64,000 bases of DNA, from NCBI GenBank assembly GCA_040757575.1, contig JBFLXA010000012.1, positions 4,707 to 68,706 of the forward strand, given 5' to 3'. The stretch is from Pseudomonadota bacterium (GTDB taxonomy: Bacteria > Pseudomonadota > Gammaproteobacteria > Burkholderiales > Thiobacillaceae). A program made the translations under genes and the position numbers. Below the pieces are notes generated by a model that had not been told where the DNA came from, ran no database searches, and worked only from the letters and a program-made list of their open reading frames with translations. Positions 1 to 64,000 of the stretch are shown here, piece by piece; positions within the stretch are counted from its first letter, which is position 1; each line of letters begins with the position of its first letter.

Positions 1-470
1 ACTGCCACGGCGACGGCATGAGCGTGGGCCAGTCCATGCCCAGCATCGGCGGCCTGTCCGCCACCTACCTGGAACACGTGATGCAGCAGTGGAAGACCGG
101 CGAACGGTATTCCGCTGTCATGGGCCGACTCATCAAGGGCTATACCGACCAGGAAATTGCTGCCCTGGCCGACTATTTCTCCAAGCAGCCCTGGAAGCCC
201 GCGCCCCAGACCCTGGACGCCAAACTGGTAGCCCACGGCAAGGACGCCGCCGAGCGTTGTTCCAGTTGCCACGGCGACACCGGCGTGCCGGAAGACGACG
301 AAACCCCTCGCCTCACCGGGCAATGGGCCAAATACATGGAACTGGAGTTGATGAAGTACCGGGACGAGGCCGTGACCATGCCCCACAAGAAGATGCGCAC
401 CAACGCCAAGAAGCTGGCGCCCGAAGACGTGGCCGCTGCCACCGCCCATTACGCCAGCCAACAGAAATAA
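1..470 (+). CDS. fccA: c-type cytochrome subunit of flavocytochrome c sulfide dehydrogenase (FccA/SoxE-like); 5' end lies outside the window
   Basis: Frame is open from base 3 (C-H-G-D, the tail of a CxxCH motif at the window edge). A second heme motif CSSCH is present. The gene ends 13 nt before the FccB-like flavoprotein gene. Confidence 0.7.
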
Positions 471-483
471 GAAAGGAGACGCC

Positions 484-1790
484 ATGAGCCTCAAACCTAC
501 CTTTACCCGCCGCGCCTTCATCCAATCCCTGGCGGCCGCCGGCTCCGCCGCCGTGCTCACCGTGCCTCGCACCGCCCACGCCGCCGCCGCCAAGGCCAAG
601 GTGGTGGTCATCGGCGGCGGTTTCGCCGGTTCCACCGCTGCCAAGTACATCAAGACCATGGATCCGGCCATCGATGTCACCCTCATCGAGCCCAACACCA
701 CCTACACGTCCTGCCCCCTGTCCAACGAGGTGCTGTCCGGCCACCGGGACATCAGCACCCTGCAAACCGGCTATGGCGCTGCTGCCAAGCGGGGCATCAA
801 CCTGGTGCACGAACATGTGGGCAGCGTGGACCCGGCCAAAAAGACCGTCACCACCGCCAGCGGCAATACCCTGGCCTACGATGCCCTGGTGATGGCCCCC
901 GGTATTTCGTTCCAATACGAGGCCGTGGAGGGCTACTCGAAGGAGGCTGCCCAGTTGCTGCCCCATGCCTATAAGGCCGGCGAACAGACCCTGCTGTTGA
1001 AGAAGCAACTGGAGGCCATGCCCGACGGCGGCACCTTCATCATCTCCGTGCCCACCAAGCCCTTCCGCTGCCCGCCCGGGCCCTATGAGCGGGCCGCCCA
1101 GGTGGCCAGCTACCTGAAGCACCACGGCAAGGCCAAGTCCAAGGTGGTGATCCTGGACGCCAACGATTCCTTCTCCAAGAAAGGGTTGTTCGAGCAGGGC
1201 TGGAAGGCCCTCTACCCGGGAATGATCGAGTGGGTGGCCGGGGCCGCTGGCGGCAAGGTCACCAAGGTGGACGCCGCCACCCGTACCGCCTACACCGACT
1301 TCCACGAGATGAAGGCGGACGTGCTGAACCTGATCCCACCCCACGTGGCGGGAAAGATCGCCCAGCAGACCGGGCTGACCAACGCCAACGGCTGGTGCGA
1401 GGTGGTACCCATGACCATGGAATCCACGGTGCACAAGGACATCTATCCGGTGGGGGATGCCTGCATCGCCGGGGAACTGCCGGTGTTCGACATGCCCAAA
1501 TCCGCCCACATGGCCATCACCCAGGCCAAGGTGGCGGCGGCGCCATCGTCGCCAGGCTGAACGGTCTGCCCACCCCCCAGCCCTGGTACGTGAACACCTG
1601 CTTCAGCACCCTGGCGCCGGATTACGGCATCTCCGTGGTGCACGTCTACCGGGTTACGGACAACCAGTTCGTGTATGTGAAGGAAGCAGGAGGCATCTCT
1701 CCCCTGGATGCGCCTCCGATTCAACGAAAACTTGAAGCGGAGTACTGCGTGGGCTGGTTCAACAACGTCATGGCGGATGCCTTCGCCTAG
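484..1790 (+). pseudogene. fccB: flavocytochrome c sulfide dehydrogenase flavoprotein subunit (FccB); frame broken by an apparent 1-nt deletion near 1531-1545
   Basis: ORF 484..1560 has a Tat-type signal (TRRAFIQ) and the GGGFAG FAD fold. An FccB-like C-terminus (YVNTCFS, GWFNNVMADAF) continues in the frame of ORF 1230..1790. The two frames join at QAKVAAA|AIVARLNG inside a GGCGGCGGCG run. Confidence 0.7.
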
Positions 1791-1807
1791 GGCACCGGCT
1801 TCATCCA

Positions 1808-1895
1808 CCCGGGTTCCCCCATCCCCGGCCCTTCCCCCGCGGGGGAAGGGAGTACATCCCCCTATCCCCCCGGGAGAGGGTAGGTGTGAGGGAGC
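1808..1895. repeat. REP-like element, family A (C5/G5 hairpin)
   Basis: Perfect palindrome CCCTTCCCCCGCGGGGGAAGGG at 1829-1850, plus a second imperfect hairpin. Related copies occur at seven other loci in the window. Confidence 0.75.
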
Positions 1896-1935
1896 ACCGT
1901 ATCCATAGCCTTAACCCTTCATTCCAGGAGGCACC

Positions 1936-3432
1936 ATGTCCCTCTTTCGCACCCGGCTGATGCTTGTCATCGGCCTGTTCGGCGGCCTGGCCGCCAGCAT
2001 GATGTATTCCGCCAACGCGGTGACCCCGCCGGAGCCCGCCCAGTTGGTGGAAGGCCCCACGGCGGCCTGCAAACCGTCCAACCTGGCCATCAAGGATGAC
2101 CGCAAGCTCAAGGCCGAGGACTTCGAGGAGCCCAAGGCCTGCGGCAAGTGTCATGAGCGCCAGTACAAGGGTTGGAACGGTTCCATGCACTCCCTCGCCT
2201 TCAAGGACCCGGTGTTCCAGGCGGAGTGGGCCCTGGCCTTCAAGGCCACGGATGGCCATGCCCTGAACGACTGCGGTGGCTGCCACACCCCCATCGGCGT
2301 GGCTACCGGCACGGTCAAGTTCGACCCCACGCTCGGCAAGCACGGCGGTTTTACCGCCCCCAAGGTGGCGGAGCATGGAGTGTCCTGTGACGTGTGCCAC
2401 TCGGTATCCGGCTCCACGGCGAAAAAGACCTTCAATGGTCAGCCGGGCAATGCCTCCATTGAGCTGAACCCGGGGGAGACCAAGTACGGCCCCTTCAAGG
2501 ATGCCAAGTCCGGCTACCACGAGACGGAGTATTCGGAACTGCACACCAAGGCCGAGTTCTGCGGCAGTTGCCACAACATCTTCCACTCCCAGAACCAGTT
2601 CCCCATCGAGCATACTTACGACGAATGGAAGAACTCCGCCTACGGCCAGGCCGGCATTCCCTGTCAGGACTGCCACATGGTGCCGGTGGACGTGGCCATC
2701 CAGGTGGCGGACCGCATGATCCGCGCCAAGGACGTGCCCAACCACGGCCTGGGGGGCATCGCCGCCAAGGGCTCCAAGAAGGAACGGGAGCTGGTCCATG
2801 ACCACGGCTTCGTGGGGGGCAACACGGTGATTGCCGCTGCCCTGGGAGTGCCTGGCGCCGAGGAGAACAAGGCCGAGGCCGTCAAGCGCCTGCAGAACGC
2901 TGCCGACATGGACATGGAGGTGAGGAAAGGCAAAGGCGGCGCCAACGAGTTGCGCATCAAGGTCACCAACGTGCGCGCTGGCCACCATCTGCCCACCAGC
3001 CTCACTTTCATCCGTCGCATCTGGTTGGACGTGACCATCACCGACGACCAGGGCCGCGTCATCCTGCGTTCTGGCGAGCTTGACGAGCACAACCGGGTGG
3101 ACAAGGACACGGTGATCTTCGGCAACCATTCCGTGGACAAACACGGCAAGCCCACGGTGAACCCCTGGGAGATCGCCGGCTTCGATGAGCTCAACACCAT
3201 CCCGCCCAAGGGCCACCGCTACGGCATCTATGCCTTCCAGCTGCCGGCCGATGCCCAGGGCTTCAAGGTGGTGGCCAAGCTCAACTACCAGTCCTACGAC
3301 CAGAAGGTGGCGGACAAGCTCCTGGGGGACAAGGCCATCAAGGTGCCTACCGTGGAGATGAAGGCCCTGAACCGGACCTATGACACCAGTCTCAAGCAGG
3401 TGACCACCCCGGAAAAGGTGGCTGCCCGCTGA
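1936..3432 (+). CDS. secreted pentaheme c-type cytochrome with a non-heme C-terminal domain
   Basis: N-terminal signal/anchor. Five CxxCH motifs (CGKCH, CGGCH, CDVCH, CGSCH, CQDCH). GGAGG RBS upstream of the ATG. The last ~200 aa have no heme motif. Confidence 0.8.
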   Translation: MSLFRTRLMLVIGLFGGLAASMMYSANAVTPPEPAQLVEGPTAACKPSNLAIKDDRKLKAEDFEEPKACGKCHERQYKGWNGSMHSLAFKDPVFQAEWALAFKATDGHALNDCGGCHTPIGVATGTVKFDPTLGKHGGFTAPKVAEHGVSCDVCHSVSGSTAKKTFNGQPGNASIELNPGETKYGPFKDAKSGYHETEYSELHTKAEFCGSCHNIFHSQNQFPIEHTYDEWKNSAYGQAGIPCQDCHMVPVDVAIQVADRMIRAKDVPNHGLGGIAAKGSKKERELVHDHGFVGGNTVIAAALGVPGAEENKAEAVKRLQNAADMDMEVRKGKGGANELRIKVTNVRAGHHLPTSLTFIRRIWLDVTITDDQGRVILRSGELDEHNRVDKDTVIFGNHSVDKHGKPTVNPWEIAGFDELNTIPPKGHRYGIYAFQLPADAQGFKVVAKLNYQSYDQKVADKLLGDKAIKVPTVEMKALNRTYDTSLKQVTTPEKVAAR

Positions 3433-3515
3433 AAACCGCTCCTCCAGCCCGACGGTTCGCCGTCGGCTTTCGCCGGCGCCGGCAACGGCGTCGGTTTTTT
3501 TACTGGATTCCCGCC

Positions 3516-4565
3516 ATGAACAAGACCCTGATCCTGATCGGGGCGGCAAGCCTGGCCAGTTCCGTAGGTGCCGCCCCTCCGGAGTTGCGCGCAGCCTATG
3601 TGCCCCTGTCGGCCGCTGCCCCTGTCCCGGCGGACAACCCCATGACGGCGGAGAAGATCGAGCTGGGCAAGCAGCTGTTCTTCGATCCCCGTTTTTCTTC
3701 CACGGGCACCGTGTCCTGCAACACCTGTCACAACCTCATGTTGGGGGGTGACGACGGCCGCCCCACCTCCATGGGCGTGCATGGCCTGACCGGTCCCCGC
3801 AATGCCCCCACGGTCTGGAACGCTGCCTTCCATGCCAGCCAGTTCTGGGACGGCCGTGCCGCCAGCCTTGAAGAACAGGCCCAGGGGCCCGTGGTGGCCG
3901 CCGTGGAAATGGGTATGAAGGACCTGGACGACGCCATTGGCCGGGTGCGGGCCATCCCTGGCTACCGGACGGCCTTCGCCCGGGTGTTTCCGGGCTCGGG
4001 TCCAGACCACGAGCCTGTCACCGTGGCCAATGCTGCCAAGGCGGTGGCCGCCTTCGAGCGCACCCTCATCACCCCGGACAGTCCCTATGACCGCTGGGCG
4101 GCGGGGGATGCTGCCGCCCTGAGCGCCCAGCAGATACGCGGCCTGGAAACCTTCGACCGGCTGGGCTGCGCAGGCTGCCACCAGCCGCCCACCTTCGCCG
4201 GCCCGGCTAAGCCCCGGGGGCATTTTGCCCAGTTTCCCTTCCACGACACGCCCTATGTGGATGCTTACCAGTTGAAGGACGACCCGGGGCGCCAGGCGGT
4301 CACCGGCCGGGAGCGGGACCGGCACAAATACAAGATCCCAACCCTGCGCAATGTGGCCCTTACGGCGCCCTATTTCCACAATGGTGCCGTGAGTACCCTG
4401 GACGAGGCGGTGCGGGTCATGGCCAAGTCCCAGTTGAATGCCAGTCTGTCGGCACCGGAAGTGGCGGACATCGTTGCCTTCCTGGAAGCCCTGTCCGGCG
4501 GTTTTCCCCCCATGGCTCTGCCCCGGCTGCCGTCCACTCCGGGCAGCAGCCTGCTGGCGCCATGA
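3516..4565 (+). CDS. di-heme cytochrome c peroxidase (CcpA/MauG family)
   Basis: Signal peptide. Heme motifs CNTCH and CAGCH. Conserved CCP blocks PRNAPTVWNAAF, FWDGRA and PTLRNVALTAPYFHNG. Confidence 0.85.
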   Translation: MNKTLILIGAASLASSVGAAPPELRAAYVPLSAAAPVPADNPMTAEKIELGKQLFFDPRFSSTGTVSCNTCHNLMLGGDDGRPTSMGVHGLTGPRNAPTVWNAAFHASQFWDGRAASLEEQAQGPVVAAVEMGMKDLDDAIGRVRAIPGYRTAFARVFPGSGPDHEPVTVANAAKAVAAFERTLITPDSPYDRWAAGDAAALSAQQIRGLETFDRLGCAGCHQPPTFAGPAKPRGHFAQFPFHDTPYVDAYQLKDDPGRQAVTGRERDRHKYKIPTLRNVALTAPYFHNGAVSTLDEAVRVMAKSQLNASLSAPEVADIVAFLEALSGGFPPMALPRLPSTPGSSLLAP

Positions 4566-5083
4566 GCCAGACAGCCAGTGTGGGCAGTGCCAGTTTGAGG
4601 GTGCTGCTGGCGGTGCCCAACGATTTCATCCGCTTGCCCCTGGCAAGGCTCCTGACTGAAACCCTGGGCCACCAGGTGACGGCCTGTGGTCAGGGCCATG
4701 AGGTCATGGCGGGGCTGGATCTGGCCCAGCCCCAGGTGGTCATTGCCGATTGGTCGATGCCTGGCCTGGACGGGGCCGCCCTGTGCCACGCCGTACGTGG
4801 CGCGGAATGGGGGCAGGGCACCTACTGCCTGCTGTTGTTTTCCCTGGCCAGCGAGATCAGTCTGGCGGAGGCCTTCCGGGCCGGGGCCGACGATTATCTG
4901 ATCAAGCCTGTCCATGCCCGGGATCTACGGCTACGTCTACAGGCTGCGGCCCGCAAGCTGGAAACCTACGTGGCCTGGGAACTGGATCGGGCCCGTCTCA
5001 AGGCTGTCGAAGCGGAACTGGTCCGCTGCTGTCCAGGGGCCTTGCAGCCGTGTTTGTCAGCAGCGGGGCAGGGGGGCGCATAA
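4562..5083 (+). CDS. stand-alone response-regulator receiver protein
   Basis: Phospho-acceptor context VVIADWSMPGLDG and conserved Lys in DYLIKP. The start overlaps the ccp stop (ATGA). Confidence 0.7.
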   Translation: MSQTASVGSASLRVLLAVPNDFIRLPLARLLTETLGHQVTACGQGHEVMAGLDLAQPQVVIADWSMPGLDGAALCHAVRGAEWGQGTYCLLLFSLASEISLAEAFRAGADDYLIKPVHARDLRLRLQAAARKLETYVAWELDRARLKAVEAELVRCCPGALQPCLSAAGQGGA

Positions 5084-5109
5084 GTCCGGGTTTACAAGCC
5101 AGGCCGGTC

Positions 5110-6996
5110 TTAGCCGGCTGCCTTCGACTCCAGTTCCTCCCAGCGGGCCAGCAGGCCCAGCAGAGCATCCTCGATCTCCGTTGCCCGGGCGTTGAGGGCG
5201 GCGGCCTGGACGTGGTCGGCGTAGATGGCCGGGTCTGCCAGTTTGCCGGCCAGTTCGGCCTGTTCCGTTTCCAGGGCTTCGATCTGGCCGGGCAGGGCTT
5301 CCAATTCCTTCTGTTCCTTGTAGCTCAGGCCGCTCTTCCTGGGCTTGGTCGCAGCAGGCGGGGCTTTGGCGGCGGCGGGTTTGGCATCCGGGGCCGTTTC
5401 AGCCGGCCAGCGGCGCCGCCAGTCCTGCCAGTCGGCGTAGCCGCCGGGCAGTTCCAGCAGCCTGCCCGGGGTGTGTGCATCCCCGGCAAAGACGATGCTT
5501 TGCGTCACCACGTTGTCCAGGAAGGCCCGGTCGTGGGACACGAGGATCACCGTGCCCGGGTAGTCCTGGAGCAGTTGTTCCAGCAGTTCCAGGGTGTCGA
5601 TGTCCAGGTCGTTGGTGGGCTCGTCCAGCACCAGCAGGTTGGCGGGGCGGGCGAACAGGCGGGCCAGCAGCAGGCGGTTGCGCTCGCCACCGGACAGGGC
5701 GGAGACCTTGGCCCGGGCCCGTTCGGCGGGGAAGAGGAACTCTTCCAGGTAGCCGATGACGTGCTTCTTCTGGCCGCCGATCTCCACGTAATCCGAACCC
5801 GGGGAGATGGTGTCGATGAGGGTGGCGTTGTCGTCCAGCTGGTTGCGGAACTGGTCGAAGTAGGCCACTTCCTGGCGGGTGCCCCGCTTGATGCGGCCTG
5901 CGTCCGGTTCCAGTTCCCCCAGGATGAGCTTGATGAGGGTGGTCTTGCCGGCGCCATTGGGACCGATGAGCCCCAGTTTGTCGCCCCGGATGATGCGGGT
6001 GGAGAAGTCCTTGATCAGGGTCCGGCCGGCGAAGCCGTGGCTGACGTTGAAGAACTCGGCGATCATCTGGCCGGAACGTTCTCCGGCATCCAGGGCAAAG
6101 CCCATCTGGCCCAGGCGCGCCTGGCGGGCGGCCCGGTCCCGGCGTAATTGTTCCAGGCGCCGCACCCGGCCCTCGTTGCGGGTCCGCCGGGCCTCTATGC
6201 CCTTGCGGATCCATACCTCTTCCTGCTTCCAGAACTTGTCGAACTTGCGGTTCTGCTGGGCTTCCACCTCCAGCTGGTCCGCCTTGCGGGCCTGGTAGGC
6301 GGCGAAATTCCCCTGGTAGGCCCGCAGGATGCCCCGGTCCAGTTCCACGATGCGGTTGGCCACCCGGTCCAGGAAGGCCCGGTCGTGGGTGACGAACAGC
6401 AGGGCGCCGGGGAACTCCGCCAGCAGCCCTTCCAGCCACTCGATGGCGGTGAAATCCAGGTGGTTGGTGGGCTCGTCCAGCAGCAGCAATTCAGGTTCGG
6501 AGGCCAGGGCCCGGGCCAGGGCCACCCGCTTCTTGGTGCCGCCGGACAGGGTGTCCACTACGGCATCCGCGTCCAGTTCCAGACGGGCGATGGTTTCCTC
6601 CACCCGGCTGTTCAGGCGCCAGGCGTCATGGACTTCCAGTTCGTGGGACAGGCGTTCCATTTCCGCCATGTCGCCCCCGTGGGTGGCGGCGTGGTAGGCC
6701 TCCAGCAGGCCATGGGCGGGGCCGGCCCCGGCGGCTACCGCCTGGAAGACTGTGTGGCCCGGCGTGAATTCCGGCTCCTGGGGCACAAAGGCCAGGCGCA
6801 GGTCCGGCTTCCTCCAGACCACGCCGTCGTCAGGCTGGACCGCGCCGGAAACGACCTTCAGCAGGCTGGACTTGCCCGCGCCGTTGCGGCCGATGAGGCC
6901 GATGCGCTCGCCCTTGTCGATGACCAGGGCGGCGCCATCCAGCAGGGGCCAGTGGCCGTAGGCGAGGGATACATTGTCAAGGGTCAGGTAAGGCAT
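5110..6996 (-). CDS. uup: ABC-F family ATPase (Uup-like)
   Basis: Two ABC cassettes (Walker A GRNGAGKSS and GPNGAGKTT; signatures LSGGTKKR and LSGGERNR), no TM segments, C-terminal coiled coil. The likely start is MPYLTLDNV, the 13th codon of the track ORF. Confidence 0.85.
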   Translation of the reverse strand: MPYLTLDNVSLAYGHWPLLDGAALVIDKGERIGLIGRNGAGKSSLLKVVSGAVQPDDGVVWRKPDLRLAFVPQEPEFTPGHTVFQAVAAGAGPAHGLLEAYHAATHGGDMAEMERLSHELEVHDAWRLNSRVEETIARLELDADAVVDTLSGGTKKRVALARALASEPELLLLDEPTNHLDFTAIEWLEGLLAEFPGALLFVTHDRAFLDRVANRIVELDRGILRAYQGNFAAYQARKADQLEVEAQQNRKFDKFWKQEEVWIRKGIEARRTRNEGRVRRLEQLRRDRAARQARLGQMGFALDAGERSGQMIAEFFNVSHGFAGRTLIKDFSTRIIRGDKLGLIGPNGAGKTTLIKLILGELEPDAGRIKRGTRQEVAYFDQFRNQLDDNATLIDTISPGSDYVEIGGQKKHVIGYLEEFLFPAERARAKVSALSGGERNRLLLARLFARPANLLVLDEPTNDLDIDTLELLEQLLQDYPGTVILVSHDRAFLDNVVTQSIVFAGDAHTPGRLLELPGGYADWQDWRRRWPAETAPDAKPAAAKAPPAATKPRKSGLSYKEQKELEALPGQIEALETEQAELAGKLADPAIYADHVQAAALNARATEIEDALLGLLARWEELESKAAG

Positions 6997-7137
6997 GGGG
7001 CGCGTCGGGCAATGGCCCTGGCGGCAGGCCACCCGGGCGTGAAAAATGCGAAGCTTACAGGCAACCGGGCCCCGGGCTCCTCCCGCCGCACATCCAATGG
7101 CGCCCAGTCAGGCACTTCAAGATAAAATGCCGCCCTC

Positions 7138-7213
7138 GCCCCCGTAGCTCAGTGGATAGAGCATCCCCCTCCTAAGGGGAGGGTCACACGTTCGATTCGT
7201 GTCGGGGGCGCCA
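7138..7213 (+). tRNA. tRNA-Arg (anticodon CCT)
   Basis: Hand-folded 76-nt cloverleaf: acceptor GCCCCCG/CGGGGGC, D arm GCTC-AGTGGATA-GAGC, anticodon stem TCCCC/GGGGA with loop CTCCTAA, T arm ACACG-TTCGATT-CGTGT, encoded CCA. Confidence 0.9.
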
Positions 7214-7261
7214 ACCATGGCGCGGAATTCGACTATTTCTTTTTCCGCAAGGATCCGCGGT

Positions 7262-7747
7262 TTAACCCAGCAGAGCCTCGATATCCCGGGCAAGGTCAGC
7301 CGGCGCGGTAGTCGGGGCAAAGCGGCGCATCACGCGACCCTGTCGATCGCACAGAAACTTCGTGAAGTTCCACTTGATGGCTTCGCTTCCCAGTAGCCCC
7401 GGGGCAGCCTGGGTCAGGTGTCGGAACAGGGGGTGGGCGTCTGGTCCCTTAACCAGGATTTTGCCGGACAGGGGAAAGGTGACGTCGTAGCGGGTCGTGC
7501 AGAAGGCACGTATCTGGGCGGCTTCGCCGGGTTCCTGATGGCCGAACTGGTCGCAGGGGCAGCCCAGCACCACCAGGCCTTTTTCCCGGTATGTGCGCCA
7601 AAGGCTTTCCAGGCCGGCGTATTGGGGCGTGAAACCGCATTCACTGGCGGTGTTCACTACCAGGAGCACGCGGCCAGCGTAGTCCGCCAAGTTCAGAGTG
7701 CCACCGTCCAGGGCGGGCAGGGTGAAGTCGTGGAGAGTCAGGGACAT
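7262..7747 (-). CDS. glutathione peroxidase (Cys-type, BtuE/Gpx family)
   Basis: Conserved Gpx blocks VVNTASECGFT, LGCPCDQFGHQEPG and WNFTKFL. Confidence 0.9.
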   Translation of the reverse strand: MSLTLHDFTLPALDGGTLNLADYAGRVLLVVNTASECGFTPQYAGLESLWRTYREKGLVVLGCPCDQFGHQEPGEAAQIRAFCTTRYDVTFPLSGKILVKGPDAHPLFRHLTQAAPGLLGSEAIKWNFTKFLCDRQGRVMRRFAPTTAPADLARDIEALLG

Positions 7748-7867
7748 GCGGGGTATCCGGCGTTGAAGCGGTGACTTGCTCGAAGGTGCATGGCTTGAGG
7801 TGCAGGGTCAAGTGGTCTGCCTCAAGCATGTTTATATGCGGGTCAGGGTCATGACCATTGAGCGTTT

Positions 7868-7902
7868 GAAAATCCCTGCCCGCTGTGTCGGGGCGGGCAG
7901 GG
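7868..7902 (-). terminator. rho-independent terminator downstream of the 137-aa ORF
   Basis: 10-bp GC stem CCCTGCCCGC (7874-7883) / GCGGGCAGGG (7893-7902). On the minus strand it is followed by ATTTT. Confidence 0.6.
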
Positions 7903-7911
7903 AGCGGGGCC

Positions 7912-8325
7912 TCAGTATTGATCCGCCATCCACTCGTCCAGGGGAACACAGGCCCGTTCGTTGGGCTGGGTGCGATCTCCAAGCATGGGGGCCAGACAGA
8001 TGTATTCAACGCCATCCTCGGCGACCAGGTTGCGGACAGGCTGCTTGCCGACGGTTTCGTAGCCGGCCGCCTCCATGAGGATGAAATCGAACTTGTCGCC
8101 AACGCTGACTTCCAGACGCCCGCCATTGCCTTCGCCATACTTGGCCCACCAGGATTCCGGATTGATGCCGTCATAGCTATGGGATACGGCATGGGTGTCA
8201 TGCTGATGCCAGGCAATGATGGTGGGATCGCGCATCTGGCTGTCGCAGGCAGCGGCTTTGGCGATGCGACTGGCCAGGGCAAAGGACAGGTCTTGATCGG
8301 GGTGGGCGACGTGAAGGTTTTGCAT
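7912..8325 (-). CDS. hypothetical protein (137 aa), family not recognised
   Basis: Clean ORF with its own terminator hairpin and an upstream palindrome pair. No motif I can name. Confidence 0.55.
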   Translation of the reverse strand: MQNLHVAHPDQDLSFALASRIAKAAACDSQMRDPTIIAWHQHDTHAVSHSYDGINPESWWAKYGEGNGGRLEVSVGDKFDFILMEAAGYETVGKQPVRNLVAEDGVEYICLAPMLGDRTQPNERACVPLDEWMADQY

Positions 8326-8383
8326 GGTCTTCTCCTTGTATGAGGTGGCGTGCGGTGGTCGTTGGATGAACCGCCACCATTAC

Positions 8384-8446
8384 TGTCTAGGACAAAAAAG
8401 CACATTTACAAGGAAAACACGAATAAACGCATAAGTGTCCAGGACA
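8384..8446. promoter_or_regulatory. pair of near-identical palindromic operator-like sites upstream of the 137-aa ORF
   Basis: ACTGTCTAGGACAA (core 8384-8394) and AGTGTCCAGGACAA (core 8436-8446), each an inverted repeat TGTCY-A-GGACA. Centres are 52 bp apart. Extra TGTCC half-sites at 8454 and 8466. Confidence 0.4.
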
Positions 8447-8523
8447 ATTATGCTGTCCACCCCGCTGTCCAAAGGGGTTGCATCCGGTCGTAGCCGTAGC
8501 GCAAATTTGGCGAGCCTCCGTCT

Positions 8524-9303
<780 letters not shown>

Positions 9304-9314
9304 TTATTCCGGGC

Positions 9315-9330
9315 TGGCATGGGCATTGCA
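9315..9330 (+). promoter_or_regulatory. sigma54 -24/-12 promoter of iscA(nif)-nifU-nifS
   Basis: TGGCAT-GGGCA-TTGCA, 41 nt upstream of the ATG at 9371. Confidence 0.75.
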
Positions 9331-9370
9331 CTTGCACACTCGTACAACCGATATCCGAGAGGAGTGCACC

Positions 9371-9694
9371 ATGATCAACCTGACCCCCAAAGCCCAGACT
9401 GCCATCGGCAATTTCATCAAGGGGTCCGCCACGCCCGTGGCCGGCCTGCGCATCGCCATCTCCGGCGGTGGCTGCTCCGGCTTCCAGTACAACATGCGTC
9501 TGGAAGAGGCCAAGGCCGACGACGACATGGTGGTGGAAATCGAAGGCGTGACCCTGCTGGTGGACCCCTTCTCCGCCCCCTTGCTGACCGGGGTGACGGT
9601 GGATTTCGTCGATAGCCTGAACGGTTCGGGCTTCAAGTTCGAGAACCCCAACGCCAGCAGCAGTTGTGCCTGCGGTTCCTCCTTCTCCGCCTGA
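9371..9694 (+). CDS. HesB/IscA-family Fe-S cluster carrier (nif-associated)
   Basis: C-terminal CACGSSF motif and GGGCSGFQY block. GAGAGGAG RBS before the ATG (codon 16 of the track ORF). Confidence 0.85.
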   Translation: MINLTPKAQTAIGNFIKGSATPVAGLRIAISGGGCSGFQYNMRLEEAKADDDMVVEIEGVTLLVDPFSAPLLTGVTVDFVDSLNGSGFKFENPNASSSCACGSSFSA

Positions 9695-9720
9695 TGTGTT
9701 CACGCCGATGAAACGCATTT

Positions 9721-9762
9721 CCCTCTCCCCCAGCCCCTCTCCCGCTTGCGGGCGAGGGGAGC
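9721..9762. repeat. REP-like element, family A
   Basis: CCCTCTCCCCCAGCCCCTCTCCCGCTTGCGGGCGAGGGGAGC in the iscA-nifU spacer. Confidence 0.75.
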
Positions 9763-9783
9763 ACAACCAGTAAGGAGCCCGCC

Positions 9784-10677
9784 ATGTGGGACTACTCTGA
9801 CAAGGTCAAGGAACACTTTTTTAGCCCCCGCAACTCGGGGGCCATGGAAGATGCCAACGCCGTGGGCGACGTGGGCTCCATCAACTGCGGCGACGCCCTG
9901 CGTCTGATGCTGAAGGTGGACCCGGAAACGGAGACCATCCAGGATGCCCGTTTCCAGACCTTTGGTTGCGGCTCCGCCATCGCTTCGAGTTCAGCCCTGA
10001 CCGAGATCATCAAGGGCATGACCCTGGATGCGGCCCTCAAGGTGAGCAACCAGGACATCGCCGACTACCTGGACGGCCTGCCCCCCGAGAAGATGCACTG
10101 CTCGGTCATGGGCCGGGAAGCCCTGCAAGCCGCCGTGGCCAACTATCGCGGCGAGGAATGGAAGGATGATCACGAGGAAGGGGCCCTCATCTGCAAGTGC
10201 TTCGCCATCGACGCCGTGCTCATCGAAGAGACCATCCGCGCCAACAACCTGGCCACGGTGGAAGAGGTGACCAACTACACCAAGGCTGGCGGCGGCTGTT
10301 CCTCCTGCCACGAAGGCATCGAGGAGATCCTGGTGAAGGTGCTGGCAGAGCGGGGCGAAACCTTCAACCCCCTCCCCGTGAAGGCCAAGAAGGCCGATTC
10401 CGAATCCAAGATGACCAATCTCCAGCGCATCAAGCGCATCGAGATGATCCTGGATTCCATCCGGCCCCAGTTGCAGCGGGACCACGGCGACATCGAACTT
10501 GTGGACGTGGACGGCAAGACCATCTACGTGAACATGATCGGCGCCTGCGCCGGCTGCCAGATGGAAGCCATGACCCTGCAAGGCATCCAGCAGCGGCTGA
10601 TGGAAGACCTGGGCGAGTTCGTGAAAGTGGTGCCTTCCCGCACCGGTTCCCTCACCCGCGCGGTGAGCCACGTTTGA
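9784..10677 (+). CDS. nifU: NifU Fe-S cluster scaffold
   Basis: N-terminal IscU-like domain ([28 protein letters not shown]), central [2Fe-2S] Cys motifs, C-terminal NfU domain with CAGCQ. Confidence 0.95.
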
Positions 10678-10684
10678 TACATCG

Positions 10685-10782
10685 TCCCCTCTCCCGCAAG
10701 CGGGAGAGGGCCAGGGCCAGGGCTTCCCATGGGCAATGACCCTCTCCCCCGGCCCCTCCCCCGCTTGCGGGGGAGGGGAGCA
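10685..10782. repeat. REP-like element, family A (two hairpin units)
   Basis: CCCCTCTCCCGCAAGCGGGAGAGGG and GCCCCTCCCCCGCTTGCGGGGGAGGGGAGC in the nifU-nifS spacer. Confidence 0.8.
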
Positions 10783-10799
10783 AACCGAAAGGACTTGAT

Positions 10800-12008
10800 A
10801 TGGACGGCATCTACCTCGACAACAACGCCACCACCCGGGTCGACGACGCCGTGGTGGCCGCCATGTTGCCCTTCTTTACCGAGCAGTTCGGCAACCCTTC
10901 CTCCCTGCACAGCTTCGGCAACAAGGTGGGCCTGGCCCTGAAGAAGGCCCGCATGCAGGTCCAGGAACTGCTGGGCGCCGAGCATGAATCCGAGATCATC
11001 TTCACCTCCTGCGGTACCGAGGCGGATTCCACCGCCATCCTGTCCGCCTGCAAGGCCATGCCGGAGCGCAAGGAGATCATCACCACCAGCATCGAACACC
11101 CGGCCGTGTTGAGCCTGTGCACCCACCTGGAAAAGGAAGGCTACAAGGTCCACTACCTGAAGGTGGACGAGAAAGGCCGCCTGGACCTGGACGAATACAA
11201 ACGCCTGCTCACCGACCAGGTGGCCATCGTTTCCGTCATGTGGGCCAACAATGAAACCGGCACCCTGTTCCCCGTGGAAGAAATGGCGGACCTGGCTTCC
11301 GAGGCCGGCGTCATGTTCCACACCGACGCGGTCCAGGCCGTGGGCAAGGTGCCCATCGACCTGAAGGCCACCAGCATCGACATGCTCTCCCTGTCCGGCC
11401 ACAAGCTCCATGCCCCCAAGGGCGTGGGGGTGCTCTACCTGCGTCGGGGCGTGCGTTTCCGCCCCCTGCTGCGGGGTGGACACCAGGAGCGGGGCCGCCG
11501 GGCCGGCACCGAAAACGCTGCGTCCATCGTCGGCCTGGGCCTGGCCTGTGAGCAGGCCATGCAGCACATGCATTTCGAAAACACGGAAGTGAAGCGCCTG
11601 CGGGACAAACTGGAGGCGGGTATTCTCGCCAAGGTGCCCCGGGCCTTCCCCACCGGCAACCCTGAGAACCGCCTGCCCAACACCAGCAACATCGCCTTCG
11701 AGTTCATTGAGGGAGAGGCCATCCTGCTGCTGCTCAACAAGTTCGGCATCGCCGCCAGCTCGGGCTCGGCCTGCACCTCGGGCAGTCTGGAGCCAAGCCA
11801 TGTCATGCGGGCCATGGGTATTCCCTACACGGCTGCCCACGGCACCATCCGCTTTTCCCTTTCCCGCTATACCACCGAAGCGGAAGTGGACCGGGTGATC
11901 CAGGTGGTGCCGGAGATCGTGGCCCAACTGCGCAAGCTGTCCCCCTACTGGGGCGAGAACGGCCCGGCGGCAGAGCCGGAGAAGGCGTTCGCGCCGGTGT
12001 ATGCCTAG
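10800..12008 (+). CDS. nifS: NifS cysteine desulfurase
   Basis: Class V aminotransferase with PLP-Lys context SLSGHKLHAPKG and active-site SSGSACTSG. Confidence 0.95.
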   Translation: MDGIYLDNNATTRVDDAVVAAMLPFFTEQFGNPSSLHSFGNKVGLALKKARMQVQELLGAEHESEIIFTSCGTEADSTAILSACKAMPERKEIITTSIEHPAVLSLCTHLEKEGYKVHYLKVDEKGRLDLDEYKRLLTDQVAIVSVMWANNETGTLFPVEEMADLASEAGVMFHTDAVQAVGKVPIDLKATSIDMLSLSGHKLHAPKGVGVLYLRRGVRFRPLLRGGHQERGRRAGTENAASIVGLGLACEQAMQHMHFENTEVKRLRDKLEAGILAKVPRAFPTGNPENRLPNTSNIAFEFIEGEAILLLLNKFGIAASSGSACTSGSLEPSHVMRAMGIPYTAAHGTIRFSLSRYTTEAEVDRVIQVVPEIVAQLRKLSPYWGENGPAAEPEKAFAPVYA

Positions 12009-12014
12009 TTGAGG

Positions 12015-12028
12015 TGCCGCATGCGGCA
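12015..12028 (+). terminator. possible weak terminator hairpin after nifS
   Basis: Palindrome TGCCGCATGCGGCA followed by TTTGGTATT. The stem is short, so this is weak. Confidence 0.3.
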
Positions 12029-12066
12029 TTTGGTATTCGGCATTTGCCATTTGCCATTTGCCATTT
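12025..12066. repeat. tandem 7-nt repeat (GSCATTT x6), family B-related
   Basis: GGCATTT GGTATTC GGCATTT GCCATTT GCCATTT GCCATTT read directly from the sequence. Confidence 0.85.
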
Positions 12067-12255
12067 GGCGCCGGGATGTGTTGCTCCGTTCAGGCGCGCA
12101 TCCCCGAGCCGACGTCTCACCACGGTGCCCGGGGTGATCCCGTGATCCCCCCATGTCCTGAAAGTCCCGCGCTAGTCTGTACGGGCGCTTCGAAAAACGC
12201 CAACGTCATGCCGGTGTAAAACTGACCGGTTAAATTGCCTGTTTTTGTCCAGGGC

Positions 12256-13152
12256 ATGAACAGCGACATGAACCCGTGGCTGCGCGCCGCCTTTCTGTTT
12301 TCGGTGGCACTGCTATTGGCCGCCTGCTCCCCCCGTCAGATGGTCATGGGCCATCTTGCCGACGGTCTTGCCTCACAGGGGCAGCAGACCGAAGAGGACC
12401 TGGACCTGGCCCGCGAAGCCAGCGCCTTTTATCTCAAGCTGTCCGAATCGGTACTGCGGGAGCAGCCGGGTCACGCAGCCCTGGCGGAATCCGTGGCTGC
12501 CGGCTTTACCCAGTACGCCTATGCCTTCGTCGCCTTCGAGGCGGACCGGGTGGAGGGACGGGACGTGGCCGAGGCGGAGCGTTTGCGTCAGCGGGCGGCC
12601 CGCTTGTACCGTCGCGCCCACCGGCATGGGATGACGGCCCTGGAACAGGCCCACCCCGGCTTGCGTGGGGCGTTGGCTGGCGACCCCGCCGCCTGGCCTA
12701 AGCTGGACCGGGAGGAAGCTGGGCTGGCCTATTGGACAGCAGCAGCCTGGGGTGGCTGGATTTCCCTCGGCAAGGACAACCCCGAACTGGTGGCCGACCT
12801 GCCCCTGGCGGCACGGCTGACCCGTCTTGCCTGGCAGGCTGATCCTGAATGGGGCCAAGGTAGCCTGACCAGCCTCCTGGCCACCTTCGAAGCGGCACGA
12901 CCCGGCGGTGACCGTAAACAGGTTTTGGCCTGGTTTGATCAGGCCATCACCCAAGCCAATGGCAAATCCGCCGGACCGCTGCTGGCCAAGGCCGAAGGCC
13001 ATGCCTTGCCCATGGGGGACCGGGTGCTGTTCGAGACCCTGTTGCATTCAGCCCTGGCCATCCCCGATGCGGAAGATGGCAATTCCCTGCAAAACCAGGT
13101 TATGCAGAAGCGTGCACGCTGGCTGCTGGAACAATCCCCTGACCTGTTCTGA
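12256..13152 (+). CDS. lipoprotein, probably a TRAP-associated TatT-family helical-repeat protein
   Basis: Lipobox LLLAAC. All-helical Ala/Leu-rich sequence directly upstream of DctP/DctQM genes. Start is uncertain (TTG 12235, ATG 12256 or ATG 12268). Family assignment is from memory. Confidence 0.5.
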   Translation: MNSDMNPWLRAAFLFSVALLLAACSPRQMVMGHLADGLASQGQQTEEDLDLAREASAFYLKLSESVLREQPGHAALAESVAAGFTQYAYAFVAFEADRVEGRDVAEAERLRQRAARLYRRAHRHGMTALEQAHPGLRGALAGDPAAWPKLDREEAGLAYWTAAAWGGWISLGKDNPELVADLPLAARLTRLAWQADPEWGQGSLTSLLATFEAARPGGDRKQVLAWFDQAITQANGKSAGPLLAKAEGHALPMGDRVLFETLLHSALAIPDAEDGNSLQNQVMQKRARWLLEQSPDLF

Positions 13153-13170
13153 CTTCACCGAGGCATTCCC

Positions 13171-14166
13171 ATGCGTTTCTTCCTTGTTCTGCTGGCCGCC
13201 CTCCTGATCGTTGGAGAAGCCCTGGCCGCCAGCCAGTTACGAATCGGCACCCTGGCGCCGAAAAACTCCCTCTATCACCGTCAGCTCATGGAAGTGGGCG
13301 AGGCCTGGCGCAAGGCGGAAGGCGACGGCAAGTATCTCGTCTATCCGGACGGCAGCCAGGGCGGGGAAGTCGACATGGTCCGCCGCATGCGAATTGGTCA
13401 GTTGCAGGGAGGGCTGCTTTCGGTGGCCGGGTTGGAAGCCATCGAACCGTCCATCGCCGCCTTGCAGCTCATGCCCCTGATGTTCCGTGGCTGGGACGAG
13501 GTGGACTACGTCCGGGAAAAACTCCGTGCCGACATGGAAAAACGCTTTCTGGACAAGGGCTTCGTCATCCTGGCCTGGGGTGACGCCGGCTGGGTGCGCT
13601 TCTTCACCAAGCAACCCGCTGCCTCGCCCAAGGACTTTCTGGGCATGAAATTCTTCGCCTGGGGCAGCGAAGCGGCCCAGCAGGAGATCATGAAGGGCCT
13701 GGGCTACACCCCGGTGCCCCTGGAAGTGTCCGACATCCTGCCCGCCATCCAGACCGGCATGATCAATGCAGTGCCGTCTACGCCCTACTTTGCCCTGGCA
13801 ACCCAGATCTACACCAGCGCTCCCTACATGCTGGATCTCAACTGGGCCCCCATCGTCGGTGCCCTGGTGGTAACCCGCAAGGCCTGGGAGTCCATGAGCC
13901 CGGCCGCCCAGACGGCGGTGAAGGAGGCCGGCGCCCGTGCTGGCGACAAGATCCGCGCCCAGGCCCGCAAGGAGGTGGATGAAGCGGTGGCGGCCATGCA
14001 GAAGCGGGGCCTGACCGTGACCCGGCCCACACCCAAGCAACTGCAGGAATGGCAAAAGCTGGCCGATGAACTGCATCCCCGCATCCGGGGCAGGCTGGTT
14101 CCGGAGGAGACCTTCGATGCAGTGGTGGGGCACTTGAAAGCATACCGGGCGAGCAAGGGGAAGTAA
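13171..14166 (+). CDS. TRAP transporter solute-binding protein (DctP family)
   Basis: Signal peptide, typical DctP length, and position upstream of the fused DctQM permease. Confidence 0.8.
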   Translation: MRFFLVLLAALLIVGEALAASQLRIGTLAPKNSLYHRQLMEVGEAWRKAEGDGKYLVYPDGSQGGEVDMVRRMRIGQLQGGLLSVAGLEAIEPSIAALQLMPLMFRGWDEVDYVREKLRADMEKRFLDKGFVILAWGDAGWVRFFTKQPAASPKDFLGMKFFAWGSEAAQQEIMKGLGYTPVPLEVSDILPAIQTGMINAVPSTPYFALATQIYTSAPYMLDLNWAPIVGALVVTRKAWESMSPAAQTAVKEAGARAGDKIRAQARKEVDEAVAAMQKRGLTVTRPTPKQLQEWQKLADELHPRIRGRLVPEETFDAVVGHLKAYRASKGK

Positions 14167-14274
14167 GCCTGGGTAACTCCCCCTGCCCATGGCGATGGTT
14201 GGTAGTCAGTGGGGCAGGGCGCATCGTCAAGTCTGACCGGCCATGAGTACCAAAAACCTATTTCCCGAGCCCCC

Positions 14275-16092
14275 ATGTACACAGCCCTGACCCGCTTCGA
14301 TGCCATCCTCGCCGGTGGCGCCCTGGCCCTCATGCTGATCATCCCCGTGGTGGAGATTGTCCTGCGGCCGCTGTTCGGTCGGGGGATCGAGAACGCCCCG
14401 GTCCTGGTACAGCACCTGGGGCTCGTGCTGGCCATGTTCGGTGCCCTGGTGGCAGAGCGGGGCGGGCATCTGACTTCCCTGGGCGCGGGCCTGGCTGCCG
14501 CCGAGCATCCCCATCTCCGCCGTTTTGCCCAGGTCTTTTCCGGCGCCAGTTCGGCCCTGATCTGCGGCCTGCTGGCCCAGGCAAGCTGGACCTTCGTGGC
14601 CAGCGAAATGGAAGCTCCCCATGCCCTGGCCTACGGCATTCCCGGCTGGATCATCCAGGCGGCAATGCCTGTGGGTTTCATCCTTCTGGGGCTGAAGATC
14701 GGCTCCCGTCTGGCCGAGACGCCCGCCTGGCGCATTCCACCTGCCCTGCTTCTGCCCCTGGCCGGCTGGCTGCTCGCCGGCCATTTTGACGGCGAAATCC
14801 TTCCCCTCTGGCCCTTCGTCATCTGGCTGGTGCTGATCCTGTTCTGCGGCGCCCCTATCTTCGCCGTGCTGGGGGGCCTGGCCCTGGCCCTGTTCTGGCA
14901 GGAAGGCCAACCCCTAGCGGCCGTACCGCTGAGCCACTACCAGATCACCGTAAATCCTTCCCTGCCGGCCCTGCCTCTCTTCACCCTGGCCGGCCTCATC
15001 TTCGCCCGTACCGGGGCGGCGGTTCGGCTCGGCACGCTGTTCACCACCCTGTTCGGCGGCGGTGCCTTGGGCACGGCGGTGGCGGGCGCTGTCCTGTGTT
15101 CCTTCTTCACCGCCCTGACCGGCGGCAGCGGTGTCACCATCCTGGCCCTGGGCGGCCTGCTGCTGCCCTTGCTGACCCGGGCGGGGTTCGCAGAAAAGCG
15201 GGGCATCGGCTTGGTCACCAGCGCCAGCGCCCTGGGGGTGCTGCTGGCCCCCTCCGTGCCCCTCATCATGTACGCCATCATCGCCCGGGTTCCCATCAAC
15301 ACCATGTTCCTGGCCGGCGTCCTGCCGGCCCTGGTCATGGTGGCCTTTCTGCTGTTGGCGGGGGGATTCCTGCGCCGGGACGGCCTGGCGCCAGTCGCGC
15401 TGGCCGAAACGGCGCAACGGTCCTCCCGTCGTGGGGCGGTCTGGGCCGCCAAGTGGGAGTTGCTGGCCCCCGTGGTGGCCATCGGCTCCCTGGTGAGCGG
15501 TCTCGCCACCCCCATGGAAAGCGCCGCCCTCACCGCCGCCTATGCCCTCTTTACCCAGAGCGTGGCCCATCGCGAACTGGATCTCCGGGGCCTGGGGCTC
15601 GCTCTGGTGGAATGCGTCCAGGTCATCGGCGGCATCATGCTCATCCTGGGCATGGCCCTGGGACTGACCAACTTCCTGGTGGATGCCGGCATCCCCGATC
15701 TGGCGGTGGAATGGGTCCAGTCCGTGCTGCCCAATAAATACGCCTTCCTGGTGGCCCTGGTGGTCTTCCTGATCGCCGCCGGCGCCCTCATGGAAATCTA
15801 CGCCGCCATCGTGGTCCTCGTCCCCCTGTTGCTGCCGGTGGCCCTGGCCTACGGCATCGATCCGATCCACTTCGGCATCATCTTCCTGGCCACCCTGGAA
15901 ATCGCCTTCCTCTTCCCCCCGGCGGGACTGAATATCTATTTCGCCTCCGCCATGTTCCGCAAGCCCTTGCGCTACGTAGCTGTCTCCTTGCTGCCGGCGG
16001 TGGGCGCCATGTTCCTGGGAGCGCTGACCATCTCCCTGCTGCCCTTCCTGTCCACCTGGCTGCCCGGGCTGCTCGGTCTTCAGTCGCCGTAA
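14275..16092 (+). CDS. TRAP transporter fused small/large permease (DctQ-DctM)
   Basis: Polytopic membrane protein. N-terminal ~170 aa are DctQ-like and the remainder DctM-like. The ATG at 14275 is codon 23 of the track ORF. Confidence 0.8.
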   Translation: MYTALTRFDAILAGGALALMLIIPVVEIVLRPLFGRGIENAPVLVQHLGLVLAMFGALVAERGGHLTSLGAGLAAAEHPHLRRFAQVFSGASSALICGLLAQASWTFVASEMEAPHALAYGIPGWIIQAAMPVGFILLGLKIGSRLAETPAWRIPPALLLPLAGWLLAGHFDGEILPLWPFVIWLVLILFCGAPIFAVLGGLALALFWQEGQPLAAVPLSHYQITVNPSLPALPLFTLAGLIFARTGAAVRLGTLFTTLFGGGALGTAVAGAVLCSFFTALTGGSGVTILALGGLLLPLLTRAGFAEKRGIGLVTSASALGVLLAPSVPLIMYAIIARVPINTMFLAGVLPALVMVAFLLLAGGFLRRDGLAPVALAETAQRSSRRGAVWAAKWELLAPVVAIGSLVSGLATPMESAALTAAYALFTQSVAHRELDLRGLGLALVECVQVIGGIMLILGMALGLTNFLVDAGIPDLAVEWVQSVLPNKYAFLVALVVFLIAAGALMEIYAAIVVLVPLLLPVALAYGIDPIHFGIIFLATLEIAFLFPPAGLNIYFASAMFRKPLRYVAVSLLPAVGAMFLGALTISLLPFLSTWLPGLLGLQSP

Positions 16093-16279
16093 ACCAGGCC
16101 GGGCAGGGCTGACAAGCCTGTCGCGCTGCGCTCAATGGCCGCAGTTTGCGCACAAGACGGGCGACGAGATTGACGCTATTGCACAGGAAAGGCTCGATGG
16201 TGTCCCAAGGGGAGCAGGAGGCCATCAAGGCGAATACTGATCCCGTCTACCGGTCAACGATAGGGTCCTGACTCTTCTC

Positions 16280-16295
16280 TGTCGCAAACCCCACA
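16280..16295. promoter_or_regulatory. NifA-type UAS (TGT-N10-ACA) upstream of nifV
   Basis: TGTcgcaaaccccACA, about 95 bp upstream of the -24 element. Confidence 0.55.
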
Positions 16296-16389
16296 AACCC
16301 ATCTCCCCGTGTATTTCTATACAGCAAGGACATTGGGTGTTCCCGGGGCTATTCCAATTAAAACAATGGGTTGATTCATGTCTGGCGAG

Positions 16390-16405
16390 TGGCATGGCGC
16401 TTGCA
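16390..16405 (+). promoter_or_regulatory. sigma54 -24/-12 promoter of nifV-cysE-orf-nifWZM
   Basis: TGGCAT-GGCGC-TTGCA, 41 nt upstream of the nifV ATG. Confidence 0.75.
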
Positions 16406-16445
16406 AACAGACCTGCATATCGACTAACCGGGGTGCATCGCCACC

Positions 16446-17591
16446 ATGACTGCCACCATCACCATCGACGACACCACCCTGCGGGATGGGGAGCAGTCTG
16501 CCGGCGTGGCCTTCAGCCTGGAGGAAAAGCTGGATATCGCCCGCCGGCTGGACGCCCTGGGGGTGCCGGAACTGGAAGTGGGCATTCCGGCCATGGGGGA
16601 CGGGGAGTGCGACAGCATCCGCGCCGTGGCGGCCCTGGGGCTGGATGCACGACTCATCGTCTGGAGCCGCATGCATGGCGGGGACCTGGAAGCCTGCCGC
16701 AACATGCGGGTGGACATGGTGGACCTGTCCATTCCCGTCTCTGACATCCACATCCAAAAGAAGCTGAAGCGGGACCGGGCCTGGGTGCTGAAGACCATTG
16801 CCGACCTGGTACCCCGGGCCCAGGACATGGGCCTGGAGGTGATCGTCGGCGGCGAGGATGCCTCCCGGGCGGACCTGGAGTTCCTCATGCTGGTGGTGGA
16901 TGCCGCCCAGAACGCCGGCGCCCGGCGCTTCCGCTTTGCAGACACCCTGGGGGTCATGGAACCCTTCGGCGTCCACGACACGATCCGCAGCCTGCGCTCG
17001 ATCACCGATCTGGAGATCGAGATGCATGCCCACGACGACCTGGGCCTGGCCACCGCCAACACCCTGGCGGCCTGCCGGGCCGGTGCCACCCACGTGAACA
17101 CCACGGTCAACGGCTTGGGGGAACGGGCGGGCAACGCAGCCCTGGAGGAGGTGGCCCTGGGCCTGAAAAAACTCTATGGCCTGGATACGGGTGTGGACCT
17201 GACGGCTTTCCCCGCCTTGTCGGAACGGGTGGCCCGGGCCTCCGGCCGTCCGGTGTCCTGGCAGAAGAGCATCGTCGGGGAAGGGGTGTTTACCCACGAG
17301 GCGGGCATCCATGTGGATGGTTTGTTGAAAGACCCGGACAACTACCAGGGTTTCGATCCCCGGGAAGTGGGCCGGGATCATCGCCTGGTGGTGGGCAAGC
17401 ATTCCGGTTCCAAGGGCATCGTGGCGGCCTACGCCCATCTTGGTCTGGCCCTGACGGAGGCCCAGGCCCGGGCCCTGCTGCCGGATATCCGCGCCTTTGC
17501 CGAGCAGGCCAAGCGGGCTCCAGTGGACCAGGAGTTGGAGTGCCTTTATCGGCAACATGTGGCCTCACGACCCTCCGGCCTGGCCCATTGA
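16446..17591 (+). CDS. nifV: homocitrate synthase NifV
   Basis: DTTLRDGEQ and [16 protein letters not shown]-like motifs; nif context. Confidence 0.9.
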
Positions 17592-17600
17592 GTCGTTGCC

Positions 17601-18386
17601 ATGAAACCGGCCGCCAATATTCCCCTTCATGCCCGCGCAAGTGAGGCTGATATTGCGGAACCGGGGCTGTTCTCCTTGCTCAAGGAAGACATCGATTGCG
17701 TCTTCCAGCGGGACCCGGCAGCCCGGTCCCGGTTCGAGGTCATCACCACCTATCCCGGCGTCCATGCCGTGCTCTGGCAGCGTATTGCCCACCGTATGTG
17801 GCACCGGGGACTGCGTTATCCGGCCCGGTTCATCTCCTGGTTTGCCCGTCTGGTCACCAATATCGACATCCACCCGGGGGCCACCCTGGGCCGGCGCTTC
17901 TTCATCGACCACGGCGCCGGCGTGGTGATCGGCGAGACCGCCGAGATCGGCGACGACGTGACCCTGTATCACGGCGTCACCCTGGGGGGCACCACCTGGA
18001 ACAAGGGCAAGCGCCACCCCACCCTGGGCAACGGCGTGGTCATCGGCGCCGGGGCCAAGATCCTGGGGGCCATCACCCTGGGGGACCAGGTGCGGGTGGG
18101 GGCCAATTCCGTGGTGGTGAAAGACGTACCCGCCCACAAGACCGTGGTGGGCATCCCCGGCAAGGTGGTCACCCGCCTGGAGTCCGCCGGAGAAAACGGT
18201 ATCAATCTGGACCACCACCTGATTCCCGACCCCGTAGGCAAGGCCATCGCCTGCCTGATGGAGCGCATCGAGGTGCTGGAACGAACCCTCCAGGCCCGGG
18301 GGGAAGCGGTGGACGGACAGTGCTCCACCTGCGAGGCCGACGACCTGTGCGGTGCGGAAGCAACAAGAAAAATGAAGAGAGGATGA
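17601..18386 (+). CDS. cysE: serine O-acetyltransferase (nif-linked CysE/NifP)
   Basis: SATase N-domain and hexapeptide repeats ([31 protein letters not shown]). Confidence 0.9.
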
Positions 18387-18391
18387 GGTAA

Positions 18392-18907
18392 ATGGACCTG
18401 TTGGATTTCGACCAGCCCAGCCTGTACTACGACGAGCCCCTGCCGGAAGGCGTCGACGCGCTCATCGTCGAGGCGGGCCGCTGCTACGGCGAGGCGGCGG
18501 CGGAGGCCAGCCTGCTGCGGGCCTATTTCCTGGCCCCGGAAGCCCTGGTGGTGCTGGTGGCCCTGTACCGCTACTACTTCTACCAGCATCGCCTGGAAGA
18601 CGCCCTGATCGTTGCCGACCGGGCCATGGCCCTCGTCGCCCGGCGTCTGGAGCTGCCGGCAGACTGGCGGCGCATCAACCTGGACCACGTGGGCAGTGCG
18701 GTGCTGCGTTCCATGGGCCTGCTGCGCTTCTACCTGCACGTGCTCAAGGCGGCGGGCTACATCAACCTGCGTCTGGAACGCATCCAGACGGGCCGGGCCA
18801 TGCTGGAGAAACTCATGGAACTGGACACCCACGACCGCATGGGGGCCAAGGTCCTCCTGGACGTGGTGACCCAGGCGGTGGCCAGCCGCCTGGAAGAAGC
18901 GGCATGA
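18392..18907 (+). CDS. nif-cluster hypothetical protein (171 aa, helical)
   Basis: ORF 5 nt after the cysE stop, in the same operon, with a GAGG RBS. No family recognised. Confidence 0.6.
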   Translation: MDLLDFDQPSLYYDEPLPEGVDALIVEAGRCYGEAAAEASLLRAYFLAPEALVVLVALYRYYFYQHRLEDALIVADRAMALVARRLELPADWRRINLDHVGSAVLRSMGLLRFYLHVLKAAGYINLRLERIQTGRAMLEKLMELDTHDRMGAKVLLDVVTQAVASRLEEAA

Positions 18908-18913
18908 ATTCCC

Positions 18914-18995
18914 GGGAATGGGTAATGGGGAATGAGGGAAGGGGCACCCCCCTTCCTCCCCATCCCCCATCCCCCATCCCCCCTCACCCATCCCC
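18914..18995. repeat. family B hairpin built from 7-nt G-rich/C-rich units
   Basis: G-arm GGGAATGGGTAATGGGGAATGAGGGAAGGGG faces C-arm CCCCTTCCTCCCCATCCCCCATCCCCCATCCCC. The element ends immediately before the GGAG RBS of nifW. Confidence 0.8.
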
Positions 18996-19007
18996 TGGAG
19001 TAAGAAA

Positions 19008-19436
19008 ATGGACGACCTGACCCTGGAAGAAGCAATGGAAGACATGGAGTCCGCCGAGGACTTCCTGAACTACTTCGGTGTGGCCTACGAGCCGGCCGTG
19101 GTGCACGTGAACCGTCTGCACATCCTGCAACGCTTCCATGACTACATCACCAAGGCCGGCCCCCTGCCGACGGAAGAGGCCGCCCTCCGGACCCTGTATA
19201 CCGATCTGCTGGAACAGGCCTATGAAGACTTCGTGCTGTCCGACGCCCTCACCGAAAAGGTGTTCAAGGTCTTCCATATGCACGAACCCCAGACCGCCTT
19301 CGTGCCCCTGACAGCCATCAGTGTCGTGAAGCGTGATGCGGAGCCCATGGCCTTCCATGAAGTCTCGGCAGGGGGTGGCTGTGGCTGTGGCAACCAGGGC
19401 CCCTGTCATGGGTCCGAGCAGGCTTTGAGAAGCTGA
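19008..19436 (+). CDS. nifW: NifW nitrogenase-stabilising protein
   Basis: N-terminal SAEDFLNYFGVAYEPAVVHVNRLHILQRF block typical of NifW. Confidence 0.9.
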   Translation: MDDLTLEEAMEDMESAEDFLNYFGVAYEPAVVHVNRLHILQRFHDYITKAGPLPTEEAALRTLYTDLLEQAYEDFVLSDALTEKVFKVFHMHEPQTAFVPLTAISVVKRDAEPMAFHEVSAGGGCGCGNQGPCHGSEQALRS

Positions 19437-19452
19437 AAGGCAGGGCAGGGCC

Positions 19453-19923
19453 ATGCAGACCCGCTTCGACTACGGCGACCAGGTGCGCATCACCCGCAAT
19501 GTGCGCAATGACGGTACCTATCCGGGCATGGACGTGGGCAACCTGCTGGTGCGCCGGGGCTCCATCGGCTTTGTCATGAACGTGGGCACCTTCCTCCAGG
19601 ACCAGATCATCTACACGGTGAACTTCATGGAGTTGAACCGCATCGTCGGCTGCCGGGAGGAAGAACTCATCGGTGCCGACGAGCCCTGGACCCCCAGTCG
19701 TTTCGAAACCCGGGAGAAGGTGCGCGTCACCCTCAGCCTGTCGGTGGACGGCGAAGTGCGGGTGCCCCAGGGGACGGAAGGGGAGGTGATGAAGGTGGTG
19801 CGGGAAGCGGAGGGGGGCGTGCAATACCACGTCCACTTCCCCGGCAATGTCCTGCAGGTGCCTGAGAAATACCTGGCGCCCCTGGTGCCGGTGGCAGAGC
19901 CCCCGGAGGGAGACGCCCCATGA
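19453..19923 (+). CDS. nifZ: NifZ
   Basis: FDYGDQVRITRNVRNDGTYPG NifZ signature and a second NifZ-like half. Confidence 0.9.
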   Translation: MQTRFDYGDQVRITRNVRNDGTYPGMDVGNLLVRRGSIGFVMNVGTFLQDQIIYTVNFMELNRIVGCREEELIGADEPWTPSRFETREKVRVTLSLSVDGEVRVPQGTEGEVMKVVREAEGGVQYHVHFPGNVLQVPEKYLAPLVPVAEPPEGDAP

Positions 19924-20750
19924 ACGTGGCCTACCTGGTGCTGAAGACCGCCCACAGCCTGTTCGGCAAGAACCCCGGTGCCCTGGATCAGGAAGAACTG
20001 CGCAAGGTGGAACGCCTGGCCGCCCGCCAGTTCGACCTGGAAGCCCGGGTGCTGGCCAGCACCGAGGCCCGGGACGTGGTGGTGCCCGGCGCCACCCTGG
20101 AAGCGGCCCTGGAAGAAGTGCGCAGCCGTTACCCGGACCTGGACACCTTTCGCGACGACCTGGCCGGCAATGGCCTGAGCATCGAGGTCTACGAGCAGTC
20201 CCTGGTGCGGGAACTGCGGGTGCAGGCGGTGCTGGATAAGGTGGGCAGCCGGGCCGCCAAGGTGAGCGACATCGACGTGGAGTTGTACTACCACTACCAC
20301 CCGGAGCAGTTCCACCGGCCGGAGCTGCGCCGGGCCCGCCATATCCTGGTGACGGTCAATGAAACCCTGCCGGACAACACGGCCGACCTGGCCCGGGCCC
20401 GCATCGACGCCATCGCCCAGCGCCTGGCCAAGGACCCCAAGCGTTTCGAGGAACAGGCCCTGAAGCATTCGGAATGCCCCACGGCCATGCAGGGCGGCCT
20501 GCTGGGGGATGCGAAACCGGGCCAGTTGTTCCCGGCCCTGGACGCCGCCCTGTTTGCCATGGCCCCCATGGAAATCAGCCCGGTGCTGGAATCTCCCCTG
20601 GGCTTTCACCTGCTGCGCTGCGACGAGATCCTGCCGGCCCGGGTACTGCATCTGCCGGAAGTGAAGGAACAGATCCGCGAACGGCTCTACGAAAGCCGCA
20701 AGAAGGTCTGCCTGAATGCCTGGCTGAAACGGGCCCGGGAAGCGGCCTGA
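19920..20750 (+). CDS. nifM: NifM parvulin-type peptidyl-prolyl isomerase
   Basis: C-terminal parvulin domain (ARHILV, SECPTAMQGGLLG). The start overlaps the nifZ stop (ATGA). Confidence 0.85.
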   Translation: MNVAYLVLKTAHSLFGKNPGALDQEELRKVERLAARQFDLEARVLASTEARDVVVPGATLEAALEEVRSRYPDLDTFRDDLAGNGLSIEVYEQSLVRELRVQAVLDKVGSRAAKVSDIDVELYYHYHPEQFHRPELRRARHILVTVNETLPDNTADLARARIDAIAQRLAKDPKRFEEQALKHSECPTAMQGGLLGDAKPGQLFPALDAALFAMAPMEISPVLESPLGFHLLRCDEILPARVLHLPEVKEQIRERLYESRKKVCLNAWLKRAREAA

Positions 20751-20765
20751 TTCGGCATATGTTTA

Positions 20766-20806
20766 CCCCTCCCGCGCAAGCGGGGGAGGGGCTAGGGGAG
20801 AGGGAC
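20766..20806. repeat. REP-like element, family A (inverted orientation)
   Basis: CCCCTCCCGCGCAAGCGGGGGAGGGGCTAGGGGAGAGGG between nifM and the hemerythrin gene. Confidence 0.75.
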
Positions 20807-20820
20807 AGTCTTCAAACCCT

Positions 20821-21219
20821 CTAAACGCTGGCCATGCTGCGTGAGAAATGGGCCGCCAGGGCCCGGTCCATGGTGGCCAGGTGCAGGCCGAACCACTCCG
20901 GCAGGCCTTCCCGCACGTAGGCCCGGGCCAGGGGCATGAGCCGCCCCACCCGGACGTTACGGTTGAACTGGAGCAGGTCCCCCAGGATGCGGGTGTGTTC
21001 GCCTTCGTGTTCCCCCAGGGCGGGGAACTTGCTCAGGCGCATGAGCCGGCCTTCTTCGGCGAAGTGCAGCCGGGTGTGGTCCACCAGCTGCTGGAACAGG
21101 ACCGGAAAGTCTGCATCCCCGGCCTGGCCCAGGGCGTCCACCAGGGCGCAGAACTCCCGGTGTTTGCTGTCCATCTCTTCCAGCCCCAGGCCGTGCTGGG
21201 TGTCGGTCCATTTCAGCAT
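20821..21219 (-). CDS. bacteriohemerythrin-like protein
   Basis: His/Glu pattern of the hemerythrin four-helix bundle (MDSKHREF, DHTRLHFAEEGRLM, GEHEGEHTRI). The ATG at 21219 is codon 23 of the track ORF. Confidence 0.8.
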   Translation of the reverse strand: MLKWTDTQHGLGLEEMDSKHREFCALVDALGQAGDADFPVLFQQLVDHTRLHFAEEGRLMRLSKFPALGEHEGEHTRILGDLLQFNRNVRVGRLMPLARAYVREGLPEWFGLHLATMDRALAAHFSRSMASV

Positions 21220-21232
21220 CGTGGCTGCCTCA

Positions 21233-22099
21233 TCAGGCCAGGGCCGGTTCGGCCTGCTGGGCAGCAGCCAGGAGTTCCGCCACACCCGCCGGCACCAGTT
21301 CGATGCCCAGCTTGTCCAGGAAGCGTTTTTCCTTGTCGTTGGCCTCGGGCATCAGGGCCCAGCCGGCGGGCTGGGCGGCGCCGAACCGGATGTCCGCCAG
21401 CACCATGCGTTCCGTATCCCGGTTCAGGCGCAAGCCCAGCAGCAGGTAGCGGCGGCCCTGGCGCATGCGCTTCAGGAAACCGGGAATGGCAAAGCCCCCC
21501 ATCAGCTCGGTGATGTAGTCCACAAAGTCTGCATCCGAGGCGATGTAGTTGGATTGGGGCAGGGGGGTGCCCAGGGGTTTGAACAACACCGGCAGGGTGG
21601 TGTCCACCGCGTCCTGCTCCACCTCCCGGTAGGCGGCGCCGTCGTAGTGGTACACCTTGAACCGGTAGGCCGTGCCGGCGATGCGGGCCACGCCCACGAT
21701 CAGGGTGTGGGGACGGCCGGCGTAGGCGGTCTGCAACAGGGTGTCCCGGTTCACGTCCACCACATAGGGCAGGCCCAGATCGGCCAGCCAGGTGTGCAGG
21801 GGGGAGGGGCTCCAGACCGTGTCCCGGTAGGTGCGGTCGAGAAACTTGGTGAGGGTGGAGCGGCCTTTCTTCAGTTCCACGTTCATGGCCGCCCGGGGGA
21901 ATTCATACATCAGCTTGGGGGCCATGGGCTGGCCGTTGTTCATGGCCAGGATCAGGCTGTCGCTGTCGGCGGGAATGGCCTGGCCCGTGGCCGGGTTGGT
22001 CACCCCGGCCAGGGCGCCGGCCCCCAGGTAGGGCACCAGATTGCCTTCACCCAGGGCGGAGAGGATGGCATCGAGTTGTTGGGAAACAGGGGTGGACAT
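21233..22099 (-). CDS. SIR2_2-like (SIR2 superfamily) protein, possibly catalytically divergent
   Basis: LVPYLGAGAL glycine-rich N-terminus, a DVNRDTLL block and FKPLG...DADFVDY resemble SIR2_2 proteins. GGAG RBS before the ATG at 22099 (codon 89 of the track ORF). Confidence 0.5.
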   Translation of the reverse strand: MSTPVSQQLDAILSALGEGNLVPYLGAGALAGVTNPATGQAIPADSDSLILAMNNGQPMAPKLMYEFPRAAMNVELKKGRSTLTKFLDRTYRDTVWSPSPLHTWLADLGLPYVVDVNRDTLLQTAYAGRPHTLIVGVARIAGTAYRFKVYHYDGAAYREVEQDAVDTTLPVLFKPLGTPLPQSNYIASDADFVDYITELMGGFAIPGFLKRMRQGRRYLLLGLRLNRDTERMVLADIRFGAAQPAGWALMPEANDKEKRFLDKLGIELVPAGVAELLAAAQQAEPALA

Positions 22100-22131
22100 C
22101 GCAGGCTCCATGAAAAGGGTGCCATGGGTTC

Positions 22132-22147
22132 TGCAAGTTGTAGGCCA
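22132..22147 (-). promoter_or_regulatory. sigma54 -24/-12 element for the SIR2-like/hemerythrin operon
   Basis: Minus strand reads TGGCCT-ACAAC-TTGCA, about 33 nt upstream of the ATG at 22099. Confidence 0.6.
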
Positions 22148-22154
22148 GACGACA
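22139..22154. promoter_or_regulatory. TGT-N10-ACA motif (possible NifA UAS for the plus-strand promoter)
   Basis: TGTaggccagacgACA. It overlaps the minus-strand -24 box and lies about 180 bp upstream of the plus-strand -24 box. Confidence 0.3.
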
Positions 22155-22325
22155 ATTCCCGTAGCCATCGGGCCTGGCGGTCCACGGCCTGTGTAGGGAA
22201 TCTGCCAAATCCGGAATTTTTGTTGCGCTTGGGCCTTGTCCAGGGCGGGCGGGCTTGGGTGGGGGACTCGTGCCGGGGCCATGGCCATGCGGTTTTGGCA
22301 GGCATCAGGGGCCCATGCGCCCGGT

Positions 22326-22341
22326 TGGCCTGCAACTTGCA
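22326..22341 (+). promoter_or_regulatory. sigma54 -24/-12 element for the 186-aa unknown gene
   Basis: TGGCCT-GCAAC-TTGCA, 40 nt upstream of the ATG at 22381. It differs at 1 of 16 positions from the divergent promoter. Confidence 0.65.
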
Positions 22342-22380
22342 CCAGCAATAGGGTTATCCACATCGACCAAGGGGTTACCC

Positions 22381-22941
22381 ATGCTGCTCGACCGCTACGA
22401 AAGCGAACAACAACTGTACAACGTCAACTTCAAGGAAGCTTCCGGCACCGGCTACTACGCCTACCGGGGGGACCTGGTGATCATCGACGGCGAGATCGCC
22501 GATGCCCAGGGCCGCCGCAAGCCGCCCCTGGCCGGCATGCTGGGGGGCGTACTGCTCACCGACGCCGACAAGATCAAGCTCCTGGCCGGCTCCATCGATG
22601 ACATGGCCCTCATCCCGCCCCTGCTGGAGAAATACCAGGCAGACTTTGCCCCGGACATGAAGGCCCTGATCTACGTGGTGAACATCGCCAAGCCCATGGT
22701 CACCGAACTGGGGGGCGTGAAGACCGTGCTCATCCCCATGACCGACGGCATGGTCTGGAACGAGATGATGGATGAACTGGCCCTGGAGAAAAGCGACTTC
22801 AAGGGCCAGAGCAGCGCCGAGAAGATCATCACCGTGCGGGGCGCGTTTGATGGCTACAAGCCCAAGTACGAGGAAGTCCCCCTGGAGGTGGCCATGACCC
22901 GCACCACAGACGCCAAACGGGAATCCCGGGGCCCGGTGTAA
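22381..22941 (+). CDS. hypothetical protein (186 aa), sigma54-driven
   Basis: The ATG at 22381 is codon 43 of the track ORF and follows a sigma54-type promoter. No family recognised. Confidence 0.6.
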   Translation: MLLDRYESEQQLYNVNFKEASGTGYYAYRGDLVIIDGEIADAQGRRKPPLAGMLGGVLLTDADKIKLLAGSIDDMALIPPLLEKYQADFAPDMKALIYVVNIAKPMVTELGGVKTVLIPMTDGMVWNEMMDELALEKSDFKGQSSAEKIITVRGAFDGYKPKYEEVPLEVAMTRTTDAKRESRGPV

Positions 22942-23388
22942 GGCCGGCTGCCGGCGGGCGGGGGCAGACATGCCTGCCCTGCCAGCCGGTTCTTCCAAAG
23001 CAAGCAAGCCATCACGCTCCTGGATTCCTGCTTGCGCGGGATGACGGATCGCGCGTGCCTTATCAAGCGGGCGCTTCAGTTGGGGAATCGCGAGGCATTG
23101 ACCGATCTATCTCAGGCCAATGACCTGCTCCGTCACGAAGCTCGATGGTCCGTACCGAACCTACAGCAGTGGCTTCCAGAAAGTGGCCACTTGAACGGCG
23201 GGTATTCGGCCTTTGCTGCCATTAGCACTCGGCGGTACGAATGTCCATTAATGAACGGTTACCTGCCACCCGCGTATAGAACATTTGATAATTCTCTGAA
23301 GATAGTCAGGTGCGGGTAGTGGCGAGTAAAAGCCCAGTCATCATCTGCAAGGGCTATCTAACAAGCCCATCTTTGTCTTTCCAACACG

Positions 23389-26289
23389 TTGCGGGACAAT
23401 CGGCGAAACTCCAACAACAATCAGGCAGTGATTTCCAGCTACCACACCAAATATCTCGCCTACGAGCTAACCCGCCGCTGCCCGCCTGACAGCGTCGAGA
23501 AGCTTGCTGGCGCTTTGGTCGATGCCCAGGTGGACCTCAACCCGCATCAGGTCGATGCCGCGCTCTTCGCCTTTCAGTCGCCGCTATCCAAGGGCGCCCT
23601 GCTGGCCGACGAAGTTGGCCTTGGCAAGACCATCGAAGCAGGCCTGGTTCTCTCCCAGAAATGGGCCGAACGCAAACGCCGCATCCTGATCATCACGCCT
23701 TCCAACCTACGCAAGCAGTGGTATCAGGAACTGGCCGAGAAATTCTTCCTGCCCTGCCGCATCCTCGAAGCGAAGTCCTACAACGCCGCCATTCGCCAGG
23801 GGCAATTCCGTCCCTTCGAGGCGCCCGAAATCGTCATCTGCTCTTACCAGTTCGCCAAGAGCAAGGCCGGCGACGTGCATGCCGTACCGTGGGACTTGGT
23901 GGTCATCGACGAAGCGCATCGGCTGCGCAACGTCTACAAGCCGTCCAACGTCATTGCCAACACGCTCAAGCTGGCGCTCGCTGGCAAGCACAAGCTGCTG
24001 CTCACTGCCACGCCGTTACAGAACTCGCTGCTGGAATTGTTCGGTCTGGTGAGCTTCATCGACGAACACACCTTTGGCGACCTGAAGAGTTTCCGCGAGC
24101 AGTTCGCCAACCTGGAGCAGGAACGGGTATTCCAAACGCTCAAGGCCCGCCTCAAGCCCGTCTGCCACCGCACGCTTCGCCGCCAGGTCACCGCCTACAT
24201 TCCCTATACCAAGCGCCTGCCGCTGGTGGAGGAGTTCACCCCGGAAGAAAGCGAAGACCGGCTCTACCATCTTGTTTCGGAGTACCTGCAACGGGACAAC
24301 CTTCAAGCCCTGCCGGCGGGCCAGCGTTCCCTGATGACGCTGGTGCTGCGCAAGCTCATGGCCTCGTCCACCTTTGCCATTGCTGGCGCGCTCACCTCCA
24401 TTTCCAACCGGCTCAAGGCCAAGCTGCGCAAGCAGGAACCTACGGAATCCCTCGAAGATGAGCTGGACCAGGACTACGAAGCCCTGGATGAGACCGCCGA
24501 GGAATGGACCGAAGACGATGCCGGCGAGTATCTGAGCGAGGCCGACCGCCAGGCCATCGAGCGTGAAATCGCCGACCTCGACGCATTCGCGCAACTGGCA
24601 GCCTCTATCGAATCCAACGCCAAGGGCAAGGCCCTGCTGAAGGCCCTGCGCATCGCTTTCGCCAAGGCGGAGGAAATCGGCGCGGCGCAGAAGGCCATCA
24701 TCTTCACCGAATCCCGCCGCACCCAGAACTACCTGCTGCGCGTACTGGCGGACAGCCCCTTCGCCGAGGGCGTCGTCCTGTTCAACGGCTCCAACACAGA
24801 TGAAGGCTCCAAGCTCATCTACAGCCAGTGGCTGGAACGCCATCAGGGCAGCGACCGGGTCACCGGCTCGCGCACTGCCGACATGCGCTCGGCCCTGGTG
24901 GACTACTTCCGCGAGCAGGGCCGCATCATGATTGCCACCGAGGCGGGTGCCGAAGGCATCAACCTCCAATTCTGCTCGCTGGTGGTCAATTACGATCTGC
25001 CCTGGAACCCCCAGCGTATCGAGCAGCGCATTGGCCGCTGCCATCGCTATAGCCAGAAGCACGACGTGGTGGTGGTCAATTTCCTCAACCGCAAGAACGC
25101 TGCCGATCAGCGCGTCTTTGAACTGCTGCGCGACAAGTTCCAGCTCTTCGAGGGCGTCTTCGGTGCCAGCGACGAAGTGCTGGGTGCCATCGAATCCGGC
25201 GTCGATTTCGAGAAACGCATCGCCGCCATCTACCAGACCTGCCGCAAGCCCGACGAGATAGCCACCGCATTCAACCAGCTCCAGCTCGAACTGAGCCTGG
25301 AAATCAACGAATCCATGACCCGTACACGGCAGAAGCTGCTGGAAAACTTCGACGACGAAGTCCGCGAAAAGCTCAAGGTGCGCGATGAAACCTCCAAGGC
25401 GTACCTGAACCGCTATGAACGCCTGCTTATGCAGCTCACCCGGCATGAGCTGGAGGGCCAGGCCGAGTTTCTGGGCGATGCCTCGTTCCGCCTTACAACC
25501 AACCCCTTCCCCGAACAGGCTGGTGCCATCCCCCTGGGCTTGTACGAACTTCCGCGCCGAACCGGCGAAGCACATCTCTACCGCCTCAATCACCCCCTGG
25601 CCGAGGCCATCGTCACCCAGGCGAAGAGGCGAGACCTGCCCGTTGCGGAAATCCGCTTCGATTACGGCAGGCATGATGGCAAGGTCACGACGCTTGAGCC
25701 GCTCATCGGCAAGTCTGGCTGGTTGGCCCTGACTCAGTTCAGCGTGGAATCCCTGGATCAGGCGGAAGACCACTTGATCTTTTCCGCCATCACCGATGAA
25801 GGCCAGATGCTGGAGGAGGAAATCGCGCAGCGGCTGTTGACGCTGCCTTGTGCTTCCACTCCCCAACCGTGCGTGGTAGAGGCGGGGATAAACGAATCCC
25901 TCGGCCGGCATGCCCAGAACCGCCAGACCGCCATCCAGCGCACCATCTCCGAACGCAATGCCCGCATTTTCGAGGCCGAAGCCGACAAACTCGACGGCTG
26001 GGCCGACGACCTGAAAGTTGGCCTGGAGCGGGAAATCAAGGAAATTGACCGCCAGATCAAGGAAGCCCGCCGTGCCGCCACCACGGCACTGACCCTGGAG
26101 GAAAAGCTCTCCGGTCAGAAGCAGATCAAGGCACTGGAGGCCCAGCGCAACCAGAAGCGCCACTCCCTGTTCGATGCCCAGGATCAGGTGGACAGGCAGC
26201 GGGAGGAGTTGATTTCCGCCATCGAGGGCAAACTAAATCAAGTTACCAGCTTGCAGTCCCTGTTTCTGCTGCGTTGGACGCTGGGCTGA
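23389..26289 (+). CDS. SNF2-family helicase/translocase with a ~330-aa C-terminal extension
   Basis: SNF2 motifs LADEVGLGKTIEAG (I), DLVVIDEAHRLRN (II), LLLTATPLQNS (III), ATEAGAEGINLQ and WNPQRIEQRIGRCHRYSQ (V/VI). Coiled-coil tail. TTG start. Confidence 0.9.
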   Translation: MRDNRRNSNNNQAVISSYHTKYLAYELTRRCPPDSVEKLAGALVDAQVDLNPHQVDAALFAFQSPLSKGALLADEVGLGKTIEAGLVLSQKWAERKRRILIITPSNLRKQWYQELAEKFFLPCRILEAKSYNAAIRQGQFRPFEAPEIVICSYQFAKSKAGDVHAVPWDLVVIDEAHRLRNVYKPSNVIANTLKLALAGKHKLLLTATPLQNSLLELFGLVSFIDEHTFGDLKSFREQFANLEQERVFQTLKARLKPVCHRTLRRQVTAYIPYTKRLPLVEEFTPEESEDRLYHLVSEYLQRDNLQALPAGQRSLMTLVLRKLMASSTFAIAGALTSISNRLKAKLRKQEPTESLEDELDQDYEALDETAEEWTEDDAGEYLSEADRQAIEREIADLDAFAQLAASIESNAKGKALLKALRIAFAKAEEIGAAQKAIIFTESRRTQNYLLRVLADSPFAEGVVLFNGSNTDEGSKLIYSQWLERHQGSDRVTGSRTADMRSALVDYFREQGRIMIATEAGAEGINLQFCSLVVNYDLPWNPQRIEQRIGRCHRYSQKHDVVVVNFLNRKNAADQRVFELLRDKFQLFEGVFGASDEVLGAIESGVDFEKRIAAIYQTCRKPDEIATAFNQLQLELSLEINESMTRTRQKLLENFDDEVREKLKVRDETSKAYLNRYERLLMQLTRHELEGQAEFLGDASFRLTTNPFPEQAGAIPLGLYELPRRTGEAHLYRLNHPLAEAIVTQAKRRDLPVAEIRFDYGRHDGKVTTLEPLIGKSGWLALTQFSVESLDQAEDHLIFSAITDEGQMLEEEIAQRLLTLPCASTPQPCVVEAGINESLGRHAQNRQTAIQRTISERNARIFEAEADKLDGWADDLKVGLEREIKEIDRQIKEARRAATTALTLEEKLSGQKQIKALEAQRNQKRHSLFDAQDQVDRQREELISAIEGKLNQVTSLQSLFLLRWTLG

Positions 26290-26293
26290 GACC

Positions 26294-28069
26294 ATGCCGA
26301 CCAGAGAGGAAAAAATCGCCCAACTCGAAGCCGCATTGCGAGGCCGCTTCTTTGCTAGCGTCCCCAAAATCGTGAAAGCCGGGCGCGAAAACTGGGCCGA
26401 TGACCAACACAATCTGGATCGTCTGACTCGCTCGCTCGCGGCCTACGCCGTGGTCGGATACTGCGAGATCGATGACACCACGGCGGTCGGCGCGATTACC
26501 GACGGTAGCGACGACGGTGGTATCGACGCCCTGTATTTTGATCGGCCCGGCAGTCGCTTGGTCTTCGTGCAGTCGAAGTTCAAGCCCGGTGGTACGGCCC
26601 CCTCCCAAGCGGAAGTCCAGAAGACCATCAACGGCATCAAGGCCATTCAAGCCAGACAGTTCAACGGTTTCAACGAAGCCATCCGCAACCGCCTGGATGA
26701 CATCGAAGAAGCACTCGACACCCCCGGCGTCAAACTGATGTTGCTGCTACCCTTCCTGGGCGACGCCATCGGGCCGCACGCCACCAACGACCTGAACGCT
26801 TTCAGGGATAGCCTGAATCAATTTTCCGAGGTCATGCAGTGGCAAGCCGTAAACCTGGATACGGCCTACGGCTGGCTGGTCGTGGAACAGGCACCGGCAA
26901 CCGTAGATGACCAAGTCGTTCTGGAAAACTGGTACGGAGTCCCTGGCCCGCGCAAAGCCTTCTATGGCCAGATCACGGCGGCGAACCTCGCCAAGCTGGT
27001 GGAAGACCACGGCAGGGCATTATTCGAGCGCAATATCCGGCATTACCTGGGTTCCGTCGGCGTGAACACCGCCATCGAGCGAACCGTGCGCACGCGGCCG
27101 GGCGATTTCTTCTACCTCAACAACGGCATCACCGCGATTGCCGACATCATCACCCAGGCGGCCGGAACCCATCAGAAGTGCGCCTTTGGCTGTACCAGGC
27201 TGTCCATCGTCAACGGCGCCCAGACGGCCGGGGCAATCTTCAACGCCACCCAGGTTGGGCAAATTTCTCCGGACGCCAAGTTGTTGCTGACCCTCATCGA
27301 GATCGGCGACGACGCAGACGACATCGGCCTGAAAATCACCCGCGCGCGCAACCACCAGAATGTCGTGCGCGGCGTTGATTTCGCCGCCCTCGATCCCAAC
27401 CAGGAGCGGCTGCGGCAAGAGCTTTCGGCGGCGAGTATCACCTATCACTACCGGCCTTCTGCGGAAGCGCGGGTACGGCGCGAGGATGCCTTTACCCTGG
27501 AGGAGGCCGCCATTGCCGTGGCCTGCCTGAACTTCAAGGTCAGGAACGCCGCCGAATTGCTACAGCACCCCAGGCCGACTAACGCCATCGACTTCACGGT
27601 GACCGCCAAGAAGGAAATCGGCCGCTTGTGGGAACAGGACGGCACACTCTACGACCTGCTTTTTCCAACCAACCTGTCCGGGCTGCGCCTTTGCCGGCTC
27701 GTGCGCATCTATCGCTTCGTCGACGCCATTCTTGCCGCTACCGAAAGATCGGAAGCCCAGTACAGCCGGCGCATGTTCTTCCGCCATGGCCGCTACTTCA
27801 TCATGGCTTTCGTCGCGCTCCGTTCCGCCGACGTACTCGGGAAACCACGGTTCGAACTTGCCGATGAAGACCGGACCCTTCTGTCCCAGCGCACCAACGA
27901 GATTTCCGAATTGATCTACGCAGCCTCGGTCCCGTATCAAGCAATGCGGGGTTATCTAGCAATCTTTCGCAACCTCACGGATTCCCAGCCGCTGGCCTAC
28001 AACGTTTTGCAACGATTGGCTGAACAAGATGCCCAACATGAGCAACCAGCACCGCCCATAGGCACCTGA
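26294..28069 (+). CDS. AIPR-family (abortive infection phage resistance) protein
   Basis: N-terminal nuclease-like DGSDDGGIDALYFD...VFVQSKF. AIPR core ERNIRHYLGSVGVN, FFYLNNGITAIA and IVNGAQT. The start is 4 nt after the SNF2 stop. Confidence 0.85.
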   Translation: MPTREEKIAQLEAALRGRFFASVPKIVKAGRENWADDQHNLDRLTRSLAAYAVVGYCEIDDTTAVGAITDGSDDGGIDALYFDRPGSRLVFVQSKFKPGGTAPSQAEVQKTINGIKAIQARQFNGFNEAIRNRLDDIEEALDTPGVKLMLLLPFLGDAIGPHATNDLNAFRDSLNQFSEVMQWQAVNLDTAYGWLVVEQAPATVDDQVVLENWYGVPGPRKAFYGQITAANLAKLVEDHGRALFERNIRHYLGSVGVNTAIERTVRTRPGDFFYLNNGITAIADIITQAAGTHQKCAFGCTRLSIVNGAQTAGAIFNATQVGQISPDAKLLLTLIEIGDDADDIGLKITRARNHQNVVRGVDFAALDPNQERLRQELSAASITYHYRPSAEARVRREDAFTLEEAAIAVACLNFKVRNAAELLQHPRPTNAIDFTVTAKKEIGRLWEQDGTLYDLLFPTNLSGLRLCRLVRIYRFVDAILAATERSEAQYSRRMFFRHGRYFIMAFVALRSADVLGKPRFELADEDRTLLSQRTNEISELIYAASVPYQAMRGYLAIFRNLTDSQPLAYNVLQRLAEQDAQHEQPAPPIGT

Positions 28070-28272
28070 CCGGCCAATGACGGGAAAACTATGATAAAGG
28101 AGTTACATCCCATGCCCCCAACGATTGGCAAGCTGGAGCCACCATAGGGTGAGGCTCACGCTATGAGCTTGATCACTGGAATCATTAGGCAGTGGGCGTA
28201 GCCGTGGTAAATGGCTTTGGTAATCCATCTTTTCGTGGCGCGATAACAATAGGGCACTGTAAGGAGTTGGAC

Positions 28273-28407
28273 ATGATGAGCAGCAAGGTGTTTAAGGAAT
28301 GCAGTAACTCCTTGGCTGGGAGAGGTGCGGAAAAATGTCTGCACCCACTTCAAGATTCTCTGCTTCGACCTGGAAGAGTTCATGCACCTACAGGTTGGAC
28401 GTTCTGA
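28273..28407 (+). CDS. candidate small protein (44 aa) in the AT-richer spacer
   Basis: Strong RBS AAGGAG 6 nt before the ATG. No homology recognised. It could equally be a leader or regulatory region. Confidence 0.25.
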   Translation: MMSSKVFKECSNSLAGRGAEKCLHPLQDSLLRPGRVHAPTGWTF

Positions 28408-28428
28408 GCGCTAATTTACGCATACGCC

Positions 28429-29175
28429 ATGTCACAAACCAGCCGTATCGAGTGGACTGAAGCGACCTGGAACCCGACCGTGGGTTGCAGCAAGATTTCC
28501 GCTGGCTGTAAGCACTGCTATGCGGAGGCCATGGCCAAGCGGCTCAAGGCCATGGGAACGCCCGGCTACGAGAACGGTTTCCAGCTGACACTCTTGCCGA
28601 ACAGATTGTCGGAACCGATCAATCGAAAAAAACCCGCCGTCTATTTTGTTAACTCAATGTCGGACCTTTTCCATAAGAAGGTTAGCGACACCTACATCGA
28701 ACAGGTCTTCGATGTCATTGAGCGTTGCCCTCAACATACTTTCCAGATACTCACCAAACGTGCGGAGCGGCTGGTCTCGTATTTCAGGCCTCGTACCGTG
28801 CCATCCAATGCATGGATTGGCGTGACAGTTGAAGACAAATTGAGTGGCCTAGCGCGAATCGATTGCCTAAGGAAAGTGGAAGCGCGCATACGCTTCCTAT
28901 CGATTGAGCCGCTACTAGAAGATCTGGGCAAGCTAAATCTTGACGGCATCCACTGGGTAATCGTGGGAGGGGAATCAGGGCCGAAGGCCAGGCCGATGAA
29001 GGTCGAATGGGTGGAAAATATCCGCCAGCAATGCGAAGCACAGAAAGTGCAGTTCTTTTTCAAACAATGGGGAGGGTGGGGGGCCGATGGCAAGCGGCGC
29101 TCCAAGAAAGCCAATGGACGGCTACTCGCAGGCCGTACTTGGGATGACATGCCCGCAGTATCCGCCTTGCCTTGA
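28429..29175 (+). CDS. DUF5131 / phage Gp37-Gp68 family protein (three-Cys motif)
   Basis: Family hallmarks IEWTEATWNPTVGCSKISAGCKHCYAE (C-x6-C-x2-C), FVNSMSDLFH, FQILTKR, FLSIEPLL, WVIVGGESG and FFFKQWGG. Confidence 0.9.
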   Translation: MSQTSRIEWTEATWNPTVGCSKISAGCKHCYAEAMAKRLKAMGTPGYENGFQLTLLPNRLSEPINRKKPAVYFVNSMSDLFHKKVSDTYIEQVFDVIERCPQHTFQILTKRAERLVSYFRPRTVPSNAWIGVTVEDKLSGLARIDCLRKVEARIRFLSIEPLLEDLGKLNLDGIHWVIVGGESGPKARPMKVEWVENIRQQCEAQKVQFFFKQWGGWGADGKRRSKKANGRLLAGRTWDDMPAVSALP

Positions 29176-29183
29176 AGGAAGTT

Positions 29184-30455
29184 ATGTCTCGCAAGCCATA
29201 CAACTGGAAAAATGGGCCCGATCTCATACAACCGCATAGTATTGCCAAACACCGGATACTGCAGTCGTATCTGGCCGCGTATTTCCAGACCTTGGTCAGC
29301 TCGCCCAATCAGGATGTTCTTCGACTCACACTTGTGGATGGTTTCGCCGGTGGTGGTCAATACGTCCACAGCGATACCGGTGAACTCGTCAAGGGTTCCC
29401 CCTTCATCTTTCTCGATGCTACCCGCGAGGCGGATTTTCTGATCAACCAGGGGCGCAGGAAGCCCGTTGACCTGAAGGTTGACTATTTTTTCATCGAAGC
29501 CGATCGTTATGCTCACGCGCATCTCGACAAGGTGTTGCGGGAAGAAGGACATGGCGGTCATATCGGAAACAACATCCAGCTCCGCCATGCCAAATTTCAG
29601 GACGAAGCTGACGACATCATCGATTTCATTAAACGGAAAAGCCCAAAAAATGGCCGGTCGATCTTCGCACTGGATCAATATGGTTACAAAGACATACCGG
29701 CTCCACTGGTCCGAAAGATCTTTGCCCAATTACCAAGCGCCGAAGTCATCCTGACTTTCGGCGTCGACTCATTCCTGAATTTCGCCGGCGTAGGCGAACT
29801 CACGCAGTCGTTGCTTGATGAAATCGGCATACCGGACATCCTGCAAGGCCGCTCTATCGATGAGATCAAAAACTCCGAAAAAGACTGGCGTCTGTTCATA
29901 CAAAGCGGACTTTACCGCTCATTGGTAAATCGATGTGGTGCCAAGTACTACACGCCCTTTTTCATCCGGAACAAGAAAGGGCATGGCGATTACTGGCTTA
30001 TCCACCTTTCGCAGCATCACCGGGCACGCGACGTCATGACCGAGGTGCACTGGAATAACAACAATTACTTTATCCACTATGGTGGTCCAGGGTTGGAGAT
30101 GTTCCAGATGGTCGGCTACGACCCGGATCATGACGATGAACGCAAGGGCCAAACCTGTTTGGGGTTCGAGTTCGACGATGTCGCCCGCAAAGCCAGCATT
30201 GCCGCTTTGAATGAACAGATACCCCGCCTTGTTTATGCCAATGCTGAAGGCCTCAGCTTTGGTGAGTTGTTTGCCACGACCTGCAATGAGTCGCCAGCTT
30301 CGGCGATTATTTATCGGGACTCCTTGGGGCAACAGCTTGAGGGGAGAGTGGTTGAGATCATCAGTCCGGAGGGGGTGAAACGCCGTTCGGCCCAGCAAAT
30401 AAAATCGAGCGATCAAATTATTGCGCCGCCCCAGCGGTCACTATTTTTCCCATGA
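29184..30455 (+). CDS. tcmP: three-Cys-motif partner protein TcmP-like
   Basis: N-terminal HSIAKHRILQSYLAAYF...LTLVDGFAGGGQY matches my memory of the TcmP family. Position immediately after a DUF5131 gene is the defining context. AAGGA RBS; the alternative TTG at 29172 overlaps the upstream stop. Confidence 0.75.
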   Translation: MSRKPYNWKNGPDLIQPHSIAKHRILQSYLAAYFQTLVSSPNQDVLRLTLVDGFAGGGQYVHSDTGELVKGSPFIFLDATREADFLINQGRRKPVDLKVDYFFIEADRYAHAHLDKVLREEGHGGHIGNNIQLRHAKFQDEADDIIDFIKRKSPKNGRSIFALDQYGYKDIPAPLVRKIFAQLPSAEVILTFGVDSFLNFAGVGELTQSLLDEIGIPDILQGRSIDEIKNSEKDWRLFIQSGLYRSLVNRCGAKYYTPFFIRNKKGHGDYWLIHLSQHHRARDVMTEVHWNNNNYFIHYGGPGLEMFQMVGYDPDHDDERKGQTCLGFEFDDVARKASIAALNEQIPRLVYANAEGLSFGELFATTCNESPASAIIYRDSLGQQLEGRVVEIISPEGVKRRSAQQIKSSDQIIAPPQRSLFFP

Positions 30456-32134
30456 AAAACAAGCAAAAACTCGAACTCACCTGGATCGGCAAGGAGAACC
30501 GGCCCCGGCTTGAGCCGCGCATTTTGCTGGAAGACCCGGGGCGGAGTTATCACGCCGGGCATCGGGTGAGTGATGCGGACATCTTCGACAACCGGCTGAT
30601 CTTCGGCGACAACCTGCTGGCCTTGAAGGCGCTGGAGGCGGAGTTCGCGGGGCGGGTGAAGTGCGTGTTCATCGACCCGCCCTACAACACCGGCAGCGCC
30701 TTCACCCATTACGACGATGGGGTGGAGCATTCCCTGTGGCTGTCCCTGATGCGCGACCGGCTGGAGGTCATCCGGCGGTTGTTGTCGGAGGATGGGTCGC
30801 TGTGGGTCACCATCGACGACAACGAATGCCATTACCTCAAGGTGTTGTGCGATGAGGTGTTTGGGCGGGCGAATTTCGTAGCGAATGTGGTTTGGCAGAA
30901 AAAATATGCCGTAGCCAATGATCACAAGACAATTGCCCCAATGCACGACCATCTACTGGTCTATCGGAAAACAGATAGTTGGCAGAGGAATTTGATTCCT
31001 CGCACCGAGGAGAAAGATCGCCAGTACAAATTCGAGGATGAAAAAGGGGTTTTTCGGAACAGTGACTACACCTGTAGCAAGTCATTTGAGGAGCGTCCGA
31101 ATCTCTACTACCCAATTATTCAACCGAATACAGGTGAAGAGATTTGGCCCAGCAAGACACGTGTTTGGGCTTATTCCAGAGACGAACACCTACGGCATGT
31201 CGCAGAGGGATTCATCTACTGGGGCAAGGATGGACTTGGTAAGACGCCCTCATTTAAGCGATACAAACACTTGCTGCGCAATCAAGGCGTGGTACCGCAA
31301 ACGCTTTGGTCTCACGAATATGCCAGCCACACGGATGCCGCGAGAAAAGAAGTGCGTGCAGTACTGGGGAGCTTGTCTCTTGCAGATGATTTCATTACTC
31401 CAAAGCCAGAGGGCTTGATACAGCGTGTACTCGAAATCGCCACCAACCCCGGCGACCTCGTCCTCGACTCCTTCGCCGGTTCCGGTACCACCGGCGCGGT
31501 GGCCCACAAGATGGGCCGGCGCTGGATCATGGTGGAGCTGGGCGAGCACTGCCACACCCATATCATCCCGCGCCTGAAGAAGGTCATTGACGGCGCGGAC
31601 CCCGGCGGCATCACCGAGGCCGTCGGCTGGAAGGGCGGCGGCGGTTTCCGCTATTACCGGCTGGCGCCTTCGCTGCTGGAAAAGGACAAGTGGGGCAACT
31701 GGGTCATCCACCGGGACTACAACGCCGCCATGCTGGCCGAGGCGCTGTGCAAGCTGGAAGGCTTCACCTATGCGCCTTCCGACGCGGTGTATTGGCAGCA
31801 CGGCCATTCCACCGAGCGGGATTTCCTCTACGTCACCACCGCCACTTTGTCCCACGAACAGTTGCAGCAGCTGGCCGACGAGGTGGGGCCGGAGCGTACG
31901 CTGCTGGTGCTGTGCCCGGCCTTCCGCAGCAGGGGCGATTTCGCCAACCTGACGGTGAAGAAGATTCCGAAGCAGGTGCTGTCCCGTTGCGAGTGGGGAC
32001 ATGACGATTATTCCTTGCGAGTGGAGAACTTGCCGGCGGCGCCGGAGCCCTCTCCCCCGGCCCCTCCCCCGCTTGCGGGGGAGGGGAGACAGACTGCCGC
32101 CCAACAGAACCTGTTCGACGGGGAACCATCATGA
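30452..32134 (+). CDS. mod: Type III restriction-modification DNA methyltransferase (Mod, N6-A/N4-C beta class)
   Basis: Motif IV FIDPPYNTG precedes motif I LDSFAGSGTTGAVA, with a variable central region between them. The start overlaps the tcmP stop (ATGA). The last ~30 codons are REP-derived. Confidence 0.9.
   Translation: MKNKQKLELTWIGKENRPRLEPRILLEDPGRSYHAGHRVSDADIFDNRLIFGDNLLALKALEAEFAGRVKCVFIDPPYNTGSAFTHYDDGVEHSLWLSLMRDRLEVIRRLLSEDGSLWVTIDDNECHYLKVLCDEVFGRANFVANVVWQKKYAVANDHKTIAPMHDHLLVYRKTDSWQRNLIPRTEEKDRQYKFEDEKGVFRNSDYTCSKSFEERPNLYYPIIQPNTGEEIWPSKTRVWAYSRDEHLRHVAEGFIYWGKDGLGKTPSFKRYKHLLRNQGVVPQTLWSHEYASHTDAARKEVRAVLGSLSLADDFITPKPEGLIQRVLEIATNPGDLVLDSFAGSGTTGAVAHKMGRRWIMVELGEHCHTHIIPRLKKVIDGADPGGITEAVGWKGGGGFRYYRLAPSLLEKDKWGNWVIHRDYNAAMLAEALCKLEGFTYAPSDAVYWQHGHSTERDFLYVTTATLSHEQLQQLADEVGPERTLLVLCPAFRSRGDFANLTVKKIPKQVLSRCEWGHDDYSLRVENLPAAPEPSPPAPPPLAGEGRQTAAQQNLFDGEPS
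32048..32088. repeat. REP-like element, family A, lying inside the 3' end of mod
   Basis: CCCTCTCCCCCGGCCCCTCCCCCGCTTGCGGGGGAGGGGAG. It is translated in frame as PSPPAPPPLAGEG. Confidence 0.8.
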
Positions 32135-33216
32135 GCGGCAAGGGGCGTACCCCGCCGCCGGCACAGACTGCCGGCGCACTGAACGGCGGCGAATTTCTGC
32201 TGTACCAGACCGAGGATGCCCAGACCCGCGTGCAGTTGCGGGTGTCCGAGGGCACCGTCTGGATGACCCAGAAGCAGCTCGCCGAGCTGTATCAGGTGAG
32301 CGTGCCGGCCATTGCCCAGCACATCCGCAATATCTACTCGGAGCGGGAGCTGGCCCCGGAGGCAACTGTTAAAGATTACTTAATAGTTGCCCCGGAAGCC
32401 GCGCGGACAGTGGAACGGCGCATCGCCCACTACCGGCTGGAGATGGTGCTGGCCATCGGCTACCGGGTGCGTTCCCATCGCGGCACCCAGTTCCGCCGCT
32501 GGGCGACGGAGCAGCTCAAGAGCTATCTGGTGAAGGGCTTCGTGCTGGACGACGAGCGCTTCAAACGCGGGGACGACACCTATTTCGACGAGTTGCTGGC
32601 CCGCATCCGGGACATCCGCTCCTCGGAGAAGGTGTTCTGGAAGAAGGTGCTGGATATCTATGCCACCAGCATCGATTACGACCCCTCGGCGGAAGCCTCG
32701 CAACGCTTCTTCGCCACGGTGCAGAACAAGATGCACTGGGCGGCCCATGGCCATACGGCGGCGGAATTGGTTGTACTGCGCGCGGATGCGCATGCGCCCA
32801 ACATGGGCATGACCAATTGGCCCGGCGCAGCCAAAGGAGGTGCGATCCGCAAGGCGGATGCCGGTGTGGCCAAGAACTATCTCAACGAAGCGGAACTGGA
32901 GACGCTGAACCGGATCGTGAACGCCTACCTGGAATTCGCCGAGTTGCAGGCCCAGGCCCGGCGGGAAATGACCATGGCCACCTGGATTGGCAAGCTGGAC
33001 GACTTCCTGCGTCTATCGGACCGGGAGGTGTTGACCCATGCCGGCAAGATCACGGCGGAACTGGCGCAGGCCAAGGCGGAGGCGGAATTTCGGGTTTTCC
33101 AGCAGCGCCAGCTCGCCGCTCCTAGCAGGGTGGAACAGGATTTCGAGGCAGCCATCGAGGTGGAGGTGAAGCTGTTGGAGAAAACCACCAAGAAGAACAA
33201 GGGGAAAAAGGGATGA
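32131..33216 (+). CDS. RhuM-family protein (COG3943) inserted between mod and res
   Basis: Characteristic blocks VWMTQKQLAELYQVS, AIGYRVRSHRGTQFRRWATEQLK, DYFDELLARIRDIRSSEK and KMHWAAHGHTAAEL. ATGA overlaps on both sides. Confidence 0.85.
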   Translation: MSGKGRTPPPAQTAGALNGGEFLLYQTEDAQTRVQLRVSEGTVWMTQKQLAELYQVSVPAIAQHIRNIYSERELAPEATVKDYLIVAPEAARTVERRIAHYRLEMVLAIGYRVRSHRGTQFRRWATEQLKSYLVKGFVLDDERFKRGDDTYFDELLARIRDIRSSEKVFWKKVLDIYATSIDYDPSAEASQRFFATVQNKMHWAAHGHTAAELVVLRADAHAPNMGMTNWPGAAKGGAIRKADAGVAKNYLNEAELETLNRIVNAYLEFAELQAQARREMTMATWIGKLDDFLRLSDREVLTHAGKITAELAQAKAEAEFRVFQQRQLAAPSRVEQDFEAAIEVEVKLLEKTTKKNKGKKG

Positions 33217-35903
33217 ACCGCCACGTCAACGCCATCGCCGGCCGCCTGAGCCTGCGCCATCCGCAACGCCGCTCGCTGGAAATCCTGGACCGCATCACCG
33301 AGATCGCCCCGCCAAGCAAGGACGTGGACCTGGCGGCGGTGCTGGAGACCATCAAGAGCGAGTTTCCGTCGGTGACGGACTTCGAGCGGGAGTTTCCGTC
33401 CCTATGCTTTGCCCTGGCCACAGGGGTGGGCAAAACACGCCTCATGGGTGCCTTCATCAGTTATCTGCATCTGGCCCACGGCATCAACAACTTCTTTGTG
33501 CTGGCGCCCAACCTGACCATCTACAACAAGCTGATTGCCGATTTCAGCGACCGCAACCATCCCAAGTATGTGTTCCGGGGCATCGCCGAGTTCGCCATCG
33601 ACGCGCCGTCGATCATCACCGGCGACAACTACGACCAGCGCGATCCCATGAGCGGCACGCTGTTCGGCGGGGTGAGGATCAACATCTTCAACATCTCCAA
33701 GATCAATTCGGAAGTGCGCGGCGGCAAGTCGCCCCGCATCAAGCGGCTGTCGGAATACATCGGCGAGAGCTATTTCGACTATCTGGCTGGCTTGCCGGAT
33801 CTGGTCATGCTGATGGATGAATCGCATCGCTATCGAGCCAGTGCCGGCATTCGCGCCATCAACGAATTGAAGCCGATCCTGGGGCTGGAGCTGACGGCCA
33901 CGCCCTTCGTGGAGACCACGCGGGGTGCTACGGCCTTCAAGAACGTGATTGTTGACTACCCCCTGGGCCGGGCAATGGCCGATGGCTTCGTCAAGGAACC
34001 GGCGGTGGTGACGCGGAAGAATTTCAACCCGGCGGGCATGTCGGTGGAGGAGATCGAGCGGCTGAAACTGGAAGACGGTGTGCGTCTGCATGAGTCCGTG
34101 AAGGTGGAGCTGGAGACCTATGCCCGCGAGAGCGAGAACCCGATCGTCAAGCCGTTCCTGCTGGTGATTGCCCGTGATACCACCCACGCCGGGCAACTGA
34201 CCGAGCTGATCAAGTCCGACAAATTCTTTGAGGGGCGCTATCGGGACAAGGTCATCCAGGTGGATTCGAGCAAGACCGGCGCGGAAGAAGAGGAGATGAT
34301 CGGCCGACTGCTCAAGGTGGAGCACACCGACGAGCCGACGGAGATCGTGATTCACGTCAACATGCTCAAGGAGGGCTGGGACGTGACCAATCTCTACACC
34401 ATCGTGCCGCTGCGTGCCGCCAATGCCCGCATCCTCATCGAGCAATCCATCGGGCGCGGTCTGCGCCTGCCCTATGGCAAGCGCACCGGCGTCATGGCAG
34501 TGGACCGGCTGAATATCGTTGCCCACGACAAATTCCAGGAGATCATCTCCGAGGCCAACAAGCCGGATTCGGCGATTCACTTGCAGGCCGTGGTGCTGGA
34601 CTCAGAAGACCTGGGCCAGAAGACCGCCACGGTGGTGTCGCAATCTCAATTGGCCTCGAAGCTGGGGCTGAAACCCGCCCAGGTGACCAGCAACACGGTG
34701 GTGGCGGGTGGCGAAACTGTGCCGGTTTTCACCAAGCCCGAAGAGCAGAAGGTGGCCCAGATCACCTTTGATGTCATCCGCAAGCTGGAAAACCAGCCGC
34801 AGACGCTGCCTACCGTCGAATACCTGAAGAAGCCGGAGATACAGGCCGCCATCATCAAGGCTGTAGAAGAACAGCACCAGCCGGCGCAGTTGGAACTGGA
34901 AGGGGTGGCGGAGAAGCCTGACATTGCTGCCGTGGTGGCGAAGACGGTGGAACTGGTCACGCAACAGACCATCGATATCCCGCGCATTCTGGTGGTGCCC
35001 AAAGGTGAGGTGAAATCAGGCTTCAAACCGTTCACCCTGGACCTGACCACGCTGAAATATCCGGCAGTATCCGATGAGCTTTGGATTCAGCACCTGCGCA
35101 CGAATCAGCTTGAAGTTGTTGCCCTCGGCCGGGGCGGCATCGAGGAAGCCCGGCTGGAAGATTATGTGGTCAGCGGTCTGGTGGACTTCGACGACATTTC
35201 CTACGACCACCACTCCGACTTGCTCTATGACTTGGCAACGCAGACCGTGGCGCACTTCCGGACCTATCTTGCCGAAGACGACGCGCGCAAGGTGTTGCGA
35301 TGCTACCAGCGCGACATCGCCCGTTTTATCCACGCCCAGATGCAGGCCCATTACTGGGAGGATGTGGCCGGCTACGAGGTGAAGATCAACAAGGGCTTCA
35401 CCGAGCTGAAGCAGAGTGCCTACACCTATTCGGTACAGGAACCGCCCGCCAGTTACCGGGTGGAACCGGCGGACAAAAGCAACATGGCGAAGTACCTCTT
35501 CGGCGGCTTCGAGAAATGCCTGTACCCAGTGCAGAAGTTCGATTCGGACTCCGAACGCAAACTGGCGGTGATTCTGGAGCGGGACGCCCTCAAGTGGTTC
35601 AAGCCTGCGAAGGGACAGTTCCAGATTTATTACCGGGATGGGGCAGATCATCGGGAATATCAGCCGGATTTCATTGCCGAGACGACCGACGCAATTTATA
35701 TGCTGGAACCCAAGAAGCGCACGGAGCTGGATGACCCCATTGTTCAGGCCAAGAAGGAGGTGGCTGTGCAGTGGTGCGCGAATGCTTCAGATCATGCGGC
35801 GAGTTACAGCGGCAAGCCGTGGCGCTATGTGCTGATTCCCCATGATGAGATTGCTGAGAACATGACGCTTGAGGGCGTGGCGGCGCGGTTTGGTTGCACT
35901 TGA
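33213..35903 (+). CDS. res: Type III restriction endonuclease Res subunit (SF2 helicase + PD-ExK nuclease)
   Basis: Helicase motifs LATGVGKT, LMDESHRY, LELTATPF and EGWDVTN...QSIGRGLR. C-terminal nuclease motif YQPDF-x12-EPKK. Confidence 0.9.
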   Translation: MNRHVNAIAGRLSLRHPQRRSLEILDRITEIAPPSKDVDLAAVLETIKSEFPSVTDFEREFPSLCFALATGVGKTRLMGAFISYLHLAHGINNFFVLAPNLTIYNKLIADFSDRNHPKYVFRGIAEFAIDAPSIITGDNYDQRDPMSGTLFGGVRINIFNISKINSEVRGGKSPRIKRLSEYIGESYFDYLAGLPDLVMLMDESHRYRASAGIRAINELKPILGLELTATPFVETTRGATAFKNVIVDYPLGRAMADGFVKEPAVVTRKNFNPAGMSVEEIERLKLEDGVRLHESVKVELETYARESENPIVKPFLLVIARDTTHAGQLTELIKSDKFFEGRYRDKVIQVDSSKTGAEEEEMIGRLLKVEHTDEPTEIVIHVNMLKEGWDVTNLYTIVPLRAANARILIEQSIGRGLRLPYGKRTGVMAVDRLNIVAHDKFQEIISEANKPDSAIHLQAVVLDSEDLGQKTATVVSQSQLASKLGLKPAQVTSNTVVAGGETVPVFTKPEEQKVAQITFDVIRKLENQPQTLPTVEYLKKPEIQAAIIKAVEEQHQPAQLELEGVAEKPDIAAVVAKTVELVTQQTIDIPRILVVPKGEVKSGFKPFTLDLTTLKYPAVSDELWIQHLRTNQLEVVALGRGGIEEARLEDYVVSGLVDFDDISYDHHSDLLYDLATQTVAHFRTYLAEDDARKVLRCYQRDIARFIHAQMQAHYWEDVAGYEVKINKGFTELKQSAYTYSVQEPPASYRVEPADKSNMAKYLFGGFEKCLYPVQKFDSDSERKLAVILERDALKWFKPAKGQFQIYYRDGADHREYQPDFIAETTDAIYMLEPKKRTELDDPIVQAKKEVAVQWCANASDHAASYSGKPWRYVLIPHDEIAENMTLEGVAARFGCT

Positions 35904-36221
35904 TAAATCGTCTGCGCTGATCATAGTTTGTGGCCGAAAGACTGCTAAGCGATGTATTGCAGGCCAATTCAGACCGTAGACTCAAGGTCGGCAACGGCCG
36001 ATGAGCACTCAGTGGACTGGCGTCCCAAGGGACCACTGCTCACAGATACTTGCCATTGGAGCCCCGAGAACCGTTTTTCCGTAACGAGGTGACTGCGCCT
36101 GAGCGACTCCGATGGAACAGTCATTCACTTGGACATCGACTTGTCTGTCCCGGGTCAAGTGCAATGTGATTCATGGTCGGGTGATGCGCGATCCAGCAGT
36201 CACGTGGGCCGGTAACCCGCA

Positions 36222-36905
36222 TCAGTCTCCGCCACAGCCCCCGCCGCCGTCGCTACCTCCCCCGTCGCTGTCGCCAAAACCATCGGTGCCGCCATCTGGA
36301 TCGGTGCTGGAGAAATCCCCGCCGCAGTAAGGGCTGCCTGACCCACCCCCGGTGTTGTCCCTGTCCAGGGCCTTGCAGTCCGGCACGTAGTGAAACCCGT
36401 CGGTAATGCCCAGCTTGGCGTCTATGGCAAACAACAGGGGCAGGCGGGCGGGGTTGCGGGGATCGATGTCCTCTTCCTTGCAGGCGTGCCACCAGACCCG
36501 GCGCAGGCCCGCGTTGGTCTGGCGGTTGGCGCTCAGCACCACGGCCGGGGTGTGGTGCAGAAATCGACCGAAGGCTTGTTTGCAGAAGGCATCGTAGTGA
36601 CGGGTGTAGAGGATGAACTCATGCCACAGGTCGTCCACCACCTGGGAAGGCATGGATACCGGCTCCAGCCGGCCGTTCAGATAGGCCAGGAAAAACTTGC
36701 GCAGGGCCCGCATCACCAGATAACGATCCTTCTCCGCCAGGCCGGGGCGTCGGGCGGCCAGCTTGTCCAGCAAGCCCGGTGGAAACCTGTAGGTGCGGAT
36801 GAACTGGGCCTGGGCCAGCCGCCGCCAGCGGTGCCATAGCGCCAGACTGATGCCCAGGGTGGCCAGAAACAGGACGAAGAACAGGGGGGCGAGGGCGGCG
36901 CTCAT
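36222..36905 (-). CDS. membrane-anchored protein with Gly/Asp/Cys-rich C-terminal tail
   Basis: One N-terminal TM helix, a conserved-looking core (DDLWHEFILYTRHYDAFC) and the tail GGGSGSPYCGGD...GGGSDGGGGCGGD. It occupies the position just downstream of draT. Confidence 0.6.
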   Translation of the reverse strand: MSAALAPLFFVLFLATLGISLALWHRWRRLAQAQFIRTYRFPPGLLDKLAARRPGLAEKDRYLVMRALRKFFLAYLNGRLEPVSMPSQVVDDLWHEFILYTRHYDAFCKQAFGRFLHHTPAVVLSANRQTNAGLRRVWWHACKEEDIDPRNPARLPLLFAIDAKLGITDGFHYVPDCKALDRDNTGGGSGSPYCGGDFSSTDPDGGTDGFGDSDGGGSDGGGGCGGD

Positions 36906-36930
36906 GGGGTTGGGGTCTCAGGTTGTCGCG

Positions 36931-37866
36931 TCAGGTTGTTGCATATTCCACTTCATACACCCCGCCGATTACCGCGTATTCATCCTCTCCCGCCAGCCGG
37001 CCCGGCAGCAGGCCATGGAAGAAAGCCACCTTGGCCAGGGGCACTTCCACTTCCAGGATGAAGTCGCCGAACTCCCCGGCCCGCTCCCGGTTGCGGGTGA
37101 AGGAGGACAGGCTGTTGAGCAGTACCACCCGGCGGGGTTTGTCGCGGAGGTTGTCTGCGGGGTGGGCCATCTCGTACAGGGTTTCGTGGTCCCCCATGTG
37201 GTTCACGCCCCGGTAAAGGGTGATATGGGTCTGGCCCAGGCGCTGGCGGCCCAGTTCGTACTGGCAGTAGGTGTAGAGCAGGTCCAGCTGGGCTTCCAGG
37301 GCGTTGGTGCCGTACAGGCCCCGGGAACGTTGTTCCAGGTAGGCCCGGTAGGGCAGGGCGGAGAAATCCCGGATGGGGCCGCCGTGGTGGCGGGGCAGCA
37401 GGCCAAAGCAGGATTCCACCCAGCCCTTGAGCACGGCGCCTTCCTGGCCGTCGCTGTCGAAGGCCCAGCCCCGCAGCAGGCGCAGGTAGTGGGCCTTGGC
37501 CCGGGCATGGCGGGCGTTGTCCCGCCAGCCCGCTTCTTCCGGGCTGTCCAGGCTGAAGGCGGCGGCCATGTGGTTCTGGAACAGGCGGGCGCGTTCAGCG
37601 GGGTCGGCAAGACGATCCAGGGCCATGAACAGGGGCTTGTGGAGTTCCAGCACGCCGTCCAGGGCCAGGGCCACGGGGCGTTTCTGGTAGGCCAGGCTGC
37701 CCAGCAGCACCGCCGGCAGGCTGCACCGGTTGATGGGCAGGCGGGCCTGGCGGGGCAGGCTGGCACGGTCCCGGTCTGCGGTGGTGTGTGTTGTAGGCAG
37801 CGCGACAAAGTTTTGCGTTTTGTCGTGTGCCACTCCCGTATCAGGATCGTTATGTCCTGTTTTCAT
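36931..37866 (-). CDS. draT: NAD+-dinitrogenase reductase ADP-ribosyltransferase DraT
   Basis: DraT blocks EGAVLKGWVES, LEAQLDLLYTYCQYEL, LYRGVN and GEDEYAVIGG. Divergent from nifH. Confidence 0.88.
   Translation of the reverse strand: MKTGHNDPDTGVAHDKTQNFVALPTTHTTADRDRASLPRQARLPINRCSLPAVLLGSLAYQKRPVALALDGVLELHKPLFMALDRLADPAERARLFQNHMAAAFSLDSPEEAGWRDNARHARAKAHYLRLLRGWAFDSDGQEGAVLKGWVESCFGLLPRHHGGPIRDFSALPYRAYLEQRSRGLYGTNALEAQLDLLYTYCQYELGRQRLGQTHITLYRGVNHMGDHETLYEMAHPADNLRDKPRRVVLLNSLSSFTRNRERAGEFGDFILEVEVPLAKVAFFHGLLPGRLAGEDEYAVIGGVYEVEYATT
37792..37807. promoter_or_regulatory. NifA-type UAS (TGT-N10-ACA) upstream of nifH
   Basis: TGTaggcagcgcgACA, about 100 bp upstream of the -24 box and inside the 5' end of draT. 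Confidence 0.6.
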
Positions 37867-37883
37867 GTCTTTATATTCAATGA

Positions 37884-38873
<990 letters not shown>

Positions 38874-38880
38874 TGTTGAA

Positions 38881-38975
38881 GCCCCTCCCCCGCCGGGGGA
38901 GGGGTTGGGGAGAGGGTGGGTTCGCCAACGCGACTTTCCCTCACCCCCGGCCCCTCTCCCGGTGGGAGAGGGGAG
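38881..38975. repeat. REP-like element, family A (two units in opposite orientations)
   Basis: GCCCCTCCCCCGCCGGGGGAGGGG...GGGGAGAGGG and CCCTCACCCCCGGCCCCTCTCCCGGTGGGAGAGGGGAG in the nifH-nifD spacer. Confidence 0.8.
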
Positions 38976-39029
38976 TGACCAACCCAACATGCTGTCCACA
39001 GATTGGTGGCAGCGTGAAAGGAGAAAGAA

Positions 39030-40505
39030 ATGTCTAACCTGACTCGCGAAGAAACCGAAGCCCTCATCGCCGAGGTGCTGGAGGTATATCCCGACAAGGC
39101 CAAGAAGGACCGTGCCAAGCACCTGGCCGTCAACGACCAGAGCATCGAACAATCCAAGAAGTGCATCACCTCCAACCGCAAGTCCCTGCCCGGTGTCATG
39201 ACCATCCGCGGCTGTGCCTATGCCGGTTCCCGGGGTGTGGTGTGGGGTCCCATCAAGGACATGATCCACATTTCCCACGGCCCCGTGGGCTGCGGCCAGT
39301 ATTCCCGCGCCGGGCGCCGTAACTACTACGTCGGCACCACCGGCGTGAACACCTTTGCCGAGATGAACTTCACCTCCGACTTCCAGGAGAAGGACATCGT
39401 CTTCGGTGGCGACAAGAAACTGGCCAAGATCATTGAAGAGATCGAGGGCCTGTTCCCCCTGCACAAGGGCATCTCCGTGCAATCCGAGTGCCCCATCGGC
39501 CTGATCGGTGACGACATCGAAGCCGTGTCCAAGAAGGGCGCTGCCACCATCAACAAACCCGTGGTGCCCGTGCGCTGCGAGGGCTTCCGGGGCGTGTCCC
39601 AGTCCCTGGGCCACCACATCGCCAACGATGCCATCCGTGACTGGGTGCTGGACCGCCGCGACAACGTCGCCTTCGAATCCACCCCCTACGACGTGACCAT
39701 CATCGGTGACTACAACATCGGCGGCGACGCCTGGTCCTCCCGCATCCTGCTGGAAGAAATGGGTCTTCGGGTCATCGCCCAGTGGTCCGGCGACGGCACC
39801 CTGGCCGAAATGGAAAACACCCCCAAGGCCAAGCTGAACCTGCTGCACTGCTACCGTTCCATGAACTACATCAGCCGGCACATGGAAGAGAAGTACGGTA
39901 TTCCCTGGATGGAATACAACTTCTTTGGCCCCACCAAGATCGAGGAATCCCTGCGCAGGATCGCCGCCTTCTTTGATGACAGCATCAAGCAGAAGTGCGA
40001 GGAAGTGATCGCCAAGTACCGCCCCATGGTGGATGCCGTGATCGAGAAGTACAAGCCCCGCCTCACCGGCAAGCGGGTCATGCTGTACGTGGGCGGCCTG
40101 CGTCCCCGGCACGTGATCGGTTCCTACGAGGACCTGGGCATGGAAGTGGTGGGCACCGGCTACGAGTTCGCCCACGGCGACGACTACGACCGCACCATCA
40201 AGGAAATGGGTAACGCCACCCTGCTGTACGACGACGTCACCGGCTTCGAATTCGAGGAATTCGTGAAGAAGGTGAAGCCTGACCTGGTGGGCTCCGGCAT
40301 CAAGGAAAAGTACATCTTCCAGAAGATGGGCATCCCCTTCCGCCAGATGCACAGCTGGGACTACTCCGGCCCCTACCACGGCTACGACGGCTTCGCCATC
40401 TTCGCCCGGGACATGGACATGACCCTGAACAACCCCTGCTGGGGCAAGCTGGTGCCGCCCTGGAAGAAGGTTGAAGAAGCCCAGGAACTGGCCAAGGCAG
40501 CCTGA
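39030..40505 (+). CDS. nifD: nitrogenase MoFe protein alpha chain NifD
   Basis: Typical NifD sequence ([62 protein letters not shown]). Confidence 0.98.
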
Positions 40506-40510
40506 TGCAA

Positions 40511-40540
40511 GCCCCTCCCCCGCAAGCGGGGGAGGGGAGT
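40511..40540. repeat. REP-like element, family A (single hairpin)
   Basis: GCCCCTCCCCCGCAAGCGGGGGAGGGGAG in the nifD-nifK spacer. Confidence 0.8.
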
Positions 40541-40599
40541 GAAACCGATCAACCTTTTGCCGGTATCCACAGATGGGTGGTGCCGGTAAGGAGATGAAC

Positions 40600-42168
40600 A
40601 TGCAAGTCGTTGAAAAAATCGTCCCTTCGTATCCCTTGTTCCGTCAGCCCGAATACAAGGAATCCCTGAAGAACAAACAGGAAATGTTTGAAGAGAAGGT
40701 GCCCGACGCGAAGATCAGCGAGGTCTTCCAGTGGACCACCACCCTGGAGTACCAGGATCTGAACTTCAAGCGCGAGGCCCTCACCGTCAACCCCGCCAAG
40801 GCCTGCCAGCCCCTGGGTGCCGTGCTCTGCGCCCTGGGCTTCGAGAAGACCCTGCCCTACGTGCACGGCTCCCAAGGTTGCGTGGCCTACTTCCGCACCT
40901 ACTTCAACCGTCACTTCAAGGAGCCCATCTCCTGCGTGTCCGATTCCATGACGGAAGATGCGGCGGTGTTCGGTGGCCAGAAGAACATGTTCGACGGTCT
41001 GGAAAACGCCAAGGCCCTGTACAAGCCCGACATGATCGCCGTGTCCACCACCTGCATGGCGGAAGTCATCGGTGACGACCTGAACGCCTTCATCAACAAC
41101 GCCAAGAAGGCCGGCCACATCGAGCAGGAATTCCCCACCCCCTACGCCCACACCCCCTCCTTCGTGGGCAGCCATGTCACCGGCTGGGACAACATGTTCG
41201 AAGGCATCATCCGCTACTTCACGCTGAACCACATGGAAGGCAAGGAAGTGGGCAGCAATGGCAAGATCAACATCGTGCCGGGCTTCGAGACCTACCTGGG
41301 CAACTACAAGGTCATCAAGCGCATGCTCACCGAGATGGGCGTACCCTTCACCTTCTTGGCGGACCCCACGGAAGTGCTGGATACCCCCGCTGACGGCCAG
41401 TTCCGCATGTATGCCGGCGGCACCACCCAGGCTGAAGTGAAGGATGCCCCCAACGCCAAGACCACCTTCCTGCTGCAACCCATGCAACTGGAAAAGACCA
41501 AGAAGTTCGCCGAGACCACCTGGCAGCATGAAGTGCCCAAGCTCAACATCCCCATGGGCCTGGAGTGGACCGACGAGTGGCTGATGAAGGTGTCCGAGGT
41601 GTCCGGCATGCCCATCCCCGAATCCCTGGCCAAGGAGCGGGGCCGTCTGGTGGACATGATGACCGACAGCCACACCTGGCTGCACGGCAAGAAGTTCGCC
41701 CTCTACGGCGACCCGGACTTCGTCATGGGCATGACCAAGTTCCTGCTGGAACTGGGTGCCGAGCCCATCCACATCGTCTGCCACAACGGCAGCAAGAAGT
41801 GGGACAAGGCCATGAAGAAGCTCCTGGCGGATTCTCCCTACGGCGTGAACTGCAAGACCTACCCCGGCGCCGACCTGTGGCACCTGCGCAGCCTGCTGTT
41901 CACCGACAAGCCGGACTTCCTCATCGGCAACAGTTACGGCAAGTACCTGCAGCGGGACACGGTGCACAAGGGCCCCGAGTTCGAAGTGCCCCTGATCCGC
42001 CTGGGCTTCCCCATCTTCGACCGCCACCACCTGCACCGCCAGACCACCCTGGGTTATGAGGGCGCCATGCAGATGCTCACCACCCTGGTGAACGAAGTGC
42101 TGGCGCGCCTGGATGACGACACCCGGGGCATGGGTACCACGGACTACAACTACGACCTGGTCCGCTAA
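40600..42168 (+). CDS. nifK: nitrogenase MoFe protein beta chain NifK
   Basis: FQWTTTLEYQDLNFKREALTVNPAKACQPLGAV and GSQGCVAYFR. AAGGAG lies 6 nt before the ATG at 40600 (codon 10 of the track ORF). Confidence 0.97.
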   Translation: MQVVEKIVPSYPLFRQPEYKESLKNKQEMFEEKVPDAKISEVFQWTTTLEYQDLNFKREALTVNPAKACQPLGAVLCALGFEKTLPYVHGSQGCVAYFRTYFNRHFKEPISCVSDSMTEDAAVFGGQKNMFDGLENAKALYKPDMIAVSTTCMAEVIGDDLNAFINNAKKAGHIEQEFPTPYAHTPSFVGSHVTGWDNMFEGIIRYFTLNHMEGKEVGSNGKINIVPGFETYLGNYKVIKRMLTEMGVPFTFLADPTEVLDTPADGQFRMYAGGTTQAEVKDAPNAKTTFLLQPMQLEKTKKFAETTWQHEVPKLNIPMGLEWTDEWLMKVSEVSGMPIPESLAKERGRLVDMMTDSHTWLHGKKFALYGDPDFVMGMTKFLLELGAEPIHIVCHNGSKKWDKAMKKLLADSPYGVNCKTYPGADLWHLRSLLFTDKPDFLIGNSYGKYLQRDTVHKGPEFEVPLIRLGFPIFDRHHLHRQTTLGYEGAMQMLTTLVNEVLARLDDDTRGMGTTDYNYDLVR

Positions 42169-42171
42169 GGC

Positions 42172-42253
42172 GGGAATGGGGGATGGGGAAAGGGAAATGG
42201 GGAAAACCCCAATTCCTACCCCCCCCATCACCCATCCCCCATCCCCCATCACC
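42172..42253. repeat. family B hairpin built from 7-nt units
   Basis: G-arm GGGAATGGGGGATGGGGAAAGGGAAATGGGG faces C-arm CCCCCCCATCACCCATCCCCCATCCCCCATCACC. The nifT RBS GGAG follows directly. Confidence 0.8.
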
Positions 42254-42263
42254 GGAGTTAAAA

Positions 42264-42488
42264 ATGGCCAACATCATGATCCGGCAAGGCGACAAGGGCG
42301 AATACGTGTTCTACCTGCCCAAGCGCGATCTCGAGGACACCATCACCTCGATGGAGTTCGACACCCCTGAAAAGTGGGGTGGCGAGATCAAGCTCAACAA
42401 CGGCGGCGCGTATTTCATCGAACCCCAGTCCAAGCCCGAACGGCTGCCCTATTCCGTGCGCGCCAAGCGCCTGGATGCGGCGGAATGA
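42264..42488 (+). CDS. nifT: NifT/FixU
   Basis: MANIMIRQGDKGEYVFYLPKRDLEDTITSMEFDTPEKWGGE matches the NifT pattern. Position is after nifK. Confidence 0.9.
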   Translation: MANIMIRQGDKGEYVFYLPKRDLEDTITSMEFDTPEKWGGEIKLNNGGAYFIEPQSKPERLPYSVRAKRLDAAE

Positions 42489-42495
42489 TTGTTAT

Positions 42496-42576
42496 GGGGA
42501 AACGGGAAATGGGAAAAGTGAAACGCAAGAGCAAATGCGCTCCCCACGTTTCCCGTTTCTCGTTTCTCGTTTCCCG
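42496..42576. repeat. family B hairpin built from 7-nt units (GGGAAAC type)
   Basis: GGGGAAACGGGAAATGGGAAAAGTGAAACG ... CGTTTCCCGTTTCTCGTTTCTCGTTTCCCG. Confidence 0.8.
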
Positions 42577-42595
42577 AATCTGAAAGGAATTCATC

Positions 42596-42796
42596 ATGGC
42601 ACTGAAGATTGTTGCCGACCTGTGTACTGCCTGTGGGGATTGCGAACCGGAATGCCCCACCGAGTCCATCAAGGCCAAGAAGGGTGTTTATGTCATCGAC
42701 GCGGAGACCTGCACGGAATGCGAAGGGGATTTCAAGAAGCCCCAGTGCGTGAAGATCTGTCCCGTGGACGACTGCATCATCCCCCTGGCCGCTTGA
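42596..42796 (+). CDS. small 2x[4Fe-4S]-type ferredoxin
   Basis: [12 protein letters not shown] and CTECEGD...CVKICP cluster motifs; 66 aa; nif operon context. Confidence 0.85.
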
Positions 42797-42798
42797 AG

Positions 42799-42879
42799 GT
42801 GGGAATGAGTGATGGGGGGTGGGGGATGAGAATCCCCTGACGCATTGATCCCATTTCCCATTACTCATTCCCCATCACC
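42799..42879. repeat. family B hairpin built from 7-nt units
   Basis: GGTGGGAATGAGTGATGGGGGGTGGGGGATGAGAATCCCC ... GATCCCATTTCCCATTACTCATTCCCCATCACC. The nifY RBS GGAG follows directly. Confidence 0.8.
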
Positions 42880-42890
42880 GGAGTCATGAA

Positions 42891-43592
42891 ATGACGACAA
42901 TCACCAAAGGCGCTGCCCTGCGCATGGCCCTGGCGGCGAAAACGCTGGAAGGGGTGGATGCCCGGGCCTTTACCATCAAGCTGGCCGAGCACCTGGGTTT
43001 GCCGATCACCGAAGAGAAACTGGCCGCCTTCACCGTGGCGGACCTGAAGGCCCTGCTCACCGGCGAGGAAAGCATCGAGCCGGACGTGGACATGGCCAGC
43101 ATCAAGCTGGCGGTGCGCTACCTGTGGGGCGAAAACGGTGACGATGCCTCCATTCCCAAACCCGAGGCTTACACGGAAGGCGATATCCCCGACAGCCTGC
43201 GAGTGGCCGTAGCCTCCAACACGGCCGACAACCTGGACGGGCATTTCGGCTCCGCCCCCCGTTTCCTGGTCTACCAGGTAGGCAAGAGCGCCATCCGGCT
43301 GGTGGACGTGCGCCCCACCCTCATCGCCGACGAGGCCGAAGACAAGAACGTAGCCCGTTCCGAACTGATCAACGATTGCCAGATGGTCTATGTCCAGTCC
43401 ATCGGTGGTCCGGCGGCCGCCAAGGTGGTGCGCGCCGGCCTGCATCCGGTGAAGGTGCCTACCCCGGCCCCGGCCGTGGAAGTGCTGGCCCGCCTGCAAG
43501 CCGTGCTGGACGCCCCCCCGCCCTGGCTGGCCAAGATCATGGGCGTGGAAGCCCGGAGCCTGGCCCGGTTTGCCGAGGAGGAAGAAACATGA
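42891..43592 (+). CDS. nifY: NifY/NafY-family FeMo-cofactor binding protein (NifX-like C-terminal domain)
   Basis: C-terminal dinitrogenase FeMo-co biosynthesis domain (RVAVASNTADNLDGHFGSAPRFLVYQV, VYVQSIGGPAAAKV). nifHDKT-Y gene order. Confidence 0.75.
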   Translation: MTTITKGAALRMALAAKTLEGVDARAFTIKLAEHLGLPITEEKLAAFTVADLKALLTGEESIEPDVDMASIKLAVRYLWGENGDDASIPKPEAYTEGDIPDSLRVAVASNTADNLDGHFGSAPRFLVYQVGKSAIRLVDVRPTLIADEAEDKNVARSELINDCQMVYVQSIGGPAAAKVVRAGLHPVKVPTPAPAVEVLARLQAVLDAPPPWLAKIMGVEARSLARFAEEEET

Positions 43593-43861
43593 TCACCCCG
43601 GAAACCCTGGCCCTGGTGACTGCCAGGGCCGGCGAAGTGGGTCTGACCGAAAACGGCCTGGCCCATCTGCGCCAGGCCTGGCCGGACATCCATTTCACCT
43701 TCTGTTCTGAAGACGATGTGCCGGCCCGATTGAGCCCGGCCGCCACGGCTGAAGGATTCGCCGTTTATCTCGTCAGCGGCGCCCAGCATTGCGTGGGCTT
43801 CACCAACCATCTGGAAGCGGCCACCGGCCTGGTGCTGGCGGCGATCTCTGACGAAGACTGA
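43589..43861 (+). CDS. nif-cluster hypothetical protein (90 aa)
   Basis: The start overlaps the nifY stop (ATGA). The true ATG lies internal to track ORF 43376..43861. Family not recognised. Confidence 0.55.
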   Translation: MITPETLALVTARAGEVGLTENGLAHLRQAWPDIHFTFCSEDDVPARLSPAATAEGFAVYLVSGAQHCVGFTNHLEAATGLVLAAISDED

Positions 43862-43878
43862 CCCCGGAGTGAATTGAT

Positions 43879-45533
<1,655 letters not shown>

Positions 45534-45540
45534 GTGATCC

Positions 45541-46224
45541 ATGGACCTGGGATTTACCGACGCTGACTGGGGCGCCATCTGGCTGACCCTGAAACTGGCC
45601 ACCGTCACCACGGGCCTGCTGCTGCTCATCGGCACCCCCATCGCCTGGCGCCTGGCCCGTACCCGGGCCTGGTGGAAGGGGCCGGTAGCGGCGGTGGTGG
45701 CCCTGCCCCTGGTGTTGCCGCCCACGGTGCTGGGGTTCTACCTGCTGGTGGCCCTGGGGCCCAACGGGCCGGTGGGAAGCCTTACCCAGTCCCTGGGCCT
45801 GGGGGTGCTGCCCTTCACCTTCTGGGGCCTGGTGGTGGCCTCGGTGTTCTACTCCATGCCCTTCGTGGTGCAGCCCCTGCAGAACGCCTTCGAGGCCATC
45901 GGTGATCGCCCCCTGGAAGTGGCCGCCACCCTGCGGGCGGGCCTCTGGGATACCTTCTTCACGGTGATCCTGCCCCTGGCCCGGCCGGGCTTTCTCACCG
46001 CCGCCATCCTGGGCTTTGCCCATACCGTGGGGGAATTCGGCGTGGTGCTCATGATCGGCGGCAACATCCCGGACGAGACCCGGGTGGTGTCGGTGCAGAT
46101 CTACGACCACGTGGAGGCCATGGACTACGCCGCCGCCCACGGCCTGGCCCTGGGCATGGTGGTGTTCTCCTTCCTGGTGTTGTGGGCCCTGTACCACTTC
46201 AACCCCACACGGCCACGCAAATGA
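45541..46224 (+). CDS. modB: molybdate ABC transporter permease ModB
   Basis: Five to six TM segments and the EAA-like loop [26 protein letters not shown]. Confidence 0.9.
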
Positions 46225-47312
46225 CCGGGCCCGCCATGAACAACAGCATCCACGCCCGATTCAAGCTCCCTTTTCCCGGCTTCACCCTGGATGTGGACCT
46301 GGACCTGCCCGGCCGGGGGGTGACCGCCCTGTTCGGCCATTCCGGTTCCGGCAAGACCACCCTGCTGCGCTGTATTGCCGGTCTGGAGCGGGTGCCGGGC
46401 GGCACCCTCAAGGTGGGTGACGGGGTCTGGCAGGACGGCACGGCCTTCCTGCCGGTTCATCAGCGGCCCATCGGCTATGTGTTCCAGGAAGCCAGCCTCT
46501 TTCCCCACCTCACGGTGCGTCGCAACCTGGAATACGGGCTCAAGCGGGTGCCCTCCGGCGAGCGCCGGGTCTCCCTGGACCAGGCGGTGGCCTTGCTGGG
46601 CATCGGCGCCTTGCTGGATCGCCTGCCGGAACGCCTGTCCGGGGGTGAGAAGCAGCGGGTGGCCATTGCCCGGGCCCTGGCGGTGAGCCCCCGCCTCCTG
46701 CTCATGGACGAACCCCTGGCGGCCCTGGACCTGGCCCGCAAGCAGGAGATCCTGCCCTACCTGGAACGGCTCCACGACGAACTGGAAATCCCCCTGCTGT
46801 ATGTCAGCCATGCCCCGGATGAGGTGGCCCGCATTGCCGACCACATCGTCGTCATGGACGCCGGCCGGGCGGTGGCCTCCGGCCCCCTGACTGAAACCCT
46901 GGCCCGTCTGGACCTGCCCATCCGCCTCGGGGAAGATGCCGGGGTGGTGCTGGATGCCACCGTGGCGGAGCGGGATGCGGAATGGGGCCTGGTGCGGGTG
47001 GCCTTTGACGGCGGCGCCCTGTGGGCCCGGGATGGGGGCCATGCCCTGGGCCAGCGGGTGCGGGTGCGCATCCTGGCCCGGGACGTGAGCCTGGCCTCAA
47101 CCCGTCATGACGGCACCAGCATTCTCAACATCCTGCCGGGGGTGGTGGAAGCCATGGTGGAGGACGGCCACCCGGCCCTGGTGCTGGCGCGCCTGAACGT
47201 GGGGGGGGCGCCGATCCTGGCCCGCCTCACCCGCCGTTCCGCCCAGAACCTGGGGCTCTCGCCGGGCCGGCTGGTGTATGCACAGATTAAGGCCGTGGCA
47301 CTGGTGGGGTGA
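46221..47312 (+). CDS. modC: molybdate ABC transporter ATPase ModC with C-terminal Mop/TOBE domain
   Basis: Walker [10 protein letters not shown], signature [10 protein letters not shown]-terminal TOBE domain. ATGA overlap with modB. Confidence 0.9.
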
Positions 47313-47318
47313 GGGCCG

Positions 47319-47409
47319 GGATGGGGAATGGGAAACGGGGAATGGGGAATGGGGAATGGGGAATGGGGAATGGGGAATGGGGGATGGGGGATGGGGGATG
47401 GGGAATGGG
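47319..47409 (+). repeat. tandem array of ~13 seven-nt units (GGGGAAT/GGGGGAT), single-armed family B
   Basis: Read directly: GGGATGG GGAATGG GAAACGG (GGAATGG)x5 (GGGATGG)x3 GGAATGG. Lies between the modC stop and the GNAT start. Confidence 0.9.
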
Positions 47410-47859
47410 ATAAGTATTGAGTTTGCCCGGGGGGCGGACCTGGAGGCCATGGCAGGCCTGCTGGCCGAACTGTTCACCCTGGAAAGCGATTTCCTGCCCG
47501 ACCGCGAAAAACAGCGGTCAGGCCTGAAGCTCATCCTGGACAACCCGGCCCTGGGGCGGTTGTTCGTGGTCAGGGCGGGGGAGCGGGTGGTGGGCATGGC
47601 CAACGCCCTGATCACGGTCAGCACCGCCGAGGGGGCGCGGGTGTTATTGCTGGAGGACGTGGTCCTGCATCGGGACCATCGCGGCGGCGGCCTGGGACGC
47701 CGGCTGGTGGAACACGTGCTGGCCTGGGCAGCAGCGGAGGGCATGGGACGTGTGACCCTGCTGGCGGACAAGGACAATGCCCCGGCCCTGGGCTTCTACC
47801 GGAAACTGGGCTTTGCAAATTCCAATATGACGGTCCTGCGGCGGCAACTGCCGGGCTAG
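47398..47859 (+). CDS. GNAT-family N-acetyltransferase
   Basis: Acetyl-CoA motif HRDHRGGGLGRRLVEHVLAWA and GFYRKLGF. The start is uncertain because several in-frame ATGs lie inside the heptamer array. The stop overlaps the convergent gene's stop (CTAG). Confidence 0.7.
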   Translation: MGNGISIEFARGADLEAMAGLLAELFTLESDFLPDREKQRSGLKLILDNPALGRLFVVRAGERVVGMANALITVSTAEGARVLLLEDVVLHRDHRGGGLGRRLVEHVLAWAAAEGMGRVTLLADKDNAPALGFYRKLGFANSNMTVLRRQLPG

Positions 47860-49073
47860 CCCGGGCCGGCCGGGTGCCAGCCCACCAGGGCCAGCATGAT
47901 GAAGAAGCCCACCCCATAGCCCAGGGGCACATGCCAGCCGTTCCTCAGCCAGCCCCCCACGGATCTGGCCTCGGGGAACAGATTGGACAAGGCGACCCCG
48001 GCGGAAGAGCCGAACCAGATCATGGAACCGCCAAAACCCACGGCAAAGGCCAGCACACCCCAGTCGTAGCCCCCCTGGGCCAGGGCCAGGGCGGTGAGGG
48101 GGATGTTGTCGAACACGGCGGAGACGAAGCCCAGGCCGAAGGCCGTCTCCCAGGAAGCGGCCGGCAGCTTTTCCACCGGCATCATGGAAGCGCACATCAC
48201 CAGGGAAAGCAGGAAGATACTGCCCTTGGCCGCATCCGGCAGCAGGCTCCACTCCGGTTTGCGCAGCAGCGCACCTACCAGAATGGCCACCCACACGGCG
48301 GCGCCCAGGAAGGGGAAGCTGTCCGCGTACTGGGGGAACAGGGAGTTGACCGTGACGTTGGTGGCTACGGCGGCTACAAGGATCCAGGCGACGATGGCCA
48401 ACCGGGCCCAGTCCACATGGGCGTGGCTGGAGGCATCCTTCTGGATGGGCTGGTAGGCCTGCTGCTGTCGGGCGGCGATGAGACCAAAGACCAGCAGCGC
48501 GGGCACGGCGGCGGTGTAGGCGGAGATCACCTCCATGGGCGGAATGCCGTCGATCCACATCATGGTGGTGGTGGTGTCCCCCACCACGGAGCCGGCGCCG
48601 CCGGCATTGGATGCGGCGACGATGGCCGCCAGGTAGCCGATGTGCACCCGGCGGCGGAACACACCGGCGGCCACGGTGCCGCCGATGAGGGCGGCGGCGA
48701 TGTTGTCCAGGAAGGCGGACATGACGAACACCAGCACCAGCAGCACGAAGGCGCCTTTCCAGTCGTCCGGCAGATAGCGGGGCAGGACATGGGGCAGGTG
48801 GCTGTCCTCGAAATGCCGGGCCAGCAGGGCAAAGCCCAGCAACAGGCCCAGCAGGTTGGTGAGCACCACCCATTCGTGTTCCAGATGTACGATCCAGCCC
48901 GTGAACCCGGGGCCTTCCTGGAAACCGGTGAAGCCGATCTTGTACAGGGAGATCACCGCCAGGCCGGTAAGGGCTACTTGCAGGGTGCGGTGGTGGAACA
49001 GTGCTACCCCAAGCAGGGTGGCGGCGAACAGGATGAAGTCGACGGGGATGCCGAACAGGCTGGGTGAAACCAT
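47856..49073 (-). CDS. ArsB/NhaD-superfamily ion transporter (NhaD/citrate-transporter-like)
   Basis: About 11-12 TM helices, FLDNIAAALIGG and FDNIPLTALAL motifs. Confidence 0.7.
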   Translation of the reverse strand: MVSPSLFGIPVDFILFAATLLGVALFHHRTLQVALTGLAVISLYKIGFTGFQEGPGFTGWIVHLEHEWVVLTNLLGLLLGFALLARHFEDSHLPHVLPRYLPDDWKGAFVLLVLVFVMSAFLDNIAAALIGGTVAAGVFRRRVHIGYLAAIVAASNAGGAGSVVGDTTTTMMWIDGIPPMEVISAYTAAVPALLVFGLIAARQQQAYQPIQKDASSHAHVDWARLAIVAWILVAAVATNVTVNSLFPQYADSFPFLGAAVWVAILVGALLRKPEWSLLPDAAKGSIFLLSLVMCASMMPVEKLPAASWETAFGLGFVSAVFDNIPLTALALAQGGYDWGVLAFAVGFGGSMIWFGSSAGVALSNLFPEARSVGGWLRNGWHVPLGYGVGFFIMLALVGWHPAGPG

Positions 49074-49081
49074 GATGGGGC

Positions 49082-49510
49082 TTACTTCACCAACGTGACG
49101 GGAATTTCAGAGAGATGCAGCACTTTCATTGCTACGGACCCCAGCAACAACCCCCCCAGGGCGGTGCGGCCGTGGCTGCCCATGATGATCTGGTCGCAGC
49201 CCAGGTCCTTGGCAAGGGCGGTGATACCGGGTGCCACCTCTCCCTGGATGATGTGTTCCGTGACGCATAAGCCGGCTTCATGAAGCACGGTGCGGGCTGG
49301 TGAGAGGGAGGCTTCCCCCCAGTCCCGTTCCAGGGTTGCCAGTTCCTCCGGCTTCAGCAGGCGGCGCACCATCCAGTCGTCCCCCGGGGCCTGGACGTTG
49401 ACCAGGTGGATATCCAGACCGGGCACCGAAGCGGCGATGCCGGCCACGTGGCGGGCAGCCCGCACGGACCCCTCTGAACCATCAACAGGTAGCAGGATTT
49501 TGCAGGGCAT
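49082..49510 (-). CDS. universal stress protein (UspA family)
   Basis: ILLPVDGS N-terminus and C-terminal GSHGRTALGGLLLGSVAMKV ATP-binding motif. Confidence 0.85.
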   Translation of the reverse strand: MPCKILLPVDGSEGSVRAARHVAGIAASVPGLDIHLVNVQAPGDDWMVRRLLKPEELATLERDWGEASLSPARTVLHEAGLCVTEHIIQGEVAPGITALAKDLGCDQIIMGSHGRTALGGLLLGSVAMKVLHLSEIPVTLVK

Positions 49511-49534
49511 GGTGAGGCCTCTTATGCGGATGGG

Positions 49535-50035
49535 CTAGACGCCGCCGCTATGGACGGTTTCGTAATATATCTTTTCCAGTTCCAGCTTGTGTTTGGTTTC
49601 CTCGCTGGCCAGGTACTGGAACAGTTCCTGGATGGGGCCGGCCGGGGTGGTCCGGGCGAGTTCGCCATAGTGGCTCATGGCCGCGTGCTCCCGCCCCATG
49701 GCATAGCGCAGCACCGTCTGGTCGTCCGGGTTGTCGCCCAGGTCCGGCAGGTGCAGGCAGTCGGAGAACTTGCTGTCGCTGGCCGGGCGCTGGATTTCCG
49801 CCTTCACCTGGTCGGCGATGTCCGTGCGTCGGGCCAGGGCGCCGAACAGGTCGTAGTGCCGCTGCTCCTCCTCGGCCAGCTCCTCCACCAGATAGCGGAT
49901 GCGCTTGCTGACCTTGGGAATCAGGGCCGTGTAGAAATCCCGGGCGGTTTCCTCGAAATGGGTGGCGACCTCGAGGATCTCCTTCAGGCTGGTCTTGCCG
50001 CGCAGGCGTTCGATGCCATGGCTACCTTCTGTCAT
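49535..50035 (-). CDS. rubrerythrin/ferritin-like di-iron protein
   Basis: Two ExxH motifs (EEEQRH, SEETKH) in a four-helix-type sequence. The start overlaps the upstream stop (ATGA). The ATG lies internal to track ORF 49535..50203. Confidence 0.75.
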   Translation of the reverse strand: MTEGSHGIERLRGKTSLKEILEVATHFEETARDFYTALIPKVSKRIRYLVEELAEEEQRHYDLFGALARRTDIADQVKAEIQRPASDSKFSDCLHLPDLGDNPDDQTVLRYAMGREHAAMSHYGELARTTPAGPIQELFQYLASEETKHKLELEKIYYETVHSGGV

Positions 50036-51831
50036 GCGTTTGCCTCCTGTGGAACCAATACCGCGTGGATGCTGGCAGCGATGCGATGGCCGTCCGCCAC
50101 CGCGTGCACCACATCCGGCCCGGCCACGCAGTCTCCGCCTGCCCAGAGCCAGGGCTCGGAGGTGCGGCCGTCGGCGTCGATCCGGATGCGGCCCCGGTTC
50201 CATTCCAGTCGTTCAGTCAGGGCGTCCCCCAGCAAGGACGTGTCGGCGAACTGGCCAATGGCCTCGATCACCGTGTCGCAGGCATGGATGGTTTCGTCGC
50301 CATCGTCATAGCGGGGGGCAAAGCGCCTGTTCTCGTCGAAGATGGACAACACCTTCCAGGTCTTCAGCCCCACCAGTTTTCCCTGGGGGTCGATTACGCA
50401 GCCCTGGGGGCCGCAACGGTCCCGGATGACCACGCCTTCCTCCAGGGCCTCCTTGATCTCGTCCGGGTCCGCCAGGAAGTGTTCCTGGTCTTCCAGGGCG
50501 GTCACCACCACGTCCACCTGGCCGTACTGCACCTTCTGCATGCGGGCCAGGGAGCGGGCGATGTCCATGGCCACGTTGCCACCGCCGATGACCACGGCGC
50601 AGTGGGGCAGCTCGAAGTCTTCGTTGGCGGTGATCCGGTGCAGCAGGTCCACGGCCCGGTAGACCTTCTCGTGCTCCGAGTTGGGGATGCGGGTCTGGCG
50701 GCCCTGTTGCAGGCCGATGGCCAGGACCACGGCGTCGTGGTCCTGGCGAAGCTGGTCCAGGGATACATCCACGCCGATGCGGCAGTTGTAGCGGATATCC
50801 ACCCCCATGGAAACGATGACCGCCACGTCCTGGTCCAGGGCGCTGTAGGGCAGGCGGTATTCCGGGATGCCGTAGCGGGTCATGCCGCCAGCGTGGGCGC
50901 TGGCCTCGAACACGGTGACGGCGTGGCCCAGGCGGGCCAGGTCGAAGGCGGCGGTGAGGCCCGCCGGGCCGGCGCCGATGATGGCCACCCGCTTGCCCGT
51001 GGCCGGGGCGGGGCCGCCGATGAGGTCCGGGATTCGGTCGAAGGGCACCTGGTCCACGATGTGCCGCTTCAGCCAGCGGATGGCGATGGGGTCCCCCTCG
51101 TGGCGGGCGGCACAGGCGTCCTCGCACTTGTGGGTGCAGACCCGGCCGCACACCTGGGAGAAGGGGTTGGTCTCGTAGAGCAGCTTCAGGCCCCGCTCAT
51201 AGTCGCCGTCGCGAATCGCGGCGATGTACTGGGGCACCGCCATGTGGGTGGGGCAGGTGGCCACGCACAGGCCACAGGCCACGCAACGGTCCGCCTCCAG
51301 GGCCGCCTGCTCCCGGGTGTAGCCGTGCACGATCTCCTTGAAGTTGTCGATGCGGTCCTGTGGATGCATCTCGCCCATGGGGATGCGGTACTGGCCCGTG
51401 AGGCGATGGTCTTCCGGGCGGCGGTAGCCCAGGGGCAGGGTGTTCCACTCCAGCTTGTCCACCCCGGGGGTGAAGCGGAAGGCGTCCGGGTCGCTTTCCA
51501 CCCACTGGTAGGCGTTGGACATGGTGAGGGACTGGGTCATGCACACGTCCACGCACAGGGCGCACCAGCAGCAACGGCCGTAGTCGATGCGGGGCCGCAG
51601 GCCCGAGTCGCCGGACTTGGTCTCGATGCCCGCCACCGGCAGCATGTCGATGGCCCCGTTCTGGCAGATGGTCTCGCAGGTGCCGCAGCCGATGCACTTG
51701 GCGATGTCGTTCTGGTGGAAGCCCCGGTAGCGGGGGGCCGCCTGGCGGTTCAGGGGGTCTTCAATGCTGACCGGGTCCCGGAACAGGTGCTTCCAGGCGG
51801 TGAAGGGGGAGAGGAGGTCCTTGACGCTCAT
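50032..51831 (-). CDS. fusion protein: NuoI/HycF/MbxN-like 2x[4Fe-4S] subunit + GltD-type NAD(P)H-dependent FAD oxidoreductase
   Basis: N-terminus has CIGCGTCETIC and CCWCALCVDVC (NuoI-like). Then the GltD N-domain (RCVACGLCVATCP, NPFSQVCGRVCTHKCEDAC), FAD fold RVAIIGAGPAGLTAA and a second Rossmann fold VVIGGGNVAMDIA. The true ATG at 51831 lies internal to the 912-aa track ORF. Confidence 0.85.
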   Translation of the reverse strand: MSVKDLLSPFTAWKHLFRDPVSIEDPLNRQAAPRYRGFHQNDIAKCIGCGTCETICQNGAIDMLPVAGIETKSGDSGLRPRIDYGRCCWCALCVDVCMTQSLTMSNAYQWVESDPDAFRFTPGVDKLEWNTLPLGYRRPEDHRLTGQYRIPMGEMHPQDRIDNFKEIVHGYTREQAALEADRCVACGLCVATCPTHMAVPQYIAAIRDGDYERGLKLLYETNPFSQVCGRVCTHKCEDACAARHEGDPIAIRWLKRHIVDQVPFDRIPDLIGGPAPATGKRVAIIGAGPAGLTAAFDLARLGHAVTVFEASAHAGGMTRYGIPEYRLPYSALDQDVAVIVSMGVDIRYNCRIGVDVSLDQLRQDHDAVVLAIGLQQGRQTRIPNSEHEKVYRAVDLLHRITANEDFELPHCAVVIGGGNVAMDIARSLARMQKVQYGQVDVVVTALEDQEHFLADPDEIKEALEEGVVIRDRCGPQGCVIDPQGKLVGLKTWKVLSIFDENRRFAPRYDDGDETIHACDTVIEAIGQFADTSLLGDALTERLEWNRGRIRIDADGRTSEPWLWAGGDCVAGPDVVHAVADGHRIAASIHAVLVPQEANA

Positions 51832-51833
51832 GG

Positions 51834-53009
51834 CTATCTCTCTATCTCCGGCGGATAGGTATGCAGGGACACCATCAGCGCAGCCACATCCGAGATGTTG
51901 AGCCCCACGATCATGCGTTCCAGCAGGGCCATGGCGTGGGTGTAGGAGGGCCCCCGCACGTTGACCCGTCTGGGGTAACCTGAGCCGTCCGTCACCAGGT
52001 AGTAGCCGTACTCCCCCCGGGAGCATTCGCCCCGCACGTAGGTCTCGCCCCGGGGGATCTTCCAGTGCAGCATGCTGGGCATGGGGGCCATGACCGGGCC
52101 GTCCTTGGGCATCCTGCTCAAAATCTGGCGGATCAGGTCCACGGACACCAGGATGTCCCGGCGGCGCACGTCGGCCCGGGTGTAGATGTCCGAGTCCTGG
52201 CCGATGACGGGTTCCCAGTCCAGTTGGTCGTAGACCAGGTAGGGGGCGTCCCGGCGCACGTCCTTCGCCACCCCTGCGGCCCGGGCGTTGGGGCCGGTGA
52301 TGCCGTACTGGTCCAGCCAGGCGGGGTCGATGACCCCCAGGCCCACGGTGCGCCGTTTGAACACGGCGTTGCAGAACATCACGTCCCACACGTCCTTGAG
52401 GGTGCGCTCCACCTCCAGCAGGGTTTCCTCCATGCGGCCGGCGAAGCCGTCGGGCAACTGGTCCCGCACGCCGCCGGGCATGATGAACATGTGGTAGATG
52501 CGGGCGCCGGTCATCTCCTCGAAGCGGTCCAGCATCAGGTCCCGGGCATAGGTGGTCCACTGGCCGATGACCCCCTGGCCGATGGCGCCGGCCTGGCCGC
52601 CCAGGTACATGAGATAGCTGTTGATGCGGCCCATCTCCAGGATCAGGGCGCGGATCCAGTTCGCCTTCTCGGGGACTTCCACCCCGGCCAGTTCCTCCAC
52701 GGCGGCGGCATAGCAGTATTCGTTGAAGTCCGGTTCCGGCACGCAGATGCGGCAGACGATGGGAAAGCACTGGATGAAGGTGCGCCGCTCCATGAGCTTT
52801 TCGAAGCCCCGGTGCAGGTAGCCCACATGGGTCTTGCCCTCCACCACCTCGTCGCCGCAGACGGTGAGTTCCACCGACATGTTGCCGGTGATGCCCGGGT
52901 GGTTGGGGCCCTGCCAGAGCTTCAGGTATTTGCCCGAGGTGAGGTCGATGTCCAGGCTGCCGTCAGGCTTCATCGCCGGGTACTGGGAGCGGTCGGGGGT
53001 GTAGGTCAT
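51834..53009 (-). CDS. NuoD/HycE/MbxL-like large subunit lacking most NiFe-ligand cysteines
   Basis: GPNHPGITG, GYLHRGFEKL and other NuoD/group-4 blocks. The N-terminal site reads CRICVPE instead of RxCGxC. The C-terminus reads YPPEIER instead of DPCxxC. Confidence 0.85.
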   Translation of the reverse strand: MTYTPDRSQYPAMKPDGSLDIDLTSGKYLKLWQGPNHPGITGNMSVELTVCGDEVVEGKTHVGYLHRGFEKLMERRTFIQCFPIVCRICVPEPDFNEYCYAAAVEELAGVEVPEKANWIRALILEMGRINSYLMYLGGQAGAIGQGVIGQWTTYARDLMLDRFEEMTGARIYHMFIMPGGVRDQLPDGFAGRMEETLLEVERTLKDVWDVMFCNAVFKRRTVGLGVIDPAWLDQYGITGPNARAAGVAKDVRRDAPYLVYDQLDWEPVIGQDSDIYTRADVRRRDILVSVDLIRQILSRMPKDGPVMAPMPSMLHWKIPRGETYVRGECSRGEYGYYLVTDGSGYPRRVNVRGPSYTHAMALLERMIVGLNISDVAALMVSLHTYPPEIER

Positions 53010-53030
53010 GGGCGGCGCTCCGCGCAACGC

Positions 53031-53150
53031 TTCCCCTCCCCCCCGGGGGGAGGGGCCAGGGGAGAGGGAGAGTCGGTGGCATGGTGTGAGGACTGTCGTG
53101 GCGCAACCGTCTTGCCCTCTCCCCAGCCCTCCCCCAGAGGGGGAGGGAGC
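53031..53150. repeat. REP-like element, family A (two units) inside the operon
   Basis: CCCCTCCCCCCCGGGGGGAGGGGCCAGGGGAGAGGG and CCCTCTCCCCAGCCCTCCCCCAGAGGGGGAGGGAG between the NuoC-like and NuoD-like genes. Confidence 0.8.
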
Positions 53151-53183
53151 GTGGTGCCGCGTCTGGTGATGGCTGGGTTCATG

Positions 53184-53726
53184 TCACGCTTTCCCGGGAT
53201 AGAGCTGCTGCTTCATGTAGGTCTCCGGGTCCCGGGTCTCCCGGCCGGGCCGCTGGGCGTAGCTTTCCCGGGCGTACTTCAGGGTGTCGAAGTCGCGGCG
53301 GTAGGGGGGAATGTCGTTCCAGCCCTCCAGGATGAATTCCTCCTCCACCCGGGGGCTGCCTGGGAAGGCGATGCCGAACATCTCCCGCAGTTCCCGCTGG
53401 TAGGTGGCGGCCGTGGGCCACAGGTCGTGGATGCTCTCCATGGTGGTGTCGACCCGGGGCAGCAGCACCCGCAGGCCGATGTCCTGGTTCGCCGTGCGAT
53501 TGTTCAGCAGGTAGGTCAACTGGAACTGGCCGTCTTCAAGCCAGTCCACCGCCGTCAGCAGCACCAGATGTGTAAACCCCTCCAGGTCCCGCAGGTGCAG
53601 CAAGGCCTGGCGCAGGTATTCCGCCGGCAGGGTGACGAAGACCAGATTGGCGCGCTTCTCGGTCATCTCGCCGAGCGGGAAAAGAGCCTTCAGGCGGTCG
53701 TGGAGGTCATGCATGCCGTTATTCAC
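53184..53726 (-). CDS. NuoC/MbxK-like subunit
   Basis: NuoC 30-kDa-type blocks (LLTAVDW, WPTAATYQRELREMFGIAF). Confidence 0.85.
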   Translation of the reverse strand: MNNGMHDLHDRLKALFPLGEMTEKRANLVFVTLPAEYLRQALLHLRDLEGFTHLVLLTAVDWLEDGQFQLTYLLNNRTANQDIGLRVLLPRVDTTMESIHDLWPTAATYQRELREMFGIAFPGSPRVEEEFILEGWNDIPPYRRDFDTLKYARESYAQRPGRETRDPETYMKQQLYPGKA

Positions 53727-53736
53727 GTCGTCCTCG

Positions 53737-54402
53737 TCACCAGTTGTAATCCGGCATGTCCCAGTCGTGGATCACCTGCTTCTGGTTGGCCTTGTACCAG
53801 GCGAACTTCTCCGCGTACTGGTTGGCGCCTTCCGCCTTGCCGGCCCGGATCAGCTTCTTCAGGTCTTCGAAGCCCAGCAGCAGGGCCTCGGGGCGGGGCA
53901 TGCAGCCGGTGATGTAGAGGTCCACGGGCATGTACTGGTCCAGGCACTTGATGGTGTTGTAGGAATCCCAGTACATGCCGCCGTTGATGGTGCAGGAGCC
54001 CAGGCCCACCACGTACTTGGGGTTCTGCATCTGCTCGTAGGCGCGGATGGCCCGCTTCAGGGTCTTGGTGGACAGGTAGCCGGAGATGACCAATAAATTT
54101 GCCTGGCGGGCCGTGGGCCGCCACTGGATGCCGTAGCGGTAGGCGTCGAAGCGGGGGGTCATGAGGGGGCGCATCTCGATGGCGCCGCAGCCTGTACCGA
54201 AGCCCAATATCCACAGGGAATTGGCCCGGGCCCAGTTGAAGAAGTCCTCGACGATCTTCAGGTAGGCGCCGTGCTGCACCGTGGGGGGCGCGTCGCAGAA
54301 GTAGTCCTTGAGGGGCTCCACTTCGAATTCCACCCCGTCCGGCCCCTTCACCTTGCGGGGCATCAGCTCGGGTTTGATGAAATGCATCGGGTCGCGCTTC
54401 AT
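53737..54402 (-). CDS. NuoB/MbxJ-like small subunit with ~55-aa N-terminal extension
   Basis: GFGTGCGAIEM, GLGSCTINGG and ITGCMPRPE correspond to NuoB cluster-N2 motifs. Only one Cys is present where NuoB has CC. Confidence 0.85.
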   Translation of the reverse strand: MKRDPMHFIKPELMPRKVKGPDGVEFEVEPLKDYFCDAPPTVQHGAYLKIVEDFFNWARANSLWILGFGTGCGAIEMRPLMTPRFDAYRYGIQWRPTARQANLLVISGYLSTKTLKRAIRAYEQMQNPKYVVGLGSCTINGGMYWDSYNTIKCLDQYMPVDLYITGCMPRPEALLLGFEDLKKLIRAGKAEGANQYAEKFAWYKANQKQVIHDWDMPDYNW

Positions 54403-54412
54403 TTTCTCGTCC

Positions 54413-55318
54413 TCACACCAAGACTATGGCCAATACGCCCAGGGGCAGGCCCCAGATCATGAACCAGCGGATGGACTGCTCCACCCGGAAGCGGGGAAAC
54501 ACCACACCCACGAACACCGACACCATGTAGATGCAGAACACCTTCAGGAAGAACACCGGCCAGCTGGCCGCGCCGCCGAAGAACAGGTTCATGTAGATGA
54601 CGATCTTGGCAATCGGGAAGATGGCCCGGTTGGTCTGCATCAGGGCCAGGTAGGAGGAGTGGTACTCCGTGGGGGGGCCGATGGGGATTTCCTGGGGGGC
54701 GAGCACCACGTCGAAGGGGGGACGCATCATGGACCCCAGGAAGCCGATCATGGCCGCCGCCACTGCCACCGGGTTGGTGAACAGGGTCCAGTTTTCCACG
54801 CCTCCCTGCTGGGCGGCGACGATGTCCGTCACCGACAGGGTCTGGTATTGCAGGGCCACGGCGAACACTGCCAGGGCGAAGGGCAGTTCCGCCATGCTTA
54901 CTTGCGACAGGCCCCGGGTGATGCCGATGGCAGAATGGGGATGGCCGGATTCCGCCGCCCCCAGGGCCATGCCCAGGGTGCCGAAGAAGACGAAGTACAG
55001 GGCCAGGATCAGGTCGCCGGCAAAGGACAGGTTGGAGAACATTTCCGAGCCGTAGATCGTCGGCACGAACAGCAGCAGCCCCACGCCGCCGGTAAGGCGG
55101 AACACCGGTCCCAGGTAGAACATGGCGCCGTGGGTGATGGAGGTGCGCAGGCCGTAGTTCTTGATCAGGTCCGCGTAGTTCTGCCAGATGGGAATGCCGT
55201 GGCGCCGCCCCACCCGGGCGCCGATCTTCTGGATGAAGGCCCCCAGCAGCATGCCGTAGTTCACCACGATGAACAGGGTCAGCAGGGCGTAGGGAATCTG
55301 GATCCACTGGAATTCCAT
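54413..55318 (-). CDS. NuoH/HycD/MbxM-like membrane subunit
   Basis: About 8 TM helices and the conserved loop RPPFDVVLAPQEIPIGPPTEY. Confidence 0.8.
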   Translation of the reverse strand: MEFQWIQIPYALLTLFIVVNYGMLLGAFIQKIGARVGRRHGIPIWQNYADLIKNYGLRTSITHGAMFYLGPVFRLTGGVGLLLFVPTIYGSEMFSNLSFAGDLILALYFVFFGTLGMALGAAESGHPHSAIGITRGLSQVSMAELPFALAVFAVALQYQTLSVTDIVAAQQGGVENWTLFTNPVAVAAAMIGFLGSMMRPPFDVVLAPQEIPIGPPTEYHSSYLALMQTNRAIFPIAKIVIYMNLFFGGAASWPVFFLKVFCIYMVSVFVGVVFPRFRVEQSIRWFMIWGLPLGVLAIVLV

Positions 55319-55321
55319 GGT

Positions 55322-58300
55322 TTAGAACCCCACGAAGAAAACGATGACCACGAAGGCCAGGAAATGGAAGGCGTAGTGCTGGCCGTTGCCGTCGTAAAGA
55401 CGCCGGCCCAGGTCGCCGGCGGTGTGCAGCAGGTCGGTGACGGTGCCCCAGAAGCGGGTGACGAAGGGCTGGGTGAGAAAGCCCATGGCCTTGCGGTAAG
55501 GGGCGTAGAAGTTCCAGGCGAAGTGGGTGGTCTCGGGCCGGTAGGGACGCTCGGCGGAGAAGACGATGTTGAACTGCTTCACCATCTGGGCGCGGCGGTT
55601 CACGAACAGCAGCCAGGCGAACAGGGTGGCGAAGATGACGCCGACGATGATCATGATGGCTACCGGGTTCCAGTAGCCATACTGGCTGGTGATGAGCCCG
55701 CCCTCCCATTGCAGGGCGCCGGTGGGGAAGAAGGTGCTGATGTAGGCGTCCACCTGGCGCAGGGCCAGGCCGGGCACCACGGCGAACACCAGCAGCATCA
55801 CCACGAACAGCATTTGCGGCACCACGATCCAGAAGGGGGCTTCCTTCACCCGGCGAAGTTCGTCCTTCAACTGGCCCAGAAAGATGGTGTGGATGAGGCG
55901 GAACAGGTACAGGAAGGCGATGGGCCCGGCCATGAACAGGATCACCATGGGCAGGCGGCTGTCGTGGTCCATGATGGCGTTGTAGAAGATCCAGCGGCCG
56001 CCAAAGCCGGACAGGGGCGGCACCCCGGACATGGCGATGATGCCGATCAATACGGCGATGAAGGACAGGGGCATGAGCTTGATGAGGCCCCCCATGCGGT
56101 ACATCTCCCGGGTGCCGGTACGCTTGGCCACGCCGCCCACCGCCAGGAAGAGCATGGACTTGTAGATGAAATGGTTGATGACGAACAGCAGGGCCATGAG
56201 CCAGCCCAGGTGGTTCATCAACGCCAGACCGAACAGGGCATAGCCCATCTGGCCGATGGAGGAATAGGCCAGGAGGCGTTTCGCGTCCTCCTGGAAGATG
56301 GCGAGCAGGTTGCCCAGGAGGGCGGTCAAGGCCCCCACCCAGAGCAGGGCATGGGTCAGGTCCACGCCATACAGGGTCTGGGGGCCCAGGGTCATGAGCA
56401 GCACGAACAGGCCGAACAGCCCGGCCTTCAGCAGGATGCCGGACACCAGGGGCGATACGTCGGTCTCCGCCTCGGCGTGGGCGCCGGGCAGCCAGATGTG
56501 CAGGCCGATGGCGGCGGTCTTGGTCATGAATCCCAGGGCGAGGAGCAGGAACACCCAGGGGGCGATGGGCTCCACCAGGTCCACCAGGTCCACCAGATAC
56601 AGGTTGGGCACCCCGGCACCGGCCGCCGCCAGGGCAAACCCCGCCAGGATGAGGAAGGCCCCGCCCAGGGAGAACACCATGTAGGACAGGGCGTGGGGTT
56701 CGGATTCCTTGCCCCGCAGGATGAGGAAGTAGGACCCCAGGGTGAGCAGTTCCCAGGCGGCGAAGAAATGGAAGGCGTCCTGGGCCTGCACCAGCATCAC
56801 CAGGCCGGCGAACATGAGCAGGGTGGCGGGGTAGAAGCCGATGCGCCGGCCGTGGGCGTGGTAGCTGGCCAGCAGGGTGATGGCCCCGCCCAGGGTGAAG
56901 ATCAGGGCGAAGATCAGCCGCAGGGGGTCGTAGTCGTCCCAGGTCAGCAAGAAGAAGCCCACCAGGCCGCCAATGGCCAGGGTGTTCTTCACCCAGGCGG
57001 GCAGCCAGTCCAGCAGCAGGAAACCCAGGGCAAAGAGCAGGGGCAGGGCCAGCAGCAGGTTGCTCCGGCCGAACAGGCCGGCCGACAGGTCGCCCCACAG
57101 CCAGGCCAGGGCCCAGGCCGCGGCCAGGGCAGCGAGGACGGGGAGGGCCTTGTGGGCCGGGCAGGTCGGCGATGTTGCCGGGGCCTCCCGCTTCAGGGCA
57201 TAGCCGAACCAGCGGAACAGGTAGCCCGCCTCGATGAGGGCCCCCAGCAGCACCAGGGCCAGGAGGGCCAGGCGGCCTTCCCGGGCCAGCACCTGGGCCA
57301 GTTCCCACTTGGCGTAGAAGCCGGGGAAGGGGGGCAGGCCGGCCAGCAGGGCAATGAAACAGGCGAAGGCGAACAGGAGCAGGGGACGCTTGGCCAGGGC
57401 GGCCCAGTCCGTGAGCTGCCGGCCCGCCACCAGGCCGGATAGCCAGAACAGGCCGGCCTTGGCCACGGCGTGGGAGACCAGGATGCCGAAGGCGATGAAG
57501 GGGGTGGCTTCCCCCAGGATGTCCCGCTGGCCCAGCACCGCCAGCACCAGGCCGGTCTGGGCGATGGAGGAATAACCCAGCAGGCGCCGGTCATTCTTCT
57601 GGGGCAGGGCCAGGATGTTGGCCGCCACGAAGGTGGTGATGCCGATGCCCGTGGCCAGGGGCAGCCAGGCGCTGCCGCCCACCAGCAGCAGCTTGTCCAC
57701 GGCGTACAGGGCGGCGGCACCGGTGGCGGCAGAGAACAGGGCCGAGAAGCCGGGATGGGCGGATTCGTAGATATCCAGGGCCCAGCCGTTGGCGGGGAAG
57801 GGCTTCAACTCCGCCACCAGGGCCAGGAAGATGAAGAAGAAGGCCAGGCTGCCCCCCTGGGTCAGGCCCAGGTTGGCCGCGGCCATGCCGTCGATGTTGA
57901 GGGTGCCGGTGGCGTGGTAGGCGAAGATGATGCCCACCAGCAGCAGCACGGAAATGAACTGGGACACCAGCAGATACTTGAAGCCGGCCCCCAGGGCCCG
58001 CTCGTCCCGGGACAACAGCACCAGGCCGGCGGTGGAGATGACCGCCAGCTCGAAGAACACGAACAGGTTGAACAGGTCCCGGGTGAGGAGGATGCCGCCC
58101 AGGGCCATGACCGCCACCAGCAGCACCGCCATGGCCCGGCGACCCTGGCCCAGAAGGGCGTCCTTCAGGTGCAGGGCGGTGAACAGGCCGGTCAGGTTCA
58201 CCAGCAGGGCCAGGGCGGCTTCCTCCAGGCCGAACCGCAGGTTGATGGCGAAGGGGGGCGGCGTGCCGGCGGTGAAGATCTCCTGGGGCGGGGCGCCTTC

Positions 58301-58477
58301 CTGGACGAAGGCCCACAGCCAGCGGGCGGGAATCCAGACCATCCAGGCCAGGACCCCCAGGGTCAGGCCGTAGGCCGTGCGGGCACGGTCTCCCAGCAGC
58401 CCCAGCAGGAAAGCCCCGCCCAGTCCCAGGGCCAGGAGGAGGATGGGATGCAGGAACAGGCTGTCCACGGCCGTCAT
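55322..58477 (-). CDS. fused double antiporter-like subunit (two MrpD/NuoM/N-type modules, MbxH-MbxH' equivalent)
   Basis: 1051 aa, about 28 TM helices, with two successive proton-conducting-transporter cores. The start overlaps the MrpC-like stop (ATGA). Confidence 0.85.
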   Translation of the reverse strand: MTAVDSLFLHPILLLALGLGGAFLLGLLGDRARTAYGLTLGVLAWMVWIPARWLWAFVQEGAPPQEIFTAGTPPPFAINLRFGLEEAALALLVNLTGLFTALHLKDALLGQGRRAMAVLLVAVMALGGILLTRDLFNLFVFFELAVISTAGLVLLSRDERALGAGFKYLLVSQFISVLLLVGIIFAYHATGTLNIDGMAAANLGLTQGGSLAFFFIFLALVAELKPFPANGWALDIYESAHPGFSALFSAATGAAALYAVDKLLLVGGSAWLPLATGIGITTFVAANILALPQKNDRRLLGYSSIAQTGLVLAVLGQRDILGEATPFIAFGILVSHAVAKAGLFWLSGLVAGRQLTDWAALAKRPLLLFAFACFIALLAGLPPFPGFYAKWELAQVLAREGRLALLALVLLGALIEAGYLFRWFGYALKREAPATSPTCPAHKALPVLAALAAAWALAWLWGDLSAGLFGRSNLLLALPLLFALGFLLLDWLPAWVKNTLAIGGLVGFFLLTWDDYDPLRLIFALIFTLGGAITLLASYHAHGRRIGFYPATLLMFAGLVMLVQAQDAFHFFAAWELLTLGSYFLILRGKESEPHALSYMVFSLGGAFLILAGFALAAAGAGVPNLYLVDLVDLVEPIAPWVFLLLALGFMTKTAAIGLHIWLPGAHAEAETDVSPLVSGILLKAGLFGLFVLLMTLGPQTLYGVDLTHALLWVGALTALLGNLLAIFQEDAKRLLAYSSIGQMGYALFGLALMNHLGWLMALLFVINHFIYKSMLFLAVGGVAKRTGTREMYRMGGLIKLMPLSFIAVLIGIIAMSGVPPLSGFGGRWIFYNAIMDHDSRLPMVILFMAGPIAFLYLFRLIHTIFLGQLKDELRRVKEAPFWIVVPQMLFVVMLLVFAVVPGLALRQVDAYISTFFPTGALQWEGGLITSQYGYWNPVAIMIIVGVIFATLFAWLLFVNRRAQMVKQFNIVFSAERPYRPETTHFAWNFYAPYRKAMGFLTQPFVTRFWGTVTDLLHTAGDLGRRLYDGNGQHYAFHFLAFVVIVFFVGF

Positions 58478-58839
58478 CCCTTCAGCTCCGTGAACTGGCG
58501 GATGTCCAGGCTGCGTTTCCGGTCATGGAGCCGCAGGGCGTAGGCCAGCATGAGGGCCGTCACCCCCACGCCGATGACGATGGCGGTGAGCACCAGGGCC
58601 TGGGGCAGGGGGTCGATGATGCGGGCCACGGCCTGGGCGGCCGGCACCGTGGCATCCAGGATGGGGGCGGTGCGTCCGCCCATGTAGCCGATGGCGACGA
58701 TGACGGTGTTCACCCCCGTGCCCGCCAGGGTGAAGGCCACGATCATGCGCAGCAGGTTACGGTGGGTGAGGGCGCCGTAGAAGCCGATGAGGATCAGCAG
58801 GAAGCCGGTGGCCAGGGCCATCTGGGCGATGTCGGGCAT
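58474..58839 (-). CDS. MrpC/MnhC/NuoK-like subunit
   Basis: Three TM helices, LTHRNLLRMIVAF and ALVLTAIVIG blocks. Confidence 0.85.
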   Translation of the reverse strand: MPDIAQMALATGFLLILIGFYGALTHRNLLRMIVAFTLAGTGVNTVIVAIGYMGGRTAPILDATVPAAQAVARIIDPLPQALVLTAIVIGVGVTALMLAYALRLHDRKRSLDIRQFTELKG

Positions 58840-59558
58840 CAGGGCGCCTCCCCGTCATGGGCTCGGGACTTCTCCTCCGCCAGACCCGCCAGCAGGGAAG
58901 ACAGTTCCGCCCCCACCTTCAGGCCGATGAGGGAATAGATGAGGGGGATGGCCCCGGCGGAGAACAGGGCCCCCAAGGTGCCGGTGGGCAGGATGCGGTT
59001 GTCCAGGAAGCCCCCGGCCAGCACCAGGCCCAGCAGGCCGATGAGCACGTAGAACGTGCCGGACAGGGCTTCGATGGCGCCGATGAGCCGATGGCTGAAG
59101 GTCTTGAAGGGATCGGCCAGCAGCATCAGCAAGGCCCCGGAAGCGATGATGGCGCCGCCCTGGAAGCCGCCGCCCGGTGTCAGGTGGCCGTTGACGAAGA
59201 CATAGACCCCCAACAGCAGGATCAGGGGGGCCAGGTAGCGGCTGCCGGTGGCCAGCAGTTCCCCCACGGGGGGCCGGGGGGCGCCGGATTTCTCCGCCTG
59301 CCCCCCCAGGGCCAGCACCAGGCCCACCACGGCGGCGGCCAGGAACAGCACCGTCACTTCCCCCAGGGTATCCAGGCCCCGGTAGGTGACGATGATGGCG
59401 GTGACGATGTTGGCGGCCCCCAGGTCCGGGGCGGTGCGCTCGGCGTAGTAGCGGGCGGTCTGGTTCAGCTCCGGGTCCGGGCTGTAGCCCGCCAGCAGGG
59501 CAGAGAACAGGCCTCCCAGGGCGAGCACCAGGGCCAGGGCGATGAAGCGCTTAACCAT
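58839..59558 (-). CDS. MrpB/MnhB-domain subunit (MbhE/F-like)
   Basis: NIVTAIIVTYRGLDTLGEVTVL and GGFQGG blocks typical of the MnhB domain. Confidence 0.8.
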   Translation of the reverse strand: MVKRFIALALVLALGGLFSALLAGYSPDPELNQTARYYAERTAPDLGAANIVTAIIVTYRGLDTLGEVTVLFLAAAVVGLVLALGGQAEKSGAPRPPVGELLATGSRYLAPLILLLGVYVFVNGHLTPGGGFQGGAIIASGALLMLLADPFKTFSHRLIGAIEALSGTFYVLIGLLGLVLAGGFLDNRILPTGTLGALFSAGAIPLIYSLIGLKVGAELSSLLAGLAEEKSRAHDGEAP

Positions 59559-59874
59559 GTTCCGTCTCCCGCTCGCGCCGGCTGCGGATGCGGGCCAGCA
59601 CGAAGAAGAACAGGAAGGTGGTGAGGCCGCTGCCGATGGCCGCCTCGGTCATGGCCACGTCCGGCGCCGCCAGGATGAGATACAGGATGGACGCCATCAG
59701 GCCCACCAGGCCGGCGGCCAGGATGGCGCCGGGCAGGGCCCGGATTTCCGCCGCCTCGTCGTCATCGCTTGCCTTGCCCGGCGTCCGGGCCACGGCCAGC
59801 AGGGCGGCGCCGAGCATGGCCAGGCAGAGCAGGGCGGCCAGGGCGGTGGTCAGGATATCCATGGAGGCGTCCAT
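59551..59874 (-). CDS. small membrane subunit, DUF4040/MrpA C-terminal-like (MbhD-like)
   Basis: Three TM helices, APDVAMTEAAIG block, and position between MrpG and MrpB homologues. Confidence 0.65.
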   Translation of the reverse strand: MDASMDILTTALAALLCLAMLGAALLAVARTPGKASDDDEAAEIRALPGAILAAGLVGLMASILYLILAAPDVAMTEAAIGSGLTTFLFFFVLARIRSRRERETEHG

Positions 59875-60221
59875 CAGACTTCTCCCCGGTCTTCCGACAA
59901 CCGGTCCACCCGGGTCAGGGCGGTCTTGTGGCTGCCCGCCCGGTGGGCTGCCCGGGCCAGCACCTGGGAGGAGATGGGGTTGGTGAACAGGATGAACAGG
60001 CCGATGAGCAGGAGTTTCAGGGCCCAGTCCGGATGCAGGCAGGCCACCCCGGCCAGGCTCAGCAGGGTGCCCAGGGTGGTGGCCTTGGTGCCCGCCTGGA
60101 TGCGGGTGAACAGGTCCGGCATGCGCACCAGGCCCAGGCCCCCCAGCAGCAGGAAGGCCGCCCCGCCCACCAGCAGCAGGCCGCCCAGCAGGTTCAGGGG
60201 GGTGTCCGCCAGGGGTATCAC
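59874..60221 (-). CDS. MrpG/MnhG subunit
   Basis: GLVRMPDLFTRIQAGTKATTLG hallmark. Confidence 0.85.
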   Translation of the reverse strand: MIPLADTPLNLLGGLLLVGGAAFLLLGGLGLVRMPDLFTRIQAGTKATTLGTLLSLAGVACLHPDWALKLLLIGLFILFTNPISSQVLARAAHRAGSHKTALTRVDRLSEDRGEV

Positions 60222-60478
60222 AGGCCCCGCTCCAGGTAACGGGCGACGACGATTACCCCCAGGAAGGACAGCAGGGCGTACACCAGGGCCACGTCCAGGT
60301 AGATGCCCCGGCCGGCCGCCAGGGCCACCAGCACGATGGCCGTGATGCCGACGATGGTGAGCACGTCGAAGGCCACCACCCGGTCGGCGGTGTCCGGGCC
60401 CCGCAGGAAGCGGACCAGGGCCAGCACCAGGGCCAGGCCGGTGAGCAGGGCGGCCAGCAGCACCAGGGTTTCAGCCAT
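60218..60478 (-). CDS. MrpF/MnhF subunit
   Basis: RFLRGPDTADRVVAFDVL hallmark. Confidence 0.85.
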   Translation of the reverse strand: MAETLVLLAALLTGLALVLALVRFLRGPDTADRVVAFDVLTIVGITAIVLVALAAGRGIYLDVALVYALLSFLGVIVVARYLERGL

Positions 60479-60971
60479 ACATCACCTCCAGATAGCGCTC
60501 GAAACCGGCGACGATTTCGGCGGTGGCGGCTTCGATATCCTCGGCTTCCACCGTCACCCAGTGGACGTAGAGCCACTCCCCGTCCAGTTCCACGCTGAGG
60601 GTGCCGGGGGTGAGGGTGATGGAATTGGCCAGCAGCAAGCGGCCCATGGGACTCTTCAGCCGGGTGCGTACCTTGACGATGCCCGGGTTGATGGGCAGGG
60701 CGGGGGACAGGACGATGCGGGCCAGGCGCAGGTTGGACTGCACCAGGGCCTTGAGAAAGTAGAGCCCATAGGCCGGTGCCGTCAACAGGGCGGGGACGTT
60801 GAAGCGGAACTGGGCCGCCACCGACAGGCCCTGGCGGAACAGCAGGGTGATGACCCCGGCCGCCACGCCGCCCACCAGCCACACATCGGCGGCCAGGGAG
60901 CCGTTCAGCAGCAGCCAGAAACCCAGCAGGGTGGCGAACATCAGGGTCATGGATCTGGCCTGGGCAATCAT
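60471..60971 (-). CDS. MrpE/MnhE subunit (first gene of the operon)
   Basis: LLANSITLTPGTLSV hallmark. An alternative start is at 60950. Confidence 0.8.
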   Translation of the reverse strand: MIAQARSMTLMFATLLGFWLLLNGSLAADVWLVGGVAAGVITLLFRQGLSVAAQFRFNVPALLTAPAYGLYFLKALVQSNLRLARIVLSPALPINPGIVKVRTRLKSPMGRLLLANSITLTPGTLSVELDGEWLYVHWVTVEAEDIEAATAEIVAGFERYLEVMYG

Positions 60972-61293
60972 GGACGTGCCTTCGGGCTGGCGCAGGGAGC
61001 CGAATTCGGGAACGAGGCCGGCAGGGTTTTCACAGGGGACTCTCTTCGTACATGGGCATCTTTTAGCACGAACCGCACCAGCTCGTGCTGGCAGGGGTTA
61101 CATCCTCCTGATACAAGAAAATTTACCTAGACCCGGGGGATTCTCGGGCGATACACGGGGGGACGCGCCACTGCTTGGCAACGTCCGAGGATGGCGGACA
61201 AGCATGACGACATGATGACCCGGGTTCCGCTGCACCAGTCTGGACCGGCATGCCCCGAAATCATACGTCACGGCCGGGGCATGGGGGCAGGGC

Positions 61294-61791
61294 TTACATC
61301 ATTTCCACCACCCAGCGGGTGACCGTGGCCGTGGCCAGTGCGCATTGCTGCCCCCGGGCATCGCTGAAGGCTTGGTATTCCTGCGGGTTCCACATGTCCC
61401 AGGTGCGGCCGGTGAAGGCCTGCTGCAATTCCTCGCAGGTGATGCCGCCGAATTCGGACCGGAAGCGGTCCACCAGATCCCGGCCTTTCTGGAAGTTGCC
61501 GATGAAACGGCCCCGATCCAGCTTGTCCCGGTCCCGGCCCCGCTTGGCGGAGAGGGCCATGAGTCCGCCGGTGAGGGCCCCGCAGGCCCCCTGGCCGCAG
61601 AGCCCGCCCCCGCCTGACAGGCCGTGGCTGGCCTTGATGGTGGCATCGTCGATGATGCCCACCGTTTCCTGCACCGCCGCCAGCACGCACTGGGGGCAGC
61701 AGCCGTAGTCGAGCTCGTAGCGCAGGGCCTTTTCATAGGCCTGTTGGGCGACCTGGGTTTTGTCCGGGCTGGTCATGGGGTGTCCGTGCAT
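61294..61791 (-). CDS. C_GCAxxG_C_C family redox protein
   Basis: CCPQCV ... GGGGLCGQGACGALTGG ... CEEL ... C pattern. An alternative ATG is at 61776. Confidence 0.75.
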   Translation of the reverse strand: MHGHPMTSPDKTQVAQQAYEKALRYELDYGCCPQCVLAAVQETVGIIDDATIKASHGLSGGGGLCGQGACGALTGGLMALSAKRGRDRDKLDRGRFIGNFQKGRDLVDRFRSEFGGITCEELQQAFTGRTWDMWNPQEYQAFSDARGQQCALATATVTRWVVEMM

Positions 61792-61881
61792 TAGAAAACT
61801 CTAATGTTTATAGCACGGCTTGCGTGTTGAGCCGTATCCGTAGGAGACAACTCCGCTAGATCTTTCTGCGTAATGGTCACC

Positions 61882-62295
61882 TCACTGCGTACCGACAGTT
61901 TGATGAGGCTTGGCCCCCTGAGCTTCCAGCAGGTATTTGCGCCCATCCTGGGTGGTGCAGCTGCCGTGGACCTCGGGCAGGTGGCTGACCCACTCGCAGG
62001 TCATGCGGGCGCCGTCCGGGGTCACCAGTTCGGCGTGTCCCCGGCGGATATGTCGCCGGTGGATGCGGGGCACATTGCGGTACACGCCGCGGCAGATATC
62101 GGTGTAACAACGGGTGCTGGTCCACTTGCCCTCGTAACGCAGGCCATCCAGGTCCACTTGCATGGAGTTGGCGGCAAGCCAGGTCAGGTAAAGGGTGCCG
62201 ACGCCGGGTGTGGTGGCATCAGGCCCGGTTAGGCCAATCGGGGTGGTGCAGGCACCGATCAGGGGCAGAAGGGAGAGAAGCAGCCAGTTCTTCAT
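61882..62295 (-). CDS. hypothetical lipoprotein
   Basis: Signal peptide with lipobox LIGAC, several Cys residues, no recognised family. Confidence 0.55.
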   Translation of the reverse strand: MKNWLLLSLLPLIGACTTPIGLTGPDATTPGVGTLYLTWLAANSMQVDLDGLRYEGKWTSTRCYTDICRGVYRNVPRIHRRHIRRGHAELVTPDGARMTCEWVSHLPEVHGSCTTQDGRKYLLEAQGAKPHQTVGTQ

Positions 62296-62335
62296 GGGAT
62301 TTTCCTAGTGGTTGTTCAAGATGGATGCCAGGGCT

Positions 62336-63604
62336 TCAGTGATGGTCACTGTCAGCGCCCAAAGGCCAGAGTTGATGGGCATCCAGCAGGAGGCGGGCGA
62401 TGGCCTCGTTGGCGGCCAGACGGGCCTGGCCGGCGGCCAGTTGGGCCTCCAGGGCGGTGCGCTGGGCCAACAGGGTTTCAGACAGGCCCAGTTCACCCAG
62501 TTCATGGGCGCGGCGGGATAGAGCGGCGTGGCTGGTCACGGCCTGGGCGGCCTCGTCCAGACGTTGCCAGCTTGCCACGCCGGCGGCGACCCGCTGCCAG
62601 TTGGCGGCGGATTCGGCGGCCAGGCGGCGGCGGGTTGCCGCCTCCATCTCCGCCAAGGCTTCGGCCTGGGCCAGTTGCACTCGGGCCTGGGAGCGTCGTG
62701 CCTGACCCGGAAGGGGGATGGATACGCTCACGCCGATGATCTTGTCGTTGCCGCCCTGCTCACTGGCCATGTGCAGGCCCAGGATGGGATCGGGCAGGCG
62801 GTTGGCCTCGGCGCGGCGGGTCTGCAGGCGGGCCTTTTCCAAGGCACGTTGCGCCGCCATCAGTTCATGGTTGTGTTCCAGGGTGCGGCTCAGCCAGAGG
62901 GCCTCGTCGCCCTCGGGGATGGTGGGGGCAGCCACCTGGTCATCCGGCGGGGGCAGCTCCGGGAAGCGGGCCCTGAGTTCCGCCAGGGCGGTCTGTTCAC
63001 GGGCCTCGGCCGCCACTGCCTGGGATTGGGCCTGGGCCTGGGCGGCCTCCGCCTGGAGCACGTCCAGGCGGGCGGCATCGCCCCGTTTCATCCGCGTCTG
63101 GACGATGCGCAGCTGTTCCTTCAGCACATCTGCCTGCCTGCGCCACAGGTCGGCTTCGCCTCCGGCCTGCTTGGCGGCATACCAGAGCCCCAGCAGTTGC
63201 CGGGCGATTTCGTGGCGGGCGTCGCCAATGCGTTCTTCCGCCGCCAGCACGCTTTGGGCGCCAATGCGATCATCCAGGGCAGCCTTGCCCGGCAGGCGCA
63301 GGCCCCGCTCGATACCCAGGCCCCACTCCGTGTAGTCCGCGCCGCCGCTGACGCTACGGCGCTGGGTGGACAGGCTCAGGCCGAACTCATGTTCCCCGGC
63401 CTTGAGCAGATTGTGTTCCGCCTGGGCGCCCCGCACCTCGGCCTGGGCCGCCCGCACCAGGGGCTGGGTGGACAGGGCCTGCTCCACCGCCGCCAGGGGG
63501 GGCAGGTCCGCGGGGGGTATCATGCCCGCGGCCAGAACCCCGGTGGTCCAGAGGGCGCAGGCCGTGGCCACGCCCAGACAGCAACTTGCCAACTGCTTGT
63601 TCAT
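62336..63604 (-). CDS. czcC: TolC-family outer-membrane efflux protein (CzcC-like)
   Basis: Signal peptide. Ala/Gln/Leu-rich two-repeat coiled-coil architecture. Sits downstream of an RND pump. The ATG at 63604 lies internal to track ORF 62336..63826. Confidence 0.75.
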   Translation of the reverse strand: MNKQLASCCLGVATACALWTTGVLAAGMIPPADLPPLAAVEQALSTQPLVRAAQAEVRGAQAEHNLLKAGEHEFGLSLSTQRRSVSGGADYTEWGLGIERGLRLPGKAALDDRIGAQSVLAAEERIGDARHEIARQLLGLWYAAKQAGGEADLWRRQADVLKEQLRIVQTRMKRGDAARLDVLQAEAAQAQAQSQAVAAEAREQTALAELRARFPELPPPDDQVAAPTIPEGDEALWLSRTLEHNHELMAAQRALEKARLQTRRAEANRLPDPILGLHMASEQGGNDKIIGVSVSIPLPGQARRSQARVQLAQAEALAEMEAATRRRLAAESAANWQRVAAGVASWQRLDEAAQAVTSHAALSRRAHELGELGLSETLLAQRTALEAQLAAGQARLAANEAIARLLLDAHQLWPLGADSDHH

Positions 63605-63921
63605 GCCAATCTCCCGAAGTCGATGACCGGTTCCAGCCACCAGGCCACATCCCGCTTGGGGAACCGGTTTTTCAGATGGGCCAGCAGGGCCTGGGCGTTG
63701 TCCGCCTCCAGGACGATCTGGACCAACATGCGTTGTGTGCGCCCCCGCACCAGTTCCTGGACGCTGAGCGCTTCGTGATGGCGGCTGTAGCCTTCCGCTT
63801 TGAAGAGGGTGAAGCCGGAGGCCCACTCGGGACGCTCCAGGAATTGCTCCACCAGTTCCTCTTCCAGGTACAGGGGTGCCGCCAGGGAAAGCTTCACCAG
63901 GGTCGTGGTGTTTTGAGTCAT
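63601..63921 (-). CDS. DUF3240-like small protein of heavy-metal RND operons
   Basis: About 106 aa between the RND pump and the OMF gene. ATGA overlap with czcC. Family assignment is from memory. Confidence 0.6.
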   Translation of the reverse strand: MTQNTTTLVKLSLAAPLYLEEELVEQFLERPEWASGFTLFKAEGYSRHHEALSVQELVRGRTQRMLVQIVLEADNAQALLAHLKNRFPKRDVAWWLEPVIDFGRLA

Positions 63922-63922
63922 C

Positions 63923-64000
63923 TCATTGCCCTTTCAGAATGAAGCGTCGATACAGCACGGGTAGCATCAGCAGGGTCAGGGCGGTGGAGCTGAACAGGCC
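63923..64000 (-). CDS. 3' end of an RND (CzcA/CusA-type) efflux pump; the rest lies outside the window
   Basis: Minus-strand translation GLFSSTALTLLMLPVLYRRFILKGQ-stop resembles the last TM helix of HME-RND pumps. Confidence 0.55.
   Translation of the reverse strand, partial: GLFSSTALTLLMLPVLYRRFILKGQ

Follow-up and report, generated by a model that had tools for sequence, protein, structure and literature searches.

The SNF2-type gene and the AIPR gene at positions 23389–28069 of the window (the whole stretch of 64,000 nucleotides that was analysed) are the first two of seven co-oriented genes that form a mobile cassette of ~12.8 kb, extending from about 23205 to about 36001. The invariant core of the cassette consists of three genes, for an SNF2 ATPase that is IetH/DrmD-like and for Mod and Res proteins that are both Type III-like, and the SNF2/Mod and Mod/Res junctions are two slots that contain interchangeable defence genes. 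In the window, the first slot is occupied by AIPR and a DUF5131 gene pair and the second by a RhuM gene. The original prediction had proposed a self-contained two-gene module and had named cooperation with an adjacent Type III operon as an alternative; it is this alternative that the data favour, in the form of one cassette with the order SNF2–slot–Mod–slot–Res, the constant partners of SNF2 being Mod and Res. We put at roughly 70% the reading that SNF2 and AIPR open a mobile defence cassette of this kind, in which AIPR is a swappable extra.

All seven genes lie on the forward strand. The left edge of the cassette is an AT-richer leader (23205–23388, forward strand): DNA homology to a related locus at a different genomic site (L081) begins at 23205, and the GC content of positions 23200–23399 is 48–50%, compared with 63.6% for the whole window. 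The leader contains a single weak sigma-70-like match (23263–23292), the number of such matches being at chance level, and pattern scans for promoters and terminators gave counts no better than chance. In contrast to enterobacterial versions of the cassette, the leader does not contain a conserved small HTH ORF; the upstream HTH of the E. coli relatives is annotated as MAD1. The SNF2 ORF (23389–26289; 966 aa counted from TTG), the AIPR ORF (26294–28069; 591 aa) and the gap of 4 nt between them (26290–26293) were confirmed. However, because SNF2 homologues begin at 'M.LTDYH.KY' and DNA homology to relatives starts at 23426–23440, the true SNF2 start is probably the GTG at 23428, which would give a protein of 953 aa.

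AIPR is followed by a spacer (28070–28428) with a GC content of 50%, which, like the upstream region, is AT-richer as originally described; its length is 359 nt. The spacer had been taken for an operon boundary, but is instead the edge of the inserted DUF5131 pair. Positions 28334–28407 are homologous to DNA immediately 5' of Mod in another locus (L086), so that the pair appears to have been inserted between this stretch and Mod. The first gene of this embedded cargo (28429–29175; 54% GC) encodes a DUF5131 protein (Pfam DUF5131, E=1e-108; PADLOC candidate PDC-M30B, E=1e-115), and the second (29172–30455; 52% GC) encodes a partner with a GMT-like wHTH domain (Pfam GMT-wHTH; PDC-M30A, E=1e-23) and shares 4-nt overlaps with the genes on both sides. 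They are followed by Mod (30452–32134), a gene for a RhuM-family protein in the Mod/Res slot (32131–33216; Pfam Virulence_RhuM, E=2e-109; PDC-S05, E=5e-139) and Res (33213–35903).

It should be noted that the metagenome, genome and viral scans comprised the best 80 loci each and that the frequencies given here are estimates. Among the best 80 genome loci retrieved with AIPR as the seed, the unit that recurs has the order SNF2–AIPR–Mod–Res; in the window it is interrupted by the DUF5131 gene with its partner and by RhuM. AIPR is followed by Mod in 58 and by Res in 53 of these loci, 4-nt overlaps are frequent, and the AIPR stop commonly overlaps the Mod start. Where SNF2, AIPR and enough downstream DNA were present (60 loci), Mod was found in 57 and both Mod and Res in 51. 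AIPR is rare in SNF2-seeded samples, in which SNF2 followed by Mod and Res is the rule: a downstream N6_N4 Mod was present in 54 and AIPR in 5 of 65 SNF2-seeded metagenome loci from the best 80, AIPR was present in 1 of 32 SNF2-seeded viral contigs from the best 80, and an adjacent AIPR in 1 of 50 SNF2-bearing plasmid records, which amounts to about 5% of SNF2-seeded loci. All Res-bearing plasmid records that were checked also carry SNF2, and two further Type III subfamilies are also preceded by the same SNF2 family. Cargo-free SNF2–Mod–Res versions exist (L099, L109, L161, L165 and a Ketogulonicigenium plasmid). The cassette is spread over many bacterial phyla and occurs on conjugative plasmids of Salmonella, Klebsiella and E. 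coli, on proviral contigs and on islands.

The exchange of slot genes can be seen directly in close relatives. The SNF2 and Res proteins of L081 are 91% and 95% identical to those of the window, but the first slot of L081 contains a Bro-N gene and a 128-aa gene instead of AIPR and a DUF5131 pair, and DNA homology between the two stops exactly at the SNF2 stop and restarts at the Mod start. Similarly, an E. coli cassette without AIPR is 99.7% identical to an AIPR-bearing one. Across loci, the slot occupants include ABC/SMC-like ATPases, DUF1016, RhuM, OLD-TOPRIM, SIR2-HerA, GmrSD, Schlafen and IetA/IetS, the last being present in L084, L105 and the E. coli locus L256. Co-evolution over 40 loci was strong for SNF2 and Res (r=0.89), lower for SNF2 and AIPR (r=0.50) and lowest for AIPR and Mod (r=0.10).

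These data bear on the view that SNF2 and AIPR form an autonomous sensor/translocase and effector system that merely lies next to a Type III operon, which we regard as unlikely. The tight juxtaposition of the two genes (gap of at most 10 nt in 38 of 62 loci) would fit such a pair, but other cargo is able to separate them (L016, L023, L056, L100, L102, L163 and E. coli EC29), and the junction of AIPR with Mod is often an overlap. Cassette-type AIPR proteins have been seen only beside this SNF2 family, and yet about 95% of the SNF2 family does without AIPR, and SNF2 tracks Res, not AIPR. IetH together with IetA/IetS defends as a three-gene construct, with Mod and Res unmentioned (PMC13069673); nevertheless, among loci with enough sequence, none contained SNF2 and AIPR without Mod/Res, the exceptions being contig ends or decayed copies, and a search for autonomous SNF2-effector loci without Mod–Res yielded candidates that were contig ends or IS-disrupted.

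The AIPR protein belongs, as judged from its sequence, to the AbiU family, in agreement with the earlier family assignment. The Pfam AIPR domain (PF10592) matches aa 244–397 with E=1e-33 (117.6 bits, gathering score 25), and the PADLOC AbiU model matches with E=1e-29. Residues D70, D74, D78, Q93 and K95 ('GGIDALYFD...VFVQSKF') are invariant across all 73 AIPR proteins compared, as are NNG/NGxQT motifs. In an AlphaFold model of aa 1–245 (pLDDT 84, pTM 0.77), D78 opens one strand of a hairpin and QxK closes the next, and the top Foldseek matches of the model are PD-(D/E)xK enzymes, namely FokI (2fok) and MspJI (4f0p), both with probabilities of 0.57–0.66, BstEII and XPF/Hef, all with non-significant E values of ~0.1. 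Relaxed Pfam searches with the N-terminus and C-terminus gave only noise, the AIPR profile did not match any PDB sequence, and a model of the whole protein (pLDDT 77.7, pTM 0.41) gave nothing significant against the PDB. A nuclease-like N-terminus, as had been proposed, is thus plausible from the model; a FokI-like nuclease resemblance has also been reported for AbiUi (PMC13064643). The reading of 'IVNGAQT' as a ParB-like DGQQR motif was dropped, hhalign against a GmrSD/DUF262 protein giving a probability of 0.3%.

The AIPR family has its prototype in AbiUi of Lactococcus lactis, a single-gene system that confers weak resistance by itself (PMC13064643), and AIPR genes without SNF2 occur on 5.6-kb enterobacterial plasmids and in other contexts. 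An alternative is that AIPR is an AbiU-like gene that defends on its own, hitch-hikes in the cargo slot and is functionally unconnected with SNF2, Mod and Res. Its weak co-evolution with the core, its loss or replacement between near-identical cassettes and the many unrelated defence genes housed in the slot are all compatible with this. We nevertheless consider it rather doubtful. The AIPR proteins of the cassettes fall into subclades A, B and C (38, 22 and 4 proteins; that of the window belongs to A), which are only 28–33% identical to one another, are all located inside the cassette and are separate from the stand-alone AIPRs. In the proteins compared, the subclades were found only in the SNF2/Mod slot, adjoining the SNF2 family, and no AIPR was present in the Mod/Res slot of the loci examined. 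The restriction of three old, deeply diverged subclades to one slot indicates, on phylogenetic grounds, that AIPR is not random cargo. In addition, IetH provides a precedent for a slot effector that can depend on SNF2 (PMC13069673), so that, by analogy, functional coupling of SNF2 and AIPR is plausible within a cassette in which AIPR is exchangeable.

The SNF2 protein has the complete set of features of an SNF2/Swi2 ATPase, with an N-terminal lobe (Pfam SNF2-rel_dom, aa 67–299, E=3e-36), a Helicase_C lobe (aa 479–554, E=2e-18) and motifs I (GLGKT, 77–81), II (DEAH, 174–177), III (TATP, 206–209) and VI (QRIGRCHRY, 546–554), which are invariant in 12 diverse homologues. The C-terminal extension noted earlier is real: the region of ~aa 620–966 marks a family of SNF2 proteins of ~950–990 aa (361 clusters at 50% identity, E<=1e-30), and a crude heptad scan backs a coiled-coil-like stretch from aa ~848 to 960. 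A profile of the C-terminal domain did not match any PDB sequence, and a relaxed Pfam search with the C-termini of SNF2 and Res gave only noise.

The best PADLOC and NCBIfam matches of SNF2 are DrmD models, and the solved structure closest to it by sequence is RapA, as would be expected of a protein that has nothing to do with its neighbours and is either a DrmD of DISARM or an orthologue of the housekeeping RapA/HepA. This reading is already contradicted and almost certainly wrong. The top family, DrmD_b (NF038318), stays at 692 bits, below its cutoff of 950, and its match is confined to the ATPase core, the DrmD model NF038317 scores 267 against 610, with the C-terminal region aligning to the model, and the RapA model PRK04914 reaches 178 against 576. 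DrmA, DrmB (DUF1998), DrmC (PLD) and DrmMI gave no Pfam or PADLOC match in the cassette genes and two genes on each side. Moreover, SNF2 moves together with Mod–Res between genomes, on plasmids, islands and proviral contigs. Thus, both DISARM and RapA/HepA identity were rejected and the assignment to defence-type, DrmD-like SNF2 proteins stood. Class 1 DISARM shares with the cassette the closest annotated SNF2 family and a methylation-based defence, but SNF2 stays under both DrmD cutoffs and is accompanied by a methylase and a nuclease of the Type III-like kind.

A much closer relative is the E. coli O104:H4 protein WP_000286652.1, to which SNF2 is 44% identical end to end (1–953 versus 1–945), including the C-terminal domain. 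The Walker A K65 and the DEAH D165 of this protein were confirmed to be the residues mutated in IetH, and it was by these positions that it was matched to IetH. On this basis, the SNF2 protein is a member of the IetH family of ietHAS by sequence. The ietHAS system (Liu-DS4; NAR 2026, PMC13069673) consists of the SNF2 helicase IetH, the AAA ATPase IetA and the S8 protease IetS; the three-gene construct defends, the ATPase of the helicase is required for the IetA/IetS defence, the IetH mutants K65A and D165A lose defence, and IetH mutants are toxic. The main text of that study contains no mention of a methyltransferase, Mod, Res or Type III (PMC13069673), and the construct apparently lacks Mod–Res. 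In the E. coli O104:H4 locus of WP_000286652.1 the order is SNF2–IetA–IetS–Mod–Res. Both systems have the same SNF2 family, an effector slot directly after it and then, in E. coli, the same Mod–Res; the window differs in having AIPR and the DUF5131 pair in place of IetA/IetS and is thus not an ietHAS system.

The Mod and Res genes have the sequence features of a Type III restriction-modification system. Mod is a beta-class methyltransferase (N6_N4_Mtase; PADLOC MTase_III PDLC03636, 695 bits, full length) with DPPY at aa 75, FAGSG (FxGxG) at aa 341 and a variable, swappable central target-recognition domain (TRD, ~30869–31396), which has no DNA-level homology to L081 or L001; the middle region is conserved at 24–35%, compared with ~80% for the flanks. 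Res (ResIII; PADLOC REase_III PDLC03648, 720 bits) is predicted to combine an SF2 ATPase with a C-terminal PD...ExK nuclease, and its Walker A, DESH and motif VI as well as P818–D819 and E832-x-K834 show no variation among 40 orthologues. The gene order and domain composition are those of EcoP15I-like systems, but the relationship of Res to its EcoP15I counterpart (4zcf; E=2e-7 over the helicase part) is distant, and the cassette has SNF2 ahead of Mod–Res in the loci examined and two internal cargo slots.

What the data show directly is how the genes are arranged, that this arrangement recurs, that slot genes are exchanged and that motifs are conserved; all enzymatic and regulatory steps of the cassette are ones that we infer. 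From homology, Mod would mark the host DNA, and Res, together with Mod, would cut unmarked DNA. The co-evolution of SNF2 with Res suggests that the SNF2 motor may work with Res, and from the published IetH experiments it could also keep the slot effectors silent until infection and then license them. AIPR would be a nuclease-like AbiU-type effector and, where phages escape restriction, might act against them as a second, probably abortive, line of defence. Because the ietHAS construct apparently lacks Mod–Res, SNF2 may, by analogy, also serve slot effectors independently of restriction. It is possible, although we hold it only tentatively, that IetH-type SNF2 proteins are a general hub through which a restriction core of the Type III-like kind is linked to a second line of exchangeable effectors (AIPR, IetA/IetS, ABC-ATPase/OLD-type proteins, GmrSD and others), which are inactive on host DNA and released on infection. 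If so, SNF2 and AIPR would be a helicase-controlled nuclease module, and ietHAS would be one instance of a larger, unrecognised modular system.

Abortive effectors nested in restriction operons have a precedent in PrrC, which is part of the Type I system EcoprrI and guards the restriction complex. The cassette likewise has extra defence genes between restriction genes in the same direction, the Mod/Res slot of other loci containing RhuM or DUF1016 (PDC-S05 and PDC-S02), but PrrC is hosted by a Type I system and the extra genes of the cassette by a trio made up of SNF2 and the Type III-like Mod and Res. In MZA, an AIPR protein (MzaE) is also part of a multi-gene defence operon; MZA was rejected because MzaE scored 41.5 bits against a cutoff of 1050 and no other PADLOC Mza model matched the cassette genes. 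MADS, suggested by the MAD1 annotation and by weak mad3 matches of slot ATPases in relatives, has no SNF2 (10.1101/2023.03.30.534895) and a different core, and among the PADLOC matches listed for the cassette genes there was no mad model, including mad6–mad8.

A search of the literature for a named SNF2–AIPR or SNF2–Type III system gave no result, nor did the papers searched contain a name for the cassette, and current annotation splits it into 'SNF2-related protein', 'site-specific DNA-methyltransferase' and 'DEAD/DEAH box helicase'. The unit is hereby redrawn, in that an apparent two-gene system and a neighbouring Type III operon become a single, very widespread cassette. The cassette offers a defined place for studying the modular exchange of defence genes and bears on what DrmD-like SNF2 helicases do in methylation-based immunity. 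With the validated ietHAS placed inside it, one may also ask whether IetH works for the effector, for the restriction enzyme or for both. Direct testing is feasible in native E. coli strains. Of 5426 complete E. coli genomes, 253 (about 4.7%) contain an SNF2 gene that resembles the family at the nucleotide level, all inspected cases being annotated as SNF2-related; the order SNF2–Abi–AIPR–Mod–Res was found in 20 genomes, and the SNF2–IetA–IetS trio is contiguous with Mod in 74 of the 5426.

The two reading frames behind the original prediction are both present on the plus strand, 4 nt apart: an SNF2 gene at 23389-26289 (Pfam SNF2-rel_dom and Helicase_C) and an AIPR gene at 26294-28069 (Pfam AIPR domain, residues 244-397). 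The predicted ATPase motifs of the SNF2 protein are all intact and are invariant across diverse homologues. Its true start is probably the GTG at 23428, giving 953 amino acids, because homologues start there and the DNA similarity of relatives begins at 23426-23440. The C-terminal extension that had been described proved to be a real domain of about 350 residues, which defines the family: a search of 1.84 billion representatives yielded 361 clusters (E<=1e-30), in which it always lies at the end of SNF2 proteins of about 950-990 residues, and it contains a heptad-rich stretch at about residues 848-960. The flanks are AT-richer, as predicted, with 48-50% GC in the leader (23200-23399) and 50% in the 359-nt spacer after the AIPR gene, compared with 63.6% for the window; a pattern scan for promoters and terminators gave counts not above chance. 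Assignments of the SNF2 protein to DISARM or RapA fell below the curated cutoffs and the partner genes were missing; MADS and MZA were excluded as well.

The constant partners of this SNF2 family are a Type III-like methyltransferase (Mod) and restriction enzyme (Res), and not AIPR. In a genome scan seeded with the AIPR alignment, clustering of all ORFs of the best 80 loci placed SNF2 upstream of AIPR, and Mod and Res downstream in 58 and 53 of the 80 loci, respectively, with genes frequently overlapping by 4 nt; it should be noted that the genome, metagenome and viral scans each cover the best 80 loci, so that the frequencies are estimates. A second set of searches, of metagenome loci, viral contigs and plasmids, was seeded with SNF2 itself. 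Among 65 metagenome loci with enough downstream DNA, an N6_N4 Mod followed in 54 and AIPR in 5; AIPR was present in 1/32 viral loci examined and adjacent to SNF2 on 1/50 SNF2-bearing plasmids (Deinococcus), and SNF2 was present on all Res-bearing plasmids checked. AIPR accompanies a minority of SNF2 loci and Mod is the usual neighbor. An autonomous two-gene system of SNF2 and AIPR, one of the original readings, is quite improbable. Bare SNF2-Mod-Res loci occur as well (L099, L109, L161, L165 and a Ketogulonicigenium plasmid), and the same SNF2 family precedes two other Type III subfamilies, one with a Mod and Res of about 1100 residues and one with an EcoP15I-like Res carrying a RE_endonuc domain.

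The edges of the cassette and its slot are defined by comparison with L081, a related locus at a different chromosomal site, the SNF2 and Res of which are 91% and 95% identical to those of the window. Nucleotide homology covers 23205-26277, breaks at the SNF2 stop codon, restarts at the Mod start, omits the target-recognition domain (TRD) of Mod and stops about 100 nt past Res. The L081 slot holds a Bro-N gene together with a small ORF in place of the AIPR gene and DUF5131 pair of the window, where DUF5131 and its wHTH partner (PADLOC candidate PDC-M30) stand between AIPR and Mod, and RhuM (PDC-S05) between Mod and Res. The motifs of the window Mod (30452-32134) are arranged as in the beta class, around a central TRD that is hypervariable; Res (33213-35903), to which EcoP15I Res is a weak match, retains all SF2 motifs, and its nuclease motif P818-D819...E832-x-K834 is invariant. 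In the 40 loci that contain all four genes, the correlation of pairwise identities is r=0.89 for SNF2 and Res, 0.50 for SNF2 and AIPR and 0.10 for AIPR and Mod.

Within the Mod of the window, the TRD (30869-31396, residues about 140-315) has been exchanged relative to close relatives and its GC falls to 48%; DNA homology with L081, L001 and L086 is broken solely there. Two loci, L040 and L078, are decayed cassettes with short SNF2 remnants and a truncated AIPR before an intact Mod-Res.

AIPR is nevertheless not an ordinary cargo of the cassette. The embedded proteins fall into three subclades, A (38 proteins, including that of the window), B (22) and C (4), which share just 28-33% identity and still cluster together, apart from free-standing AIPRs; in L037 (8186-11764) and L048 (8096-11686), the SNF2|Mod slot holds a tandem of two paralogues that belong to different subclades. 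In the 40 four-gene loci, AIPR changes much faster than the core, with a median pairwise identity of 46%, versus 68% for SNF2 and 67% for Res. Subclade grouping, tandem paralogues and faster divergence together point to an old, slot-specific, fast-evolving accessory lineage. The main rival reading is that AIPR hitch-hikes in the cassette and acts alone; native E. coli SNF2-Abi-AIPR-Mod-Res cassettes occur in 20 genomes, with one near-identical copy lacking AIPR (the gene order in strain EC29, NZ_CP060867.1, is HTH-SNF2-Abi-AIPR-Mod-Res), and the resistance conferred by the related AbiUi on its own is weak, with a delay of phage transcription (PMC13064643). Set beside the slot-specific lineage, we regard this reading as doubtful, and rank it above the autonomous pair.

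A nuclease function of AIPR is reasonable but unproven. Residues D70, D74, D78, Q93 and K95 are kept in all 73 AIPR proteins compared, embedded and free-standing, as are the motifs NNG (276-278) and NGxQT (307-311). The N-terminal domain has a confident predicted fold (pLDDT 84, pTM 0.77), including a hairpin in which D78 would open one strand and QxK close the next. The structures nearest to this model are the PD-(D/E)xK enzymes FokI, MspJI, BstEII and XPF/Hef, though at a non-significant E~0.1, and a FokI resemblance has likewise been reported for AbiUi (PMC13064643); sequence-profile searches for nuclease relatives of AIPR found nothing.

A link to an experimentally studied system is provided by ietHAS, validated in E. 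coli in 2026 and consisting of the SNF2 helicase IetH (called DrmD-like), the ATPase IetA and the protease IetS; the IetH mutations K65A and D165A abolish defense against T7, and IetH mutants are cytotoxic (PMC13069673). In E. coli O104:H4 (L256, NC_018650.1:932553-943316), the gene order is SNF2 - AAA ATPase - S8 peptidase - Mod - Res, the Walker A lysine and DEAH aspartate are residues 65 and 165, and the SNF2 is 44% identical to that of the window end to end. Judged from these features, the window SNF2 is a member of the IetH family, and the slot filled by AIPR in the window is the one held there by IetA/IetS. The arrangement recurs in L084 and L105, and among complete E. coli genomes SNF2-IetA-IetS is contiguous with Mod in 74 of 5426, close to the reported ietHAS prevalence of >1.5% (PMC13069673). 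The main text of that paper nowhere mentions a methyltransferase or Type III. The L256 genes lie in an island with an integrase, adjoining tRNA-Phe.

Beyond the observed architecture, recurrence, swapping and motif conservation of the cassette, we infer all biochemical steps of the model that we favor. Mod and Res would form a Type III-like restriction pair with the SNF2 motor as a constant third partner. On the precedent of IetH, SNF2 would also restrain and license the effector placed behind it, and AIPR would be a nuclease-like, AbiU-type second-line effector. A dependence of slot effectors on the helicase is hinted at experimentally by ietHAS alone. The parts are of known kinds (Type III R-M, the AbiU/AIPR family, IetH/DrmD-like SNF2, embedded cargo); no published description was found of SNF2, Mod and Res as a single unit that carries two cargo slots, of ietHAS lying within such a cassette, or of the slot-specific AIPR lineage.

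Among the 77 proteins taken from the two junctions, SNF2|Mod and Mod|Res, are ABC/SMC-like ATPases, DUF1016/YhcG (PDC-S02), RhuM (PDC-S05), OLD-type TOPRIM, DUF2813, SIR2 plus HerA, GmrSD, Schlafen and M78 peptidase proteins; nearly all slot genes have the orientation of the core, and a Ferrovum locus contains a long run of them. AIPR is confined to the first slot in this sample; RhuM and DUF1016/YhcG occur mainly between Mod and Res, with RhuM elsewhere in a few loci. Across L001-L165, ABC/SMC-like ATPases, IetA/IetS, GmrSD and AIPR prefer the SNF2|Mod slot. The DUF5131 gene and its GMT-like wHTH partner (PDC-M30B/A, 28429-30455; 52-54% GC versus about 60% for the cassette) are also present in L017, L023 and L070, downstream of Res or at other positions.

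Several observations concern the surroundings. Upstream, on the minus strand, lie a 376-aa SIR2_2-domain protein (21233-22363) and an adjoining 210-aa ORF with low GC3 (22375-23007); neither matched a PADLOC model, and the region may be a separate, unclassified defense gene. The 912-aa minus-strand ORF at 37863-40601, which overlaps two plus-strand ORFs of high GC3 (37887-38873 and 39030-40505), is probably a shadow ORF, since it had no Pfam or PADLOC match. Directly after the cassette, a DRAT gene (dinitrogenase reductase ADP-ribosyltransferase; 36931-37866, minus strand) suggests a nitrogen-fixing host; the nearest relatives of SNF2 and AIPR come from Betaproteobacteria of the Rhodocyclales/Nitrosomonadales type. 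On enterobacterial plasmids and chromosomes (L166, L167, L253 and L258), the SNF2 start is overlapped by a small HTH gene, which one record annotates as MADS MAD1 and the product of which looks like a cassette controller; the leader of the window contains no such ORF. The large-Mod/large-Res version in L167 (E. coli pEC316_2, 9037-18557) is on an IncF plasmid near psiB/psiA/ParB, from which IS elements separate it, in the part of the plasmid that is first to reach the recipient.

Follow-up and report, generated by a model that had tools for sequence, protein, structure and literature searches.

A DUF5131–TcmP gene pair as probable mobile cargo in an SNF2–Mod–Res restriction island of a Thiobacillaceae bacterium

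The DUF5131–TcmP gene pair found in the window (the whole 64,000-nucleotide stretch analyzed from contig JBFLXA010000012.1 of a Thiobacillaceae bacterium) is probably a mobile cargo module carried in an SNF2–Mod–Res island, with a nucleic-acid chemistry of its own that would provide a second layer of protection. It is well supported that this is a defence island of mosaic build, in which an SNF2 helicase, Mod and Res are conserved as a backbone and make up a Type III-like restriction system of three genes, and that this backbone has two gaps that function as cargo slots: one between SNF2 and Mod, occupied here by AIPR and DUF5131–TcmP, and one between Mod and Res, occupied here by RhuM. The pair appears to be a widespread add-on in a cargo slot of a helicase–methylase–nuclease restriction cluster and no intrinsic component of the restriction enzyme. 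An earlier note on this DNA had read the pair as an expansion built into the Type III enzyme, a view that was not supported, while its views of the pair as a grafted cassette and of RhuM as a passenger were borne out, and R-M methylase genes do border the pair in excess of other nearby positions.

The island and its genes

The island is a co-directional array of 13 kb (23389–35903), larger than earlier reported, in which the genes are ordered SNF2 helicase, AIPR, DUF5131, TcmP, Mod, RhuM and Res (Table 1). The five same-strand ORFs that the note had described, their junctions and the motifs that it had read from the translations of DUF5131, Mod and Res were all confirmed, and HMM searches matched each of the five families that it had named (PF07505, TIGR04474, N6_N4_Mtase, PF13310 and ResIII). 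The true start of the array, with the SNF2 and AIPR genes, lies 5 kb upstream and had been missed.

Table 1. Features of the defence island, in positions of the window
Feature	Position	Strand	Remark
SNF2-family (DrmD-like) helicase	23389..26289	+	First gene of the SNF2–Mod–Res backbone
AIPR/AbiU-like abortive-infection gene	26294..28069	+	Slot 1 cargo
Low-GC spacer, 359 nt	28070..28428	+	May hold a promoter serving the five genes that follow
DUF5131 (phage Gp37/Gp68 family)	28429..29175	+	Radical-SAM-superfamily-like; Cx6Cx2C, invariant GGES motif
TcmP	29184..30455	+	Predicted RlmJ-like Rossmann methyltransferase fold (residues ~10–290) and C-terminal winged helix (~332–413)
Type III Mod, beta-class N6/N4 methyltransferase	30452..32134	+	Middle is a swapped target-recognition domain
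REP-like element, 41-nt, GC-rich, palindromic	32048..32088		Inside mod 3' end; left edge of the variable Mod–Res slot
RhuM-family gene	32131..33216	+	Slot 2 cargo between Mod and Res
Type III Res	33213..35903	+	SF2 helicase and C-terminal PD-x12-EPK nuclease motif

The DUF5131 stop codon (TGA, 29173–29175) is followed by AGGAAGTT (8 nt) and then by the TcmP ATG at 29184; ATGA overlaps are found at 30452 (tcmP/mod), 32131 (mod/rhuM) and 33213 (rhuM/res), and AIPR starts 4 nt past the SNF2 stop. Judged from these junctions, the pair may be co-expressed with the R-M genes via read-through and translational coupling. One sigma-70-like match is located at 28066–28095 in the spacer region, where the match count is no higher than chance, and Rfam returned no family match in the spacer. 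Homology to the relative L001 resumes within the spacer, at 28334.

GC3 is 0.63 for DUF5131 and 0.60 for tcmP, compared with 0.74–0.82 for mod, rhuM, res and SNF2, and L001 matches the pair and the start of mod at 96.7% identity, compared with 87–92% for the remaining island. Because of these two contrasts, we assign DUF5131–TcmP a history separate from that of its neighbours, in agreement with the proposal of a compositionally distinct cassette grafted beside the R-M genes. Within mod, positions 30452–30826 are 96.7% identical to L001, 30827–31402 are unaligned and 31403–32089 are 87% identical. Homology to L001 stops at 32089; the C-terminal ~32 amino acids of Mod derive from the REP-like element, of which three copies are present in the window and none is expected by chance.

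Mod and Res resemble the Type III R-M systems of the EcoP15I/EcoP1I type, for which mod and res suffice and in which a Mod2Res complex carries out ATP-dependent cleavage between two inversely oriented unmethylated sites. Mod matches N6_N4_Mtase (E 7e-47) and, over amino acids 1–528, PADLOC MTase_III (E 2e-209), while Res matches ResIII (E 1.5e-19) and PADLOC REase_III (E 1e-216), both PADLOC matches thus lying near 1e-210. The Mod translation has the motif order of the beta-class, DPPY before FxGxG (FIDPPYNTG precedes DSFAGSGTT, which holds FAGSGTT), and Res has the same build as its Type III counterparts, an SF2 helicase followed by a C-terminal PD-(D/E)xK nuclease, here QPDFIAETTDAIYMLEPK near the C-terminus (PD-x12-EPK); mod precedes res, as in those systems. 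This Mod–Res subfamily differs from them in that an upstream SNF2 helicase is consistently present and that foreign genes are tolerated in both gaps, SNF2–Mod and Mod–Res.

The SNF2 protein contains Pfam SNF2-rel_dom and Helicase_C and matches PADLOC DrmD (E 2e-207). A DrmD-like SNF2 helicase beside an adenine/cytosine-N methylase is reminiscent of Class 1 DISARM (DrmD, DrmMI and DrmABC), but the nuclease partner here is a Type III Res. Membership in Class 1 DISARM was rejected, since neither DrmA (helicase), DrmB (DUF1998) nor DrmC (PLD) was found within 23–36 kb by ORF, Pfam and PADLOC searches and the SNF2 protein scores 693 bits against NCBIfam DISARM_DrmD_b, under the cut-off of 950. The two other cargo genes are assigned by AIPR (Pfam, E 1e-33) and AbiU (PADLOC, E 1e-29) in slot 1, and by PF13310 (E 2e-109; 365 bits vs. 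a gathering cut-off of 33.7) and PADLOC PDC-S05 for RhuM in slot 2.

Backbone and cargo in related loci

On plasmids of Salmonella, Deinococcus, Aeromonas and Sphingopyxis, SNF2 (40–59% identity by tblastn), Mod (45–51%) and Res (45–53%) are collinear, and plasmids of Roseomonas and Paracoccus carry SNF2–Mod–Res likewise by annotation ("SNF2-related protein"), Paracoccus in a bare three-gene form. The SNF2 gene is thus upstream of Mod–Res in all six sampled plasmid relatives of Res, whose homologues (44–53% identity) occur on 34 plasmids altogether; it is also found in the relatives L001 and L022–L025 and in Verminephrobacter. DUF5131 and TcmP are absent from the SNF2–Mod–Res loci of these six plasmids, which come from distant taxa. 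Their SNF2–Mod gap contains Abi and IS256, AIPR with HTH and VapC, AAA with DUF4276, a hypothetical gene, or nothing.

Cargo varies among the other relatives as well. In slot 1 of L001, an IetA-like ATPase, an HTH-M78 peptidase and DUF4411 take the place of AIPR; Verminephrobacter has the pair plus an AAA_15 ATPase situated between TcmP and Mod, and L024–L026 have a Kiwa system at that position. As for slot 2, L001 has a RhuM of 45% identity there, L022 has Ppl and L025 has a YhcG/DUF1016 nuclease, and the slot is empty in L020 and L024, consistent with RhuM being a passenger. Toxin and Abi genes lying within R-M operons, RhuM and AIPR included, have been described previously (PMC3710099, PMC2292703), with RhuM reported as embedded in such operons (PMC3710099) and AIPR as common in them (PMC2292703).

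Distribution of the DUF5131–TcmP pair

The pair is mostly found without any R-M gene: at about three quarters of its loci, no R-M methylase gene was detected nearby. It is present on 74 plasmid records, including 30 of conjugative plasmids; it stands alone with an adjoining integrase on pCAR1 and on Pseudomonas aeruginosa megaplasmids, is cargo of a Tn7-like element, marks one end of a T4SS/ICE cluster in Thiomonas and lies in a core-genome context in Burkholderia. From the varying slot contents and this distribution, the pair, AIPR and RhuM are regarded as interchangeable cargo. DUF5131–TcmP seems to be an autonomous, horizontally mobile two-gene module, such that neither the pair nor the R-M system needs the other.

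R-M methylase genes are not randomly placed around the pair. In 13 of 67 informative loci, TcmP is immediately followed on the same strand by an R-M methylase gene, compared with 8 such genes among 758 other neighbouring ORFs (Fisher p 3e-10), so that the neighbourhood census suggested by the note did reveal an excess of methylase genes next to the pair. The 13 downstream methylases belong to six unrelated gene families (Type III, MmeI-like, Eco57I-like and other Type IIG), and the order is always the pair and then the methylase. This directional adjacency is among the observations that would fit the note's own explanation, in which the pair is integrated with the R-M genes as a five-gene expanded system that either places a second, non-methyl DNA mark by radical-SAM chemistry at or close to the base methylated by Mod, or licenses restriction. 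The tight tcmP/mod coupling by an ATGA overlap (the junction is 0–6 nt in L001 and L020–L022), the methylase–helicase–GIY-YIG genes directly upstream of the pair on an Acidovorax plasmid, the C5 DNA methylase abutting DUF5131 in phage Bakery and the predicted SAM-enzyme folds of both proteins, which would suit nucleic acid, all point the same way. We nevertheless consider this explanation unlikely, given that the backbone does without the pair on six of six plasmids, that the slot is promiscuous, that Kiwa or an AAA ATPase splits TcmP from Mod, that most pair loci lack R-M, and that the codon composition of the pair is unlike that of its neighbours; the change of partner between Type III and Type IIG further argues against a specific protein–protein interaction.

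The abundance of the pair on plasmids and at Tn7-like and ICE/T4SS sites could also mean that mobile elements carry it for their own protection, as a DNA- or RNA-modification module with an anti-restriction or epigenetic role and no function in defence, and that its proximity to R-M genes reflects shared islands only. DUF5131 is present in 176 phage records, lies among replication genes in the two lytic-module phage contexts inspected and adjoins the C5 methylase in Bakery, and the methyltransferase fold predicted for TcmP would be compatible with such a role. In Gordonia phage Easley, however, the pair is part of the lysogeny/immunity module, the usual site of prophage defence genes, where the TcmP-like gene comes immediately behind the immunity repressor; PADLOC derived PDC-M30 from embedding in defence islands, and the neighbours of the pair here are all defence genes. 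Simple co-location also leaves the specific position upstream of methylase genes unexplained, and we regard this alternative as very doubtful.

Predicted folds and possible function of the pair

DUF5131 matches PF07505 (E 1e-108) as well as PADLOC PDC-M30B (E 1e-115) and PDC-M41B, and TcmP matches TIGR04474 (E 9e-70; 236 bits vs. a cut-off of 53), PDC-M30A (E 1e-23) and, at its C-terminus, the GMT-wHTH domain PF22560. Both component models of PDC-M30/PDC-M41 (DUF5131 plus TcmP) are therefore matched strongly by genes that are adjacent, co-oriented and 8 nt apart. PDC-M30 is a two-gene phage-defence candidate, which here appears translationally coupled to a Type III mod. A further TcmP paralogue is found in some relatives, either a second that is shorter (M41A type) or a third that is distant. 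Neither protein has a sequence homologue in the PDB, and the structural matches of their models share only 9–16% sequence identity.

The AF2 model of TcmP (pLDDT 78, pTM 0.80) gives E. coli RlmJ, the 23S rRNA m6A2030 methyltransferase (DUF519), as its top Foldseek match (E 1e-8), followed by more than 100 class I SAM methyltransferases at E < 1e-3. VDGFxGGG and LD(Q/P)(Y/F) are invariant across TcmP paralogues. The glycine-rich motif I (DGFAGGG) is retained, D52, F54, G56 and G58 being invariant in both long and short paralogues, and so is an aspartate–aromatic motif IV, which reads LDQYG in long TcmPs and LDP(Y/F) in short ones against (D/N)PP(Y/F) in amino-methyltransferases, with the aspartate invariant and the PP dipeptide lost. 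TcmP also differs from RlmJ in its extra wHTH. Because DQYG stands where RlmJ-type enzymes have DPPY, catalysis by TcmP is uncertain.

The DUF5131 translation contains VGCSKISAGCKHC, i.e., Cx6Cx2C in place of the canonical Cx3Cx2C cluster-binding motif, and C20, C27, C30 and G180-G181-E182 are invariant among 69 sequences. In its AF2 model (pLDDT 81), beta and alpha elements alternate, and the best PDB folds are lipoyl synthase (LipA) and spore photoproduct lyase (SPL), with probabilities of 0.97–0.99, weak E values of 0.01–0.05 and TM of ~0.5. Radical SAM enzymes carry a [4Fe-4S] cluster, cleave SAM reductively and have a partial (beta/alpha)6 TIM barrel with a GGE motif that binds SAM; given these weak fold matches, DUF5131 may be a LipA/SPL-like barrel of this kind, smaller than LipA and SPL and characterized by three cysteines and a GGE motif. 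RadicalSAM.org lists DUF5131 as Megacluster-5-2 (PMC9477430).

With SPL among the best matches, the pair might be a DNA-repair or damage-tolerance module, in which DUF5131 is an SPL-like radical-SAM lyase reversing a DNA lesion and TcmP the lesion-recognition partner. A gene for a LexA/CI-like S24 peptidase lies directly upstream of the pair in 13 loci, imuA-imuB-dnaE2 adjoins it on a B. glumae plasmid, and a Methylobacterium plasmid has it amid RecA, an SbcC-like ATPase and RNR. S24 repressors, however, are also ordinary immunity genes of prophages and ICEs, the structural resemblance to SPL is weak and extends to LipA, the pair occurs sporadically and in association with mobile elements instead of as a conserved core-genome component, and the island in the window has no repair genes. 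These points make a repair function highly improbable.

Returning to the mobile cargo module, we propose that TcmP may bind nucleic acid via its winged helix and RlmJ-like fold and probably flips out a base, and that DUF5131, as a putative Fe-S/SAM enzyme with a LipA/SPL-like barrel, would then perform radical chemistry on the TcmP-bound substrate. By analogy with the role proposed for R-M-embedded PrrC, RhuM and AIPR, the module may be a second, independent protection layer beside restriction. Operons such as EcoprrI with PrrC, and those with RloC, RhuM, AIPR or YhcG/DUF1016, share with the present island the insertion of accessory genes for defence or toxins within or beside R-M and their co-expression, which is predicted here. 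Their embedded toxins are nucleases or NMPylases, whereas the cargo here is predicted to be a two-enzyme SAM-dependent module; PrrC is kept latent by its R-M system and triggered by a phage anti-restriction peptide, a link that is hypothetical for DUF5131–TcmP. Since our literature search found no experiment on DUF5131–TcmP, only survey listings, the pair is a defence candidate through guilt by association.

As a counterpoint to the cargo view, functional cooperation with methylases would also predict the directional adjacency of pair and methylase. The pair could be a two-enzyme nucleic-acid-modifying module, in which the methyltransferase-fold partner presents a flipped base to the radical-SAM enzyme in cooperation with any downstream R-M methylase, either hypermodifying the methyl mark or reading methylation to trigger defence. 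We judge this distinctly unlikely; if true, it would explain the repeated, directional fusion of the pair to the 5' end of six unrelated R-M methylase gene families.

Gene content and composition of the island

The five adjacent genes that the earlier note had read as one operon lie on the same strand, and their coordinates and profile matches agree with the families named there, all five family assignments being unambiguous. The junctions are also as described, with 8 nt (AGGAAGTT) separating the end of DUF5131 from the tcmP ATG and ATGA overlaps at tcmP/mod, mod/rhuM and rhuM/res, and the translations carry the motifs Cx6Cx2C (DUF5131), DPPY preceding FAGSGTT (Mod) and PD-x12-EPK (Res). Although the five genes are real, the unit is bigger than had been supposed, as it also includes an upstream SNF2-family helicase gene and an AIPR/AbiU-like gene. 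The lower G+C content of the DUF5131-TcmP pair, from which a grafted cassette had been proposed, holds up and is most evident at third codon positions, where GC3 is 0.63 in DUF5131 and 0.60 in tcmP versus 0.74-0.82 in mod, rhuM, res and the upstream SNF2 gene.

Features of the island and its surroundings (window coordinates)
Feature	Position	Strand or placement	Match or description
Island	~23.0 to 36.1 kb	adjoins draT-nifHDK	
SNF2-Mod-Res backbone	23389-35903		
SNF2-family helicase	23389-26289	same strand, upstream	DrmD-like, PADLOC E 2e-207; under NCBIfam DrmD cut-off
AIPR/AbiU-like gene	26294-28069	same strand	starts 4 nt past SNF2
Spacer		between AIPR gene and DUF5131	359 nt
DUF5131	28429-29175	same strand as other four	PF07505, E 1e-108
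TcmP	29184-30455	same strand	TIGR04474, E 9e-70, far over cut-off; GMT-wHTH domain at C-terminus
Weak terminator-like hairpin and T-run	30425-30447	final codons of tcmP	
Mod	30452-32134	same strand	N6_N4_Mtase; PADLOC MTase_III, E 2e-209
RhuM	32131-33216	same strand	PF13310, E 2e-109
Res	33213-35903	same strand	ResIII; PADLOC REase_III, E 1e-216
REP-like palindrome, three copies	32048-32088, 10740-10780, 9721-9761	first copy inside mod 3' end	41 nt, GC-rich
draT and nifH-nifD	36931-40505	abutting the island	DRAT, E 3e-94

The island abuts draT and nifH-nifD, so that in this genome the defence genes are inserted beside those for nitrogenase. Its ends are not marked by direct or inverted repeats, and an Rfam search of the island returned no riboswitch and no other family. 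Promoter and terminator scanning of the region gave no excess over chance, the 12 terminator-like sites (8.0 +/- 2.6 expected) being ~1.5 standard deviations above the shuffle mean; one weak site (GCCGCCCCAGCGGT CACTATTTTT) lies just ahead of the mod ATG. The REP-like palindrome (CCCTCTCCCCCGGCCCCTCCCCCGCTTGCGGGGGAGGGGAG) is present in three copies where none is expected by chance, and the copy in mod codes for the last ~30 residues of Mod.

A SNF2-Mod-Res backbone with two cargo slots

When Res was used as a tblastn query against PLSDB, 34 plasmids were found, of which six were inspected, from Salmonella (IncFIB), Deinococcus, Aeromonas, Sphingopyxis, Roseomonas and Paracoccus. On each, a gene for an SNF2-related protein comes first, then a gap, then the site-specific DNA methyltransferase and Res; DUF5131 and TcmP are absent throughout. 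The tblastn identities to the window, given for four of the six, are 40-59% for SNF2, 45-51% for Mod and 45-53% for Res. The SNF2-Mod gap is occupied by an Abi gene and IS256 in the Salmonella plasmid, by AIPR, an HTH gene and VapC in that of Deinococcus, by an AAA ATPase and DUF4276 in that of Aeromonas and by a hypothetical gene in that of Sphingopyxis; it consists of ~1 kb with no annotated gene in the Roseomonas plasmid and is empty in the Paracoccus plasmid, which represents the bare three-gene form.

Similar variation is found among the 80 metagenome loci retrieved with TcmP. Those with the closest TcmPs (76-96% identity) have Mod/Res homologues downstream, and SNF2 is also upstream in L022-L025, where the contig is long enough. 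A complete Kiwa system (KwaA and KwaB) lies between TcmP and Mod in three of the loci (L024 11340-12831, L025 11328-12870 and L026 2414-4036). Where the window has RhuM, the Mod-Res slot holds Ppl in L022 (12921-15716; PADLOC Ppl, E 2e-142) and a YhcG/DUF1016 PDDEXK nuclease in L025 (14543-15865), and it is empty in L020 and L024, in agreement with the previous reading of RhuM as a passenger. The cultured bacterium Verminephrobacter eiseniae has SNF2, DUF5131, TcmP, an AAA_15 ATPase, a disrupted Mod and Res.

Given the variable gap contents in the plasmids and the metagenome relatives, the backbone has two cargo slots, one between SNF2 and Mod and the other between Mod and Res, and AIPR, the DUF5131-TcmP pair and RhuM are slot occupants and not components of the backbone. 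AIPR and RhuM were found in earlier work to be frequent residents of R-M operons (PMC2292703, PMC3710099). Our confidence in this mosaic architecture is high: the natural unit is the SNF2-Mod-Res backbone with its two slots and not a five-gene expanded Type III enzyme. The backbone was observed in Beta-, Gamma- and Alphaproteobacteria and Deinococcota (the window and loci L099-L102, L106 and L107), at 40-59% protein identity.

The closest genome locus, L001 of a Hydrogenophilus sp. MAG, has the same gene order as the window (SNF2, other genes, DUF5131, TcmP, Mod, RhuM and Res). Its flanks are unrelated to those in the window, and the island therefore moves or is kept as a block. Identity between the two is itself mosaic: 91.7% in SNF2, 96.7% across the pair and the first 375 nt of mod, and 87% both in the 3' part of mod and in the C-terminal part of RhuM with Res, while the middle (target-recognition) region of mod and the N-terminal half of RhuM (proteins 45% identical) are not alignable and AIPR is replaced. 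Homology between the window and L001 stops directly after the REP-like copy in mod. After SNF2 and ahead of the pair, L001 (6538-9224) encodes an IetA-like AAA ATPase, an HTH-M78 (ImmA/RmrA-like) peptidase and DUF4411, with no AIPR. A DrmD-like SNF2 helicase is required in the 'ietHAS' system described in 2026 (PMC13069673), and the IetA-like cargo after SNF2 in L001 raises the prospect that SNF2 may serve the slot cargo instead of, or besides, R-M.

By their sequences, Mod and Res of the window are those of a Type III R-M system, from which the locus departs by its accompanying SNF2 gene and its cargo slots. The DrmD-like helicase is the only likeness to DISARM. Membership in Class 1 DISARM was considered and rejected, as there is no DrmA, DrmB or DrmC and SNF2 is below the cut-off.

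Contexts of the DUF5131-TcmP pair and its link to methylase genes

TcmP directly follows DUF5131 in nearly all loci examined. It forms ~1,500 clusters at 50% identity in a library of 1.8 billion proteins, and DUF5131 homologues number in the thousands (at least 8,000 candidates). An exact-peptide-word scan of genome contigs yielded only 9 loci, so that the census leans mainly on metagenome contigs and plasmids. Cultured carriers include V. eiseniae (with the same backbone), Thiomonas arsenitoxydans, Burkholderia and the plasmid pCAR1. The pair occurs without any R-M genes on pCAR1 and P. aeruginosa megaplasmids (in the order integrase, DUF5131, TcmP), on Burkholderia plasmids, as cargo of Tn7-like elements, in Thiomonas at one end of a T4SS cluster and in B. 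pseudomultivorans on the chromosome. The pair is thus an autonomous module of high mobility and, as the earlier note had supposed, a grafted cassette in the window. These contexts, together with the six plasmid backbones that are devoid of it, argue against the proposal that the Type III enzyme is expanded by the pair as a built-in part.

Phages also carry the pair. In the temperate Gordonia phage Easley (L098 4359-7424), gp38 is DUF5131 (E 3e-92) and gp39, annotated 'methyltransferase', is TcmP-like (E 3e-34). Both lie in the lysogeny module, flanked by integrase and an ImmA-like peptidase and, at the other end, by the immunity repressor gp40, which is directly upstream of gp39; such a position near the repressor is the usual place for prophage genes that are expressed in lysogens. 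DUF5131 is found in 176 phage records and a TcmP match in only 6. The neighbour of the namesake gp37 in phiE125, gp38, was tried as a TcmP and rejected, as it is not TcmP-like. In L007, L010, L054 and L076 the pair was observed beside TnsA/TnsB/TniB-type genes, i.e., as Tn7-like transposon cargo. A less probable alternative, on which the plasmid, transposon and phage contexts bear, is that the pair is a self-protective modification module of mobile elements.

An S24 peptidase (LexA/CI-like) gene lies directly upstream of the pair in 13 loci, which suggests DNA-damage-responsive or element-immunity control. The former would fit a further, unlikely rival explanation, a DNA-repair module. Paralogues of TcmP also occur: a short form of ~300 aa without the wHTH (PDC-M41A among the PADLOC phage-defence candidates) in 13 loci (e.g., L004 1070-2089, L008 8352-9248 and L013 8281-9126), and a distant 393-aa TcmP-like gene with weak PDC-M30A matches in 15 loci (e.g., L047 11899-13080), at times forming a separate operon with an Eco57I-like methylase. 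The Peptidase_S24 genes, of 190-200 aa, precede either DUF5131 or the short paralogue (e.g., L032 2212-2802 and L008 7758-8336). DUF488 is a companion of the pair in 5 loci.

Many contexts of the pair lack R-M altogether, but one signal speaks for the earlier note. Among the 67 loci with at least 1.5 kb of sequence 3' of TcmP, 13 have an R-M methylase as the very next gene, in the same orientation and 0-166 nt past TcmP (6 Type III Mod and 7 Type IIG of MmeI-like, Eco57I-like and other kinds), compared with 8 methylase matches among 758 other ORFs within 7 kb (Fisher's exact test, p = 3e-10, with loci that are not independent). The search was made by jackhmmer seeded with six methylases from these loci, so that unrelated families, such as C5, would be missed downstream and in the background alike. 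Six methylase gene families are represented among 48 distinct types of downstream neighbour, and Type III and MmeI-like partners are each found with TcmPs of two clades (~75% and ~54% identical to that of the window). Polarity is fixed, with the pair first and the methylase second. A similar arrangement occurs in Gordonia phage Bakery (L103 1421-3975), where the C5-cytosine DNA methylase gp63 ends at the start of DUF5131 (gp64), among early/replication genes. The adjacency exceeds ordinary defence-island clustering and is not fully explained. It could reflect cooperation with methylases, which would suit the less probable rival explanation that the pair is integrated with R-M through a second modification or licensing, an explanation to be set against the many contexts without R-M; it could instead come from shared regulation or from a site favoured for insertion at the 5' boundary of R-M operons.

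Predicted folds and possible roles of the pair

In the AF2 model of TcmP (pLDDT 78, pTM 0.80), residues 10-290 form a Rossmann methyltransferase fold, whose best PDB match is RlmJ, the 23S rRNA m6A2030 methyltransferase (E 1e-8), ahead of numerous class I SAM methyltransferases, and residues 332-413 form a confidently modelled winged helix. The residues invariant in long and short paralogues are W8, K22, Y29, D52, F54, G56, G58 and L163-D164, where D52-G58 is motif I (VDGFxGGG) and L163-D164 belongs to LDQYG or LDP[YF] at the motif IV position. A viral fold search (BFVD) with TcmP matched generic methyltransferases only. DUF5131 is modelled (pLDDT 81) as a small barrel of alternating beta and alpha elements, with the radical-SAM enzymes lipoyl synthase and spore photoproduct lyase (SPL) as best PDB matches at a probability of 0.97-0.99, but with E of 0.01-0.05 and TM of ~0.5; C20, C27, C30 and G180-G181-E182 are invariant. 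The NCBIfam radical SAM mobile pair protein A model matches DUF5131 at E 5e-30, under its cut-off, and RadicalSAM.org places DUF5131 in Megacluster-5-2 and SPL under Megacluster-5-3 (PMC9477430). A PDB sequence search found no homologue of either protein. A second, profile-based homologue search made for diversity recovered largely the same 53-100% subfamily, and the AF2 alignments are therefore of low diversity. Together, the models suggest an RlmJ-like methyltransferase with a winged helix whose partner is a LipA/SPL-like radical-SAM enzyme.

We propose that TcmP might bind DNA (or RNA) through its winged helix and methyltransferase-like domain and expose a base, on which DUF5131 would act using an Fe-S cluster and SAM. 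The pair would then be a defence layer co-expressed with restriction yet independent of it, parallel to the role proposed for other toxin/Abi genes embedded in R-M operons. Our confidence in this chemistry is low.

The pair is already catalogued (TIGR04474/PF07505, PADLOC PDC-M30/M41), and the backbone is a variation on Type III; the locus is therefore an R-M operon in which candidate defence genes are embedded as cargo, and in itself an ordinary mosaic defence island. The published mentions found of DUF5131, TcmP and PDC-M30/M41 are confined to the listing of a superfamily, gene tables and counts from surveys of P. aeruginosa, with no experimental work among them. What may be new is the SNF2-[slot]-Mod-[slot]-Res organisation, as well as the directional link of DUF5131-TcmP to R-M methylase genes and the RlmJ-like assignment of TcmP. 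The two slots are a practical hunting ground for new defence genes, and the tendency of the pair to lie 5' of R-M methylase genes makes action on DNA and cross-talk with methylases testable. DUF5131-TcmP is common, and the locus draws attention to this large and uncharacterised pair of SAM enzymes, whose association with methylases is non-random and directly testable.

What the first reader, a model, noticed from the sequence alone, without database searches (positions are those of the whole stretch)
49082..60971. Bacterial Mbx/Mbs-like Mrp-respiratory complex next to the nif genes
**Seen in the sequence.**
- Fourteen co-oriented, mostly overlapping genes occur in this order: MrpE, MrpF, MrpG, DUF4040, MrpB, MrpC, a fused double MrpD-like subunit, NuoH-like, NuoB-like, NuoC-like, NuoD-like, a NuoI-like/GltD fusion, then a rubrerythrin-like protein and a Usp.

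**Established knowledge (from memory).**
- The first twelve follow the gene order of the archaeal mbx/mbs operon (ABCDFGHH'MJKLN).
- That is the Mrp-antiporter plus group-4-hydrogenase-like architecture of ion-pumping Mbh/Mbs.
- Complexes that lack the NiFe ligands have been grouped as hydrogenase-related (Ehr/Mbx-type). Their substrates are mostly unknown.

**Inference.**
- This is an ion-translocating oxidoreductase that is neither complex I (no NuoEFG, no NuoA/J/L set) nor a hydrogenase.
- It is plugged into NAD(P)H through a GltD module.
- Because it borders mod/nif genes, one testable idea is that it links NAD(P)H and the ion gradient to a low-potential carrier for nitrogenase.
- A sulfur or polysulfide role like Mbs is an equally open alternative. 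Sulfide-oxidation genes lie at the left edge of the window.
Basis: partly seen in the sequence, partly recalled or inferred. Interest (0 to 1): 0.85.

Follow-up and report, generated by a model that had tools for sequence, protein, structure and literature searches.

The report
Bacterial MBS/Mbx-type NADH-linked ion pump
This operon encodes an uncharacterised, complex-I-related membrane ion pump of a type already described in the literature, found in at least 577 bacterial species genomes, and its position beside the nitrogen-fixation genes here appears incidental.

Summary
**Observation:** confirmed. Fourteen intact co-oriented genes lie on the minus strand, 60971 to 49082. A 15th co-oriented gene follows 8 nt later.

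**What it is:** the first 12 genes are collinear with Pyrococcus mbs/mbx.
- Every subunit tested has its best solved-structure match in MBS (PDB 6U8Y).
- The NuoD-like subunit groups with MbsL (41% identity, 79% NJ bootstrap).
- It lacks the hydrogenase NiFe cysteine set and the complex-I quinone His/Tyr.
- The NuoB-like subunit keeps the three-cysteine proximal [4Fe-4S] cluster that is the proposed catalytic site of MBS.

**Electron module:** the last core subunit is MbsN fused to an NfnB/GltD-type flavoprotein. Its NADPH-binding Arg pair (YRR) reads ALE, which predicts NADH.

**Distribution:** the 13-gene module, ending in a ferritin-like protein, occurs in at least 577 species genomes. [quoted passage not shown]

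**Link to nif:** not supported.
- No nif or mod neighbours in 79 of 80 related loci, nor in the closest relatives. One locus has weak nifDK-like matches.
- The operon converges on modC.
- It has no NifA/sigma-54 promoter, whereas four such promoters sit elsewhere in the window.

**Still open:** the substrate. A sulfane-sulfur role like MBS is the best lead.

**Verdict:** a new member of a known kind, of moderate interest.

The parts
60471..60971 (-). MbsA/MnhE-like membrane subunit (166 aa)
   Evidence: Pfam MNHE 131 bits. Best PDB match is MBS chain 6u8y_A, 103 bits.
60218..60478 (-). MbsB/MrpF-like subunit (86 aa)
   Evidence: Pfam MrpF_PhaF 64 bits. NCBIfam antiporter subunit F.
59874..60221 (-). 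MbsC/MnhG-like subunit (115 aa)
   Evidence: Pfam PhaG_MnhG_YufB 87 bits. NCBIfam NF009314 115 bits, above its cutoff.
59551..59874 (-). MbsD/MbhD (DUF4040) subunit (107 aa)
   Evidence: Pfam MbhD 56 bits.
58839..59558 (-). MbsE-like subunit (MbhE + MnhB domains, 239 aa)
   Evidence: Pfam MnhB and MbhE. Best PDB match is 6u8y_E, 170 bits over the full length.
58474..58839 (-). MbsG/MrpC/NuoK-like subunit (121 aa)
   Evidence: Pfam Oxidored_q2 78 bits. NCBIfam antiporter subunit C.
55322..58477 (-). Fused MbsH-MbsH' antiporter-like subunit (1051 aa), carrying two predicted proton-pump units
   Evidence: Residues 13-266 match 6u8y_H (146 bits) and residues 476-1046 match 6u8y_X, MbsH' (193 bits). 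NCBIfam PRK08377 matches the N half and PRK08668 the C half. The fusion is kept in relatives (1040-1060 aa).
54413..55318 (-). MbsM/NuoH-like membrane anchor of the peripheral arm (301 aa)
   Evidence: Pfam NADHdh 152 bits. Best PDB match is 6u8y_M at 131 bits; the next is NdhA at 50 bits.
53737..54402 (-). MbsJ/NuoB-like subunit (221 aa) carrying the proximal [4Fe-4S] cluster on three cysteines (C72, C137, C167)
   Evidence: Best PDB match is 6u8y_J at 208 bits, against about 130 for complex I/NDH-1 NuoB-type subunits and 89 for MbhJ. 'FGTGCGAIEM' aligns without gaps to MbsJ 'FCTGCGGIEM'. The pattern is invariant in 73 relatives.
53184..53714 (-). MbsK/NuoC-like subunit (176 aa from Met5 of the ORF, which begins at 53726)
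   Evidence: Pfam Complex1_30kDa 89 bits. Relatives are 176 aa.
53010..53183 (-). Intercistronic REP-like hairpin insertion between the K and L genes
   Evidence: Folds at -97.9 kcal/mol, z -4.1. The GGGAGAGGG motif is enriched in the window. It is absent from relatives, whose K/L junction is 1 nt.
51834..53009 (-). MbsL/NuoD-like subunit forming the substrate pocket (391 aa from Met7 of the ORF, which begins at 53027)
   Evidence: Best PDB match is MbsL 6u8y_L at 306 bits, against Nqo4 219 and MbhL 133. In the NJ tree it groups with MbsL at 79% bootstrap. Motifs are 'VCRICVPEPD' and 'HTYPPEIER', with the quinone His/Tyr replaced by Thr/Val; all are invariant in 77 relatives.
50032..51831 (-). 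MbsN/NuoI-like 2x[4Fe-4S] domain fused to an NfnB/GltD-type 2x[4Fe-4S] + FAD + NAD(H) flavoprotein (599 aa)
   Evidence: Pfam Fer4_7, Fer4_20 and Pyr_redox_2. NCBIfam NF010590 850 bits. PDB: residues 6-109 match 6u8y_N, and residues about 150-593 match NfnB-type proteins at 219-271 bits against GltD at about 150. 'YRR' of the homologues reads 'ALE' here.
49535..50035 (-). Ferritin-like diiron protein of the rubrerythrin family (166 aa); the conserved 13th gene of the module
   Evidence: Pfam Rubrerythrin 48 bits. Weak PDB matches to uncharacterised ferritin-like proteins 2fzf and TM1526. Detected in 73 of the 80 genome loci (L003-L082); some of the other seven contigs end before it.
49082..49510 (-). 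Universal stress protein (142 aa); an accessory gene of this genome, not part of the conserved module
   Evidence: Pfam Usp 102 bits. Absent downstream in 78 of 80 genome loci and in the closest relatives.
47856..49073 (-). NhaD-like/CitMHS-family transporter (405 aa); probably co-transcribed, specific to this genome
   Evidence: Starts 8 nt after the Usp stop. Pfam CitMHS 40 bits. NCBIfam NhaD 67 and 46 bits, both below cutoff. Not found in related loci.

Best explanation
**What it is.** The operon encodes a bacterial member of the MBS/MBX branch of the complex-I superfamily.
- The membrane arm is Mrp-type and ion-translocating: MbsA-G, a fused MbsH-H' and MbsM.
- The peripheral arm is MbsJ, K and L.
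- The tip subunit, MbsN, is fused to an NfnB/GltD-type flavoprotein.

**How it most likely works.**
- *Inferred from the domain order:* electrons pass between NAD(H) and FAD, then along four [4Fe-4S] clusters in the fusion protein, to the proximal [4Fe-4S] cluster of the J subunit at the membrane interface.
- *Shown:* that cluster has only three cysteine ligands, exactly as in Pyrococcus MBS. There the free iron is the proposed site of polysulfide reduction.
- *Inferred:* the most likely chemistry is reduction of a sulfane-sulfur compound (polysulfide or persulfide), or another non-quinone, non-proton substrate, in the J/L/M pocket, coupled to H+/Na+ translocation. Because NADH and the sulfur couple lie close in potential, the reaction may also run in reverse, driven by the ion gradient.

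**Relation to nif.** The 13 genes from MnhE to the ferritin-like protein form a self-contained, widely distributed module. Its position next to nif/mod here is incidental.
For: **Family membership (shown).**
- Pfam and NCBIfam identities and gene order match mbs.
- Every subunit tested has MBS 6U8Y as its best solved relative: L 306, J 208, E 170, H' 193, H 146, M 131, A 103 and N 79 bits.
- The L subunit groups with MbsL in an NJ tree of 131 sequences (window clade 99%, plus the Bacteroidota sister 100%, plus the MbsL group 79% bootstrap in a 67-sequence subset).

**Catalytic site (shown).**
- The J subunit keeps the equivalents of MbsJ C28, C93 and C123. It lacks C25, with no insertion or deletion, and this is invariant in 73 relatives.
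- The MBS paper assigns catalysis to that three-Cys cluster, and not to C25 or to L-subunit C85/C385 (PMC7684303).

**Exclusions (shown).** There is no full NiFe cysteine set, no quinone His38/Tyr87, and no tandem Cys in NuoB.

**Nucleotide module (shown and inferred).** It has Fer4_20, FAD and NAD-binding domains. NfnB-type proteins are its best relatives. The 2'-phosphate 'YRR' is replaced by the invariant 'ALE'.

**Modularity (shown).** At least 577 species genomes encode a relative of the fusion protein. The 13-gene core is conserved in all 80 loci wherever the contig allows, and no flanking family recurs in more than 6 loci.

**Hints on physiology.**
- T. maritima mbxA rises 4.4-fold with elemental sulfur (PMC9431562).
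- Endoriftia's 'Mrp-Mbx' shares co-expression neighbours with the rTCA cycle, hydrogenases and V-type ATPases rather than with the CBB cycle (PMC11636981).
- A V/A-type ATPase operon directly follows the module in six Chromatiaceae/Thiosymbion loci.
Against: - No member of the flavoprotein-fused bacterial subfamily has been purified, so the substrate is inferred from 41% identity to MbsL and from a conserved cluster ligation.
- The L subunit here lacks MbsL C385 (Tyr instead) and has an extra invariant Cys that forms C-R-[IV]-C. The pocket is therefore not identical to MBS.
- NADH (about -320 mV) to polysulfide (about -260 mV) yields little energy for a pump with three proton-translocating units. 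This argues for a different, higher-potential acceptor or for reverse operation.
- Some hosts (Celeribacter, Tropicimonas and other Rhodobacterales) are, as far as I know, not sulfur-storing or sulfur-respiring organisms.
- The NADH-versus-NADPH call rests on a general Rossmann-fold rule, not on an assay.
- Upstream context in the related loci was barely sampled (less than 1 kb).
Confidence: 0.6

Rival explanations
1. The complex uses NAD(P)H plus the ion gradient to reduce a low-potential carrier (ferredoxin or flavodoxin) for nitrogenase, acting like Rnf or FixABCX. That would explain why it sits next to nif/mod.
For: - It lies physically close to modEABC and nifHDKY.
- Several genera in the locus list are, from my own knowledge, diazotrophs: Thiodiazotropha, Sedimenticola, Gallionellaceae, Magnetospirillum, Chromatiaceae. 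Endothiovibrio diazotrophicus appears among the protein hits.
- NfnB-type modules can handle low-potential electrons.
Against: - 79 of 80 related loci have no nif or mod neighbours; one has only weak nifDK-like matches. Relatives 88-91% identical are flanked by PALP, NUDIX and PPDK genes.
- The operon is convergent with modC-GNAT, so it is a separate transcription unit.
- No NifA UAS lies upstream, and there is only a chance-level sigma-54-like match. Four UAS plus sigma-54 pairs precede nifU, nifV, nifH and another gene in the same window.
- Hosts include Rhodobacterales that are, to my knowledge, mostly non-diazotrophic.
- In this enzyme family energy coupling occurs at the buried proximal-cluster pocket, which a soluble ferredoxin cannot reach.
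Confidence: 0.06
2. The 2015 literature proposal. It is a reversible, ion-coupled ferredoxin:NAD(P)+ oxidoreductase of general use (for example for the rTCA cycle or other ferredoxin-dependent enzymes). Ferredoxin docks on the MbsN-like domain and NAD(P)+ on the flavoprotein.
For: - Proposed for 'mbx-like operons of Thermotoga and proteobacteria' (PMC4758237).
- The MbsN-like domain that binds ferredoxin in MBS is retained.
- Endoriftia's Mrp-Mbx shares co-expression neighbours with the ferredoxin-dependent rTCA cycle.
Against: - The proposal predates the reassignment of Pyrococcus MBX as the sulfane reductase MBS.
- If both substrates bind at the tip of the peripheral arm, electrons bypass the proximal cluster and its pocket. 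Yet that pocket is under strict conservation (three-Cys cluster, CxxC, His/Tyr/Glu invariant) and is where coupling occurs in MBS and complex I.
Confidence: 0.15
3. It is an alternative NADH:quinone oxidoreductase: a complex-I analogue in which an NfnB-type flavoprotein replaces NuoEFG and the Mrp arm pumps ions.
For: - The hosts are proteobacteria, which as a group respire with quinones (my own knowledge).
- The MBS chamber is hydrophobic and as wide as the complex-I quinone cavity (PMC7684303).
- NADH to quinone would supply ample energy for three pump units, unlike NADH to polysulfide.
Against: - The quinone-headgroup ligands His38 and Tyr87 of Nqo4 are Thr and Val, invariant in 77 relatives.
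- The J subunit lacks the tandem Cys-Cys of complex I.
- The L subunit clusters with MbsL, not with NuoD, FpoD or NdhH.
Confidence: 0.15
4. It is mainly an oxidative-stress device. NADH-derived electrons are passed to the ferritin-like diiron protein to reduce peroxide or oxygen, and the Usp marks a stress regulon.
For: - The ferritin-like gene is the conserved 13th gene, detected in 73 of 80 loci.
- GltD-ferritin domain fusions exist as an NCBIfam family, NF009413.
- Usp genes lie nearby here and in a Bacteroidota relative.
Against: - A membrane ion-pumping machine of about 12 subunits is not needed for peroxide reduction.
- The Bacteroidota sister operon lacks the ferritin-like gene.
- Usp is not conserved next to the module.
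Confidence: 0.04

Closest known systems
Pyrococcus furiosus MBS (membrane-bound sulfane reductase, formerly MBX; PDB 6U8Y)
   Same: - The subunit set and gene order are the same: A B C D E G H H' M J K L N.
- Every subunit tested is closest to its MBS counterpart.
- The three-Cys proximal [4Fe-4S] cluster sits on a loop of the same length.
- NiFe ligand C1 (MbsL C85) is retained, and the quinone His/Tyr are absent.
   Different: - L-subunit identity is only 41%.
- MbsL C385 is Tyr here, and an extra invariant Cys creates C-R-[IV]-C.
- H and H' are fused into one 1051-aa protein.
- MbsN carries an about 480-residue NfnB/GltD-type flavoprotein. NAD(H) is therefore a built-in redox partner, in place of or in addition to ferredoxin.
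- A ferritin-like 13th gene is present.
- The hosts named in the loci are proteobacterial genera that, to my knowledge, are mostly not hyperthermophiles.
[quoted passage not shown] Endoriftia (PMC11636981); T. maritima MBX (PMC9431562)
   Same: As described in the 2015 paper, it has the same architecture: Mrp genes plus NuoH/B/C/D-like genes, the NuoI-like subunit replaced by a gltD-related flavoprotein, and an operon that often ends in rubrerythrin. The window operon is a member of this described but uncharacterised group.
   Different: - No biochemical data exist for any member.
- Published function proposals conflict: Fd:NAD(P)+ oxidoreductase versus sulfur reductase.
- I could not retrieve the Thermotoga sequences to measure their distance from the window proteins.
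Respiratory complex I (NuoA-N) and photosynthetic NDH-1
   Same: The Q-module subunits (NuoB, C, D, I, H) and antiporter-like subunits are homologous, and the L-shaped design and coupling principle are shared.
   Different: - The operon has no NuoE/F/G.
- The Mrp-type distal arm (MnhE, F, G, B) is present.
- The quinone ligands are absent.
- The J subunit has a single Cys where complex I has Cys-Cys.
NfnB, the large subunit of NADH-dependent ferredoxin:NADP+ oxidoreductase, and Stn-type homologues
   Same: They are the best solved relatives of residues about 150-593 (219-271 bits). They share two [4Fe-4S] clusters, FAD and a nucleotide-binding Rossmann domain.
   Different: - No NfnA partner is encoded in the operon.
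- It is fused to a NuoI-like domain.
- The NADPH-binding 'YRR' is 'ALE'.
- There is a 5-6 residue insertion before that strand.

Membership tests
MBS/MBX (Mrp-Mbx) complexes | Thirteen subunits encoded in the order A B C D E G H H' M J K L N, combining an Mrp antiporter arm with NuoH/B/C/D/I-like subunits | tested here: met
   Pfam and NCBIfam identities and gene order. H and H' are fused, so there are 12 genes.
MBS/MBX (Mrp-Mbx) complexes | Subunits closer to MBS than to MBH, Mrp or complex I | tested here: met
   6U8Y chains are the top PDB match for the A, E, H, H', M, J, L and N-like proteins. The L subunit groups with MbsL in the NJ tree at 79% bootstrap.
MBS/MBX (Mrp-Mbx) complexes | Proximal [4Fe-4S] cluster of the J subunit held by three cysteines on a shortened loop (the proposed catalytic iron) | tested here: met
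   The equivalents of C28, C93 and C123 are present and C25 is Gly. The alignment to MbsJ has no gaps. Invariant in 73 relatives.
MBS/MBX (Mrp-Mbx) complexes | L subunit retains two vestigial NiFe cysteines (MbsL C85 and C385) | tested here: not met
   The C85 equivalent is kept (C95 of the ORF), but C385 is Tyr391. The MBS paper shows that both are dispensable for catalysis.
MBS/MBX (Mrp-Mbx) complexes | Stand-alone ferredoxin-docking MbsN as the electron entry point | tested here: not met
   The MbsN-like domain (residues 6-109) is fused to an NfnB/GltD-type flavoprotein.
MBS/MBX (Mrp-Mbx) complexes | Ferredoxin-dependent polysulfide/sulfane reduction coupled to Na+/H+ translocation | not testable with these tools
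   This needs enzyme assays. The only indirect data are the S0 induction of T. maritima mbxA and the Endoriftia co-expression pattern.
Group 4 [NiFe] hydrogenases (Mbh, Ech, Hyc, Coo) | Four cysteine NiFe ligands in the large subunit (RxCGxC ... DPCxxC) | tested here: not met
   The pattern here is C1 = Cys, C2 = Glu, C3 = Tyr, C4 = Glu. True hydrogenases in the same search show C-G-C and C-x-x-C.
Respiratory complex I (Nuo) | NuoEFG NADH-dehydrogenase module; quinone-binding His38/Tyr87 in NuoD; tandem Cys-Cys ligands of cluster N2 in NuoB | tested here: not met
   The operon has no NuoE/F/G. The residues are Thr47 and Val96 in place of His and Tyr. The J subunit has the single Cys72.
NfnB/GltD-type iron-sulfur flavoproteins | N-terminal 2x[4Fe-4S] domain (Fer4_20) plus FAD and NAD(P)H Rossmann domains | tested here: met
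   Pfam Fer4_20 101 bits, Pyr_redox_2 100 bits and NAD_binding_8. PDB NfnB-type matches at 219-271 bits.
NfnB/GltD-type iron-sulfur flavoproteins | NADPH specificity through the Arg-Arg pair after the second strand of the nucleotide-binding domain (YRR) | tested here: not met
   It aligns as 'TALE' against 'YRR' in the five homologues whose alignments were printed. T444, A445 and E447 are invariant in 11 family members. This predicts NADH.
nif regulon or nitrogenase-support genes | NifA upstream activator site (TGT-N10-ACA) plus a -24/-12 sigma-54 promoter; conserved linkage to nif genes | tested here: not met
   There is no UAS in 60972-61300, only a 3-mismatch sigma-54-like match at chance frequency. 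Positive controls occur at 9205/9315, 16280/16390, 22139/22326 and 37792/37904. Nif linkage is absent in 79 of 80 loci and weak in one.

The most novel reading that the evidence does not exclude
The flavoprotein-fused bacterial MBS-type complex is a reversible, ion-gradient-coupled NADH:sulfane-sulfur (polysulfide/persulfide) oxidoreductase.
- In sulfur- and iron-oxidising lithoautotrophs it would make NADH from reduced sulfur at a small cost in ion-motive force, instead of by full reverse electron flow through complex I.
- Under anoxia it would respire stored sulfur.
- The chemistry would occur at a three-Cys [4Fe-4S] cluster assisted by the clade-specific C-x-x-C of the L subunit, resembling a ferredoxin:thioredoxin-reductase or Hdr-type iron-sulfur/disulfide site.
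- In some Chromatiaceae it would be paired with a dedicated V/A-type ATPase.
Probability: 0.22. Interest if true: 0.7.

Novelty: new member of a known kind. Interest (0 to 1): 0.35.

Why it matters
- **Breadth.** The module occurs in at least 577 species-representative genomes of Alpha-, Beta- and Gammaproteobacteria, and has a sister clade in Bacteroidota/Chlorobi. Hosts include iron oxidisers, purple sulfur bacteria, magnetotactic bacteria and chemosynthetic animal symbionts.
- **Gap.** No bacterial member has been characterised biochemically, and the published guesses about its function conflict.
- **If it links NADH to sulfur chemistry with ion coupling,** it would change energy budgets for sulfur lithotrophy and for anaerobic survival on stored sulfur. 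It would also add a structurally distinct branch (flavoprotein input, fused pumps) to the evolution of complex I.
- **For this window specifically,** the useful result is negative. The operon should not be annotated as nitrogenase-associated, as NADH-quinone oxidoreductase, or as glutamate synthase.

Tried and rejected
- **Conserved neighbours.** I clustered all flanking ORFs of 80 loci. No family occurred in more than 6 loci. The only recurrent set is a V/A-type ATPase operon in six Chromatiaceae/Thiosymbion loci.
- **ATPase ion specificity.** The ATPase c subunit has 'LAEG' at the ion-binding Glu. I could not call Na+ versus H+ from this.
- **Sigma-70 promoters and terminators, 47-62.5 kb.** No promoter-like sites were found, and terminator-like sites were at the chance level. 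This was uninformative in 65-70% GC DNA.
- **Sigma-54 site upstream of MnhE.** The one candidate (61065-61080) has 3 mismatches, and such matches are no more frequent than chance (95 observed, 120 expected). I rejected it as evidence.
- **Literature.** Searches for biochemical work on the proteobacterial complex found only PMC4758237, PMC11636981 and PMC9431562. The 2018 JBC paper on MBS (PMC6204914) is not held.
- **Host organism.** It could not be identified. The best matches are 92% (an unnamed metagenome protein) and 86% (a Pseudomonadota MAG).
- **Extra cysteine.** I first read the L-subunit 'C-R-I-C' as retention of both N-terminal NiFe cysteines. Alignment to Nqo4 and to the RxCGxC register shows that only the second Cys is a ligand equivalent; the first is an extra residue at -3.
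- **Structure prediction.** Not run. The tools return no coordinates, so distances in the pocket could not be measured.

Full report
**1.

The interval 49082-60971 carries 14 intact, co-oriented ORFs on the minus strand. Pfam and NCBIfam assign them as follows:
- MnhE, MrpF, MnhG and MbhD (DUF4040)
- a protein with MbhE and MnhB domains
- a NuoK/MrpC-like protein
- a 1051-aa protein with two antiporter-like halves
- NuoH-, NuoB-, NuoC- and NuoD-like proteins
- a 599-aa protein with a NuoI-like 2x[4Fe-4S] domain, then Fer4_20, FAD and NAD-binding domains
- a rubrerythrin-family protein
- a Usp

Most junctions overlap or are a few bases apart.

I would add four details:
- Relatives of 176 and 391 aa suggest that the NuoC- and NuoD-like genes start at 53714 and 53009.
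- A 174-nt spacer between those two genes folds into a very stable hairpin.
- The 'rubrerythrin' matched only the ferritin-like Rubrerythrin family in Pfam. Its best solved-structure matches are uncharacterised ferritin-like proteins.
- A weakly NhaD-like transporter gene (47856-49073) follows Usp after 8 nt on the same strand.

**2. Family placement**

Every subunit I compared with solved structures has the matching chain of Pyrococcus furiosus MBS (6U8Y) as its best hit.

| Window protein | Best match (bits) | Next best (bits) |
|---|---|---|
| NuoD-like | MbsL 306 | Nqo4 219; MbhL 133 |
| NuoB-like | MbsJ 208 | complex I/NDH-1 about 130; MbhJ 89 |
| NuoH-like | MbsM 131 | NdhA 50 |
| MbhE+MnhB | MbsE 170 | |
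| MnhE | MbsA 103 | |
| Fused antiporter, C half | MbsH' 193 | |
| Fused antiporter, N half | MbsH 146 | |
| Fusion protein, residues 6-109 | MbsN 79 | |

The gene order is therefore exactly A B C D E G H H' M J K L N, with H and H' fused.

I searched the L subunit against 1.84 billion cluster representatives. Its own cluster representative is 63% identical. The next full-length relatives drop to 41% and then to about 35%.

A neighbour-joining tree of 131 sequences, with bootstraps run on a 67-sequence subset, gave this support:
- the window clade: 99%
- the window clade plus its 63% sister: 100%
- both together with MbsL and two MbsL-like representatives: 79%

Ordinary NuoD sequences and true group-4 hydrogenases fall outside.

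**3. Active-site anatomy**

*L subunit*:
- Of the four NiFe-ligand positions, only the first is Cys (C95 in ORF numbering, equivalent to MbsL C85). The others are Glu, Tyr and Glu.
- MbsL's second vestigial cysteine (C385) is Tyr here.
- An extra cysteine three residues upstream creates C-R-[IV]-C.
- The complex-I quinone ligands His38 and Tyr87 are Thr and Val.
- All of these residues are invariant in 77 relatives.

*J subunit*:
- 'FGTGCGAIEM' aligns without gaps to MbsJ 'FCTGCGGIEM'.
- The three cysteines that hold the proximal cluster in MBS are kept.
- The fourth, non-ligating cysteine (C25) is Gly.

The MBS structure paper assigns polysulfide reduction to the free iron of exactly this three-Cys cluster. 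It also shows that C25, C85 and C385 are dispensable (PMC7684303).

So the complex is neither a hydrogenase nor a canonical quinone reductase, and it keeps the defining catalytic feature of MBS.

**4. The nucleotide module**
- Residues about 150-593 of the fusion protein match NfnB-type proteins better (219-271 bits) than true glutamate synthase small subunits (about 150 bits).
- In the five homologues whose alignments were printed, the strand after the second GGGN-AMD motif ends in 'YRR'. By the usual Rossmann-fold rule this is the 2'-phosphate-binding pair. The window protein has 'ALE' there, and T444, A445 and E447 are invariant across the family alignment.
- By the same rule, this predicts NADH rather than NADPH. 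That is an inference, not an assay.

**5. Distribution and prior description**
- More than 7,900 database proteins match the fusion protein at E <= 1e-20.
- The best 80 loci span Gallionellaceae, Thiothrix, Chromatiaceae, Sedimenticola, Ca. Thiodiazotropha, Ca. Thiosymbion, Magnetospirillum, Magnetovibrio, Magnetococcales and several Rhodobacterales.
- tblastn with the window proteins shows the 13-gene core, through the ferritin-like gene, wherever the contig is long enough. Magnetovirga frankeli has it too.
- The sister clade of the L subunit lies in Bacteroidota/Chlorobi MAGs. It has the same architecture, including both fusions. It lacks the ferritin-like gene and has a Crp/Fnr regulator and a Usp upstream.

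This operon type is already in the literature:
- A 'putative Mrp-Mbx complex' is reported in Ca. Endoriftia. It shares co-expression neighbours with the rTCA cycle, hydrogenases and V-type ATPases, and its direction of operation is listed as unknown (PMC11636981).
- T. maritima mbxA rises 4.4-fold with elemental sulfur (PMC9431562).

**6. The nif hypothesis**

Three independent tests go against it.
- *Synteny.* No nif or mod homologue lies within the fetched flanks in 79 of 80 loci. One Magnetospirillum locus has weak nifDK-like matches (28-32% identity). Relatives 88-91% identical are flanked by OmpA, PALP, NUDIX and PPDK genes. No flanking family recurs in more than 6 loci.
- *Transcription units.* nifHDK, nifY, modEABC and a GNAT gene run on the plus strand and converge on the transporter-Usp end of the operon.
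- *Promoters.* TGT-N10-ACA sites paired with sigma-54 matches of 2 or fewer mismatches occur before nifU (9205/9275 and 9315), nifV (16280 and 16390), a gene near 22.3 kb, and nifH (37792 and 37904). The 320 nt upstream of MnhE have no UAS and only a 3-mismatch sigma-54-like match. Such matches are no more frequent in the window than in shuffled sequence.

**7. How it probably works**

*Inferred from domain order and from the MBS structure:* NAD(H) exchanges electrons with FAD. Two clusters of the NfnB-like part and two of the MbsN-like part relay them to the three-Cys cluster of the J subunit. That cluster lies at the pocket formed by the J, L and M subunits. Redox chemistry there drives, or is driven by, the two fused pump units and the Mrp-type distal module.

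*The substrate is unknown.* A sulfane-sulfur compound is the best lead, for three reasons:
- the conserved cluster ligation;
- the sulfur-induced Thermotoga operon;
- the lifestyle of many hosts.

*The thermodynamic difficulty.* NADH to polysulfide yields only about 10 kJ per electron pair. That fits poorly with three pump units. It suggests either reverse operation (ion-gradient-driven NAD+ reduction by reduced sulfur) or a higher-potential acceptor.

Six Chromatiaceae/Thiosymbion loci have a V/A-type ATPase operon immediately downstream on the same strand. This fits a dedicated ion circuit. I could not determine the coupling ion.

**8. Verdict**

The link to nitrogenase is not supported. The novelty is limited, because this architecture has been described, although never characterised.

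What I add:
- the strictly conserved MBS-type three-Cys cluster;
- a clade-specific CxxC with loss of the C385 equivalent;
- an NADH-type nucleotide signature;
- the H-H' fusion;
- the breadth of distribution;
- the ATPase linkage in one lineage.

Noticed in passing
window 53010-53183 (minus strand): A 174-nt spacer between the NuoC-like and NuoD-like genes folds into a long GC-rich hairpin (-97.9 kcal/mol, z -4.1). It is built from GGGAGAGGG/CCCTCTCCC motifs that also occur in other intergenic spots (9721-9744, 10687-10749, 38907-38972). Close relatives have a 1-nt junction here, so this looks like a REP/MITE-like insertion inside the operon.
   Followed up: partly
L043, L045, L050, L052, L056, L064 (about 200 nt to 9 kb downstream of the ferritin-like gene): In six Chromatiaceae/Ca. 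Thiosymbion genomes a complete V/A-type ATPase operon (d/AC39, a/I, c, E, A, B and more) follows the mbx-like module on the same strand. This echoes the reported sharing of rTCA co-expression neighbours by Mrp-Mbx and V-type ATPases in Endoriftia.
   Followed up: partly
window 51834-53009 (L subunit; Cys92 and Cys95 of the 397-aa ORF): An extra cysteine three residues before the retained NiFe-ligand position creates an invariant C-R-[IV]-C motif in all 77 proteobacterial relatives. The Bacteroidota sister has C-V-R-M-C, and MbsL has only the second Cys. It could be a redox-active dithiol next to the three-Cys cluster.
   Followed up: partly
window 23389-35903: A lower-GC block (52-58%, against about 65% elsewhere) splits the nif region. 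It encodes an SNF2 helicase, an AIPR abortive-infection protein, DUF5131, a GMT-wHTH protein, an N6/N4 DNA methylase, RhuM and a ResIII helicase. It looks like an inserted defence or mobile island.
   Followed up: no
window 9205-9330, 16280-16405, 22139-22341, 37792-37919: There are four NifA-type promoters (TGT-N10-ACA about 35-190 bp upstream of a sigma-54 -24/-12 match with 2 or fewer mismatches). They lie before nifU, nifV, an unassigned gene near 22.3 kb, and nifH.
   Followed up: partly
L087 (Bacteroidota-type genome, 6.7-Mb contig): The sister-clade operon has the same fused H-H' and NuoI-flavoprotein genes. A small 23S_rRNA_IVP/bAvd-like gene is inserted between the L gene and the fusion gene. 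A Crp/Fnr-family regulator and a Usp lie upstream, and there is no ferritin-like gene.
   Followed up: no
window 47856-49510 and 61294-61791: The genes around the module are specific to this genome. Usp and a weakly NhaD-like transporter lie downstream and are probably co-transcribed. A C_GCAxxG_C_C putative redox protein lies 322 nt upstream on the same strand. None of them was found next to the module in related loci, although upstream flanks there were short.
   Followed up: partly
window 484-4565: The left edge carries the flavoprotein of flavocytochrome c sulfide dehydrogenase (FccB), a multihaem cytochrome (c554-like domain) and a MauG/di-haem peroxidase.
   Followed up: no
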